In this document: piece by piece, positions 1-64,000 of the stretch
How the letters are laid out: the number at the start of each line of letters is the position of its first letter
Position numbering within the stretch: position 1 is the first letter of the stretch
Assembly: GCA_964016885.1 (NCBI GenBank)
Contig: OZ024742.1
Span: forward strand, 221,898,001-221,962,000
Source: Eledone cirrhosa
Lineage: Eukaryota
Direction of reading: 5' to 3'
Length of the DNA: 64,000 nucleotides
Notes under the pieces: generated by a model
Told to the model about the DNA's origin: nothing
What the model saw: only the letters and a program-made list of their open reading frames with translations
Databases searched by the model: none
Program-made: the position numbers and the translations under genes

Positions 1-1
1 A

Positions 2-100
2 AGTGACAAGCGACGTTGGACCATTCTGTATTCCTACAATCTCCGAGACAATGATCCTGTCTACAAGCATCATCACCCGCAATATTCATATTTAGAGAAG
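2..100 (+). CDS. Host coding exon (5' end outside window) of a PhyH-family 2OG-Fe(II) dioxygenase (ectoine/proline hydroxylase-like)
   Basis: Frame from nt 2 reads SDKRRWTILYSYNLRDNDPVYKHHHPQYSYLEK and ends at a phase-0 donor AAG|GTATGT (100/101). RRW..Y.YN...N.P...HHP.Y resembles the C-terminus of invertebrate/bacterial PhyH-like dioxygenases (recalled, not searched). Confidence 0.75.
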
Positions 101-599
101 GTATGTAAACAAAAGAATCTAGGAAAAATTCACAGGAGAAAAAGCCACATTTTATATAACCCTTTCAATATCATATTTAAAATAAAAAACAGCCAATAAT
201 TTTCAAATAGTTTTGAAAACCAAGAATGTTCAAAGATTTTGTAATATAACTAACTTTCCCATTTTAAAACTAATGTTCGGAATATTTTCTAATTTTACGT
301 TTTCTCAAATTAATCTATTTATTGTACAGCGTCTTTGTCCCTACTCTCGTTTTTATATAACTTTGTACAGCTACATATGTAATTATTCCCTATAAAAATG
401 CACCCCACACACATTTACAAATGTTCCCTTACACCCCTTACAGAGTTTCACCCCTACATCTCCTGTAGAGGTCAACCCCATACCCCCCTCCCATCAGAAG
501 TCAACTCTACAACACCTATACAAATTCATCCCTCCGTCCTCCACACTGACGCACCCATCAAACCAACCCGCAAATTTATCCTATTGTAAACAATTACGT

Positions 600-660
600 T
601 TATCATGTTTACTGTATTTCAATGTGTAGGTCCTTGTGGCTTCTAAAGAAATCATTATTA
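600..660 (+). mobile_element. 3' end of a Tx1-like LINE (divergent) with ATT tail
   Basis: GTCCTTGTGGCTTCTAAAGAAATCATTATTA matches the Tx1-like 3' terminus at 57711-57740. Confidence 0.55.
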
Positions 661-668
661 TAATTATT

Positions 669-1229
669 ACGGTGGATTGGTAGAGTCGTTAGAGCATCGG
701 ACAAACGCTTAGCATTATTATTTATTCTGGGTCTTTTTTAGTTTAAATCCCACCGAGGTAAATTTTGCTAATCATCTTTTCCAGGTTAGTAACATAAAGC
801 ACCAATAGAGTAGCAGGGCCGATATAATTGACTTGCCCTTCCTTCTAAAGATTGTTGGCCATTATTATTTGTCTTTTAGGGCAGTGGATTGGCAGAATCG
901 GTAGAGCATCGGACAACATGCTTAGCGGCATCGTATTACGGCCCTTTACGTTCTGAGTTCAAATCCCGCCGAGCTTAGCTTTGCCTTTCATCCTTACGGG
1001 GGCGATAAAATAGAGTACCAGTGATGCACTGGGATCGATTCAGTCGACTTTCCCTCTTACCGCAAAAATTGCTGGCCTTGTTCTTAAATCAGAATCCATT
1101 ATTATTTCTCTTTTAAACGTATGGGGTCGATAAAATAAAGTACCAGTAATGCACTGGGGTCGATTTAAGCGACTTTCCCTTGCCCCCAAATTGCTGGCCT
1201 TGTGCCAACATCAGAAACCATTATTATTA
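669..1229 (+). mobile_element. Three tandem tRNA-derived SINE copies (~669-868 degenerate, ~879-1105 full, ~1122-1229 5'-truncated)
   Basis: A box TGGCAGAATCGG, B box GAGTTCAAATCCC, core GCCTTTCATCCTTACGGGGTCGATAAAATAAAGTACCAG, ATT tails. TSD-like ATTATTATTT(G/C)TCTTTTA flanks the second copy. Confidence 0.9.
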
Positions 1230-1745
1230 CTTGCCCTGGTGGTCAGGGTGGACGTGGTCTTTTATGTGGTTGTCGCCACGAGTAACCCTCGAAGGTTTCC
1301 CCCTATTGGGGAATTTTTCATTGTTTGAATTTTCATTTTTATTGTTTATATATATGTATATGTTTCTATGTCTTTTTTTTCTTTTTTGTTTCTTATATAA
1401 ATAATGGTTTCTGATATAGGCACAAGGCCAGCAATTTTGGGGGAGGGGAAAGTCGATTAAATCGACTCCAGTGCATTGCTGGTACTTTATTTTATCGACC
1501 CCGTAAGGATGAAAGGCAAAGTTAACCTCGGCGGGATTTGAACTCAGATCATCAAGGGACATAACTCTATGCTGCAAAGCATGGCGTCCGACCCTCTACC
1601 GATACTGCCAATCCACTGTATATAAATAATAAAAAAAATCTTTACACGCACAAAACCCACATCGTACCGTCCTGTATCGTCCTGTGCGGTCTGTAATGTT
1701 TTTCTTGATGTCAACCCTTGTGGCCAATAAAGAAATCATTATTAT
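1230..1745 (+). mobile_element. Tx1-like LINE 3' UTR fragment interrupted by a SINE
   Basis: GCCCTGGTGGTCAGGGT, CCCCTATTGGGGAATTTT and terminal CCCTTGTGGCCAATAAAGAAATCATT are shared with the 3' UTRs at 18986-19230 (rc) and 57482-57735. Confidence 0.85.
1401..1618 (-). mobile_element. tRNA-derived SINE inserted in the Tx1-like 3' UTR
   Basis: Reverse complement of the SINE consensus; direct repeat TATAAATAAT on both sides. Confidence 0.92.
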
Positions 1746-1756
1746 TATTATTATTA

Positions 1757-2060
1757 TTTGCATTTGCATTTATCTTGCTTTATGTTCATACGAGTTATCA
1801 CCAAGTCACAACCAGTGACATCAAGAGACAAGGTCCGCCATGTTCAAGAAAGAACATACATACACACACATGCATCTTTAGGTGTTTAGACTTGTGATGT
1901 ACTTATATTGACAGAATCTTCCTCAGTATATGGGCAGTTCCCATTAGTACTATCTTTTGTATTTCTCCTATACGCGGGTTTCCTGGGATTTGCGATAAGT
2001 AATCATTAGACCCCTTAGGTTTCATTCCTAGAGCGCCTACAACCACTGGTATTGTTTTAG

Positions 2061-2062
<2 letters not shown>
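1757..2062 (-). mobile_element. Dong/R4-like LINE family B, 3' fragment
   Basis: Near-identical reverse complement of ~28030-28328; bounded by (ATT)n on both sides. Confidence 0.92.
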
Positions 2063-2092
<30 letters not shown>

Positions 2093-2100
2093 CATTATTA

Positions 2101-3287
2101 ATTTGATATCTCAGTCATTGATGTTATTTAACTTAAAAAAAATTTTCCACATGAACATCAAGCCGTTACCCGCAGCCTAGGATATTCTAAACGCATTGGA
2201 AGGTCCTTGATGTTCCCTGTAGGCATACCTTTTTAAGCGTTAAAAAAAAGGGGGGGCTGGGCTAATATTCTTTAGCCAGCCTTGAAACTCTTCAAGACGA
2301 CAGTGTCTAATGCTTCTATGACGATTGGAACCGCATTGATCTCAAGACAGTCCCAAATACTTTTCAGTTCCCACTTCAGATCTTGGTACCGGTTAATTTT
2401 CTCGTCCCTTTCTTGCACTCTTGTGTCAAACGGGCAAGCCACATCTATTATCAAGCAAGATTCTTTTTTCGTGTCATAAAACCACCAAGTTAGGCCTATT
2501 GTGTTCTAATTCTTTATCTGTTTGTATTCTGAAATCCCACAGCATCTTCACCCATACGTTTTCTACCACTGACTTTGTCTTATGCTCATACCACTTCTCA
2601 GAGCTGGGCAAATTATACAGTCTGCATAAATTCCAGTGGATCCCTTTTCCTATGATATCATGCCTCCTTCCTATATAATGAGTTTAGGTTAGGTGTTTAC
2701 ACTCGGATAAGATGTGAGCCACAGTTTCCTCTCTCTCACTCCACAGATCCTTCCGAGTCGGCTAGCTTCCTCCTAGTCAATATGATGCTTCATCCAATTC
2801 ATTCTAAGGGATTGCTCCTGTACAACCAGTAGCATTCCTTCTGTAGCTTTCTTAAAGCCCCCTTTCTTTCACCAGTCCTATGTCTGCGGATTTCTGAATT
2901 CTGTTTTCTTCAAGAAGATGCTATGAAGGGCTTTTTCATTCAGATTGTTCTTCCTCTTTGTCGTGACTTCTTTGACATCTTCTGCTCTATTATCTCCTCC
3001 TCCAAAACAGCCCCAAGCAGTGGCTCGTTATTCTCAGACACATATTTATGTAAACAGCTCTTCTCCATCTGAACACAGTCCTCCATTCTGATGAGGCCTC
3101 CCCCCTTCAGATCTCCTTAAGTACAGTTTATCAACATCGCCCTTCTTATGAAACATACTGTAGGTAGTCATTGGTGTCCTTGCCTTTCTATCCGGTTCTT
3201 TTTGTTCGTTTACATTCCATTTAAAAATTCCAACACTGCATCAAATCATAGATAAAGCTCGGGAATTTATTGCACTTATGCTATTCC
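2101..3287 (-). mobile_element. Dong/R4-like RT-RLE LINE family A, degraded 3' part
   Basis: ORF 2272-2454 IIDVACPFDTRV..KINRYQDLKWE (RLE domain); colinear with 4446-5630 and 57784-58960. Confidence 0.9.
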
Positions 3288-4391
3288 ATGGAGGGCTGGT
3301 CATGTCGTTACTAATGATGCGCAACCATGCGCTGAGACTGCGGCATCTCCAGATATTCTGTCTCAAGAGTGAACAGGTGTGGTCACCGTATGTGAGACAG
3401 GTCTTTCCGTAACTCGTCTCTTTGACATAGCTGCAGTCCTAGGCCAAGAAGAGACCGAGACTGAGCGCCTGGCATCTGGAATGTTGCCAGGCGCTCACTT
3501 CCCTCTACCAGGCGGGCAATCCGGTCAGTAGAACTTTCGTGTTTTATAGAGGATTAGTGGTAGGCAAGTGCAACGATGCACTCGGAGAGGCTCTGGACGT
3601 CGACCAAGTCGAACTTACCAGGCTGTTCCGGAGGACTTTCGAGCCGGGAACTATAAATAATTTTCAGAAATCTCTTGTTTGGCAGCGTTACCGAGGGTAT
3701 GCTGCCAATTCGAGATAAAATATACAAGCACGGAAGTGCTGTCAGATGGACCTGATCGAGATGCACGCATAGTGATGAAACCGTCCTGCACGCACTCGTC
3801 GAATGTCCGAGTATTGCTGACCTATGGGTTTATGTCGAGCAGCTGCTGTCACGTGTAGGACGGATCCAGCTATCAACTGAGTCCATTGTGAAGATCGCCC
3901 CACCGCCCTCCTTTACAGGAGTACGACAGGCAGTTTTTATTTGCCTGGTGGGCATGGCGAAAGAGGTCACGCTGTGGACGCCAATTTCCTCTTCGGCAAA
4001 GCCCTGATTAACTTTTTCAGGTTTCACTTGAAGGAGAAAATGAGGGTGGAGAGGGAAGTGCTGCCTTCCGACCAGATTGTTGAAAGGTGGGTGAGAGTGG
4101 CGAGCATGGTCCGTGTGAATGGGCCTGCCTTGAGTATATGCCTGTAGATTGGAGTAGAAAGACTGGGAGAGGGCATTTTGCCTTAACGCACAGGGTGACC
4201 TTGGCTTTTGTGGGTTTTCTACACCAGTGACCCTTTGTCTCCTCACCATTGGGGAAGTTGTTGTGTTTGTTTTAAATGTTTATTTTCTTAGTCTCTGTTA
4301 TAAATGTTGTGTTACACAAAAACCCACACTGTATCACACTGTACCGTCTTTAATGTTTCCTTAATATTAACCCTGTGTGGCTAATAAAGAA

Positions 4392-4392
<1 letters not shown>
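3288..4392 (+). mobile_element. Tx1-like LINE, degraded 3' part of ORF2 plus 3' UTR
   Basis: Colinear with ~56596-57735 (LINFFRFHLKEKMRVEREVLP...ERWVRVASMVRVNGP); (ATT)n tail 4392-4445. Confidence 0.92.
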
Positions 4393-4439
<47 letters not shown>

Positions 4440-4445
4440 GTTATT

Positions 4446-5763
4446 ACTCTTTGAGTCTCAGTCATTGATGTTAGTTAACTGGAAAGTTTGTTGAGATGAA
4501 TATCAAGCCACTACCTGCAGCCTCAGATATTCAGGACGTATCGGAGGGTTCTTGCTGTTCCCAGCAAGCATGCCTTTTGAAGTGTTCCAAAAAGAGAGGC
4601 TGGACTAATCTTCTTTAACCATCCTTGGAAACTCTTTGAGATAGAACCTAGTGCGCCTATGACAATCGGGATGACCTTGTTTTCATGGCAGTTCCAAATC
4701 CTTTTTACCTCCCACTTTAAGTCCTGGTATCGGTTAATTTTCTCCCTCCTTTTCTTGCACTCTCGTGTCAAATGGGCAGGCTACATCTACAATCAGGCAC
4801 AAATCTTTTTTCCTTGTCCCAAACCACCAGGTCAGGCCTATTGTGTTCTAATTTCTTGTCCGTCTGTATCCTAAAATCCCATAGCACCTTCACCTGATCG
4901 TTTTCTATCACCGACTCTGGCTTATGCTCATACCACTTCTCCGAATGTGGTAAATTGTTTACTTTGCATAGATGCCAGTGGATCACCCTGCCTATCACAT
5001 CATGTCTCCAGCCTTTATAATGAGTCTGGGCTAGGTGTTTACACTCGGATACAATGTGAGCCACAGTCTCCTCTCTCTCCCCACAGATCCTACACAGTGA
5101 GCTAGCCTCCTCCTTGTCAATATGGTGTCTCATCCACTTCGTTCTGAGGGCTTGCTCTTGCGCAGCCATTAGCATTCCTTCTGTAGCTTTTTTAAGGTCT
5201 TCTCTTTTTAACCAGTTCCATGTCTGTGGATCTCTAAATTCCGTTTTCTCAAAGAAGGTACTATGAAGGGATTTTTCATGAAGGTTGCTCTTCCTCCTTG
5301 TTGTTATTTCCTCCTTGGACATCCCCTGGTCTATTGTCCCCTCCTTCAGTACAATTTTGAGCATTGGCTCCCTACTGTCAGTCACATATTTGTGCAGATT
5401 GTTTTTCTCCATCTGAACACAGTCCTCTATGCTGATTAGACCTCTTCTACCTTCAGATCTCCTTAAGTAGAGTCTATCGACATCACTCCTCTTGTGGAAC
5501 ATGTAGATAGTCAATAGCTTCCTAGTCTTCCTATCCATTTCTTTTTGTTCAGCAACATTCCATTTCAGAATTCCCGCACTGTACCTAATAATAGACACAG
5601 CTCGGGAATTCACAGCACTTATGACATTCCTACTATTTAGATGTGATTTTACTACGCTCCTTACTCTCATTATCTACTCAGATCTTATCAATTCCCTCAT
5701 TTTTTTGTTCTTGATGTCATCTGCCCTCAGAACACCTAAATATTTGTATACCTCTTCAGTGTC
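4446..5763 (-). mobile_element. Dong/R4-like LINE family A, 5'-truncated
   Basis: ORFs 4768-5670 and 4523-4771: RT thumb, CRICGEREETVAHIVSEC zinc finger, RHD, RPDLVV, KINRYQDL. (ATT)n at both ends. Confidence 0.95.
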
Positions 5764-5783
5764 ATTATTATTATTATTATTAT

Positions 5784-5901
5784 GGGTCTGAGTTCAAGTC
5801 CCGCCGAGGTTAACTTTGCCTTTGATCCTTACGAGGTCGATAAAATAAAGTACCAGTAATGCACTGGGATAATTGCTGGCCTTGTGCCAAAAGTAGAAAC
5901 A

Positions 5902-5949
<48 letters not shown>

Positions 5950-6218
5950 TGAGGCCGGTGGATTGGCAGTATCGGTAGAGGGTCGGACGCCATGCTTTGC
6001 AGCATAGAGTTACGGACCTTTATATATCTGAGTTCAAATCCCGCCGAGATTAACTTTGCCTTTCATCCTTACGGGGTCGATAAAATAAAGTACCAGTCAC
6101 GCACTGGTGTCGATCGAATCGACTTTCTCTTTTCCCAAAATTGCTGGCTTTGTGCCTATATTAGAAACCATTATTATTATTATTATTATTATTATTATAA
6201 TTATTATAATTATTATTG
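5784..6218 (+). mobile_element. Two tRNA-derived SINEs with long (ATT)n tails (5784-5950 truncated; 5953-6218 full)
   Basis: SINE consensus, with both A and B boxes in the second copy; its tail abuts the host splice acceptor. Confidence 0.92.
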
Positions 6219-6221
6219 CAG

Positions 6222-6335
6222 GTTCCTGATTCTGCGGTGAAAGAGTGCCAGAACTACACCGACATGTCCGGCAAAGACTTCCTCGACCCTGCAAACGATA
6301 ACACTGTCACAGCCAATCAGAAAGTAAAACAATAA
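6222..6335 (+). CDS. Terminal coding exon of the same PhyH-like gene
   Basis: Acceptor TTGCAG| at 6221; VPDSAVKECQNYTDMSGKDFLDPANDNTVTANQKVKQ-stop. Continues exon 2-100 in phase (EK|VPDSA); AATAAA at 6331 and ~6467. Confidence 0.75.
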   Translation, partial: VPDSAVKECQNYTDMSGKDFLDPANDNTVTANQKVKQ

Positions 6336-6533
6336 AGATTGTCTTTGTTATCAAATTTGGGGAATTTCTCCTGGTTAACAAGGAAGGCAATCAAGTGAGT
6401 TCTACCTTGTCACATACACTTTAGCGTGAGATCTACTTTAACTACAACACTTTATAATGCAGGACAAATAAAAGTAACTTGAATAATATTGAATAATCAG
6501 TTATTAAATCTTTTGATACCAAATTGCATGAAA

Positions 6534-6576
6534 CCTCCTCCTCCTCCTCCTTCTTCTTCTTCTTCTTCTTCTTCTT

Positions 6577-6607
<31 letters not shown>

Positions 6608-8340
6608 GGGTCATGGGGCAGAGTCCTCAAACACTCCTTCCAGCGAGTCCTGTCAGAAGCAACTATCTCCAACTGGACCCCCCCCCCCCCCAAGCGAGAC
6701 CAGCCAAACTCATGGGATATTATTCAGCCATCTTGCTCGAGGTCTACCTCTGGGTCTCCTGGCGGTTGGTTTTCCTCGTAAAATCTGTCCAGCAATTCTT
6801 TCTTGAGACATTCTAACCACATGCCCATAGTATCGGAGTTGTGATCTCTCAATTCGGAGAAGTAGCTCTACCTGGAACGACTCTGATCTCCCATCTATGC
6901 ACTCTATTAAGTAACGTTACTCTAAAGACTCTTTGGAGGAACCCCATTTCGGTTGCTTGTGTTCGCGATTGTATTCTTTCGGTCATGACCCAAGGTACGG
7001 ATACCGAATTGATGATTGCGAGTTTGGCTTTTACATCTACTTCCCTTCTTCTGATTACCGAACGCCGAAGCTGGAGCATTACTACACCAGCTTCTGCAAT
7101 TCTTGCACTTAGTTCAGCCTCCTGCCTTCCATCACTCGTGAACACGGCCTTGAGGACTTGAACTTCACCTGTTTCAGTGGAAATTAATTCACATGTAGAG
7201 TGCACTGCGCAGGCTTCCTCGAGAAGATGAGTGTCTCAGTCATCTCAGCCCTGATTTTCATTCCAGCTATGCAACACTCGGCATCAAACTTATCAAGTGA
7301 ATGTCGGAGATCACCTTCTGTCGAGTTAAGTAACACCATATCGTTTGCAAATTCCAGCCGACAGATTTTACATCTTCCAGTCGTGATATCACTTGCAACC
7401 CGACTGTGTATGAAAGCCTGTTCATGAAAATACTGAACAGGAGAGGTGACAGTACGCACCCTTGACGGAGTCCGACTCCCACATTGAATAGTTTAGATTT
7501 AGCACCATTTATCCGAACACAAATACTCGTGCTTTCATATAGAGACATCAAGGCAGCAAGAGCCCATACTCCTACAGAACCTTCCACAGCAGGTCCCGAG
7601 GAACGCAGTCATATGCCTTTTCGAGCTCTCGAAAACAAGAATATACCTCTTGGCAATACTCCCACGATTTCCGCACTGTGAATATTTGGTCGGCTGTGCT
7701 GTGTCCAGGGCGAACACCTCATCAGCTAGGCTGGACTCAACAATCTTCCTGCATTTCTTTGCATAGATTTTCCCGGGGAGGCTTTAACAAAAAGATCCAT
7801 CTAATAATTACAGCAATCTTTCTTGTCTCCCTTTTTGAAAATTGGGATTATCACCCCCGATTGCGATTGCTTAGGTGCTTTTCCAGAGATCCAGGCCATC
7901 TGGCAAACACAAATCAGCCAGAGAATACCTGCTCTATTTAAGTCTTTTAACATCTTGGGCCAGATTTCCTCTTCCCAAGCGGCCTGGCCACATTTGAGCT
8001 CTTTAACTGCTCATGTGACCTCAGCTTCCGAAAGATTAGTCACCGCTCCCAGGTGCAATTCGTGTACATCAGAAGATGCTGTTGTAATCGGGTTTGGGAG
8101 ATAGGCAAAGTATTTTCTCCACCTCGCAAGGATGCATCTCTCTGAAGAGAGGAGAAGCTCAGACACATTCGTGATAGTAGGTGTGGAGGAGGACTTCTTA
8201 TTCGAAGTCGGTGGATGGTCTTTCAGAATACTTAATTTGCTTATCAGAAGTCGGAATCCAGCTTAACCCCAAAGTCCTCCCATGTCTTAACTTTGGACTC
8301 CTTTACTGTCTCTTCTGCGGTTCTTCTTGCCATTTTGTAT
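6534..8340 (-). mobile_element. Degraded RTE-clade LINE with (AAG)n tail
   Basis: Frameshifted ORFs: VRINGAKSKLFNVGVGLRQGCVLSPLLFSIFM, LEFANDMVLL, TERIQSRTQATEMGFLQRV, SDRTRWKE. (TTC)n/(CTC)n at 6534-6606. Confidence 0.88.
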
Positions 8341-8616
8341 TTATCTAAAAACATTCCATCACAATTCTATGTCAGAACATTTGTTAAATTATGTTACAAT
8401 TGCGAGCTGAACACACTAACCCCTACACCGCCCATCTTCATCATTACACAACATATGCTACAGATACTGCGGTAGACAGCAAGTTGAAATAACAACTAAT
8501 TATTTCGTTTTTGTTTCGTTATGAGGAAATCGTCAGCAGATGTTTCTTCATTGTCAAACACCAACACGCAGACAATATACAGAGTAAACAGAGTAAACAA
8601 TTATCATATATTCTCT

Positions 8617-9180
8617 CACAACACCACATCACAACACCGATTCACCACTACACGACAACGCCATAACACCACAACACCACAACACCACAACACAAAACCG
8701 CTTCACCACTACACTACAACACCACTACACCACAACACCACAACACCACAACACCACACCACAAAACCGCTTCACCACTACACTACAACACCACAACACC
8801 ACAACACCACAACACTACCACACCACAACACTACCACACCACAACATCACACCACAACACCGCTTCACCACAACACCACAACACCACAACAGCACACCAC
8901 GACACCGTTTCACCACTACACTACAACACCACCACACCACAACACTACCACACCACAACACCACCACACCACAACATCACACCACAACATCACCACACCA
9001 CAACACCACCACACCACAACATCACACCACAACACCGCTTCACCACAACACCACAACACCACAACATCACCACACCACAACACACCACAACATCACCACA
9101 CCACAACACCACCACACCACAACATCACCACACTATAACATTACAATACTACAACATAATTACAAACAATATCACAAACA
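8617..9180. repeat. Cryptic CAC/AAC (CACCACAA-type) simple repeat
   Basis: Degenerate caccacaa units; source of ORF 8521-9138. Confidence 0.9.
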
Positions 9181-9286
9181 AAGCCTTTACTGTTCAAATC
9201 AATGACTGGCTTCTTTCTTAAATAATCGATAAACTCCTCAACTGATGGTGAGCTACACCGTATTACTATATATATATATATATATA

Positions 9287-9694
9287 TTGCTATACTTGGG
9301 GAGGGTCATATTTGTGTAATATTGCCAGAATTAATAACAGAACACACTCACTGTTTGGTTGGTTTTCGCTTCTCGCTTCTGTGTCTTTTATATCGGTAAT
9401 CTAACTTACTCGGTCCTCAATGTTGCCACTGACTGACCGACGGTCAAAAATAATACAGATACAATATAGACACAAACACATATATATAGTTTATCATAAA
9501 TCTTTCGTTGCACATCTGCAACATCGTCAGTGGTGCTATATTTTCCTCCTGTTGTATTGTATGTCTACGCCATTTTTATTCAGTCTGTCTATATATTTAT
9601 TTAATTATTTTCTTGTTTGTTTATTTTATTTTGTCTTTGCGCATGCGTTTGCGTGTGTGCATATAAAAAACCTCGCAAAACTAATTCATCGCCG

Positions 9695-9696
<2 letters not shown>
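9287..9696 (-). mobile_element. Short (TA)n-flanked Penelope-related non-autonomous element (copies at 40868-41109 and 47671-48397)
   Basis: Near-identical to the rc of 48003-48397; termini GCGGCG..GCGAGGTTTTTTATATG and ATGACCCTCCCCAAGTATA; partial hammerhead core at 9503-9530. Confidence 0.8.
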
Positions 9697-9741
<45 letters not shown>

Positions 9742-9803
9742 TACATACATGTATACATATATATATATATATATGCATGTATGTACATATATTTGCATAT
9801 ATA

Positions 9804-10000
<197 letters not shown>

Positions 10001-10029
10001 ATATGTATGTATAAATATATATATAAATA

Positions 10030-10338
<309 letters not shown>

Positions 10339-10413
10339 GAATCAGGACCCCAACGGCCGAGCTCCGGCCGTTTCGGCAGCTAGATATATATGTATATATG
10401 CAAATATATTTAT

Positions 10414-10473
<60 letters not shown>

Positions 10474-10715
10474 TGTTAGCATGAAATACTCCATAAAAGA
10501 TTTCTGATTAATAACTTAAAAAGATCTATATTCAAACTGTAATATAAAGCGTTGTGTTTAATCAACTGTTTTCAGGAAACATATATTGTGAGGAAATATA
10601 ATTAAGTACACGCTACAAACTAAATACAATCTAGGTTTTATTTATTCTCTTACTCACTTTCTTTCCTTCTCTTCCCCTCTCTCTGTCTCCCTGTCTGTCT
10701 GTCTGTCTCTCTCTG

Positions 10716-10750
<35 letters not shown>

Positions 10751-10883
10751 TACACAATATATACATCTGTGTGTATGTGTGTATATATATATATATGTAT
10801 ATATGTATATATATATATATGTATATATATGTATGTATGTATATATATATATGTATGTATCTATATGTATGTATATATATATG

Positions 10884-10938
<55 letters not shown>

Positions 10939-11125
10939 GTATATATATATGTATATATTGTTATACTTTGGGAGGGTCATGTTGCCAACAAATTCAGAAA
11001 CGAAATATATGTATATATATATGTATATATGTATGTATATATATGTATATATATAAACAAGGTTTAGCAAATAATGAAAAAGTTTCAAAATAAATTTTAA
11101 AAAATTGACTTTACCTACTATAGTT

Positions 11126-11209
11126 ACCTTTACCGATCGGTTTCGAATCCCAAAAATAAAACGGAGACCATACGGCCTTCGTTGCAAAGAAAGATTCTCG
11201 TCAGAAGGT
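11126..11209 (-). ncRNA. Type I hammerhead ribozyme (canonical core)
   Basis: Minus strand: ACCUU-CUGACGA-GAAUC...GAUUC-GAA-ACCGAUCGGU-A-AAGGU. Stem I 5 bp, stem II 5 bp plus 2 GU pairs, palindromic stem III, GUA cleavage triplet. Confidence 0.88.
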
Positions 11210-11501
11210 TCTTTTCATTCAAAGAATATAAAATTCCTGAATTTAAATTACAGACTAGCGCTATCAAAACTGTTCCCGTGATGAGAGTGGATGATGTAGA
11301 AACAGGTTTATCAAGGGCCGAAGTAAAGATAGAGGCAGAAGGAGGTAGGTCAAACCAGCCACAGCTATCACTAGCAGCAGTCAGAGCGACCAAATTTGTT
11401 CTCAACATTAGAGGAGATATGTACATATATGTATATATATATGTATGTATGTATGAATGTATATATATATATATATATACATTCATACATACATACATAT
11501 A

Positions 11502-11534
<33 letters not shown>

Positions 11535-11715
11535 GTATATATAGGAGGTGAGTTTTATTTTAGTACAATAAAGCAATGCAGATATCGGATAAGAAGCACT
11601 CTACAGTTAGTATACATAATATATATATATGTATATATATATGTATATATATATATGTATATATGTATGCATATATGTGTATATATATATGTTTGTATAT
11701 GTATATATATATGTT

Positions 11716-11794
<79 letters not shown>

Positions 11795-11796
11795 GC

Positions 11797-11935
11797 AGGG
11801 TGTCCCCAAAAAATGTGTGCACATTTCAACAGCAGATAACTGAAAGCGTATTAAAAAGAATGAAGTGGAAGGCAATCTTATTCGACAAATGCGTATTAAG
11901 CGGACATATTTGATCAAATATGAATTCACACCACA
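11797..11935 (+). mobile_element. Tc1/mariner-type terminal fragment
   Basis: CAGGGTGTCCCCAAAAAATGTG after a TA run; no partner TIR seen. Confidence 0.5.
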
Positions 11936-11999
11936 AAATATAAAGGAAGATTTGAAGAAGAGTTAATTAGACATATATAAACGTGATCTGTAATAGTAG

Positions 12000-12480
12000 A
12001 ACTAATATTTTACTGAATGAATCTATAGAATAATTACTTCGTCCAAAACTCCGCTACCTTTCCGTGAAAATATGTATGAGACTGATAGACATGCTTACAG
12101 AAGAGAATTATTAGCAAATATAACCGAAACATGATAATGGATCTTTCACCAGTCTCAACGATGAACATTCGTCGTTCGATCAAGTCAACATCTGAAATAC
12201 GAATTGACGTGCAAACAGTTTTCTATTCCGCAGACACGTGTAACTTTAATGAGGAATTCTTTGACAAACCCATGGGTTATTTCAATGGTGCAGAGATAGA
12301 AGCTTTTGAGGGCATCTACATTCTTGAAAAATCCATACTAGAGGATAAGGCTAGCATAGGATTATATACAGACGACGATATAACTGAAACGGACATGATA
12401 TAGATAAAACCAGAAAGAATATTCCCTTAATTAAAACTCATGATACAAGAAATACAAACGAATAGCTATTCACACAGACT
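12000..12480 (+). pseudogene. Highly degraded Penelope-like reverse transcriptase relic
   Basis: ORF 12131-12403 FDKPMGYFNGAEIEAFEGIYILE...IGLYTDD resembles the PLE RT motif FDVxMGSFDGAExCELVGLYIL...GLYRDD. Confidence 0.7.
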
Positions 12481-12506
12481 TCAAAATGAGCCTATACACC
12501 CTAAGA

Positions 12507-12727
12507 CAGGCTTGTCAAACATGTGGCTCGCGGGATACATGTAGCCCTTTACAAGCACGCCTGCGGCCCGCACAAAGGTTTTTACAGCACGAGCATGTTT
12601 TATCTTCGTAATATAAAATTAAAAAAAAATGTGTTGTAATGTCCGCAATTAGTTGTCGTGTGTGGTCCTCAGACAACACATATGTGACCCACCTGACCCT
12701 CGGGAGACCCTCAGTTTGACATGCCTG
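12507..12727. mobile_element. hAT (Charlie-like) MITE
   Basis: TIRs CAGGCTTGTCAAAC / GTTTGACATGCCTG; perfect 8-bp TSD CCCTAAGA (12499-12506, 12728-12735). Confidence 0.93.
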
Positions 12728-13628
12728 CCCTAAGATATGTCCAAGTAGATATCAATATATATGTACAACCATATCAAGTTATACACCACCATAAATACAA
12801 AACAAAGTGACTCCAATTCAATACTAACTCCGAACTCAAACAAATACCGTTCTTAACATCGAATCTCGACCTAACCTACCATATATATACCACATTAAAC
12901 ATAAAGTAAAACACTAATCAAGCCCTTCAGAACTATACTCAAAATACCTTCTCAGGCATAACAATAACCATAACCAAACCAATAGTAATTACTGGTACGG
13001 AGGCAACGAACGTCGTCAGACTGCAACTATTATATTACATGGTTTCTATATATTTCTATCTATCCATATGTCTATCTAAGACCGTATATGCCTCAACTAG
13101 AACCAAAACAAATCTAAACCAAATCTATGCCATCTGCGAACCCAAATAAAACCAAACCACAATTCTACAATCAACCCTACCCACAAAACCGTAACGCATC
13201 AGCCATAATCTATATTCAATCACCCCCTTCAACACCACACTCCAGTCCTTACAGACATAAAAAACAAAAAAAAAAACACCCAGCCAGGTACAATTACTTA
13301 TAGGGGGTGGGGTGGTGGATGTTATCAGGCTGCAGCCGTTGTAATATGTCGTTTCTACGAGGAGTACACATCATAAATACCATGGTGCTGTAATTGTTGC
13401 TTTAGTACACCTCAAAAACATGCACACATGCAAGAATATAATGAGATATGGTAAGGAAAACTTCCTAATTATATCTAAGGTGTGTCCAGCTCAGAGCGTG
13501 ACAAAAATATCAACAAAAAAACAAAGCAAAAAAAAACATGAGATTGATTTCACAAATTCATTTTCAGGTCGTTGGTGTTAGATTACGATAGATTAGACTA
13601 TGTATCTATATATACACAAATACACACG

Positions 13629-13755
<127 letters not shown>

Positions 13756-13984
13756 GTATATATATATATATATATGGATATATATATGGATATATACATA
13801 AACAAAATTAACTCAAATATCGAGTTTTGAGACCCGAGTGTATTAGAATTCGTAGGAAAATGTAAAAACTCGGCGTAAGGAAGCTGTTAAAAACAGCACT
13901 GTCGAAGCGGCGTTGGGTAAAATTTTACCTTGAAAGACAAAAATCACCGACTCGATGTGAATATATATATATATATATATATAT

Positions 13985-14173
13985 AACGAAGGAAATGTGG
14001 TAAGGAACCAGGTGGACCATAACGCACCAAAGTACTCAATACTTGGGGTAGTAGAGTGGGTAATAGGAACCAGTAAGACCCCGACGGCTGAGCTCAAGCC
14101 GTTTCGACGGCTAATTCTGGACTGAATTAGCCGTCGAAACGGCTTGAGCTCAGCCGTCGGGGTCTTACTGGTT

Positions 14174-14178
<5 letters not shown>
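13985..14178. mobile_element. (TA)n-flanked repeat ending in a perfect 55-bp-arm palindrome (relatives at 10335-10385, 36143-36256, 45772-45942)
   Basis: Arms 14063-14117 and 14124-14178 are exact reverse complements; leader GACCATAACGCACCA.AGTACT is shared with relatives. Confidence 0.85.
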
Positions 14179-14210
<32 letters not shown>

Positions 14211-15004
14211 TTGCAACAAACGTTGCATTTCGGCTGAATATATCGACTCCAGTTTTGGACAGGTACATTATTTTTCGACCCTAAAGAGAAGAGAGATAAA
14301 GCTGATTTCGGTGGGATTTGAACTCTGAACGTGAAGCTGGAACAGATTCCGCGAGGCTTACTCTCTAACAAATCTGTCAATTTACCACTTGTAAAATCTA
14401 TCTAGATTCTGATCAGAATCTAGATCAATATTCTAAAATATCGCCCACGGTCACTAACTGCTCTGTACTATTGTATTTCTTTCCAGTTGATACGGTCTAT
14501 ATTTATTGATATTGACATTTATGATGAATTGCTGAGCTCGGAGCGAGGTTTTGATTGTTAAATTAACTTTCGGTTTAACTATTACATCTGTGTGTCAGTT
14601 GTGGATGCCATTACAATTTTAGACCTGTGATAACATGGCTGCACGTTTCAGCGCAAATTATTAAATAATAGTGATCAGGCGGCGTCAATAATAATGGCAA
14701 TAGCATTAAACGTATTTCATTTCTTTTATTACTGGATATATGAACAATCATACAACATAGGAAATTTGCGTTTTGATAAATGAATGGTTTTCATAAGAGA
14801 AACCCTATAGTTTATGTTGATTACTGACATATGGAAGTGATTAAAGATTAATATTTTAATATATTTATAGGGTATAATTACACAATTGTCCATAATTCAT
14901 GTACAAATGACACACAGAATTAAATGTATGAGTACTTTTAATGAAATAACTATTTACAGGGACTAAGGCTAGTTGTGTGACGTTGGTCACAACCTTAAAC
15001 ATTC

Positions 15005-15067
<63 letters not shown>

Positions 15068-15862
15068 CGTATTATTATGGTTTTGACAATAAGTGTTCCA
15101 GTTGGTCGATGAATGGAGCGGCCTGCTCGACATGTGTTATGGGACGCAGTTATGAAGTTCGCTTCACTACTACGAATTTCTTGTTCAATCCCACTATGCA
15201 GCACTTACGGCATCTACCTTCATCTGTCGTAGCCTCGGGTCGACCAAAGCCTTATGTAATGAATGTTTGGTAGGGAAAAACTGTGTTTGAAAGCACATCT
15301 TAGGTAATTATTCTTGTTTTAGAGTGGCAGACTTAATCTGTCAACCTGTTTAACACCCGGCTCTTGCAACATTCGGATCTGGATTCCTCTTCCCATCCAC
15401 CACGAGTTCTGAAAAAGGTTCTTGTGAGCTGCTCTTCCTCTAACGAAGCTTTTCTAAATGTTTACGTCTGCAGTTTGTAAACGTTTACGTCTCTTTTATG
15501 ACAGATATCTTTCTTATAAACCAAGGGGTTACATATTTTATATTTTCCTTCCCTTATAGACAGCTAATTGGTGGAGTCGTTAGAGTGTTAGTTTAAATGC
15601 CTTGGTTTTTAATTTGGTTATCTGCGCCCTGAGTTCAAATTCTGCCTTTCATCTTTTCGGAGTTGATAAATCATGAACCGGTCATGTCATGGTCGATTTG
15701 GTGCAATTGTTAAATCGTTGGATGTGATACTTTGTAGTATATGTTCCAGCTCTGTGTGTTCTGAGTTCAAATCTCGCCACCTTCTAAGTAACACTCTCGT
15801 TTAATAGCACCAGACTATACACTTTGCAATATATAACGATGAGTTATATGCGATGAGTTATA

Positions 15863-16047
15863 GGCGGTGGATTGGCAGTATCGGTAGAGGGTCGGACGCC
15901 ATGCTTTCCAGCATAGTTACGTCCCTTTACGATCTGAGTTCAAATCCCGCCGAGGTTGACTTTGCCTTTCATCCTTACGGGGTCGATAAAATAAAGTACC
16001 AGCAATGAACTGGGTAATTGCTGGCCTTGTGCCTAAAGTAGAAACAA
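15863..16047 (+). mobile_element. tRNA-derived SINE, full length
   Basis: A/B boxes and core; TSD AATATATAACGATGAGT (15828-15844, 16047-16063). Confidence 0.93.
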
Positions 16048-16049
16048 AT

Positions 16050-16400
16050 ATATAACGATGAGTATTCCAGTTCATTCAATCACTAGAACAGCCTGCTTGT
16101 GAAAGTAACGCGTGAGCGGATGAACATTCTACAGACATGTACACCCTTAACATAGTTTTCAGGGAGAATCCGCATGATACAGTGTATAACAAAGCTGGTC
16201 GTTTGAATTACAGTCCATTCGACAGGCTTCCAAACAGTTTCCTTCGACCCAGTTTCACTCACAGTTGCAACTCATTTTTGCCAGCTCAGTGTAATGGATC
16301 AACGTGTAATAAAGTGTCTTCTGCAAGAGCTCAGCGCGGTGCCGAGAATCGAACTTCTGGCCTTACGATCGTGAGCCGAACACCCTAATAACTAAGCCTT
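16050..16400 (-). mobile_element. Older tRNA-SINE of a second family
   Basis: rc of a tRNA-like head (GAGAATCGAAC..TTACGATCGTGAG..ACTAAGCC); body related to 29890-30210 and 43886-44190. Confidence 0.65.
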
Positions 16401-17013
16401 CACCGCACTACACTAGACTCTTTATAGTAGCACCCACGTTTCATGTTTGATGATATTTGAGATATATTTCGCATAAAGGAATATCTTTGAAAGGAATATT
16501 ATATTTTTTAGAAAATGTTGTTTGATAACCTCTCTCAGAATAGAATTTCAATGAGCAACTTTAATATTCCTTTCTTTGATGTTGCTAGATTTTCTGTTTG
16601 AAAGCTATATGAATCATAAATATTTCCTTTTATTGTACACTACGAGTTGGCGTTACTACTAAGGCCAACTAGGCAGCCGCATAGAGAGCAAACATCAGAA
16701 AGACATTACTAAACCTCATTAAATGATCAATATTTTATACAAAATTGCATAATTAAATTATATATACAATAATTTCTTACGATCAATAAATATATTGCTA
16801 AACATTTTCGCCGTGTAACAATGTTGTGGAAATATTCAAAGCCATGGAGAGGAGGACATCGTATGGTGTTATGACCTATAACATGATTTGGTGTGGGTGA
16901 TGGGGTGCTATGTAGTGGAAAATGCAAGCTTAGTTATTTTCTGAGTGTGTTCAGAGCAAGAAGCGACAACAACTAGGTTGGTCATCTTACCAAACTGTCA
17001 GTTAAAAGTATTA

Positions 17014-17179
17014 CCGTATTTCCCGGTGCCGAAGACGCTTCGTCCTCGAGGACGCACCCTGATTTTGACAACCAAAAATTTGAAAAAAAATAATAGACAA
17101 CCTTCTGCTTCTAGGATGTATGGTAGACTTTTGAGACTTATTTTATGAAAAAAGTAGCATCTTCGACGCCGGGAAATCG
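17014..17179. mobile_element. pogo/Tc2-like MITE
   Basis: Imperfect TIRs CCGTATTTCCCGGTGCCGAAGACGC / GCATCTTCGACGCCGGGAAATCG with TA flanks. Confidence 0.7.
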
Positions 17180-17459
17180 ATATATTTAAGAGAATACGGC
17201 GCATAACTTGCTTGCTAACTTTTATCAGAAGAGAGTTTCAATGGTAAACTTAATATTCTCTTCTTTGATATTGCTAAATTTTTGTGTTTGATAGTTATAT
17301 AAATCACATCCACCTTCTTAGTAGTAGTAGTAGTAGTAGTAGTAGTAGCAGTAGCAGTAGTAGTAGTAGTAGTAGTAGTTCATTTACTGTTTCCTGCTGC
17401 CATGCAGGGGTACGACCGTGATTTAGTCGATCATATCAACTCCATTATTTATTAGGTGG

Positions 17460-18205
17460 ACTAGTTACGTCCCTTTATAATCTGAGTTCAAATTCCGCCA
17501 AGGTTAACTTTGCATTTCATCCTTACGGGGTCGATAAAATAAAGTACCAGTAATGTACTGGTTAATTGCTGGCCTTGTGCCAAAAGTAGAAACAATTATT
17601 ATTTGAAATTTCCTTTGAATTCTGCTTCTTTCCCAAATCCTGTCGAGTGTCAAACTGAAATATGAGGTAAAATTTGATTATACACACATTTTACAATCAA
17701 TTGTAATGCAAATGATGCCACAAAGGCACATACATAAAAAAATGTCTTTGCAAGATATTTAAATTGACAATGTCCTTCTCAAGACATGGACAGTGCCAGT
17801 CAGCATTATTTTCTGGAATTGGCAGTATCGGTAGAGGGTCGGACGCCATGCTTTCCAGCATAGTTACGTCCCTTTACGATCTGAGTTCAAATCCCGCCGA
17901 GGTTAACTTTGCCTTTCATCCTTACGGGGTCGATAAAATAAAGTACCAGTAATGCACTGGGTAATTGCTGGCCTTGTTCCATAAAGTAGAAACAATTATT
18001 TTCTGTATCTCAGGGCGGTGGATTAGCAGTATCGGTAGAGGGTCAGACACCATGCTTTAAGGCACAGAGTTACAGGCCTTGCCATTCTGAGTTCAAATCC
18101 CGCCGAGGTTAACTTTGCCTTTCATCCTTACGGGGTCGATAAAATAAAGTACCAGTAATGTACTGGGATAATTACTGGCCTTGTGCCAAAAGTAGAAACA
18201 ATTAT
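17460..18205 (+). mobile_element. Three tRNA-SINE copies (~17460-17600, ~17817-17995, ~18013-18200)
   Basis: SINE consensus; ATTATTTTCTG occurs three times around the tandem pair. Confidence 0.9.
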
Positions 18206-18219
18206 TTTCTGTGTCTTTT

Positions 18220-18945
18220 GCAGAGATGGATTTCCAGGTATACGTTTTAAATATTTTTCAGTTTTCTTTTTTCATCATTCCAAGTGTGCCGACTATCACT
18301 GGTATTGTACAGGCCGCAAGATGCCACATTTTCTCAATTTCAATTGATAGATCTTTATACTTACCGAGCTTTCGGAATTCTTTCGAAGAGGTGCTACAAT
18401 TTGATGGAATGCTTATGTTAATTGAGAAATATGTTTTTTCTTTATGGTCCTTCATAATTATATCGGGTCTGTTGACATTGGTTGTTCTGTCAGTGTTCAC
18501 AGGGAAATCCCATAGGATTGTCATGTTCTCGCCTCTTGTTACTGCATCTGGATGATGGTTGTACCAATTCCCCTCCGTTTTCAGACCATAAAACATGCAC
18601 ATTACCCAGTGTGAGTATGTCCCCATCCTATCATGCCTCGTTTTATATTCCCGGGGAGCTAATATTTTGCAGCCTGAAATCAGGTGGTCAGTGGTGTCAA
18701 CATGGTCATCACAGAATCGACACTTAAGATAAATTCCATTTCTGATCACATTGGCTTGAAAGTTGCGCGTTGAAAGACACTGGTCTCGTGCAATCAAAAC
18801 GAAGCCCCCACTTTCTGCCTTTAGCCAAGAACTCATTGTTACGGAGAACATACTGCCCATGCAGTGGATTTTGCTACCATTTAGTGCACAGTCTCATTGA
18901 CCTTCATGTTTTGCTAAATGTTTGATGTTCTTTGCGGCTTTAATT
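18220..18945 (-). mobile_element. Dong/R4-like LINE family C, degraded fragment
   Basis: ORF 18258-18860: CRFCDDHVDTTDHLISGC, RHD, ILWDF, NRPDII, KLGKYKDL. Confidence 0.9.
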
Positions 18946-18947
18946 GC

Positions 18948-18978
<31 letters not shown>

Positions 18979-18985
18979 TAATAAT

Positions 18986-21900
18986 GTTTTCTTTATTAAC
19001 CACAAGGGTTTACATAAAGTAGACATTAAGGACAGTACAGGACAATACAGGACGGTACAAATGGGCATTTCTGCGTGTAAAATAAAACAGAGGATGTAAT
19101 AAAATAACAAAGAAAAATTCCCCAATAGGGGGGAGACTTCCGAGGGATATTTGTGGAGAAAGCCCATTAAAAGACCACAGTGACCCTGACCACCAGGGCA
19201 AGTGCCCTCTCCCAGTTTTCCACCTTTAATTTACAGATACGTACTCAGAGAAGGCCCATTCATTCGGGCCATACTTGCTTCTCTCACCCATCTTTCAACA
19301 AAATGCTGGGAAGAGAGCACTTCCCTCTCTACTCTGATTTTCCTTTTCAAATGAAATTTGAAAAAGTTAATCAGGGCATCACCGAAGAGGTAAGTGCTCG
19401 TCTTCAGCCCTTTCAAACGTGTCCACCATACTATCTCTTTCGCCATGGCCACCAGACAGATAAAAACTGCCTGCCCTTCCCGGCTAAAGGAAGAGGGCGG
19501 GGCAATCCTCACGATGGACTCAGCTGATAGCTGGATCCGTCCTACACGTGACAGCAGGTGTTCGACATAAACCCACAAGTCAGCAATGCTCGGACACTGG
19601 ACGAGTGCGTGCAGGACGGTTTCGTCGCCCTGTGCGTATCTCGGCCATGCCCCGCTGACGGCACCTCCATGCCTGTAGAGTTTATCCCAAACTGGCAAAG
19701 CTCCGCGGTAGCACTGCCAGGCCAGGGATTTCTGGAAGTTATCCATAGGCCCCGGCCCGAAAGTCCTTCCGAAGAGATTGGCTAGTTGATTTTCGTCGAC
19801 GCCTAGAGTTTCTCCAAGTACGTCGTCGCTCTTCCCCTCCTCTAATCCTCTATAGAACGCCAAGGTGGAGTTTCCACCGATCACATTGCCCGATTGGTCG
19901 AGGGCTGTGAGCGCCTGAAGACATTCCAGTCTCCAAGCGCTCCCTCTCGGTCTTCGCTTGACCCAGGACTGCAGCTCGGTCAAGGAGACGAGCTGGGGAA
20001 AGACGTGTCTAGCAAACGGCGACCACACCTGATCACCGTCGAGGAAGAGGTGGAGATGTCGTAGCCTGAGTGCGTGTCTGCGCATAATCAGCCACGGCAT
20101 GCCCAGCCCTCCACATAGCGGGTGTTGACAGCAGATGGACCACCTGACCATCGGAGCGCGTCCCTTCCACAAAAAGCGAAAGAGCAAACACTCCAGCGCA
20201 GTCAGGCGGGGCTTAGGACAAGGTACGACGGTCAGGCGGTAGTAGATGACGGACGCGATGTACGCGTTAGCCACCTCCGCTCGACCTTTCAGGGATAGCT
20301 TCCTCTCGGCCCATTTCTGGGTGAGAGAAGCCACCCTGCTCGTCACCTCGTCCCAGTTTTTGTCCGTCTGGAGGTCTGGACCGAACCAGACCCCTAGCAA
20401 TTTAACCGGTCCGTCCGTCCAGCGTCCGACGACGCTGTTGGACGGCATGGACCTGCCTCTCCAGGTGCCGAGCTGCAGGCCCACTGACTTTTCCTGGTTG
20501 ATCATTGCTCCTGTCACCGCTTCGTATTCTCTTAGTGTAGTGCCGATCGCCTCGATGTGTTTGGCGTTCGACACCACTACGGTGCAATCGTCGGCATATA
20601 CTGACACGGATCCTCCGCATCCTAGTTCGCGCGGGACCCCCCTCAACGTCTCCATTTTGTGCAGTAATGGCTCGAGAGTCAATACGTACAATAGGGACGA
20701 GAGGGGACATCCTTGGCGGACCGAGCGCATGATGTTGAACGGTTCCGAAAAGTGACCGTTCACTCTCACTACAGAGAAGATATTGCTGTGCATGGCAGCG
20801 ATCCAGCCTCTGAAGACGGGCCCAAAGCCAGCCGCCCTCAGGACTGCTGCTAGGTAACGATGGTCGACCCTATCGAAAGCTTTCGACTGATCTAAATTGA
20901 TCAAGGACCCACCCGTGCCAGGTTCCCTAGCTACCCTCTCTACGATGTATCGCATGAGGTGGAGGTTGTCGTCAATGGATCTGTCGGGAATGGCGCATGT
21001 CTGCGCCTCTCCCACCAGACCACCAACGACAAGCGCCAACCTCTTTGCTAGCACCTTGACCAAAATCTTGAACTCTGTGTTCAGCAGAGTTATGGGCCTA
21101 AAATTATCTATGTTATCCCCCTTGTTCGGATCCTTTCTCAGCAGCGCCACCGCTCCTCGGCTCACAGAGCTGGGAATTCTGCCGTTCTATTGCCAGTTGC
21201 AGTAGACGTCCGCCAAGAGGCCTCCGAACAAGTCTGGCATTTGTACGTAAAGTTCATAGGGCAGACCATCCAAACCAGGAGATTTATCCCTTGTGCAGCC
21301 CGTCATTGCCTCCCGTACTTCAACGGCTGTTATCGGCTTTTCGCAACACTCCGCCTCAGGGGACGAGAGCCGCGGCAGTCCGTCGAGGTAGACACTAAAG
21401 TCCATCCCTCGATCCGGCCCGCCGCTGCCCCCGAACAGTTGAGCGAAGTGTCGCTGAAAAGCTTCACACATTTGCCCGGGATCGAGTAGCATGCGCCCGT
21501 CATGGTCCACCAAAGACCGGATCGTGGCTTTGTTGCCACGACGCGCCTCCGCCACTCGGGCCCATTGAACGGCTTTCGTCCCCTCGTGTTTGAGAGCACG
21601 CACCCTAGCTCTGACAACGAAGCCTTCGTGCTTTGCATTGTAGAATTGGTCAAGGGCCAATTTCGCCGCAAGTACGTCGGCCACGATGCCTTTGCTAAGT
21701 GCCTCGTCTAATTTTCTAACTAGTTCTCCCTCTGCTCTATTTTTCTCTATTGCTAAAGCCTTACTAAACCTAATGGACTCTATTCTAATAGCTCTTTTCA
21801 GAGGAAACCACCACTTGTTGTTGACGATGGCCCCCGTCAACGCCCGCTTCACTAGTTCGCTAATCCGGTCTCTGTAGGCCTTGCGCGCTGGTAAGGACGC

Positions 21901-24798
21901 TTTTAGCTTCCAGTAGCCGGGTCCTCGTCTATGAAGCCTATCTAAGTCAAGCACACAGATCACGAATTTGTGGTCCGTGTAGCTGACTATCTTGAATAGA
22001 CCTATCTATTTCCCTACAAAATACTCTATCTAGATATGATCTGGATGACCCTATATGATTTGTCCAAGTCCACATTGGCACATTCGGGAATTCCAATCGG
22101 TACCTGTCAGACAGTTCAAAACGCCTGAGCAAGTTGGTGAGACTCTTGCACCCTCCTCTCCTATCCGCTAATCCCACACAGTCCCAGCGTTCATCTAAGA
22201 TCCCGTTCCAGTCGCCCACTAACACTAAAGAGCGGGACGTTCCAAGAAAGGTCTCCAGACGCCGGGGCATAGACGGCCACTAAACTGAAAGCCTGCCCGT
22301 CTCCGCTGGTCACGTCCAGCACCACCAACTTACCTTCTGGGTCCAGGAAGATGGCCCGTATGACGAGATCCAAACCTCTCCGAAAAAGCACAGCAATTCC
22401 TCCCCCCGATCCAGGACGGCTGGGAGATGCGTACACATCGTAGCCGCCGAAGATCTGTGCGAAGGCCCGTGCTTCGGAGATTCTGGTCTCGCTGATGGCC
22501 ACTACATCTATGTTTAGTGACCTGAGGTCGTTGAGCAGGTGGTCCTGCTTCCATGACGACCCCAAGCCACGCACATTTATGCTGCCTATTCTGAGTGAGG
22601 TCATGTTGAAATGGAGTGGAAAAGATGGGAAAGACCACTTACCTTAATTCTCGTAGAGGAAGGACGGTTTCTCCATCCTTTTCACTGCTTGTGGCCTCCT
22701 CAGGAAGGATGTCCTTATAAATCCTCCTGGAGAGTGCTTGTCGGAAGTCTCCGATGTCTTTAGGGAATTTTTGTTTTAGTGTCATGTACGTTTTCTGTGT
22801 GATGCGAGTGATTTGTATGTGTGGAGGTGGTGTGAACGTTTGGGTTGTTGTGTAAGTCTTTTTCTGTGATGCTGGTGTTGTGTTGGATGTAGTGTAATAA
22901 TTGGTTGTTGTTCAAATTTAATGCTGTGTAGTGTGTATCGTTTTGGTTGTTTTGTTTTGTTTGCGTTTGTTGTGGGTTTGTTTCTGTTTCGCTTTTTGGT
23001 GACTTTTGTGGTGTTGGTGATGGTGGTGTTGGAGTTAATGATGGTGATGGTGTTGGTGTTTGTGGTGATGGGGTTGGTGATGCTGGTGTGGATGGTGGCA
23101 TATCTGTCCTAACTTTTTTGTTTGATAGTTTATTTGTTTCCCTCTGTATTTTGTTTTTGGAGGGGGAAGGAAGAGGATTTTTTCTTTTTGGGTTTCTTTT
23201 TCTTTTTTTCTTTTTTCCTGATACCGTTTCCCACTCCTCGTCGTCACAATCTGTCTCCAGTTGCGATAGGTCGGGGAGTGGAAAATCCTCCACAGGCGTT
23301 GGTTTTGGTTGTGGCGTGGTGGATGGTGTAGGCGCTGGTGCTAGTTCTGGCGCGTTGGGTGGTGGTGGTGTTGGTTTTGCTACTGTTGTTGGGATTGTTG
23401 CTGTTACAGTTACTTTTGTTGTGGCTGCTACAGTTGTTGCTGCCATTTCTGCTGCTGGTGGTGTTGATGGTTGAGTCACTGGGGTTGGTAAGAGAGGTGG
23501 CATCAACCTTTTAGCCTGAGGCAGAAAGCCCTTAGGTGGGTTCCTTCACCACAAACGACACACCTAGGCCCTCTGCCCTCGACGATTACGGTGAGGTGGC
23601 TGCCGTCAGTGAGGTCTATTACCTCTGGGATCTCCTCAATGCTTTTTTGGTCCGCTTGGATCAGAAGCTTCATCCCAGATCCGGACCAGTTCTCCTGCTT
23701 TTCTTTCGCTATTTCGATTATCTTGGTGTTGGCTTCGATACCGGCGAGGACGGCAGCTATTAGGCAGGGAATTTCGATGGCCGGTGGAACGTGGGTCACC
23801 CTGATCTTCACGAGTCTCTGGCCACAATAGCTTGGGACGAGTGTGAAGTCGTCACTTCTTAATGGGGCCATGGAGTGTTCTCTGGCCTCCATTGGTTTTT
23901 CAAAGAACACGCCCACTGTTCCATATTTCTGCCCACGTCTGATGTGGGTTTTTTTTGCCCACACATGTCCCAAAGCTTTGTGGATTTGGGACTCGGATGC
24001 CCGTTCCACTCGGCGCGATTTTATGTTAATCGTCTGATAAGACACGATGCATAGGCGCCGTTGCTCCATTTTATTAGGTGTGTGTGTGGGGGGGGGGGGG
24101 GGGGGGGGGCTGACCCTGTACCCATCTTTCTTTACCATTTTTTTGGCTTCTTCTAATTCCTCCTGAGTTACCTGGAATGCTTCGCACTTTTTTGCTACTC
24201 TGGCAAAACTCAGGCTGGTTTTCTTAATTTCATTGTTGCTGTTGTTGTTATCGTTATTTTTGTTATTGTTAATTTTAGTTTCAGTAGTGGTGGTGGCGGC
24301 AGTGGTGATCGGTGTGGAAGAGTTCATTTTGGTTGAATTCATTTCGATATCACAAGTTAATTTATTTTTTTCTTTTGTTTCTGTTGTCGCTGTGGTGATG
24401 GTGGGGGTGGCGGCTTTAACACCTGCAGTCATTGGTAATGGCGGGAAATGAATGTCTGCCTGAGACAAATTTAAAATATTGCTACTGCTTATATTTTTAG
24501 TGTTAGCAAACGTAGTAATATTTACAATGGTGGTGTCGGTGTGAGGTGTTAGTTTGTGAGGAAGGTGTGACTCAGAGTCGTCCATGATTTTTCAAAGAAA
24601 AATCTTTGTTTGATAATTATAAAAGTTTAAATTTTGGGCTCAAGGCCCCAATCATTTTGAGTGTCCTTTTCAGAAAACAATGTATGTGCACTTATATACA
24701 GTTAACAATAAACATTTTCCATAAATAGCAATTTTAAACAACTGAAAATAACAAACCTTTGCGAAGCTCACGATAATACGATTTACTACGTAGGTCGC
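18986..24798 (-). mobile_element. Full-length but frameshifted Tx1-like LINE
   Basis: ORF1 pieces 23503-24585 and 22760-23506 (CVVCGEGTHLRAFC knuckle); ORF2 pieces 22604-19231 (APE: SINVRGL, ISETR, GDWN; RT: QGCPLS, YADD). (AAT)n at 18948-18985 and 24799-24852. Confidence 0.96.
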
Positions 24799-24850
<52 letters not shown>

Positions 24851-24852
<2 letters not shown>

Positions 24853-27800
24853 GAAACATCCCGAAAACAGAGGCTATATTGACAGTAACAAACTAGCCAA
24901 TATACGAAGAAATATTGTAAGAAAAAAGTTACTAACTGATATAGAAATTGATCAGATCAAGCTAGTAGCACAAAGTCAGCGAAGGGAAAATGAAGCATGT
25001 GTCAGTGAAAACGAGGTAAACTGTAACACTTCGAATCCCAGAGTTGGGGCGGAATCACTGGCAACAGAACAAATTAAAGAAAGGAGCGAAAAAGTGGAGG
25101 GAGTGCATGCTCAGGATGAAACTCCAAATGAAAATAATGAGATCGTAAATGATAAAGAAATGAATGAGAATGAACTTGCCAACTTGAAGGATGAAATTAT
25201 GATCGAATGGATGAAAATGAAAGAATCTGACATGGGGGAACGAGACACCCTCCCTAAGATCCAGAACTCCAAACAGAACCAAAAGATAATACACAAGACT
25301 AACATAATTCTCAAAAACATTATCATCACAAACAAACTAAGCATTACTGACTTAAATCATCTCTATTATGCATCGGCTAAAGTCACCACTCACTTATGTG
25401 GAGTGAAGATGAAAAAACAAAGGAATTCCCACAAGAAATCTACTTGGCAAGATAACATCAATCGCCAAATAAACCTTCTCCGATCTGACATAGAAATTTT
25501 AACAAACTATAAAGTAGGTGAACATGTTAAACAAACTAAACTTAGAAAATTGAAAAAAAAGTACAGTATAAGATCAACATGTGACATAGACATGCTGATA
25601 GAAACAATCAAGCAAAAAGTGTCGGCCAAAGCTGCTCGTATAAGGCGCTTTGAAAAACGATCTAGATTCTATAAGGACAATAATATGTTCAAAAACAACC
25701 AAAGAAACTTCTACAGAAAAATTGGTAAGTCAACAATAACTGCTAAATCAATACCACCCAAGGAGGAAGTGCAAGAATTCTGGGAAAAGATCTGGGCCGA
25801 AGAAAAAGTTCATAACATACATGCCCCATGGATAGACAGACAAATGAAAGAAACAGCTCACCTTGAAGAACAAACATGGGAAAATATAACAGTTGAATAG
25901 CTGCGCTTGGCTCTAAGAAAAACCAGCAAATGGAAATCCCCAGGAAAAGACAAAATACAAAACTTTTGGATAAATGCCTTCACAGAGTCTCATGAGCTGT
26001 TAGCCCAACTTTACAATGAAATAGTTAAGGAGCCAGAAAAGATACCATCATGGCTAGTTAACGGCATTACATTCCTGCTACCGAAGAATGATGAGACAAA
26101 CAATCCCAAAAATTACAGACCGATAACCTGCTTGACCACAATGTATAAAATTTTAACATCAGTCCTAACTGAATACACATATGACCACCTGATAACAAAT
26201 GACCTATTTCCCATTGAGCAGAAAGGGTGTAAACGAGGCTCATATGGCTGTAAGGATCAGCTTCTGGTTAACAAAATGATACTGGAAGATTGTCATAATA
26301 GACACAAAAATCTATCGATTGCTTGGATAGATTATAAAAAAGCATTTGATAGTTTGCCACACAGTTGGATTGAAAAATGTTTAGAGATTTTCAAAATATC
26401 CCCCGTTATCAGGAGGTTTTTGTCATTCAGTATGAGGACATGGAGAACGACACTCCTTTTGAATAGTGAAACAAAATCACTGGAAGCTGGAGAAGTTAAC
26501 ATTAATTGTGGAATTTTTCAGGGTGACTCTTTATCACCGCTTTTATTCTGCATCGCACTTATACCATTAAGTAAAATGCTCAATGAAACAAAACATGGAT
26601 ATAGAGTCTATGACAAAACCATTAATCACCTGTTCTACATGGATGACCTGAAACTATTTGCAAAAAATGATGAACAATTGCAAGGGCTATTATCCACTGT
26701 GAAGCAGTTCAGTGATGACATTAAAATGGAGTTTGGACTGGATAAATGCGCCAAAGCAACGTTCACCAGAGGAAAGCTGCTGAAGAGTTCAGACATTAAT
26801 CTTGATCGGGGGAACGTGATAAGAGAGCTTGATCAAGAACAAACTTACAAATATCTAGGTGTTTGTGAAGGAGACGGAATCAAGCACTCGACAATGAGGG
26901 AAAGGATAAGGAAGGAATGTTACCGCAGAGTCAGAGCAATCTTAAGAACGGAATTGAATGCAAGGAATAGGATCGATGCCATAAACACGCTTGCCATACC
27001 AGTAGTAACCTACAGTTACAATGTCATCAACTGGTCAAGCACAGAGATCCGTAGGCTTGATACAAAAATCCGAAAATTCTTAACCATGCACAGAATGCAT
27101 CACCCTAAGGCAGACATAGATAGAATATATCTCCCTAGGAAAGAAGGAGGACGTGGGTTAATCCAGTTAGACATTGCGTTGAAAACTGCAACAATTGGAT
27201 TATCCACATATCTAAGGGAATCACATGATTGGATGATCAAACTCGTTTTGAAACACGAAAGCACCAAAAGATCATATTCCATTACAAAAGATGCACAAAG
27301 ATACAGTAATGGACTACAAATTTCAGAAGTCCCATTTACTGCTGAAATGGAAAACACAGAAAAAGCAAAGCAGGTAAAAGTAACTGCAAAGAAAGAACTG
27401 CTACAGAAACTGGCTAAGAAATGGCAAGAAAAGCCTCTGTATGGAAAATACCCAGAGCGAGCTAACAATCCTGATGTTGACAAAACTTTAACCCATCAGT
27501 GGTTGGCATCCTCTGGACTGAAATCGGAGACTGAAGGACTGATTATATCCGCACAAGATCAGTGTCTGCCAACAAAAAATTACCAAGCCAACATAATAAA
27601 AAATGGGTGCAGCCCATTATGCCGTGTATGCAAAAAACAACCAGAGACCATTGACCATATAATTTCAATGTGCAGTCCTATAGCTCCAACCGAATACCTA
27701 AACAGGCATGACAGAGCTGCACAATACATACATTGGATAATGTGCAAGCATTTTGACCTGCCCCATCAAAAGAATTGGTGGGAGCATCAACCACCTCCCA

Positions 27801-28328
27801 TACTTGAAAAAGATCACATCTCAATCTTGTGGAACTTTAGCATCCAAACAGACCGAAAAATAGATGCAAATAGACCTGATATAATATTGAAGGACTTTCA
27901 AAGGAGGGTATGCCTGCTAATTGATATGTCTGTTCCAATAGACAAGAATGTATCTATAAAAACATTTGAAAAATTGAGCAAGTATAAGGACCTGGAGATA
28001 GAAATTGGAAAAATGTGGAAATTGAGAACTAAAACAATACCAGTGGTTGTAGGCGCTCTGGGAATGATACCTAAGGGGTCTAACGACTACTTATCGCAAA
28101 TCCCAGGAAACCCGCGTATAGGAGAAATACAAAAGATAGTACTAATGGGAACTGCCCATATACTAAGGAAGATCCTGTCAATATAAGTACATCACAAGTC
28201 TAAACACTAAGGATGCATGTGTGAATATGTGTGTTCTTTCTTGAACATGGCGGACCTTGTTGTCTCTTGAGGTCAGTGGTTGTGACTTGGTGATAACTCG
28301 TATAAACATAAAGCAAGATAAATGCAAA
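24851..28328 (+). mobile_element. Dong/R4-like RT-RLE LINE family B, slightly 5'-truncated, one in-frame stop
   Basis: One frame 24851-28186 broken only by TAG 25898-25900; RT (QGDSLSP, YMDD), CRVCKKQPETIDHIISMC, RHD, RPDII..LIDMSVP..KLSKY. (AAT)n tail to 28353. Confidence 0.96.
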
Positions 28329-28627
28329 TAATAATAATAATAATAATAATAATGTGATTTAGTCGATCATATCAACTCCAGTATTTATTATTATTATTTG
28401 AAACTTCCTTTGAATTCTGCTTCTTTCCCAAATCCTGTCGAGTGTCAAACTGAAACATGAGGTAAAATTTAATTGTACACACTGAACCCCAAATAAAAGG
28501 GTTGCGAAGCGAATTCCTTAATCGCACAATCAAACCCACCGATATAGATATATATTATATAAATTCTTTAAAACTATTTTATTATATTAAAAAACGTTGT
28601 TTGCTAGCCATTATTAGAAGAGAGTTT

Positions 28628-28845
28628 AGGGGGGTGGATTGGCAGTATCAGTAGAGCGTCGGACAATATGCTTTATGGCATAGAGTTACGCCCCTTTACG
28701 ATCTGAGATCAAATTCCGCCGAGGTTAGATTTGCCTTTCATCCTTACGGAGTCGATAAAATAAAGCACCAGTAATGTAATGGAGTCGATTCAATCGACCT
28801 CCCCCTCCCTCCAAAATTGCTGGCCTTGTGCCTATAATAGAAAGA
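28628..28845 (+). mobile_element. tRNA-derived SINE with 18-bp TSD
   Basis: TSD ATTATTAGAAGAGAGTTT at 28610-28627 and 28846-28863. Confidence 0.93.
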
Positions 28846-29239
28846 ATTATTAGAAGAGAGTTTCAATGGTTAACTAATATTCTCTACTTAGATGTCGGTA
28901 GGACTTTCTGTTTGAAAGCTATATAAATCGCATTCATCTCCTTATATGGTTAAACCAGAGCCGGCACCCTGGAACTTATATTTCTCCCAGGTATGCGCTC
29001 CATTCTTCCGAATAAAATAATTTCGACTTGCAATTTGGCAAGCTGACAAATCTAGTTTTTGATACTTCTTGCTCTGACCACACTTAAACATTATTAAACT
29101 TGCATTTTCCGCTCCATTGTCTCTACTCACCTATGCCAACTCATGTGACAGGTTATAAAACCACACGGCTCTATACACCACTTCGGTGGTAAAGATATTT
29201 AGTTATTTATTGATCGAAGGAAATTAATCAATATTTAAA

Positions 29240-29315
29240 CCTTACGGGGTCGATAAAATAAAGTACCAGTAATGAACTGGGTAATTGCTGGCCTTGTGCC
29301 TAAGGTAGAAACAAA
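29240..29315 (+). mobile_element. 5'-truncated SINE
   Basis: SINE 3' half; AATATTTAAA on both sides. Confidence 0.85.
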
Positions 29316-29628
29316 TATTTAAATTAATTACACAAATTTTTATAAAACTGTGTTCCTTTGATGTCAGTAATACGTTACTCCGAGATCAGCGCCCTAGATG
29401 GCTGCCTAGTTAACCTTAATGGTAGCATCGGATCTGATTGTATCGTTTCTTTGAGAAACACTATTTTATTTTATTGCAAAATATTGTTTGATAACCAGAA
29501 TTTCAATGGTTAACTTTAATATCATCTCTTTTGACATCACTTGGTTTGTCTTTTTGAAAGCTATATAAATTACACCCATCTCTTTATATGGTATATTGTA
29601 TTTGTGTGTTTTCGTTGATATTTATTTT

Positions 29629-30210
29629 AGGCGTGTGGCTGTTTGGTTAGAGAATTGGATTCACAATCGTGAGGTTGTGAGTTCGATTCCTGGGCCGGGC
29701 AATGCGTTATGTCCTTGAGCAAGACACTTTGTTTCACGTTGCTCCTTCTGCCTGGAGTTGCGACCGATAGATAATATTAGTAATTGGAAAGGCCAACAGG
29801 GATTGTTTCCTCGGTCCGATTCGACGAATGTTTTTCTTTTTTTTCTTTTATGTATTTCTTTTTTTTTCTTTTGTATAATCATTTCATTGTGAAGGCTAAG
29901 CGGTTTGGATATTCAAGTCTCGTTCGTAAGGTCGTGATTTCAATATCCGGCCACGCGTTGCGTCCTTAAAAAAGACACTTTATTTCACATTGCCCCTGTT
30001 TACTCAACTAAGAGAAATGAGATGTACCTGCTAGCTATTCAAAGGGCCAGCTTTATCATACACTGTCTCACGCTGAATCGGCCTCAGAATTACATTACGA
30101 GTTCATGTGTCTGTCGAATGCTCAGCCACTTGAACATTAATTAATTTCACATGCTGACAGCTCCGTTAATCAAACGACTGGAACACTCATCGTTGGAACC
30201 GACGAAGGTC
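29629..30210 (+). mobile_element. Two degenerate tRNA-SINEs of a second family (~29629-29760, ~29890-30210)
   Basis: B box GAGTTCGATTCC followed by GTCCTTGAGCAAGACACTTT.TTTCAC. Confidence 0.7.
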
Positions 30211-31290
30211 CAACACAGATTACATAATATCTTTGACAGGCACTATTTTATTATATTACAAAATTCGTTTGATAAGCAGAATTTCAATGATTAACTTTAA
30301 TATTCTTTGATGTTGCTAGATTTTCTATTTGAAAGCTATATAAATCACTTCATATCCTTATATGGTTTTTTTTTTTTTAGAGTCTTGTTGACATTTATTT
30401 TATTTTCTGTGTTTTAGTTTTATTGAAACACTTCATATGATTATTTTCTATTTAGAAATCAATGTTTACTAACTTTTTCTCTAGATACACAACATTACAG
30501 GCAGTATTTTAGAGTTCACTCATATCATTGTTTAAATATCTCCATCTCCATTTGACGTATTAAAACATATTCATATCAGTGACCAGATATTTACACAGAA
30601 TCACAAAGTAAATTTGTTCTGCTAATCGATCGAAATCTTGCAAATTTTTTTCAGAATTTTTTGAAATTCTGGTATTTTATCTTGGATTACATAATTACGT
30701 AATTCATCGTACACAACAACAACAACAACTACTACTACTACAGCAAAAATGATAATAATAACTATAATAATAGTAATAAACAAAGAAGCCAGAAGCTAGG
30801 CATATTCATGTCAAAACATTAGAATTATCAATAATAACACAAATGAAATCTATTGATACACGATGTATAAATCCTGAAACACAAACAATCCAGTTTCCTG
30901 AAGACGAAATGGCAGATAATTACTGAAGATAGAAAAGCTGTACTAGAAGGATATCCGGTGTTGCCCGGGAAATAAAGCTCGAACTTGAGGTGGACTAGAT
31001 ATTTCAGCACATCTACCCCACTTTCCCCCAGATTAATACTTTCACCATTCTCTCCCCCATATATAGAAAATAACTGATTCGTTAGAGCGCCGGACAAAAT
31101 GCTTTGCAGTATTTGTTCCGACATGTTATGCTTTGAGTTTAAATCTCGCTGAGGTCAAATTTGCCTTTCATCTTTCTGGGATCAATCGAATAAAGTATCG
31201 GTCAAATAGAGGGTCGATACAATCGATATTTCTCTCTTTCTAGATTCCTGATATTCTGTCTAAATTAAAAACCATCGATACTAAAATCGA

Positions 31291-31331
<41 letters not shown>

Positions 31332-31498
31332 CCCTATATGCCGGCGTACGAGTAAACATCTGGAGCCTAGAAATATCTCTCCAAAAGCAGGGGTCAACTT
31401 GTCCACCGAATATAAAATGTGGAAGTATACGTGCTACTTCACCTGAACTACACATCAGAATTTTAGGAGTCAACCTATGCATCGGATCGACTTGTACG

Positions 31499-31505
<7 letters not shown>
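31332..31505. mobile_element. Degenerate Tc2/pogo-like MITE within (TA)n
   Basis: Ends CCCTATATGCCGGCGTACGAGT / ACTTGTACGCTGATATATA are imperfect inverted repeats. Confidence 0.5.
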
Positions 31506-31567
<62 letters not shown>

Positions 31568-31616
31568 AAACATATGCATAGCCGATCACTCGGACCTTTA
31601 CGAAACGCTAAGGGGA

Positions 31617-31840
31617 TATATTTAATATAAAGAATGGTGTACTGTGCATGGACATGCTATAAAATAGCTTATAAAATAAGGCGAAGGCCCTTAAAGTCAG
31701 AGAAGGAAGTTGACATCGGCTGCTACGTAGCGGCCGATCGCAACTTCTTTACCCATTTTTAAGAATCTTCACTGTATTTCATAAGCTATTTTATAGCATC
31801 CCTGCGTATGACCACATCCCTCTTTTTATTAAATTTATAC
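31617..31840. repeat. Imperfect fold-back palindrome (MITE-like)
   Basis: Centre GCTACGTAGC; arms include ATGCTATAAAATAGCTTAT / ATAAGCTATTTTATAGCAT. Confidence 0.85.
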
Positions 31841-32708
31841 GGGGTTGTACACTTGAGAATGCTCACTTAGAGTATTAAAGAGAAAATATGCCACCACCAC
31901 CACCACCACCAACAACAACAATGATAAGAAAGCCTTATCAATTAAAAACAAAAAACGTGCGGTAGACAAGTGCCTATTTGAAGGCCAGTGATAGGGTTAG
32001 GTTGCTAGGAATTGGAAGAGATCGATTAACTGAACTGTAATGCCGGGCTACTGATCAAATGAAATTTTCTCAATGACTTCTATCGATTACTTCTTTTTGT
32101 TGTCAAACAAGATCGATGTTAATCAATTTTAATCCGATTTGTTGATCAGACTAGCTTATTCTTCTTGCTGTTCCTCCATACGAAGCTTCTTCTTCTTCTT
32201 CTTCTTCTTCTTCTTCTTCTTCTTCTTCTTCTTCTTCTTCTTCTTCTTCTTCTTCTTCTTCTTCTCCTCCTCCTCCTCCTCTCCTCCTCCCCCTTCTCCT
32301 CCCCTCCTCCTCCTATCTTCTACTGTCTACTGTCTTCTGTTACATTTGGTGTACAGACAATGTTTATGTTTTACCGTTTGTTTCTGTCTTATCTCAGCAG
32401 CATCTACAAATCAATTTAAATAAACCAATATATATATACATATGCATATATATATATATATATATATATAAATACATACATATATATATATAGATACATA
32501 CATACATATATATATAGATACATACATACATATATATATATAGATACATACATATATATATATATATACATACATATATATATATAGATACATACATACA
32601 TATATATATATAGATACATACATACATATATATAGATACATACATACATATATATATAGATACATACATATATATATATAGATACATACATATATATATA
32701 TAGATACA

Positions 32709-32804
<96 letters not shown>

Positions 32805-32883
32805 CATATATATATATATAGATACATATATACATATATATATATACATATGTATACATATATACATATATATATATATACAC

Positions 32884-32914
<31 letters not shown>

Positions 32915-33001
32915 TACACATATATATACATATATATACATACATACATTTATGTATACATATATATATACACACATACACACATATATATATTATACAG
33001 G

Positions 33002-33032
<31 letters not shown>

Positions 33033-33100
33033 ACATACATACATATATATATACACATAATTAGCTTTAACAAATCGTCAGCTCACATTACTAAGGCTGT

Positions 33101-33470
33101 ATGTGTGTATATATGTATGTGTACATGTGTGTATATATGTATGTGTACATGTGTGTATATATGTATGTGTACATGTGTGTATATATGTATGTGTACATGT
33201 GTGTATATATGTATGTGTACATGTGTGTATATATGTATGTGTACATGTGTGTATATATGTATGTGTACATGTGTGTATATATGTATGTGTACATGTGTGT
33301 ATATATGTATGTGTACATGTGTGTATATATGTATGTGTACATGTGTGTATATATGTATGTGTACATGTGTGTATATATGTATGTGTACATGTGTGTATAT
33401 ATGTATGTGTACATGTGTGTATATATGTATGTGTACATGTGTGTATATATGTATGTGTACATGTGTGTAT
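33101..33470. repeat. 24-bp minisatellite, ~15 perfect copies
   Basis: Unit ATGTGTGTATATATGTATGTGTAC. Confidence 0.95.
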
Positions 33471-33574
33471 CAGAAAATGCAGGTTCATCTGTTCCACCGT
33501 TCAGCTCATTGTTTTCATCATCTTTCATAGTCTCTTTTTTTCTGTTTTATTCCTAGATATGCTTATACATATAC

Positions 33575-33605
<31 letters not shown>

Positions 33606-33608
33606 GAC

Positions 33609-33639
<31 letters not shown>

Positions 33640-33759
33640 CACATATACATAAATACATACAGACACACTGACAAACACACACACACATACATATACACTG
33701 TAAATATATATATATATATGTATAAATGTTTATATATATATATATATACATGTATAAAT

Positions 33760-33912
<153 letters not shown>

Positions 33913-34267
33913 CATACATTTATATATATATATATATATATAAATATAAATTCAGCGAGAATCGTATTTCGGTGGGTAGAAATAAGCCAAACGCAATTTC
34001 CGAGTCATGCTGACAAGCGTTCCATGGACCAAAAGAGACCAGATCAATAAACATAGGTTATAAAGGCCATACAAACTGAGACGGCGGATAAGAAGCTATC
34101 AACCACCTAAGCCAAAGAAACGAGACAAGCTAAACGGGTCAAACAAAATATTTCATTATTTTGTTTGACCCGTTTAGCTTGTCTCGTTTAGCTTGTCTCG
34201 TTTTTTTTGGCTTAGGTGGTTGATAGCTTCTTAAACGACTTCTCAGTTTCTATGGCCTTTATAATCC

Positions 34268-34464
34268 GGAGTTGACATTGCACTCAGTGCTCCTTTGGGA
34301 GCCCCTACATGGACACACTAGAAGAGGAAGACCAAGGTTAACATATGTTGATGCCCTAAGGACAGACACTGGTCTGTTGGAGATGCAGGATATGGCAGCG
34401 ATAATGAGGGACAGAGACCGCTGGAGAGAACTCGTCCATGGATCTCGGGAATTTTACCCGCCTT

Positions 34465-34466
<2 letters not shown>
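34268..34466 (+). mobile_element. 3' end of an RTE/RTEX-type LINE with (TA)n tail
   Basis: VLLWEPLHGHTRRGRPRLTYVDALRTDTG...MRDRDRWR. Confidence 0.82.
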
Positions 34467-34510
<44 letters not shown>

Positions 34511-34512
<2 letters not shown>

Positions 34513-35270
34513 TGGCTGCCAACTCGTTTTTGAGTACGGCCACTACTTTATATCGATGTAGGAGAACCCCTACCGATGCGCTGAACGAGTGTGACTTTTT
34601 AGTCCAGCCAGCGACTTGAAAACTCTGGTACAAACACTACACTTGTGACAATTATGGACACATAGTGCTGGGCCCATGGTACCATGTGATGACAAGTGCA
34701 GAGAGATCTCCAGATACAAAGCAATGCCTGTGCCGTGAAGCTAAATACAATCTTTCTACACCCTCTCCCTACCCTCTCTCTCTTTCTCTCTCTCTTTCTG
34801 TGTATATATAAGAGAGAGAGAAAGAGAGAGAGGGTAGGGAGAGGGTGTAGAATGATTAGTTTCTATAAGATTGTATTTAGCAATGCCTGTGCCTTTATAG
34901 TGAGCAAAGGCACTGCACAAAGCCAGTCCCACTCTCTTAACCAAGATGATATTTACCAAAAAGAAGAACAAGTCAACATCATTGGATACCATCAGGGTTG
35001 CAGGTGTTATATCAGAGTTTTCCTTCTCCTAGAATTCTGCCTTGACAAAGGCTAAGGGGTCATCTCTCCCGGTGATTTTGGATGGCCATTGACTCTTAAG
35101 AGCTCCTTTGCCCTTTGACAGGTTTTGTTTTTAGTCCTGCAGGATGTCGAAAGTCACTCTCCTCACCAAGAAACCTTGTAGGGGTTGCCAGTTTAGTCGC
35201 CAACGACCCGACCATGAGATAGGTTGTACTGGGATACATGTTACCAGTAGCACCAACTGGTGACCTGACA
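34511..35270 (-). mobile_element. ~590 bp (TA)n-flanked non-coding repeat resembling an RTE 5' UTR, with a templated insertion (intact copy 46744-47332)
   Basis: Near-identical rc of 46744-47332; CTAGGAGAAGGAAAACTCTGA motif recalled from RTE-type leaders. Confidence 0.75.
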
Positions 35271-35316
35271 TATATATGTATATATATACATACCTGACAT
35301 ATATATATATATGTAC

Positions 35317-35406
<90 letters not shown>

Positions 35407-35457
35407 GTGTATGGAAAAGGTAAACAGAAACAACTATATATATACATATACGTATAC

Positions 35458-35504
<47 letters not shown>

Positions 35505-35589
35505 CATATACATAAATACACACACACACACAGACACACTCACACACTCACACACACACACACACAGACACACTCACACACACACACAC

Positions 35590-35673
<84 letters not shown>

Positions 35674-36283
35674 AGAGAGAGAGAAAGAGAGAGAGGGTAG
35701 GGAGAGGGTGTAGAATGATTAGTTTCTATAAGATTGTATTTAGCTTCTGTTTATTATAAATCTATGTACAATGCATCGTATCACTTTCCTGTATTGATTG
35801 TTTATACAGACACAATGTCTTGCATGTTTAGCAGAGCGGAAATACGCTGAATGGGAGAAATAAAATTGTTTTACTGGTTTCACTCATTAAACTGCGGCCA
35901 TTTTGGTGCAAATCCTTGATTTAGTCTGTCATATGGCCCACATTACTGTTGTATATATATATACAAAACACAGAGTGGCAGTACAAATGGTAGTTTATTA
36001 GGTTCTATATATTATTTTTCAAGTCTGCTACCTATTTTATCGATCACGTTTTTGTCGGACCCATAAAGTACAGGACTTAAAACCCGGACTTAGACACGTA
36101 GATAAACATAGACCCCCCCCCCACACACACGTATATATATATAGGAAAAGAGTCAGGCCTCCGGCGGCTGAGCTCCGGTCGTTTCGACAGCTAGACCCGA
36201 ACTAGTACTCTGGTGCGTTATGGTCCAACTGGTATCTTACCACACATTCTTTGTTTTATATATATATCTATACATAAATATAT

Positions 36284-36896
36284 ACTAGCCGAATTACCTG
36301 CGCCTTCCTGTGTTTCACACATTCTTTTGTTGTAAGAAAATGATGATTGATTTTAAATCAATGATATAATTTATGGAGAAAAACTCCATAACTGCATTTC
36401 AATATTACTCAATGTAAAATGTAATGCATGAAAAATTGGAAAACATTATTTTCTGTAATATATCAAATCAAAATTACATTATTAAATCTTATTCTTATTT
36501 TGTTTCTTGTAAATAATTTTTTTTTAAATATCAATTTAAAACTTTATCATTTCATTTTTGTGTAAAGCATTATTTTATTTTGGCTTCCAAAATTTTCACT
36601 ATAGGAGGTTTAACCACCATTAGGGTGTCTTAATATTATTGAAATTTGCTGAAATTTTGTGAATATGCATCATACCTTGTCATTTACATATGGTTTCAAT
36701 TTCATATAAATCGAAGGGAAAACATTTTCAGCGGGGGTTTGTGACCCCGGGGAACCGTTTGATTAAAATGAAATATACTTACCCAAGTACCCTGGGCAAT
36801 GTAGTTTCAGAATATATATGGTTATGGGGGTCTATCTCCAAAACCATAGGAGGAGTTCGTGAACAAACAAACAAAGAAACAGACAGGAACTACAAC

Positions 36897-36900
<4 letters not shown>
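36284..36900 (+). mobile_element. Helentron/HINE-like non-autonomous element
   Basis: Starts ACTAGCCGAATTACCTGCGCCTTC; ends with a hairpin, (ACAA)n/ACAGACAG and a TA run. Its 3' end is copied inverted at 37238-37312. Confidence 0.55.
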
Positions 36901-36937
<37 letters not shown>

Positions 36938-37160
36938 CGCCGGATTTCCCATTGTGCTTAGGCGTGCTTAAGCATAGGGCCCCGTTTGCAAGGGGGGAGC
37001 CCATTTTCCTGATAAAAACTTTTTACGATACACTATCTTGTAGTATGGTGTAGTTCAAAACAAAGAAGAGACATAATAAAAATCGGAAATTTATAATAAA
37101 TTGAAGTGAAAAGCAACATGTGCGTGTGTTTTTATTGGCAGCATGACCCTGTCAAAGTAT

Positions 37161-37241
<81 letters not shown>

Positions 37242-37310
37242 GTTGTAGTTCCTGTCTGTTTCTTTGTTTGTTTGTTCACGAACTCCTCCTATGGTTTTGG
37301 AGATAGACCC

Positions 37311-37464
<154 letters not shown>

Positions 37465-37612
37465 AGGAGTTGGCGGAGCCAACATATTTATCAATGCCAG
37501 GACCGGTTGTATCTCAGCGTACTCCATGGGCAATGTAAGATAACATTCTCAGAGTATGCACATAGCTATTCACTTCAATACAACACACGAAAAACGGGTG
37601 CGTATAATAGTT

Positions 37613-37722
37613 CCCGGACTCGAGTTTCGGCCGCACTAATGCAGCAGTAAGGTGCACTGCACCATCCGTCTGCATATATCATGCAACAATGCACAATCGG
37701 CTTATGCGGCTTCATCAGCTGG
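37613..37722 (-). ncRNA. Type I hammerhead ribozyme, near-canonical, long stem II insert
   Basis: Minus: CCAG-CUGAUGA-A-GCCGCA...UGCGGC-C-GAA-ACUCGAGU-C-CGGG. Palindromic stem III, GUC triplet; one mismatch at the base of stem II and one in stem I. Confidence 0.75.
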
Positions 37723-38131
37723 TATCGCCTAATCAATAACCAATCGATCGACAGAATCCAAACACCAGCCCATGCCGGTCATGACTGTTTGTGACAACCG
37801 ACAGGGTAAAGTGATTAGCAACTGGCACCCGATACGACTCTATCTCTCGACTAGCCACCGATTTACAAATTTTACGTGGTGGCGGGAGACTAGAAAACCA
37901 ATCTTTTCGTTCCCGTCAAAAGCCCTCAGCCAACGTATCTCACACACAAATTATCAAGAGGTGAAAAGATGGCTATTAGAAATAGCAGTCCACATGGATG
38001 TGTAATAGAATGGTAGCATTCGGCTCATGTCTCCAAGTCCCATGGCTAGAGGAAAGCGATAGTAACAATGGTAGTGCCAAGAACCTTTAACGGACTTTAA
38101 ATGTGATTATCTATTATATATATATATAAAT

Positions 38132-39528
<1,397 letters not shown>

Positions 39529-40030
39529 ATGAGAAGAATGAATACTGCGTGGTTGCACATGGGTTACATATGATAAAAATAGTCCTTCATCAGTGATTTT
39601 CCAACCTTCATTGGTATTTCATCACTTTAAAAATCATATACCTCCAGTTGGTGCGAGCAATAGCTCAATAAAGCTATTGGGACAAGTAAATCGCGTAAAG
39701 CGAGCGAGACAAGTAAACAAACAGAGAAGGATAGCAACGCAAAGATAGGAAAAAACAAGCACATGGGAGTCCGATCAGCTTAAGCTGTGTGGATTTCATG
39801 AGCGAGAGACAACAGACCGTGCGACGCGAGTGAGGTGTGAGCAAGAAAGGACCCCACTTCAGGCCAAACGGGAGGAAGTGAGAAGGGGAGAAGCAGAGAG
39901 TGAGTGAGTGGAAGTGCGAGGAAGAGGCCAGTCGAGAGAAAGTGTAACTGACAGAGGGGGGGGGGGGGGCGAAAGAAGGTGAGAGAAACAGAGAGCGGGG
40001 GGAAGCAGTAAGAGAGAAACAGACAAACGC

Positions 40031-40838
<808 letters not shown>

Positions 40839-41204
40839 ATAGCACCACTGCTATATATATATATAATAGCACCACTGACGATGTTGCAGATGTGCAACGA
40901 AAGAACTTTGTTAGACTATATATATGTGTTTGTGTGTATATTATATCTGTATTTTTGACCGTTGGTCAGTCAATGGTAACATTGAGGACCGAATAAATTA
41001 AATTAACCGATATAAAAGACACAGAAGCGAAAACCAACTAAACAGTGAGTGTGTTCTGTTATTAATTCTGGCAATATTATTACACAAATATGACCCTCCG
41101 CAAGTATAATATATATATATATATTATATAACTAAAAAGCTCTGTAGCCTACATAAAGCACTCTCTTTTCCTATACCTTTCCTACGGAAATACTTCATTC
41201 AATT

Positions 41205-41287
<83 letters not shown>

Positions 41288-41774
41288 GAACGTAGTCTAT
41301 GAACGAGGTCTATGAAACAAGCATATATCTCTCACACGATTTCTCGAAGACCTGCTGCATATCTGTTCCTCATCAAGCTTAGACTCAACAATATCCCAAC
41401 ATCTCTTTGCCAAAGATTTATTTGAACAATTTATAAACAATTGTTTTATGAAATACAGACTAAAGGTACTTTGCCAGTACATTGGTACTCAGTTGTGAAA
41501 TTGTTGTAATTACATAAACAACTATTTTTTTTAAAAATAATTATTTTTATCTAATCAATTTAGTTTTTATTTATTTGAACAGATTATAAACTACTGTTTT
41601 GTGAACTATAAAACTAAGAACGAGAAACAAATGACACAGAAAGTAATTGAATTATTTGCATTAATGAAAATCTAGAAATATTTTGTCATGGCTGGCAATA
41701 TAGTAATGGGAACTAGCTATAGAAGAGAGGAAGGAGAGAAATATGTAGAAGGAAGAAGTACATTCTTTTTAATG

Positions 41775-42345
41775 GTAGTAGTAGTGGTGGTGGTGGGGGG
41801 GGGGGGTGATATTGATGGTGGAAGTGGTGGTAGTTGTGGTGGTGGTAGTGGATGTAGTGGTGGTGGTGGTAGTGGTGGTGGTGGCGTTGTTGGTGGTGGT
41901 GGTTGTGGTGGTTGTGGTGGTGGTGGGGGTGGTGATGGTGGTGGTGGTGATGTTGATGATGGTGGTGGTGGTGGTGGAGGTGGAGGTAGTTGTGGTGGTG
42001 GTAGTGGATGTAGTGGTGGTGGTGGTGGCGTTGGTGGTGGTGGCGGTGGTGGCGTTGGTGGTGGTAGTGGTGGTGGTGGGGGTGGTGATGGTGGTTGTGG
42101 TGATGTTGATGGTGGTGGTGGTGGAGGTGGTGGTGGTGTGGGGGGGTAGTGGATGTAGTGGGGGGGGGGGGGGGGTAGTGGTGGGGTGGTGGTGGTGGTG
42201 GTGGCGTTGGTGGTGGTGGCGGTGGTGGTGGTGACGATGATGATGTCGATATCAACGACAACGATGTTGATGAAGGTGACGATGACTAAGATGAAGATGA
42301 CGATGACTATGATGATGATGATGATGATGATGACGATGATGTTAG
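41775..42345. repeat. (GGT)n/(GAT)n trinucleotide repeat region
   Basis: Direct inspection; internal ~120 bp duplication. Confidence 0.95.
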
Positions 42346-42724
42346 TAAGGTGATGTGCTATATTTTCACGGTGAATAAATTGAATTTTCCGATTTAATCT
42401 CTGAGAAATCTCTAAACGTATAGAGTAGCACACACATATGCACATATACACACATACACATACACATATACACACATATACAAACATATACATGCACATA
42501 TACAAACATAAAAACATAAACGCTATATAAGGTCTCATGTGATGAATCCTACGTCAGTTTCGACGATGAGGTTTCAGTTATTCAACTAACTCAGAGGTTC
42601 CTTTTGAGCCCCCTCCCCACGTGACCACGTAATACCTTCAGCGTCCCACAACCCTATTTCTACACACAAATTGTAAATAATATATAATAAATAAAATCGT
42701 CAATTTATATATAATAAATAATAT

Positions 42725-42850
42725 AATTGTTTCTACTTTTGGCACAAGGCCAGCAAATACCCAGTGCATTACTGGTACTTTATTTTATCGACCCCGTAAG
42801 GATGAAAGGCAAAGTTAACCTCGGCGGGATTTGAACTCAGAATGGCAAGG
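42725..42850 (-). mobile_element. 5'-truncated tRNA-SINE
   Basis: rc of the SINE 3' half; TATAAATAAATAT on both flanks. Confidence 0.88.
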
Positions 42851-43691
42851 GAATACATACTATGTATAAATAAATATTATGTTTTTTATTTTACTATATT
42901 TATATATATACTGTATATGTATCATTTGATATTTAATATACTATTATATTATCGGCCCTTATGCCGCACTACCCCCCCCCCCCCACAGGCCTCAGCCCCC
43001 CCCCCCCCCGGACCTTCTCACCCCCACCCCCGGGGCTCTGAACTAACTGAACGTCCAGCTTGCGAATTAACGTGTAAGTGGTTGAGTATTCATCAGACAC
43101 GTGTAACCTTAACGTAATTCCCAGACAGAATCAGCATGTCATAATATGTGACAAAGCTGGACTTTTGAATTGCATGTACAGTCCCCACAAACACGTATGT
43201 GGCAAAATCAGCACAACAGAATGTGTGAGAAAGCTGTACAGTTAACCTAATTCTCAAGCCTAATCATCATTAACATAGATATATCAAACGAGTGGTAACG
43301 AAAGAGTTAAATTAATAAGAAGATAAAATGATAAAAACAAAATAAAACAACTCAGCAAATGTTGAATGGAATACTCAAGTTTCAAGCAATTGTTCTACAA
43401 GAACAGGTGTTTTTGTGGTTGTACTAGAAATGTATTTATATTTGCTGTAATGACACAAAGAGAAACCCCGCAGCGAATAACATTACTAAAAGACAAAAAT
43501 GATAGCATCTCTTCGCTCTCTCGTATGTCTCTTTGTAAGTACATATAACGAATAGTTCCGAGAAAAATCACGCTGGTTATCAAAACAAGTTCATCAGTCA
43601 CCACGCTCTATTACTAGTACACACATGAAAACATTTGCTACTCAAAACATTCTAACTAATCAAAGCATGTATAACGTCAGCGTTTAACACG

Positions 43692-43851
43692 GCATCAGCT
43701 GCTCTGCTCTCCGTATCAGCTGCTCCGCTCTCCGCATCGGCTGCTCCGCTCTCCGCATCGGCTGCTCCGCTCTCCGTATCGGCTGCTCCGCTCTCCGTAT
43801 CGGCTGCTCCGCTCTCCTTATCGGCTGCTCCGCTCTCCGTATCGGCTGCTC
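43692..43851. repeat. 21-bp GC-rich minisatellite, ~7.5 copies
   Basis: Unit GTATCGGCTGCTCCGCTCTCC. Confidence 0.93.
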
Positions 43852-43885
43852 AAGGTATTCTACGCCGCCATTGTAATTTCATTGT

Positions 43886-44190
43886 GGATGCAGCATGGCC
43901 GAATGGTTAAAGAGTTCGCTTCGAAATAATTAGGTCCCAAGTTTGATCCTACTGCGTGGAATCTTGGGTAAGTGTCATTTGCCATAGCCGCGTTCGACCC
44001 ATGCATTGGGTAGATGGAAGCTGTTTGGAAGCCCGTCAGATGGATTGTACTTGTAAGTTCAAAGGGCTAACCTTGTCATACACTTTGGTGCGCTGAATCT
44101 CCCCGAGAATTATGTTAGGGATGAATGTGTCTATAAATACTAAGTTCATAATCAAACATTTGGAACACTCATCGTCGAAACAGACGGAAA
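43886..44190 (+). mobile_element. Degenerate tRNA-SINE (second family)
   Basis: A box TGGCCGAATGG, B-box-like AGTTTGATCC; TTCATTG on both flanks. Confidence 0.65.
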
Positions 44191-44387
44191 TTCATTGCTT
44201 CCTGCTCCGTATTTTCATTGAAATCCTTGGAAAATACTTATGTTGTGCGTATGAAACAGGGCAAGGGCTACCATTAAGGCCAATTAGGCAACCACATTGG
44301 GCCATGGGCAAATTAAGCGTCCTTGGGGCCTATGGCTAAACATTTCATCTGGATCATTGCGTATTATTTATGGTTGTGATCATTGCG

Positions 44388-44735
44388 TGGGGGATTGGCA
44401 GTATTGGTAGAGGGTCGGGCGCCATGCTTTGCAGCAAAGAGTTACGGCCCTTTATGGTCTGAGTTCAAATCCCGCCGTAGTTAACTTTGCCTTTCATCCT
44501 TTCGGGGTCGATAAAATAAAGTACCAATATTGCACTGGAATAATTGCTGGCCTTCTGCCAAAAGTAGAAACAATTATTTATGGTTGCTTTGCAGCAAAGA
44601 GTTACGGCCCTTTATGGGCTGAGTTCAAATCCCGCCGACGTTAACTTTGCCTTTCATCCTTACGGGGTCGATAAAATAAAGTACCAATAATGCACTGGGA
44701 TAATTGCTGGCCTTGTGCCGAAAGTAGAAATAATT
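44388..44735 (+). mobile_element. Tandem pair of tRNA-SINEs at one target site
   Basis: ATTATTTATGGTTG occurs before, between and after the copies. Confidence 0.92.
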
Positions 44736-45618
44736 ATTTATGGTTGCAGAAAAATTATTTGGGACCTTTTAAATATTGTAGGCTCCTGGCTGTAGCCTAG
44801 TAAGACCCTCTTCTAATCCAACGCAGCATATGGCGCTGACACCAGATAGTTGCATTACTAACCTTCAAGGATTTCAGTTTCAGACGACTTTATATAATAA
44901 CATTAAGTATATAATAGTTTACTGTGATCAATAAACAAATCACTCAACATCTTTGATCTGTTGCAGAGTTGTGGAAATAACCAAAGAGGTGGAGAGGGTT
45001 GTATGGTATTATGGCTTGTCACATGATTTTGTCATGGGTGAGTGTGAACTCTGTAATGAAAAATGTAGGCTTAATAATTTTCTTAGAACAAGAAGTGTCA
45101 AAAGAATTAGGTTGGTCAGCTTACCAAGCTTTCAGTTGAAATTATTTTATTTGAGGAAATGTGGTTGCATAGCTGACAGAAGGGGCACACATTGTAAGGA
45201 TATAGTAGGGCGCTAAATATGCAGGCAGTAGCCTTGTCAATAATAGCACAAACAAAATCTATGGATACACAATGTATTAACCCCGAAACATAATTCAGTT
45301 TCCTGAAGACGAATTGACAGATGACCAGAGGTGTGACTAGGGAAAATAGCACCTATGGCAAGCAGTGAAATTGCGCCCCTGCCCAGCACTGTATTTTTAA
45401 CTATGGACTTAATAATTCATATAAATAGTTTAGTGATCCAGCCACCATAGTGCTTCTCACCCATGATAATCAAAGAGAGATCATACATCTCACTCTCCGA
45501 CGATAGCTTATCTGACTTTAATAGAAAGTGCTCCCAGTTCATGTGCCGCCCGCTTCATGTGTCGTCCATTGCTACTCCTAACGTTCCGTGTGTATAACAT
45601 AACTCCGGTGTACACCCA

Positions 45619-45700
<82 letters not shown>

Positions 45701-45934
45701 AAAAAGTGAAGAATAACATGGTCAACAGTACAAAAAAAAGGGATTTATTTACAGTCTGACAATTGTTTCACTGACCATTACTCACCAGAGTACTCGATTC
45801 TTGGGGTAGTAGAGTGGGTAATATGAACAATTCGGGACCCCGATGGCTGAGCTCCGGCCATTTCACCAGCTAGATCAGAGCGTTCGGATCTAGCTGTTGA
45901 AACGACCGGAACTCAGCCTTCAGGGTTCCGAATT

Positions 45935-46071
<137 letters not shown>

Positions 46072-46743
46072 TCTTTTGGTAAACTTGTACCAGGTTATCC
46101 ATCAAAATCTTGATCTCTTACAAATATTTCACTACAGTATTCAGTTTCTCATGATGCTAAAAAAAATGTAAAACAACCAGATGTTTAAGATTGTGTATAG
46201 AAGTAAGTACCCACTAACTGTGTTTGTTAGCTGCCATTTGCACTTAATTTTAGATCGACATTTATCGTATTATACACGAGAACATACATCAACCGGCTGC
46301 TCTACACTCGATATCAACTGCTCCAAGCAATCTACGCCACCTTTATATTTTCATTGAAATCTAGTACGTATAATAAAATACTGTAGCCATCGGAAAATAC
46401 TTTGCTTGTTTGTTTGTATGCAATACCTCTCTTTCACAAAACAAACGTAGCAGAAATCGAAGACTGTCTAAATTATTCCTCGCCTCGCTCTATATTGTAT
46501 GTGGATATTTATAATGTTTCATTAATTTCAGATACTCGATATCTGTTTATATAGATATAAGTGCAACATTTCATCTCATCGCTACAAACACGAGACACCA
46601 CACCTGCTTATCTAAACCGAAATAGACAGTTTTAGAAATACACACTAATACAAACCAAATACTTATGTACACACACACACACACATGTATATATATATAT
46701 ATATACGTACGTATATATGTATATATATATATATATATATGGT

Positions 46744-47449
<706 letters not shown>

Positions 47450-47670
47450 TAACAGATTAAAGTTTAAGCAAAGAATGGCTGCTTTGTTAGTTTCAGAAGA
47501 TCCCGTTAAGGGTGAAAGCAGCGATTCTTTGCTTAAACTTTAATCTGTTATTTTAATAAATATTTGCTCTACGGTTCTTATATTTTTGATATATATTTAT
47601 CCTTATCGAGCCCTCTTTGGATTTTAGTCTTCAAATTTATTATTATTACTATATATATATATATATATAT

Positions 47671-48397
47671 AGCGGCGCGAGGTTTTTTATATGAAATCGT
47701 GTGTCGAAACAGATATTGTTATATAATATCTAAACATAGGAATGACCCAGCAGATAGGCAAATCAGAGAGGCCAGTGAAATAGAAATTAGAAGACCAAAG
47801 CTAAACAGAAAGAATGAGTGGAACAACAACAACACCCAAGCAAACAACACTGACCTAAGGGAAGTATAAATAAGTAAATAAAATAAAATAAAATAAGATA
47901 AATAAATACATACACAAGCACAATAACAACAAGCACATAAACACACACTAGTCACCCAGCAGACACAACACTATACACACTAGTCACACAGCACACATAA
48001 CACTATACACACACGCAAACGCATGCGCAAAGAAGACAAAATAAAATAAAATAAACAAACAAGCAAATAAATAAATAAATATATAGACAGACTGAATAAA
48101 AAATGGCGTAGACATACAACACAACAGGAGGAACAAAGAATATAACACCACTGACGATGTTGCAGATGTGCAACGAAAGATTTATGTAAATTATGTAAAC
48201 TATATATATGTGTTTGTGTCTATATTGTATCTGTATTATTTTTGACCGTCGGTCAGTCAATGGCAACATTGAGGACCGAGTAAGTTAGATCGCAGATATA
48301 AAAGACAGCGAGAAGCGAAAACCAACCAAACAGTGAGTGTGTTCTGTTATTAATTCTGGCAATATTACACAAATATGACCCTCCCCAAGTATAACAA
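47671..48397 (+). mobile_element. Penelope-derived internally deleted element with GIY-YIG C-terminal remnant
   Basis: ~47720-47822 encodes IISKHRNDPADRQIREASEIEIRRPKLNRKNEW (R-x-x-x-E...LN motif of GIY-YIG); same termini as 9287-9696; hammerhead core at 48151-48178. Confidence 0.72.
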
Positions 48398-48478
48398 TAT
48401 ATATATATATATATTTATTAATTAAAATAACAGATTAAAGTTTAAGCAAAGAGTCGGTGCTTTCACCCTTAACGGGAT

Positions 48479-48543
<65 letters not shown>

Positions 48544-48692
48544 TATATATAAATAAATAAATATATATATATATGTATGTATGTATATAGACATACATAC
48601 ACACTACTATATCAAGTGTTAAATTAATATATTTCTTCATTGTACTGTGTTGTTTGCTTTGTTGTTTCCGTTTACATTATGCACACACACAT

Positions 48693-48757
<65 letters not shown>

Positions 48758-49034
48758 CTATTAAGGGTCCATTTCTATGTTGCCTGTGTGTGTGTAAGGC
48801 GGTCGATTTGACTGTGTCGTTAGAGCATTGAATATTTGTTCTGGGCCTCTGCGTTCTGAATTCAAATCCCGTCGGGGTTCACTTTACCTTGCATCATTTA
48901 GGGGTCGATAAAGAAAGTACAAGCCCTTCCAGCTGTCACATGCCGAATGTTTCGCTGGATGAAAGTAGGGAGGCTGGAAGGGCCGAGAAGGCGTCTGTGT
49001 CTGCTTGCGATTGCATGGACACCTAAACTAATTG

Positions 49035-49787
<753 letters not shown>

Positions 49788-50558
49788 TTGGTGTCGAAAT
49801 AACATTTACAAGGTTGAATTCCTTGCCTGATGCTGTTCACCTTAACATCGTATCACAACACAACCTCCCCCCCCTCTCCTCCTCCTCTACCCCCCACCCA
49901 CCCTTATAGCCCATATCTCTTTTTATCTACTCCAGACGTCCTACCTTATTCTCAGGCTTGTTATAACTTATAATATCACCTTGCCCTTTGGGTTACGTCT
50001 ATTACCTCCCACCTAAAGGTGGCACGGGGGAGGGGGGGGCACATTCTCTTCCATTTCTCACATTCTCCTGACTTGCTGCTTGCCAGATTCTCAGACTTCT
50101 CGCTCCCACCTAATTTTGAGGCATTATGGTGGTTTTGATGTCAAGTTTGATTGCCTTGTTACACACACATGGCACACACACACACATGCACACACACACA
50201 CATGCACACGCACACACACACAAACAAACACACACACACACACATGCACACACACACACACACACAAACAAACACACATACACACATGCACACACACACA
50301 CACACAAACACACAAACAAACACACATACACACACATGCACACACACACACACACATATGCACACACACACACACACACAGACACACACAAACACACAAA
50401 CAAACACACATACACACACACATACATATATATATATATACATATACATAAATATATACATATTTTCACCTATTCGCAGGAATTGTTTCCCAACAGCCCA
50501 CCAACATACAAACACACACAGACGCACACTTATATACATACATGCATACAACAGCAGA

Positions 50559-50643
50559 GGTCCGACGAGCTTTTGATTCCAGAGTCAGGCCAGGTTGATA
50601 CAGATCGAACCTTGAGCTGATCAATAGCGAAACGTGCGTTACC
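50559..50643 (+). ncRNA. Degenerate type I hammerhead ribozyme
   Basis: GGU-CCGACGA(U4C)-GCUUUUGAU...AUCAAUAGC-GAA-ACGUGCGU-U-ACC. Confidence 0.6.
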
Positions 50644-50682
50644 AATCAATAAACGCAAGGCTTAACAAATCGTCATTGTATT

Positions 50683-51175
50683 TTATCTGAGTTCAAATCC
50701 CGCTGAGCTTAACTTTGCCTTTCATCCTTACGGGGTCGATAAAATAAAGTACCAGTCACGCACATCGACTTCCCCCCACCCCCAAAATTGCTGGCCTTGT
50801 GCCTATATAAGAAACCATTATTATTATTTTTGTTGTTTGAATTTTTTTTAATTTCTAGCCCGATTTTGTTATAACCTGTTTACATGACCTAAACCCACTT
50901 TGTATCGTCCTGTACTGTTCTGTGCCGTCTCTAATGTTTTTCTTCGAGTTAGCCCTTGTGGCCAATAAAAAAACCATTATTATTATTATTATAGCAGGGC
51001 GGTGGATTGGCAGTATCGGTAGACAGTCGGACGCCATGCTTTCCAGCATAGTTACGTCCCTTTACGGTCTGAGTTCAAATCCCGTCGAGGTTAACTTTGC
51101 CTTTCATCCTTACGGGGTCGAAAAAATAAAGTACCAGTAATGTACTGGGTAATTGCTGGCCTTGTGCCAAAAGTA
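50683..51175 (+). mobile_element. SINE (50683-50825), Tx1-like 3' UTR stub (50826-50976), SINE (50997-51175)
   Basis: SINE consensus; stub ends GCCCTTGTGGCCAATAAAAAAACCATTATT. Confidence 0.9.
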
Positions 51176-51194
51176 TTATTATTGTTATTGTTAT

Positions 51195-51880
51195 TCCTTG
51201 AATCTCAGTCATTGATGTTGGTTAACTGGAAAGTCCGTTGGATTGAATATCAAGCCACTACCTGCAGCCTCAGATATTCAGGACGTATCGGAGGGTTCTT
51301 GCCGTTCCAAGCAAGCATGCCTTTTGAAGCGTTCCAAAAAGCGTGAAGGGGCCGATTTTCTTTAACCATCCCTGGAAGCCTTTGGAGATAGTCCCCAGTG
51401 CGCCTATGACAATCGGGATCACTTTGACTTCATGGCAGTTCCAAATCCTTTTCACCTCCCACTTTAGGTCCTGGTATCGGTTAATTTTCTCCCTCTCCTT
51501 CTCTTGCACTCTCGTGTCGAACGGGCAGGCCACATCCACAATCAGGCACGATCTTTTTTCTTTGTCCACAACCACCAGGTCAGGTCTATTGTGTTCCAGT
51601 TTTTTGTCCGTCTGTATCCTAAAATCCCACAGCACCTTCACCTGACTGTTCTCCATCACCGCCTCTGGCCTATGCTCATACCATTTCTCAGAATGTGGTA
51701 GATTGTTTACTTTGCACAGGTGCCAGTGGATCACCCTGCCCATCACATCGTGTCTCCAGCCCTTATAGTGGGTCTGGGCTAGGTGTTTACACTCGGACAC
51801 AATGTGAGCCACAGTCTCCTCTCTCTCTCCACAGATCCTGCACAGTGGGCTAGCCTCCTCCTTGTAGATATGGTGCTTCA
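51195..51880 (-). mobile_element. Dong/R4-like family A, 3' fragment with open frame
   Basis: CRICGEREETVAHIVSEC...RPDLVV..LIVDVACP..KINRY; (ATT)n on both sides. Confidence 0.95.
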
Positions 51881-52121
51881 ATAATATTATTATTATTATT
51901 ATTATTATTGACGAAAGTGGATGTACGTTTTTTGAAGCTCCGTGAGTAAGCAATTTTTTGAGGATTAATTGTAGAGAATTGTTTATTTTTTTGTACCGCT
52001 GAAGCATTATAAGACATTAATTTGTATCCTGTGAAGGAATAACTCATAATATTTGGGCCTTTTGGCCCAAATATTTGAACTTTATTTTGAAAAAAAATAA
52101 TAATTTTTTTCTCAAAAAAAC

Positions 52122-54032
52122 ATGGCGGAGCCACGCCCCCTAGAGGCGGGTCTGCTGTCGTGCAACGGCGACTTGAGCGTTGAGAGGAGAGGTGAGGCGA
52201 GGAGCGCCACCAGCACGAATGTGAGCAGCGACAGTGCCAGCACCAACGGGCCGAGCGGCGCGGAAGGTGGTAACAGCGACAACACCAACACCAACAAGCC
52301 GAACAGCGCAGAAGGTGGTAATAACGAGAGCACCAACAAAACGAACAGCACAGAGAGTAATAGTAGCGACAGCAACAGCACCAACAAGGCCAACAGCACA
52401 GAGGGTAACCACGACACAGGGGAGAACAACAACAGCAATAGCAGCAGCAACACCAACAAGAACAACAACAGTGACAACACCAACAAGAACACTTTCGCTG
52501 CTGTGGCAGCGGCTAAAAGGAGACCATGCTACAGCATCGACTTAACCAACAGAGAGGAAAAGTTGGCCCAGGCCTGGAAAATCATAAATCAAGAGCAGAC
52601 CTGGGCAAACTTAACTGTCCCGGCAGAAGCCATTGAGGCAGTGGAAAAAAGAACGGTGCATTTCAGATGCATCTCAGTAGAGACAAAGAGGGCAGCGATA
52701 ATCGCCCAAGCTGACATAGAAGCCGCACTGAAATACATCAGAGAGGACACAGACTTCATAGAGAGGGGCAGGCAATACGGCACCGTTTCGGTGCTGTTCA
52801 AGTCTGAAGCCCTCGCTGTGAAGCATTCAATGACCCCTTGCAAAACCAGCAAGGTCATAATGTACCCCTCCCACATGGGAAAACGAATAGCACGTGTGCG
52901 CATTCCCAGGATTCCACCAGGACTTGATATGTGGTGGCTCCTGGGTTGCGTAATCGTGGAAGGAACGGATACAGTCCCGGTAGAGGCAACGAGAACTGCC
53001 AGGGACGACTGGTCCGGGGTTGATCTGGAGATACTGCTCCAAATCAGACCCGAAAACGTAAAAACAATCCCGGACCACATCCGCCTCCAAAACGGGAGGG
53101 TGTTGCATATAATGACTGAGGGCAAAAGGCCGCATTGTTTCCTTTGTGGGGAAACGACACACTTGCGAGCCTTCTGCCCTCAACTGCCGAAAAGCGCAAG
53201 GGGTCGAAAGATTCCACTGCTGGCGACGCCGGGACAAGGACCACCAGCAACACCGTCAACAATGGAACCACCAAAATTGCACACCCAGGGGGGAAACGAG
53301 GAAAGCTCTCCCATTCCCCCTCCCCCCCAAAATACACACACGAACAAGAACATAAACACTCACTCAGACACAAACACGCTCACAGCCACAGACCCCTCAT
53401 CCTCCAGCAGTGAAGATGAGGGAAAACCAAAGTCCCCCAAAATACAAAAAACAAAACACAAAGAAAAAAGAAATCCACAAAGCACAAACACCCCCACAAA
53501 AAAAAATACACACACCACCCACACAAACATTTTCCCCACAGCATCACCAACACAACCACCAAAATCCCCCAAACGCAAACAAGCTAAACAGACACAAGAA
53601 CAAATAGACACACAAACATCAGAAACTACAGACACCCCACCCACAACAAACGCAGACACAATAGAAACAACACTAACAAAGCTATCACCACCACAATCAC
53701 ACGAACAAATAAAACCCGAGCAACAAAACATTAAAAACTTCGTGCTTGCCAGAAGGGCCAACAAGGAATTGATGGCCCATGTAGCACGAAGCACAAACAT
53801 CGAAAAAGACGGGGAAACATTTGAAGCGAGCACATTTCGCGTACCAGATAATTTGCTTCTGATGCGAATGTCGCTCGCTTCATACAAAGAAATTCGAAAG
53901 AGCTTTCCTCGGGATGTGGGAACCCCGAACGTAAAACCCACGTCAAGACTATTAAAGGGGTTCCCAAAAGAAACCCCACAAACCATGGAGGTCGAACCAC
54001 CCGACCTTCACAAGACCCCGGAAGGTAAGTAA
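52122..54032 (+). CDS. Tx1-like ORF1p (gag-like nucleic-acid-binding protein)
   Basis: 636 aa; CCHC knuckle CFLCGETTHLRAFC; central region homologous to ORF1 at 23503-24585; low-complexity flanks. Confidence 0.92.
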   Translation: MAEPRPLEAGLLSCNGDLSVERRGEARSATSTNVSSDSASTNGPSGAEGGNSDNTNTNKPNSAEGGNNESTNKTNSTESNSSDSNSTNKANSTEGNHDTGENNNSNSSSNTNKNNNSDNTNKNTFAAVAAAKRRPCYSIDLTNREEKLAQAWKIINQEQTWANLTVPAEAIEAVEKRTVHFRCISVETKRAAIIAQADIEAALKYIREDTDFIERGRQYGTVSVLFKSEALAVKHSMTPCKTSKVIMYPSHMGKRIARVRIPRIPPGLDMWWLLGCVIVEGTDTVPVEATRTARDDWSGVDLEILLQIRPENVKTIPDHIRLQNGRVLHIMTEGKRPHCFLCGETTHLRAFCPQLPKSARGRKIPLLATPGQGPPATPSTMEPPKLHTQGGNEESSPIPPPPQNTHTNKNINTHSDTNTLTATDPSSSSSEDEGKPKSPKIQKTKHKEKRNPQSTNTPTKKNTHTTHTNIFPTASPTQPPKSPKRKQAKQTQEQIDTQTSETTDTPPTTNADTIETTLTKLSPPQSHEQIKPEQQNIKNFVLARRANKELMAHVARSTNIEKDGETFEASTFRVPDNLLLMRMSLASYKEIRKSFPRDVGTPNVKPTSRLLKGFPKETPQTMEVEPPDLHKTPEGK

Positions 54033-54061
54033 ACCTTTCCTCTCCCATTCATCCTGCCAGC

Positions 54062-57000
54062 ATGGCCATAAGAGTAGGAAGTTTAAATGTTCGTGGCCTG
54101 GGGTCGCCCTGGAAGCAAGGTCACTTGCTCAACGACCTCAGGTCACTAGGAATGGATGTAATTGCCATCAGCGAGACCAGAATTTCCGACACACGCGCAC
54201 TGGCGCCGATTTTCGACGATTATCAGATCTTTGCATCTGTTAGTCGGCCGGGAATGGGAGGTGGAGTGGCTGTGCTGTTTAGGAAATGTCTGGATCTCGA
54301 GGTAAGGTCAATCTTCCGGGATCCTGACGGAAAGTTGGTGGTCCTGGACGTGAGCAATAGCGAAGGTGGTGCCTTTAGACTGGTGGCCGTCTACGCCCCT
54401 ACTGGGGCCGGTCGGCCGGACTTCTTTAGGCGCCTGGAAAACTTTCTGCTTACGTCTCGCCCTTTACTGTTAATAGGGGATTGGAATGGCATCTTAGAAG
54501 CACGCTGGGATTGTGTGGGAGTATCTGATAGGAGCGGGGGGTGCAAAAGCCTCAAGTACCTGATCAGCCAGTTTCAACTGTCTGACAGGTACCGACTAGA
54601 TTTCCCTAATGCGCCAGTATGGACCTGGACCAATCGCATAGGGTCATCTAGATCGTACATAGATAGGATTTTCATTAGGAAAAGAGATAGAAATAGTGTA
54701 GGATGTCCACATTTTAAAACGGTTGCCTATTCAGATCACAAGCTTGTGATCTGTATGGTCGACCTAGATAAGACACGTAGGTTAGGACCTAGCTACTGGA
54801 AGCTAAACATGTCGTTTCCGGCACGTAAAGCTTACAGGGACCGGGTCAACAACTTAGTTAAGCAAAAGTTGACAGGGGGGGTTGTCAACAACAGGTGGTG
54901 GGGGGCACTCAAAAGAGAGATTAGAGCAACCTCGATAGGATTTAGCAAAGAAGTAGCAATAGAGAAAAATAGAAAGGAGGAGGGGCTGATAGCTAAGTTA
55001 GACGAGGCTATTTGTAGTGGCATTGCAACAGACGTGCTAGCGGCGAGAATGGCACTAGACCATTTCTTCAATGCGAAACACGAAGGTTGCATTGTCAGAG
55101 CTAAGGCGCGTGCTCTGAGGAACGAGGGAAGCAAAGCTGCCCGATGGGCTCGCTTTGCAGAGACGCAGCGTGGAAATAAAACCACAATTCGGTCTTTGAC
55201 GGATCGAGATGGACACGAACTGAGCGATTCCAAGCGGATGTGTGAGGCCTTTCGCCAGCACTTTGCTCGATTGTTCGGGAGGATGGGTGAGTCGGAGACG
55301 GCGGCGGACTTCAGTCCCTACCTCGACGGCTTGCCACGCCTCTCGACGGCCGACGCTGAGCGCTGCGAAGAGCCGATAACATCAGCCGAAATTCAGGACG
55401 CCCTTGTCGGCTGCTCGAGTCGCAAGTCACCCGGTTTGGATGGTCTGCCCTACGAGCTTTACGTAAATATGCCAGACTTGTTCTCCGATCTCCTCGAAGC
55501 GCTCTACTGCAACTGGCAGCAGAACGGGAGCATTCCCAGTTCTGTGAGCCGTGGCGTAGTGACGCTGATAAGGAAAGACGAGAACAAGAGGGACACACTA
55601 GATAATTTCAGGCCCATAACCCTGCTCAACACAGAGTTTAAGATTTTGGCCAAGGTGTTAGCGAAAAGGTTGGCGCTTGTCGTCAAAGATTTGGTTGGGG
55701 AGGCGCAAACTTGCGCAATCCCGACCAGGTCCATACACGACAACCTCCACCTCATGCGATACATCATAGAGAGGGTTGGGTGCAAACCTGGCTTCGGTGG
55801 GGCTCTGATCAATTTAGATCAATCGAAAGCATTCGATAGGGTCGACCATCGGTACTTGGAGGCTGTCCTCGAGGCGGCTGGCTTCGGCCCCGTCTTCAGA
55901 AGCTGGATCGCTGCAATGTACAGCGGCATCCGCTCGGTGGTCAAAGTTAATGGCCACCTCTCGGAACCGTTTCAGATCTCTCGATCGGTCCGTCAAGGGT
56001 GCCCTCTCTCCTCACTTCTGTACGTATTGACTCTTGAGCCTCTACTGCGGAAGCTGGAGTTGTTGCAGGGCATCCCGCTCGAACCGGGACGTAGAAAGGC
56101 TGCGTCCGCTTATGCGGACGACATCACCGTGATGGTGTCGGACACCTCGGAAATCGAGGTGATCCGCACCCATTTGGAGGAATATGAAAGGTTGACGGGA
56201 GCAAAACTTAACCCGGAAAAGTCGGTGGGCTTGCAGCTCGGCACCTGGAGAGGCAAGTCCATGCCGTCCAACAGCGTCGTTGGGCGCTGGACAGACGGAC
56301 CGGTAAAGTTGCTCGGGGTTTGGTTCGGACCAGACCTCCAGGTGGATAAGAATTGGGACGAGGTGACGAGCAGGATAGCCAACCTCACCCAGAAATGGGC
56401 TGAGAGAAAGCTATCACTGAAAGGGCGGGCGGAGGTGGCGAACGCGTACATCGCGTCCGTCATCTACTACCGCCTGACCGTCGTGCCTTGCCCCCGTCCA
56501 CGCCTCGCCAATTTGGAACGGCTCCTTTTCAAATTTTTGTGGAGGGGACGGGTCCCGTTGGTGAGGCGGTCCATCTGCTGCCAGCACCCTCTTCGTGGAG
56601 GGCTGGGCATGCCGTGGCTAATGATGCGCAGACATGCGCTGAGGCTGCGACATCTCCAGATATTTTGCCTAAACGGTGAACAGGTGTGGTCGCCGTTTGT
56701 TAGACGGGCCTTTCCGCAGCTCATCTCTTTGACTGAGCTGCAGTCCTGGGTCAAGAAGAGACCGAGACTGGGCGACTGGCATCTGGAATGTTGCCAGGCG
56801 CTCACTGCACTCTGCAAGGTGGGCAATGCGGTCAGTGGAACTTCCACTCAAGATTTCTATAGAGGATTAGTGGAGGGCAAGTGCGATGACGTACTAGGAG
56901 AGGCTCTGGGCGTCAACGAAGTAGAACTGACCAGTATGTTCCGGAGGACTTTCGAGCCGGGGACGATGGATAACTTCCAGAAATCCCTCGCTTGGCAGTG

Positions 57001-57481
57001 CTACCGGGGGGCGCTGCCGGTTCGGGATAAACTCTACAGGCACGGAAGTGCTGTCAGACGAACCTGCCCGAGATGCGCGCAGAGCGACGAAACCGTTCTG
57101 CACGCACTCGTCCAGTGTCCGTGCATTGCTGACTTGTGGGGTTATGTCGAACAGCTATTGTCGCGTGTAGAACGGATCCGGCTATCGTCCGAGTCCATAG
57201 TGAAGATTGACCCGCCGCCTTCTTTTGGTCAGGAAGGGCAGGCAATTTTCCTCTGCCTGGTGGCAGTAGCGAAAGAGGTTGCATGGTGGACCAGGTTGAA
57301 AGGACTGAAGACAGACACTTTTCTCTTCGGCCAATCCCTCATCAACTTCTTCAAGTTTCACTTGGAAAGGAAGGTGAGGGTGGAGAAAGAAGTGCTGCCC
57401 CCCAGTACATTTACTGAAAGGTGGGTGAATGTGGCGAGAATGGCCCGCGTGAGTGGGCCTACTCTGATCATGCGCCTGTAG
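54062..57481 (+). CDS. Tx1-like ORF2p: APE endonuclease + reverse transcriptase + CCHC
   Basis: 1139 aa; SLNVRGL, ISETR, VYAP, GDWN, IDRIF, SDH; KSPGLDGLP, RPITLLN, DQSKAFDRVDH, QGCPLS, YADD; CPRC..ETVLHALVQC. Confidence 0.97.
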   Translation: MAIRVGSLNVRGLGSPWKQGHLLNDLRSLGMDVIAISETRISDTRALAPIFDDYQIFASVSRPGMGGGVAVLFRKCLDLEVRSIFRDPDGKLVVLDVSNSEGGAFRLVAVYAPTGAGRPDFFRRLENFLLTSRPLLLIGDWNGILEARWDCVGVSDRSGGCKSLKYLISQFQLSDRYRLDFPNAPVWTWTNRIGSSRSYIDRIFIRKRDRNSVGCPHFKTVAYSDHKLVICMVDLDKTRRLGPSYWKLNMSFPARKAYRDRVNNLVKQKLTGGVVNNRWWGALKREIRATSIGFSKEVAIEKNRKEEGLIAKLDEAICSGIATDVLAARMALDHFFNAKHEGCIVRAKARALRNEGSKAARWARFAETQRGNKTTIRSLTDRDGHELSDSKRMCEAFRQHFARLFGRMGESETAADFSPYLDGLPRLSTADAERCEEPITSAEIQDALVGCSSRKSPGLDGLPYELYVNMPDLFSDLLEALYCNWQQNGSIPSSVSRGVVTLIRKDENKRDTLDNFRPITLLNTEFKILAKVLAKRLALVVKDLVGEAQTCAIPTRSIHDNLHLMRYIIERVGCKPGFGGALINLDQSKAFDRVDHRYLEAVLEAAGFGPVFRSWIAAMYSGIRSVVKVNGHLSEPFQISRSVRQGCPLSSLLYVLTLEPLLRKLELLQGIPLEPGRRKAASAYADDITVMVSDTSEIEVIRTHLEEYERLTGAKLNPEKSVGLQLGTWRGKSMPSNSVVGRWTDGPVKLLGVWFGPDLQVDKNWDEVTSRIANLTQKWAERKLSLKGRAEVANAYIASVIYYRLTVVPCPRPRLANLERLLFKFLWRGRVPLVRRSICCQHPLRGGLGMPWLMMRRHALRLRHLQIFCLNGEQVWSPFVRRAFPQLISLTELQSWVKKRPRLGDWHLECCQALTALCKVGNAVSGTSTQDFYRGLVEGKCDDVLGEALGVNEVELTSMFRRTFEPGTMDNFQKSLAWQCYRGALPVRDKLYRHGSAVRRTCPRCAQSDETVLHALVQCPCIADLWGYVEQLLSRVERIRLSSESIVKIDPPPSFGQEGQAIFLCLVAVAKEVAWWTRLKGLKTDTFLFGQSLINFFKFHLERKVRVEKEVLPPSTFTERWVNVARMARVSGPTLIMRL

Positions 57482-57733
57482 GCTGGTGAATTCGAGAAGG
57501 AGAGGGGTGCCCTTCCCGGGTGCCCTAGGAGCGTCGGGTGGCTCAGGACTGGTGGGGTGCTTGAGTCAACCCTGGGTGGTGATCCCTCTTATTGGGGAAC
57601 TTTCATTGTTGTATTTTTATTGTTATTTTGTTTTTTTTGTTATTTATACTTACTCGATCTCTATGTAAACCCCCACTGTCCCTGTCTATTGTGTTGTCCC
57701 CTATATGTCGGCCCTTGTGGCCAATAAATGAAA

Positions 57734-57783
<50 letters not shown>

Positions 57784-60700
57784 GTTCTTTGAGTCTCAGT
57801 CATTGATGTCATTTAACTGGAAAGTTTGTTGAAATGAATATCAAGCCGCCACGTGCAGCCTCAGATATTCAGGACGTATCGGAGGGTTCTTGCTGTTCCC
57901 AGTAAGCATGCCTTTTGAAGTGTTCCAAAAAGCGGGGCTGGACTAATCTTCTTTAACCATCTTTGGAAACTCTTTGAGATAGTACCTAGTGCGTCTATGA
58001 CAATTTCATGGCAGTTCCAAATTCTTTTTAACTCCCACTTTAAGTCCTGGTATCAGTTAATTTTCTCCCTCTCCTTTTCTTGCATTCTCGTGTCAAATGG
58101 GCAATTTACATCTACAATCAGGCACGATCTTTTTTCCTTGTCCCAAACCACCAGGTCAGGCCTATTGTGTTCTAATTTCTTGTCCGTCTGTATCCTAAAA
58201 TCCCATAGCACCTTCACCTGATCGTTTTCTATCATCGACTCTGGCTAATGTTCATACCACTTCTCCGAATGTGGTAAATTGTTTACTTTGCATAGATGCC
58301 AGTGGATCACCCTGCCTATCACATCATGTCTCCAGCCCTTATAGTGAGTCTGGGCTAGGTGTTTACACTCGGATACAATGTGAGCCACAGTCTCCTCTCT
58401 CTCTCCACAGATCCTACACAGTGAGCTAGCCTCCTCTTTGTCAATATGGTGTTTCACTCACTTCGTTCTGAGGGCTTGCTCTTGCGCAGCCATTAGCATT
58501 CCTTCTGTAGCCTTTTTAAGGTCTCCTCTTTTTAACCAGTTCCATGTCTGTGGTTCTCTAAATTCTGTTTTCTTAAAGAAGGTGCTATGAAGGGATTTTT
58601 CATGAAGGTTGCTCTTCCTCCTTGTTGTTATTTCCTCCTTGGACATCCCCTGGTCTATTGTCTTCTCCTTCAGTACGATTTTGAGCATTGGCTCCCTACT
58701 GTCTGTCACGTATTTGTGCAGGTTGTTTTTCTCCATCTGAACACAGTCCTCTATGCTGATAAGACCTCTTCCACCTTCAGATCTCCTTAAGTAGAGTCTA
58801 TTGACATCACTCCTCTTGTGGAACATGTTGTAGATAGTCAATATCTTCCTAGTCTTCCTATCCATTTCTTTTTGTTCAGTAACATTCCATTTCAGAATTC
58901 CCGCACTGTATCTAATAATAGACACAGCTCGGGAATTTATTGCACTTATAACATTCCTACTATTCAGATGTGATTTTAGTACGCTCCTTACTCTCCTTAT
59001 CTACTCAGACCTTATCAATTGCTTCATTTTTTTTGTTCTTGATGTCATCTGCCTCCAGAACACCTAAATATTTGTATCCCTCTTCAGTGTCAATTTCCTT
59101 TATCATCTCACCTGTTGGTACCTGGATTCTGTTGCTTCTGCTCAATTTACCCCTCTTCATCACTAGGACTCCACACTTATTAATACCAAATTCCATACAT
59201 ATATCATTGCTGAAAATACGGACAGTGTCAACAAGTACATCCAACTCCTTCTCACTCTTCCCAAAGAGTTTAAGATCGTCCATGAAGAGGAGGTGATTGA
59301 TGGTAAGCTCTCCTCTTCCCAACTTGTATCCTGCTCTCACTTTTCGCAATATAACGGACAGGGGTATCAGGGCAAGGACAAACAGCAGAGGGGCAAACTA
59401 TCTCCCTGGAAGATACCTCTCTTGATCTTCACGCCTCCCAAGGATTCTCCACCTGATGTTAACTCTGTTTCCCAGGATTTCATACTTTTGCTCAACAACT
59501 GTCTGATGTTATCTGCCACCTTCAAGATCTCTAGGCTTTTGGTTATCCAAGAATGAGGTACCATGTCGAATGCCTTTTTGTAATCTATCCATCCCATGGC
59601 AAGACCAGTGTGCCTCCTCTTGCAATTCCTCATTACCATCTTATCAATAAGTAACTGGTCTTTTGTACCACGGGACTTCTTTCGGCATCCTTTCTGTTCG
59701 TCCGGTAACAAGTTGTTTATGTGGAGGTGATTGTAGATTTCTCCAGACACAATGCTTGTGAACAGTTTCCACATTACGGACAGATATGTGATAGGCCTAT
59801 AGTTTCATTACCCTTGATTCGGTCTTTCATTACCAGAATTGTGGTACCTTTTGTCAACCACTCTGGTACTTCACCCGACATCAAGCAGTCATTGAACATG
59901 GTTGTCAGTTTCGGGTGGAGGGATGTTATGTTTTTAATCCAATACCCTTGCACACCATCTGGGCCTGGTGATTTCCAGTTGGTTAGTCTTTTGGCCTGCC
60001 CTTTAAGAGTTTCAACTGTGATACTCAAATCAGGTTGTTGGTGTGCTTGTTCACTAATCTCCTTTTGAACTGTCTTAATCCGCACTGCCTGACTATTATG
60101 TTCAACATCCTGCTCCCTTATTCCACCCCAGAATGTCTTAGTCTGTTCCGCCTCAGGGATCACGTCGTTGCATCTTTCTTTCCCTTCAAGCTGTCCAAAC
60201 AACATCTTCTGGCTGTTGTCAAACATGCGGTTCTGTCTATACTGACTGACTCTGTTCTCATACCGCCTAATCTTTGCACTTTTTGCTACAATGCTTTGCT
60301 TCAGTTCCTCTATGATAATATTTAGCCTTTTCCCCCTAGTTTTGTATTTTGTTTCCAATCTATCTTTAGTGTCTATGTTTTCTAATGTCCCATTCAGTAA
60401 GGACTCAAGCTTTCCAATGTCTTTTCTCATTTCCTTGATTTGACCATTCAGTCGTTTCTTCCACCAAGGTTCTGATCTTTCTTGTTTGTTGTTTCCTCTC
60501 GTTTTTATACCCAGTAATTTCCTCACCGCATTTGCGGTTGCTTTGAGGATATTGTTGCATTGGTTCCTCGCCTCAAAGTATGGGATGACTTTGTTTTCCT
60601 TAGCTGTTGTTTCATTTAACTTTTTCATGTCTACAAATCTTAGGTTCATAGGTTTTCCACTATCATTGTTCATTTCATCTACCATTAAGTTCAGGATATC

Positions 60701-61290
60701 AACCAAATCTTGCCCTAGCCCGTCAGCATTCATTTCCTCAAAGGCCGTATCTTTGTTCCAGATGTTATTTATTTCAGCATTCAGATCATTGTCTGCTTCG
60801 GATGCTTCCCCAGGTCTCTCAACCTCTTCACCTTCATTTCCCACTGGCTCGTTTGCCTGACATACTCCACTCTCCATTTCCAACTTAATCTCTCTGCTCA
60901 GTTCCTCCAGTTCCAACTCGCTTATCCATCCATTAGTTCTTATTACCCGAGCCTGTCCGGCCAATTTTTGTTCATCTAATTTAACTAGACCAATCTCGTT
61001 CCAGATGTTATGCATCCGTTTCCTATAGCCTTTTCCCTTGGGGTTACTCTTCAGGTAACATTTCATGACAGTTCTATTCAATTCTTTCGTCCAGTTGGTT
61101 CTTGTCCCATTCCTTCTTCTTCCTCCATCACCAGCAGTATTTGGATGACAGCCAGGTCCCTGCTGCTGGGCCAGGGAGCACTTGCTGGGTAAGAGTCTTT
61201 CACGTGACTTTTCAGTCTCCTTTTCACCGTTATTCGAACTGTTCGTCATTTAAACACTCATATCGAAGATTGGTGAATGTATGGTTACAT
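57784..61290 (-). mobile_element. Near full-length, frameshifted Dong/R4-like LINE family A
   Basis: ATG at 61249; N-terminal WTKELNRTVMKCY...GYRKRMHNIW; RT ([17 protein letters not shown]); zinc finger; RLE; stop at 57861; (ATT)n at both ends. Confidence 0.95.
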
Positions 61291-61343
61291 ATTATTATTG
61301 AAATCTTTATTATTATTATCATTATTATTATTACATATATATT

Positions 61344-61398
<55 letters not shown>

Positions 61399-61479
61399 GG
61401 TAAACAGTAATAACAACACAATCGTTACAGTATATAGAAGGGATATATTAGGTTAACGCTTGATATAGCAGGAACAGAG

Positions 61480-61515
61480 TCTTAACGTTTCGGACGCTAG
61501 TCCTTTATCAGAAGA
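61480..61515 (-). ncRNA. Minimal hammerhead-like motif (G8A variant)
   Basis: UCUU-CUGAUAA-A-GGAC-UAGC-GUCC-GAAAC-GU-U-AAGA. Confidence 0.6.
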
Positions 61516-62004
61516 AAGAATGAGAAATAAGATAGATTGAGGCGACGGGTGAGTTGGAATATGAAAAAAAACAACAGGAAGCCGGACTGGAAACTTTATA
61601 ATTCTAATTACGCGAAAACACTATACATATTTTAATGGCCCAGCTTCATCATCCCAATATGATGCAAGGCCCAGGTGATTTCCTCAACAGAGAATAGAAT
61701 ATAGAAAATATAGAACCGATTTTGATTCGTGTTCTCTTATATAACTAATTCTGCAATGAACACCTGATGAAATCGCCTATGACATGCATCATATTCAGAT
61801 GATGAAACTAGACCATAAAAATATGTATAGTGTTTTTGCAGAATTAAAATTATAAAGTTCCCAGGCCGGCCCTCGGTTCTTGTTTCTAATGAATATTTCA
61901 TACCGTTCCTGCACCAACCACTGGAAACCATATCTACTATGGATGATCTGCATATCGTTGAGTGCTTTAATTGATTTGATTGCACCATTGGTAAACAACA
62001 TAAC

Positions 62005-62049
<45 letters not shown>

Positions 62050-62350
62050 GGAAAAGAATGAAACGAAATTTCATTTCTCACTCTTAGTACGGCTGGTACT
62101 TAAATGTAAGTATGTATGTATACGTACATACATATATGTATACAGACGTACAGTAGTATGTATATATATAAACATACATGCACACACATATATATATATA
62201 TACGTATGTGTTTACCGAACATTTATTATAATGCTTGGTTTGTTTGTAAACAAACATCCCGAATTACGCCGTACAGTGTTCAGGCAACCATCGTCACCTT
62301 TTTTTTCAACACTGACACAGGAACGATGTACTAGTTTCATGCTTATTAGC

Positions 62351-62383
<33 letters not shown>

Positions 62384-63066
62384 GTGAGGTTTTTTTTACA
62401 AAATGAAAAATAACCGAGATGTCCTACACGAGTGAAAGTATAAAGAAAAAGAGATGAAATCGAAAATGCAACTGGAGTCTTATTTTTTTTTTTAAATATA
62501 TATATTTATTTGGTTCCTTTACCGGTTTCGCAGTTCTTCTGCTTTTCAAAAGGTGAGTTGAGATGGAGGGTCTGTGGTTTTTCTCACATCTGGTTGAATG
62601 TTACTTGTTTTATATGGAAAAAGTGGCTCGAAATGCCAGGTTTTTCGAGAAGTAATTTGATTGGTTTGTCAATAATTATAATAAATTTCGCGCCAGTTCG
62701 CGTTACAATAGTTCTTCAAATAAGAGGGGGGGGGGTGTTTGTCACAAGTTGTTTTTTCATATATGAGTGTTTGAATTTCTTTTTACTTGAAAAAAGGGGG
62801 CTCACGAAGGCTTTTTTTTTGGTTGGTTATAAATGAAATTATGGCTGTCACGTGAACAAGTTTTCATTAAATTTTTGTGCCCTTATTTGGAAAGCCATTC
62901 TGTAGCCGTTTTAGAGAATTTTATGATAAGTGAAAGATAATGGTCAAGAGAAAGGGATGGGAGAATTGTTCTGGTTCAGTGAATATGGTTAGTTCGCTGG
63001 GGTGTCAGAATATATATTTAAAAAAAAGATAAGACTCCAGTTGCATTTTCGATTTCATCTCTTTTT

Positions 63067-63114
<48 letters not shown>

Positions 63115-63365
63115 AAATGGGGAGAAGAATACTGCAGGTTCCACATGGATAACATGTAATAAAATGAGTCCCTCATCAGTGATTTGCCGACGATCATAGA
63201 TATTTCATTGCAATATATATATATATATATATATACGTATATATATATATATATATGGTGGCCGACTGAATACGCACGTTTTTTTATACCCATTTTTTTT
63301 TCATTTTCCCCGGTCCTTCCTTTCACCACTCTTTATTTTCTATTTATCTTCTATTTCTAACTCTA

Positions 63366-63401
63366 TCTCCTGATGAAGGACTAGTGTCCAAAACGTTAAG
63401 A
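63366..63401 (+). ncRNA. Minimal hammerhead-like motif (G12A variant), same family as 61480-61515
   Basis: UCUC-CUGAUGA-A-GGAC-UAGU-GUCC-AAAAC-GU-U-AAGA. Confidence 0.6.
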
Positions 63402-63492
63402 CTCTCTTCAAGTGTTAATATATTTCTGCCATGTACTGTGCCGTTTGTTTTGCTATATTTGCTATTTCTGTTTTACACACAAATGCGCGCGC

Positions 63493-63608
<116 letters not shown>

Positions 63609-63677
63609 GTATATATATATATATGTATATATATGTATGTGTGTATATATATGTATGTGTGTGTATATATATGTATA

Positions 63678-63740
<63 letters not shown>

Positions 63741-63757
63741 GTATGTGTGTATATATG

Positions 63758-63931
<174 letters not shown>

Positions 63932-64000
63932 AATAGGATTTCGCTTCAAGCATAGCTTTATACAATATGTATAAATGTTTCGTATCTCCAAGGAAATACG

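What the first reader, a model, noticed from the sequence alone, without database searches (positions are those of the whole stretch)
50683..61332. Strand-partitioned retroelement pile-ups on one microsatellite
Seen order: SINE(+), Tx1 stub(+), SINE(+), Dong(-), Tx1(+), Dong(-), each separated by (ATT)n. The same rule holds at 0.6-6.2 kb and mirrored at 18.9-28.4 kb (Tx1 -, Dong +, (AAT)n). APE-type elements and the SINE read into ATT; RLE-type elements read into AAT. Known: Dong targets TAA repeats. Inference: two unrelated endonucleases nick opposite strands of the same repeat and each insertion regenerates the target, giving self-growing arrays. The old Dong C fragment (18220-18945) abutting (AAT)n is an exception.
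Basis: partly seen in the sequence, partly recalled or inferred. Interest (0 to 1): 0.75.

Follow-up and report, generated by a model that had tools for sequence, protein, structure and literature searches.

The report
Two retrotransposons stack on ATT repeats
Two unrelated kinds of jumping gene sit in the same ATT repeats across this animal genome, almost always facing opposite ways, and pile up into stacks, likely because each targets the repeat from a different strand and duplicates a piece of it when it lands.

Summary
The six-element order at 50.7-61.3 kb is real, and the rule holds genome-wide. Of 324 full-length starts of the window's young Tx1-like LINE, 315 follow (ATT)4. Of 20 young Dong copies, 18 follow (AAT)n, including 13 of 14 truncated ones. 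On chromosome C1, 44 of 87 Tx1 ends lie within 15 kb of a Dong end (local null about 15), and 40 of the 44 are on opposite strands. Of 22 spacers in tandem Tx1 arrays, 21 are 15 or 18 bp, which fits target duplication.

(1) 'APE reads ATT' is family-specific: a sister Tx1 family piles up on (TATC)n. (2) The SINE uses short ATTAT sites, rarely arrays. (3) Neighbours are like-with-like, not alternating, and some tandems look like local duplications.

Opposite-strand nicking is inferred, not shown. The closest known system is SART/TRAS on silkworm telomere repeats. I found no ATT- or TATC-targeting Tx1 in 10 paper searches; Repbase was not searchable. This scan found the same rule four times before, on other DNA of this genome.

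The parts
50684..50816 (+). 5'-truncated SINE; no ATT array on its 5' side
50817..50828 (+). (ATT)4 spacer
50829..50975 (+). Tx1-type 3'UTR stub (older ATT-type family)
   Evidence: 81% to the Tx1 3' end at 1621-1737
50976..50990 (+). (ATT)5 spacer
50991..51174 (+). near-full-length SINE with tRNA-type A/B boxes (box consensus recalled)
51175..51193 (+). imperfect ATT/GTT spacer
51194..51880 (-). Dong (family A) 3' stub, 5'-truncated
51881..51909 (+). (ATT)8 spacer, 5' flank of the full-length Tx1-like element
51910..57735 (+). full-length young Tx1-like LINE (family A): ORF1 52122-54032 with a CCHC knuckle, ORF2 54062-57481 with APE endonuclease, RT and zinc finger; both frames open; 7 substitutions from the nearest other copy examined
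57736..57783 (+). (ATT)16 shared by the Tx1 3' end and the Dong 3' end (tail to tail)
57784..61306 (-). Dong (family A), truncated in its 5'UTR, frame broken
61307..61332 (+). ATT run closing the array; (AAT)n 5' flank of the Dong copy
18948..28353 (.). mirrored array: (AAT)n, Tx1 family B- 18986-24798, (TAA)18, Dong family B+ 24853-28326 with RT, CCHC and RLE motif, (AAT)9
878..6217 (.). third array: SINEs+, Tx1 stubs+, three Dong stubs-; exceptions at 1406-1616 and 3287/3289

Best explanation
Young Tx1-like (APE) and Dong (RLE) retrotransposon families both sit in (ATT)n/(AAT)n repeats in opposite orientations, likely because each is target-specific for this repeat and primes reverse transcription from a nick on the opposite strand, and each landing likely duplicates 15-18 bp of repeat, leaving a usable target on both sides so that stacks grow. 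SHOWN: orientation rule, repeat on the 5' side (also for truncated Dong), clustering, constant spacers, independent origin of many stacked copies, domain content. FROM ESTABLISHED TPRT MECHANISM: an element reading into ATT was primed on the AAT strand and one reading into AAT on the ATT strand. INFERRED: that the endonucleases make this choice, and that the spacer is a target-site duplication. The SINE likely borrows ATT-type Tx1 machinery with a looser ATTAT target (about 55%), which would seed new sites. Local DNA duplication likely adds some tandem copies. No cooperation between Tx1 and Dong is needed.
For: 315 of 324 exact Tx1A 5' ends follow (ATT)4. 498 of 615 reverse-strand full-length Dong 5' ends have AATAATA within 8 bases; forward hits were multiply counted and dropped. 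Young Dong B 5' junctions: 18 of 20 AAT, 13 of 14 truncated; Dong A: 11 of 16 visible AAT, 0 ATT. Truncated copies cannot carry a 5' leader, and silkworm Dong RNA self-cleaves at its exact 5' end from a TAA co-transcript (PMC3774820, passages). 44 of 87 Tx1B ends lie within 15 kb of Dong A, against 15.5 (max 27 in 5000 runs) with 100-kb jitter; 40 of 44 opposite; 111 of 271 opposite at 50-500 kb. 19 of 20 young Dong and 14 of 18 young Tx1A copies touch another Tx1/Dong, against 14 of 58 blind arrays (47% for arrays of 24 bp or more). 21 of 22 tandem spacers are 15 or 18 bp; a 10-copy array has nine identical (ATT)5 spacers between copies from several branches of the family tree. The endonuclease hairpin reads N-[RH]-I-G-S in 4 ATT-type copies and [NH]-R-[SN]-G-[TSQ] in 4 TATC-type copies; the branch to the TATC family is about four times longer in the endonuclease tree than in the RT tree. 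That loop shapes target choice in L1 (PMC1950540, abstract and Discussion).
Against: No nicking or empty-site data. Tx1B is loose: of 12 visible truncated 5' junctions, 4 are ATT, 1 AAT and 7 neither by the rule (by eye, one is ATT past the alignment edge and three are related triplets). For Tx1A only full-length 5' ends were testable, so an RNA-borne ATT leader is not excluded. One true violation at C1:24.84 Mb (Dong+ then Tx1+). Sister pairs in several tandem arrays (C1:80.98, C2:108.5, C3:29.2 Mb; two identical units at C1:423.4 Mb) point to duplication, not insertion. The endonuclease comparison rests on one target switch. PMC1950540 notes that RNA-DNA complementarity may add specificity. 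The young Dong sample comes from C1 only.
Confidence: 0.75

Rival explanations
1. RNA-tail pairing sets site and strand. The endonucleases nick AT-rich DNA loosely; only nicks whose 3' end pairs with the element's AUU or AAU tail are extended, so the strand rule follows from tail sequence.
For: SINE and off-target Tx1B junctions begin with about 5 nt of ATTAT microhomology (46 of 59 SINE 3' ends). Tail and target switch together in the TATC family. L1 nicking in vitro is less strict than integration (PMC1950540, abstract and Discussion).
Against: Endonuclease loop and branch length track the target. Tx1A 5' flanks have 6 or more units in 18 of 18 copies, stricter than 5-nt pairing would need. 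PMC4494074 (passages) states that the endonuclease mainly determines the target. The two explanations can act together.
Confidence: 0.2
2. Only Dong is target-specific. Tx1 and the SINE merely bring ATT tails, into which Dong inserts antisense.
For: Dong's TAA target is known (PMC3812793, passages); Tx1B truncated junctions are often not ATT; the SINE rarely sits in arrays.
Against: 315 of 324 Tx1A starts follow (ATT)4, with many different upstream neighbours; 6 of 7 and 15 of 16 starts of two other Tx1 families seen in fetched loci do too.
Confidence: 0.03
3. Stacks come mainly from DNA duplication, composite transposition or assembly artefacts, not repeated insertion.
For: Sister or identical neighbours in several Tx1A tandems; like-with-like neighbours, p 0.0035, or 0.047 without four tandems.
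Against: Mixed arrays join different families with different truncation points and ages. In the window, the two Tx1-ATT-Dong junctions have halves of 79% and 94% identity. The 10-copy array spans 0-42 differences between units and several tree branches.
Confidence: 0.02

Closest known systems
SART and TRAS (R1 clade) on silkworm telomeric repeats
   Same: Two retrotransposon families insert into one simple repeat in opposite orientations and form arrays (PMC10088271, passages).
   Different: Both are R1-clade APE elements at telomeres. Here an APE and an RLE element share an interstitial microsatellite at thousands of loci, with a SINE passenger.
Dong, DongAg, DongBg (R4 clade)
   Same: TAA microsatellite target, also in a mollusc (PMC3812793, passages); single RT-CCHC-RLE protein; Dong-R4 is recently active in Octopus vulgaris (PMC13282606, Table 1).
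   Different: Very high copy number here (9992 exact family-A 3' ends) and co-occupancy with Tx1. No 5' HDV-like ribozyme was found with a rough descriptor.
Kibi, Koshi and crocodilian Tx1 families
   Same: Tx1-clade APE elements specific for microsatellites: (TC)n, (TTC)n, (TTCC)n, (TTTC)n (PMC4494074, passages and section 15).
   Different: Targets here are (ATT)n and (TATC)n, not named in the text I read (its figure 3 labels and supplements were not seen).
SINEU mobilised by Tx1-Mar (crocodilians)
   Same: A SINE sharing a Tx1 family's target more weakly, with tandem copies flanking a TSD read as sequential insertion (PMC4494074, passages).
   Different: The target there is a Mariner transposon; here it is a short ATTAT site, and the SINE is far more abundant (160 hits in 760 kb).

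Membership tests
Dong / R4 clade (RLE non-LTR) | RT followed by a CCHC finger and a restriction-like endonuclease motif | tested here: met
   Dong B: RVT_1 and zf-RVT; CCHC and RPD..D..K motif; all 5 PDB hits are R2-type proteins, best aligned over 7-707 of 761 aa
Dong / R4 clade (RLE non-LTR) | Insertion into (TAA)n in the sense orientation | tested here: met
Dong / R4 clade (RLE non-LTR) | RT phylogeny within R4 next to named Dong elements | not tested
   no named R4 references were fetched
Dong / R4 clade (RLE non-LTR) | HDV-like ribozyme at the 5' end | tested here: inconclusive
   no credible Rfam hit; a rough recalled descriptor found none on four Dong 5' ends
L1 group (APE non-LTR) | Two ORFs; ORF2 = APE, RT, C-terminal zinc finger; closest to L1 ORF2p | tested here: met
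   L1 ORF2p E 4e-57 against R2 E 3e-22
Tx1 clade | RT phylogeny with named Tx1 elements rather than L1 | not testable with these tools
the 97 homologues carry no Tx1 name; the Atlas gave no answer.
Tx1 clade | Target preference in over 20% of flanks (criterion of PMC4494074) | tested here: met
   family A 315 of 324; TATC family 93 of 313
SART/TRAS-type telomeric system | R1-clade elements in telomeric repeats at chromosome ends | tested here: not met
   interstitial ATT arrays along chromosome arms; works like it, but is not a member
Tx1-mobilised SINE | 3' tail shared with the partner LINE | tested here: inconclusive
   last 30 nt resemble 3 of 4 Tx1 ends (shuffle p 0.004 or less; Tx1B 0.08-0.11), not Dong or the AAG-tailed LINE; short, AT-rich, chosen after viewing
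MetaSINE superfamily | 66-bp Meta domain after the tRNA head | not tested
   resemblance recalled only; the alignment figure of PMC4824008 was not visible

The most novel reading that the evidence does not exclude
A genome-wide shared-target ecosystem: ATT-specific Tx1 families (a target new for the clade, with a sister lineage switched to TATC through its endonuclease loop), Dong and a Tx1-driven SINE turn ATT sites into self-perpetuating, two-stranded landing pads. These capture most new insertions, sometimes grow from one end in age order (the 10-copy array), and would be natural sources of sense and antisense transposon RNA.
Probability: 0.3. Interest if true: 0.75.

Novelty: new variant of a known kind. 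Interest (0 to 1): 0.55.

Why it matters
It gives a concrete cause for transposon hotspots, which PMC13282606 reports in Octopus vulgaris without a mechanism: young copies land beside old ones because insertion likely keeps the target. It also offers a natural pair of close, recently active relatives with different targets (ATT and TATC). That makes a long-open question directly testable: does the endonuclease or the RNA tail choose the site? Such arrays also matter in practice, for annotation and for microsatellite markers.

Tried and rejected
General one-ended growth: the 10-copy array has an age gradient (rho 0.95), but in two of the smaller arrays the upstream copy is the older one, so polarity is not a rule. 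Alternation or pairing of Tx1 and Dong: neighbours are like-with-like. Three apparent orientation violations among 60 neighbours were SINEs matched through a SINE fragment inside my Dong reference. Of four same-strand Tx1/Dong pairs, three were examined: two are borders between arrays of opposite polarity and one is a true violation; the fourth was not examined. A different LINE partner for the SINE: four tail hits without an obvious SINE body were AT-rich or SINE remnants. HDV-like ribozyme search: nothing credible; one weak descriptor hit in a Tx1 5'UTR. Expression: no RNA holder listed. The AAG-tailed LINE gave no usable 5' junctions in the blind blocks.
Full report
SETTING. The window is G000:C3:221898001-221962000 of a 3.0-Gb genome. 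It is probably an octopus; this is inferred from its repeat make-up and from active Dong-R4 and L1-Tx1 families in O. vulgaris (PMC13282606), and was not tested. Family names A, B, C are mine.

OBSERVATION. The order SINE+, Tx1 stub+, SINE+, Dong-, Tx1+, Dong- with ATT spacers is exactly present at 50684-61332. The Tx1-like element at 51910-57735 has two open frames, with APE, RT and zinc finger in ORF2, and its best solved relative is L1 ORF2p. Dong B has RT, CCHC and an RLE motif and matches R2-type proteins. The two other arrays follow the rule. Exceptions are an antisense SINE at 1406-1616, a repeat-less junction at 3287/3289, and the Dong C border at 18945.

THE 5' FLANK TEST. A 3' repeat could be the element's own tail, so the 5' side decides. 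Exact whole-genome counts: 315 of 324 Tx1A starts follow (ATT)4; 498 of 615 reverse-strand Dong starts have AATAATA within 8 bases, forward hits being multiply counted and dropped. With a fixed rule on visible junctions: young Tx1A 19 of 20 ATT; young Dong B 18 of 20 AAT (13 of 14 truncated); first 30 Dong A on C1, 16 visible, 11 AAT and 0 ATT; a further Dong B set, 6 visible of 30, 4 AAT; first 30 Tx1B on C1, 12 visible, 4 ATT, 1 AAT, 7 neither. Dong is therefore strictly targeted, Tx1A strictly (full-length copies only), and Tx1B loosely.

BLIND SAMPLE AND CLUSTERING. In 760 kb taken at round coordinates, 58 arrays had Dong 12 of 12 minus, Tx1 7 of 7 plus and SINE 17 of 18 plus relative to ATT. 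Counting only 5' junctions: 5 of 5, 2 of 2, 10 of 11. 79 of 116 sides were unassigned. On C1:1-53.6 Mb, using the 87 Tx1B and 100 Dong A ends listed there (of 7811 and 9992 genome-wide), 44 Tx1B ends lie within 15 kb of a Dong A end. Nulls give 3.4 (uniform) and 15.5 (100-kb jitter, max 27 in 5000). 40 of the 44 are opposite, against 111 of 271 at 50-500 kb. 14 of 58 blind arrays touch a Tx1 or Dong (38% length-weighted, 47% for arrays of 24 bp or more). 19 of 20 young Dong copies do (p 6e-6 against 47%), and 14 of 18 young Tx1A after removing two SINE mis-calls (a by-eye count of 15 of 19 gave p 0.004). Arrays beside elements are longer (p 0.0015), which explains part of the excess. Regional accessibility or selection may explain more; the Dong sample is from C1 only.

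DOES INSERTION REGENERATE THE TARGET? In ten Tx1A tandem arrays, 21 of 22 spacers are 15 or 18 bp. The 10-copy array has nine (ATT)5 spacers and the same five units upstream, and its copies differ by 0-42 substitutions and fall on several branches of the family tree. This fits repeated insertion with duplication of the whole short array. Off-target Tx1B and SINE copies have only ATTAT or so after their 3' end, so the long 3' repeat looks mostly target-derived. No empty allele was seen, so the duplication is inferred. Sister pairs in other arrays suggest local duplication as a second route.

LIMITS OF THE RULE. A sister family, about 79% identical in RT and 59-66% in the endonuclease, ends in (ATCT)n and stacks on TATC; 93 of 313 starts follow TATCTATC. 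The target is thus a family trait. The endonuclease hairpin differs between target types, and the branch to the TATC family is 0.22 in the endonuclease tree against 0.05 in the RT tree; this is one switch with few sequences. The SINE is abundant (160 hits in 760 kb). Of 59 3' ends matched by pattern, 46 are followed by ATTAT but only 2 by four or more units; 18 have an upstream copy of 9 bp or more, 13 of them beginning ATTAT. Its last 30 nt resemble three of four Tx1 ends and not Dong. Neighbours are assortative: young Dong touches 23 Dong and 9 Tx1, young Tx1A touches 13 Tx1 and 5 Dong.

MECHANISM. Under target-primed reverse transcription (established knowledge), the observed orientations mean first-strand priming on opposite strands. 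Endonuclease specificity is the likelier cause (0.75), with RNA-tail pairing the main rival (0.2); both may act. Stacking needs no cooperation, only a shared target that survives insertion.

LITERATURE. Searches. None showed an ATT- or TATC-targeting Tx1, or Tx1/Dong co-occupancy. Seen: PMC4494074 (passages, section 15), PMC3812793, PMC4640811, PMC3747384, PMC4824008, PMC10088271, PMC3774820 and PMC9115989 (passages), PMC13282606 (parts 1-2 of 3: main text), PMC1950540 (abstract, Discussion), PMC13295347 (abstract). Kojima and Fujiwara 2004 and Xiong and Eickbush 1993 were not read and are cited through these. Figures, supplements, Repbase and Dfam were not seen and could already record this target. 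The Meta-domain and RTE labels and the A/B-box consensus are recalled. Four earlier notes of this scan report the same rule elsewhere in this genome; they are not counted as support.

VERDICT. Real and genome-wide. The parts are known kinds (Dong on TAA, microsatellite-specific Tx1, SART/TRAS-like opposite use of one repeat), but the combination and the Tx1 targets appear unreported. New variant of a known kind; interest 0.55.

Noticed in passing
blind block G000:C4:30000001-30013100 (L165-L166); C4:200028000-200038000 (L135-L136): A sister Tx1-like family with (ATCT)n 3' ends piles up head to tail on TATC repeats; 93 of 313 full-length starts follow TATCTATC.
   Followed up: partly
G000:C1:423361889-423420173 (L297-L303): Ten head-to-tail Tx1A copies with nine identical (ATT)5 spacers; divergence and frame decay rise from the 5' to the 3' end of the array.
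   Followed up: yes
window 47600-47670; several blind blocks: An unidentified repeat ends in a fixed (TTA)4 followed by (TA)n. It accounts by eye for about 9 of 58 blind ATT arrays, and Dong has inserted into it (L167, L268), so it may seed arrays.
   Followed up: no
window 6534-8400: A decayed LINE on the minus strand, weakly RT-like, ends in (AAG)n; the RTE label is recalled. (AAG)n/(CTT)n runs also flank some Dong and Tx1B junctions (L117, L219, L260, L262).
   Followed up: partly
L197-L216: Young Tx1A copies picked by their 3' end were nearly all full-length (19 of 20 with a 5' start), unusual for a LINE; young Dong copies were mostly truncated (14 of 20).
   Followed up: no
L197, L198: Copies whose 3' end matches family A but whose upstream part matches other Tx1 families: apparent chimeras between Tx1 families.
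   Followed up: no
window 17417-17600 and 28354-28500: The same short repeat plus Dong C 3' end occurs on both sides of the mirrored array, perhaps an old local duplication.
   Followed up: partly
G000:C1:36.941-36.966 Mb (L312-L314): Mixed array of about 24 kb with about eleven elements, all Tx1 plus and Dong minus.
   Followed up: yes

What the first reader, a model, noticed from the sequence alone, without database searches (positions are those of the whole stretch)
51881..57783. Intact (ATT)n-microsatellite-targeting Tx1-like LINE
Seen: both ORFs are open and (ATT)n lies at both ends. A divergent full-length relative (18986-24798) is also embedded in the same repeat at both ends, and four 3' stubs end in ATT. 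A 5' flanking ATT run argues for target preference rather than just a tail. Known: Tx1-group elements include sequence-specific families (Kibi, TC repeats; Koshi, TTC repeats; Keno, U2). Inference: an APE specific for ATT/AAT repeats, possibly still active.
Basis: partly seen in the sequence, partly recalled or inferred. Interest (0 to 1): 0.75.

Follow-up and report, generated by a model that had tools for sequence, protein, structure and literature searches.

The report
Young LINE family targeting ATT repeats
This is an intact copy of a very young jumping-gene family whose hundreds of full-length copies nearly all sit inside ATT repeats of a probably octopod genome, likely because its enzyme cuts at such repeats, a target I did not find described for this group of elements.

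Summary
Confirmed, with corrections. The element (51910-57735, +) has both ORFs open and ATT runs on both sides. Genome-wide, 319 of 325 exact 5' ends follow (ATT)3; the family of the divergent relative gives 1586 of 1723; background is about 0.1%. Copies in interrupted repeats duplicate the interruption (15-18 nt), so those flanks are target DNA, not a tail. Some copies on different contigs are identical over 5.8 kb, so the family is very young; present activity is untested. Corrections: I find three ATT-ended stubs, not four, and the relative is broken. An endonuclease specific for long ATT repeats is only partly supported. A SINE with a similar 3' end inserts at a short Y|ATTA motif, mostly outside microsatellites, as do most truncated copies with a visible duplication. 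Of 38 5'-incomplete copies, 29 show no duplication. Tx1 membership rests on domain layout, not on a labelled tree. Microsatellite-targeting Tx1 families (TC, TTC, TTCC, TTTC) and TAA-targeting Dong are known; I found no ATT-targeting Tx1 in ten searches, but Repbase was not searchable. The scan has reported this family before on other DNA of this genome.

The parts
51886..51909 (+). 5' flanking (ATT)8: left part of the target repeat plus the inferred target-site duplication
   Evidence: family pattern
51910..52121 (+). 5' UTR starting with G directly after ATT; holds a predicted 12-bp hairpin whose sequence is shared with the sister subfamilies
   Evidence: no HDV-like ribozyme found by my own rough descriptor
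52122..54032 (+). ORF1, 636 aa; predicted two RRM-like domains followed by one CCHC knuckle at aa 339-352; low-complexity ends
   Evidence: (pLDDT 91.8)
54062..57481 (+). ORF2, 1139 aa: APE endonuclease with the motifs that align to the L1 active site, reverse transcriptase (YADD), C-terminal zf-RVT
57482..57735 (+). 3' UTR ending in a predicted small stem-loop (GGCC-CTTGT-GGCC), AATAAA and GAAATC; no poly(A)
57736..57783 (+). 3' flanking (ATT)16: inferred duplication plus rest of the target repeat
18986..24799 (-). Full-length but broken copy of a sister family (E2), ATT runs at both ends (18948-18985, 24800-24850)
   Evidence: (92.6% to a copy with intact ORF2)
3289..4391 (+). 3' stub of a related family ending in (ATT)16
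1229..1737 (+). 3' UTR stub, interrupted by an inverted SINE at 1468-1616, ending in (ATT)7
50894..50975 (+). short 3' stub ending in (ATT)5 (start approximate)
51273..51872 (-). 5'-truncated Dong/R4-like LINE that abuts the element's 5' ATT run in the opposite orientation (ORF part)
   Evidence: tblastn with the Dong-like ORF at 26141-28183; the Dong label is recalled from the C-terminal motifs
57864..61249 (-). Dong/R4-like LINE whose 3' end abuts the element's 3' ATT run in the opposite orientation (ORF part)
50996..51175 (+). 186-nt-type SINE copy with a 3' end similar to the LINE's; candidate passenger

Best explanation
This is an intact, full-length copy of a very young LINE family of the L1 group, likely of the Tx1 clade, whose full-length copies lie almost only in (ATT)n repeats, likely because its APE endonuclease nicks the AAT strand at a T|A step and primes reverse transcription there. 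Shown: the flanks are target DNA in copies where the repeat is interrupted; the duplication begins right after the element's last bases GAAATC and is 15-18 nt in the clearest cases. Inferred steps: (1) the RNP binds its RNA by the 3' stem-loop; (2) APE nicks 5'-ATAAT|R-3' on the bottom strand; (3) the other strand is cut about 9-19 nt downstream; (4) full-length insertions finish best where that end is also ATT, through a second T|A nick and/or pairing of one or two ATT units at the RNA 5' end. Each insertion copies part of the repeat, which makes new targets and head-to-tail arrays.
For: 319 of 325 exact 5' ends follow (ATT)3, in phase; 685 of 875 matches to the 3' 38-mer, which includes older sister copies, are followed by (ATT)3; sister family E2, 74% identical in ORF2 protein, 1586 of 1723; background 0.06-0.1%. 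63 of 66 paired copies have 3 or more ATT units on both sides, medians 7 and 6 (39 were picked by likeness to the window copy and some are neighbours in arrays). Interrupted repeats are duplicated: L092/L202 and L172 18 nt, L361 15 nt, truncated L159 17-18 nt; in L068 and L128 the element end is followed by GTT, matching the 5' flank. Upstream flanks differ between loci, so this is not hitch-hiking in one larger repeat. SINE sites have a pyrimidine just before the duplication in 27 of 28 cases against 61% background (p 2e-5), a position that the RNA tail would not pair with. The 13-residue stretch WTWTNRIGSSRSY in the APE is identical in the two ATT families and differs in 14 of 14 distant homologues. 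Youth: mean pairwise difference 0.36% among 47 copies, 7 with an identical partner; 37 of 47 selected and 8 of 20 mostly unselected copies have both ORFs open; 124 of 150 best C-terminal matches lie in a 1150-codon open frame (my count).
Against: Only 2 of 38 5'-incomplete copies were flagged with (ATT)3 at the break, and 29 of 38 show no duplication that I could recognise, including the young copy L138. I read these mostly as later deletions, which are common inside older copies, but did not prove it; some rows are artefacts of locus ends or other families. Of the 9 truncated copies with a duplication (picked by eye), 1 has 3 or more ATT units downstream, against 24 of 33 full-length sister copies (p 0.0014). 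The SINE has (ATT)3 downstream in only 13 of 70 copies. So strict endonuclease specificity for long repeats is not shown. No nicking data, no labelled tree.
Confidence: 0.75

Rival explanations
1. RNA pairing does most of the aiming: a loosely specific APE nicks many AT-rich T|R sites, and AUU repeats at both RNA ends select the sites where priming and 5' joining succeed.
For: Truncated copies and SINEs land in degenerate sites while full-length copies land in repeats. All full-length junctions are in phase. L068 has one ATT more at the 5' junction than its 3' copy. E2 5' runs are long (18 of 30 have 14 or more units). Precedent: R2 RNA that carries upstream target sequence gives precise 5' junctions (PMC3774820, passages).
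Against: L092, L172 and L361 keep a target GTT within 3-6 nt of the 5' junction, so at most 1-2 units can come from RNA. Young copies are mostly full length (38 of 40 assignable on part of C1), which is hard to get if any short motif were nicked. T|A is the only pyrimidine-purine step in the repeat, so phase needs no pairing.
Confidence: 0.35
2. The ATT runs are made by the element (tail and head) and copies insert without real target choice, or pile up passively in ATT-rich repeat heaps.
For: Many 5'-incomplete copies have ATT at the 3' end only; 14 of 66 copies sit directly behind another copy of the same 3' type.
Against: Duplicated interruptions show that both flanks came from the target; some copies have no ATT tail at all (L068, L128, L110); AT and AC repeats outnumber AAT 66 and 19 to 12 in the window yet were not seen at the 5' junctions examined.
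Confidence: 0.08
3. The family is already catalogued (for example in Repbase or Dfam) as an octopod L1-Tx1 family with its target noted.
For: L1-Tx1 is a known, recently active class in Octopus vulgaris: 13 families, 421 recent insertions (PMC13282606, passages); 80 consensus sequences (its supplement, one row).
Against: That paper has no occurrence of 'target' in its main text or its one held supplement; ten searches gave no ATT-targeting Tx1.
Confidence: 0.25

Closest known systems
Kibi (TC)n, Koshi (TTC)n and crocodilian (TTCC)n/(TTTC)n Tx1 families (PMC4494074, passages and section 15; PMC3812793, passages)
   Same: APE-type Tx1-group LINEs that insert into microsatellites
   Different: Target here is ATT/AAT, host is probably an octopod; kinship with these families untested
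Dong (R4 clade; TAA repeats; silkworm, mosquito, snail Biomphalaria) (PMC3812793, passages; PMC3774820, passages)
   Same: Same microsatellite; Dong-like elements flank this copy
   Different: Dong uses a restriction-like endonuclease (recalled; the review lists it under APE-type) and has a 5' HDV-like ribozyme; it faces the other way in 7 of 7 hits among 60 flanks
Human LINE-1 ORF2p (PDB 8sxt and others)
   Same: Best solved relative, E 4e-57 over residues 4-853; APE + RT layout; cut at a pyrimidine-purine step (L1 TTTT|AA recalled)
   Different: No poly(A) tail in copies, RRM + CCHC ORF1, strong repeat targeting, mostly full-length young copies
Tx1-Mar with SINEU in crocodilians (PMC4494074, passages)
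   Same: A Tx1 group inferred to move a SINE with a shared target
   Different: Here the SINE also resembles the LINE's 3' end, and is much less strict than the LINE
SART1Bm in (TTAGG)n (PMC7265360, abstract only)
   Same: APE-type element (recalled) that needs at least three repeat units
   Different: Telomeric repeat, poly(A) tail, R1 clade (recalled)

Membership tests
L1 group of non-LTR retrotransposons | Two ORFs; ORF2 with N-terminal APE, RT and C-terminal cysteine-rich motif; RT closer to L1 than to R2 | tested here: met
   L1 ORF2p E 4e-57 against R2 E 3e-22
Tx1 clade | Type I ORF1 (RRM + CCHC knuckle) instead of Transposase_22 (PMC5203782, passages) | tested here: met
   Predicted model pLDDT 91.8 matches tandem RRM proteins; CX2CX4HX4C at aa 339; zf-CCHC in 12 of 81 aligned relatives, none in the query itself. 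Also found in plant L1, so not diagnostic alone.
Tx1 clade | RT groups with named Tx1 families in a tree | not testable with these tools
   No hit was named Tx1 among 72 and 120 listed homologues or their clusters; no Repbase
Tx1 clade, target-specific families | More than 20% of flanks of one sequence type (criterion of PMC4494074) | tested here: met
   319 of 325 and 1586 of 1723 5' ends
Kibi / Koshi | Insertion into (TC)n or (TTC)n | tested here: not met
   Flanks are ATT in the 5' ends examined
Dong / R4 clade | Single ORF with C-terminal restriction-like endonuclease (recalled) | tested here: not met
   Two ORFs and N-terminal APE; only 23% identity to the window's Dong-like RT
Currently active LINE | Intact ORFs and near-identical dispersed copies | tested here: met
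Currently active LINE | Transcription and polymorphic or new insertions | tested here: inconclusive
   Only contigs could be laid; they cannot span this locus

The most novel reading that the evidence does not exclude
A still-active Tx1 lineage has taken over the AAT microsatellite by two layers of aiming: an APE that reads a short Y|ATTA(T) core, and ATT at the RNA 5' end that lets only insertions in true repeats finish at full length. It shares the repeat with unrelated Dong elements on the other strand and moves one of the genome's commonest SINEs through a shared 3' stem-loop, so that together they build much of the genome's ATT repeat landscape.
Probability: 0.3. Interest if true: 0.68.

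Novelty: new variant of a known kind. Interest (0 to 1): 0.48.

Why it matters
It adds a target to the short list of microsatellites chosen by APE-type LINEs, and shows two unrelated LINE types on one repeat. A review states that the mechanism of microsatellite targeting is not well understood (PMC3812793, passage). Here hundreds of near-identical full-length copies, truncated copies and tens of thousands of SINE copies with different strictness give a natural test of how much aiming comes from the endonuclease and how much from RNA-DNA pairing. It also means that ATT microsatellite markers in this animal group often lie at mobile-element junctions. The kind of system is known, so the surprise is moderate.

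Tried and rejected
No RNA holder listed. Laying contigs of public runs showed no joint that skips exactly this element and no piece across it; this says nothing on polymorphism. Rfam gave only two chance-level hits in 50500-58200. An HDV-like ribozyme at the 5' end was not found in 5 of 5 UTRs with my own unvalidated descriptor. ARAGORN found no tRNA in the window, so the tRNA origin and the Nin/Deu label of the SINE are recalled only. The protein atlas gave no answer. A search for more distant sister families with other targets gave no answer, so the target switch claimed in earlier notes is untested. Hitch-hiking in a larger repeat was rejected because upstream flanks differ. A pure-tail reading was rejected by duplicated interruptions. 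Two papers were not held, Kojima and Fujiwara 2004 is known to me only through citing passages, and the supplements and Fig. 3 labels of PMC4494074 could not be seen; they may list further Tx1 targets. Rows dropped: L197 had no paired end; 5 of 20 E2 loci had no 3' end found and L288 was chimeric; 42 of 70 SINE copies were left out of the motif count (duplication under 12 nt or more than 3 ATT units), and three of the 28 kept are copies of one site (25 of 26 without them).

Full report
Observation. The element runs from 51910 (GACG...) to 57735 (...GAAATC) on the + strand, between (ATT)8 and (ATT)16. ORF1 (52122-54032, 636 aa) and ORF2 (54062-57481, 1139 aa) are open. ORF2 has an APE domain, an RT domain and zf-RVT. 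Its best solved relative is human L1 ORF2p (E 4e-57, residues 4-853), and the motifs that align with the L1 endonuclease active site are present. The ORF1 core is predicted with high confidence as two RRM-like domains and carries one CCHC knuckle, a layout that PMC5203782 (passages) links to the Tx1 clade in non-mammalian animals. The relative at 18986-24799 (-) is full length and ATT-flanked but has frameshifts and stops. Three related stubs, not four, end in ATT. The closest named homologue is from Argonauta hians (67%), so the host is probably an octopod.

Genome-wide flanks. The 5'-terminal 18-mer occurs 325 times and 319 times directly after (ATT)3. All 30 unselected 5' loci had ATT directly upstream, with varied DNA beyond it. 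The 3'-terminal 38-mer occurs 875 times, 685 times followed by (ATT)3; this set mixes the young subfamily with an older sister about 86% identical, whose full-length copies also start after ATT. The family of the window's relative (74% protein identity) has 1723 exact 5' matches, 1586 after (ATT)3 plus a purine. Background for (ATT)3 is 0.06-0.1% of positions. Ten 5' ends lie at about 5.8-kb spacing on C1 at 423.37-423.42 Mb, a head-to-tail array.

Target, not tail. In 66 paired young copies the medians are 7 units upstream and 6 downstream, and 63 have at least 3 on both sides. Where the repeat is interrupted, the interruption is often duplicated: 18 nt in L092/L202 and L172, 15 nt in L361, 17-18 nt in the truncated young copy L159. 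In L068 and L128 the element end is followed by GTT, which matches the 5' flank. In these copies both flanks are target DNA and the duplication starts right after GAAATC. Other short-flank copies (L070, L093, L209, L052) fit duplications of only about 9-13 nt.

Age. Among 47 full-length copies (39 picked by likeness to the window copy) the mean pairwise difference is 0.36%; seven have an identical partner, several on other contigs; 37 have both ORFs open. In 20 further copies, 18 taken from the 5'-end list and 2 chosen as exceptions, 8 have both ORFs open. On C1 up to 323 Mb, 38 of 40 assignable young copies are full length (one locus not examined, very short stubs not assignable). Present activity is not shown: public data gave only contigs.

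What limits the endonuclease claim. Of 38 5'-incomplete copies, 2 were flagged with (ATT)3 at the break and 29 show no recognisable duplication. Older copies carry many internal deletions, which probably explains part of this, but it is not proven. Of the 9 with a duplication, only 1 has three ATT units downstream, against 24 of 33 full-length sister copies (p 0.0014; the nine were picked by eye). A 186-nt SINE (31,995 exact matches to a 37-nt 3' pattern) ends in a sequence like the LINE end, with the same CTTGT loop; the LINE families show GGCC/GGCC and AACC/GGTT stems around it, although the SINE's own best fold did not form this hairpin. SINE copies are followed by ATTAT in 57 of 70 cases but by (ATT)3 in only 13; 28 clear duplications are mostly 12-20 nt and are preceded by a pyrimidine in 27 (background 61%). 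If this clade moves the SINE, which is inferred, the core cut site is 5'-ATAAT|R-3' on the bottom strand, and the LINE's preference for true repeats needs a second layer.

Mechanism. Most likely the APE nicks the AAT strand at a T|A step, reverse transcription starts after the 3' stem-loop, and a second cut about 9-19 nt downstream makes the duplication. Full-length copies finish where the second end is also ATT, either through a second T|A nick or through pairing of one or two ATT units at the RNA 5' end, as described for R2 RNAs that carry upstream target sequence (PMC3774820, passages). L092, L172 and L361 cap that RNA share at 1-2 units. A 13-residue APE stretch is identical in the two ATT families and differs in 14 distant homologues; its role in target choice is recalled from L1 loop-swap work and is weak evidence.

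Neighbours. The element sits between two Dong/R4-like LINEs on the opposite strand. Among 60 flanks, 7 had a Dong-like hit and all 7 faced the other way. Dong is known to target TAA (PMC3812793, passage). Most of the 15 ATT runs of four or more units in the window lie at LINE, SINE or Dong ends.

Prior knowledge. Tx1 families on TC, TTC, TTCC and TTTC repeats are described (PMC4494074, passages and section 15). L1-Tx1 is known and recently active in Octopus vulgaris without a stated target (PMC13282606, passages and one supplement row); PMC8967140, PMC10294476, PMC4758252 and PMC3747384 (passages) name no such target either. Ten searches found no ATT-targeting Tx1; the library lacks most subscription journals and Repbase. 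This scan has noted the same family group on other DNA of this genome at least eight times; those notes are not independent support.

Verdict. A real, very young, ATT-targeting LINE family of the L1 group, probably Tx1. It is a new variant of a known kind: new target, known principle. Interest 0.48.

Noticed in passing
window 25160-28186 (+), 4526-5763 (-), 57864-61249 (-), 51273-51872 (-), 18267-18833 (-), 1906-2061 (-), 2299-3285 (-): At least seven Dong/R4-like LINE pieces of several subfamilies; most end in the same repeat, opposite to the Tx1-like elements.
   Followed up: partly
window 15863-16046, 17818-18200, 44389-44730, 50996-51175 and others: 18 hits to a 186-nt SINE in the window; its 3' end resembles the LINE's and its duplications start with ATTA.
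   Followed up: yes
L249, L263 (G000:C1 about 1.98 Mb and 10.32-10.36 Mb): The first 45 nt of the SINE are amplified as a tandem satellite tens of kb long.
   Followed up: no
L059-L062 (G000:C1 423.37-423.42 Mb): Ten head-to-tail copies of the element; the junctions examined have five ATT units.
   Followed up: partly
L210-L239: E2 copies have much longer upstream ATT runs (often 16-24 units) than the young family (6-8); unexplained: older expansion, preference for long runs, or RNA-borne repeats.
   Followed up: partly
L031, L039-L042, L046, L047, L057, L069: A young variant lacking one 48-nt repeat unit in ORF1 (620 aa instead of 636) has spread as its own lineage.
   Followed up: no
L130-L189: Older sister copies carry many internal deletions, which suggests fast DNA loss in this genome.
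   Followed up: no
window 51910-57735, run X5: A run under another organism code holds a related version at roughly 92-95% identity and high depth, so the lineage may have expanded in another species too.
   Followed up: no
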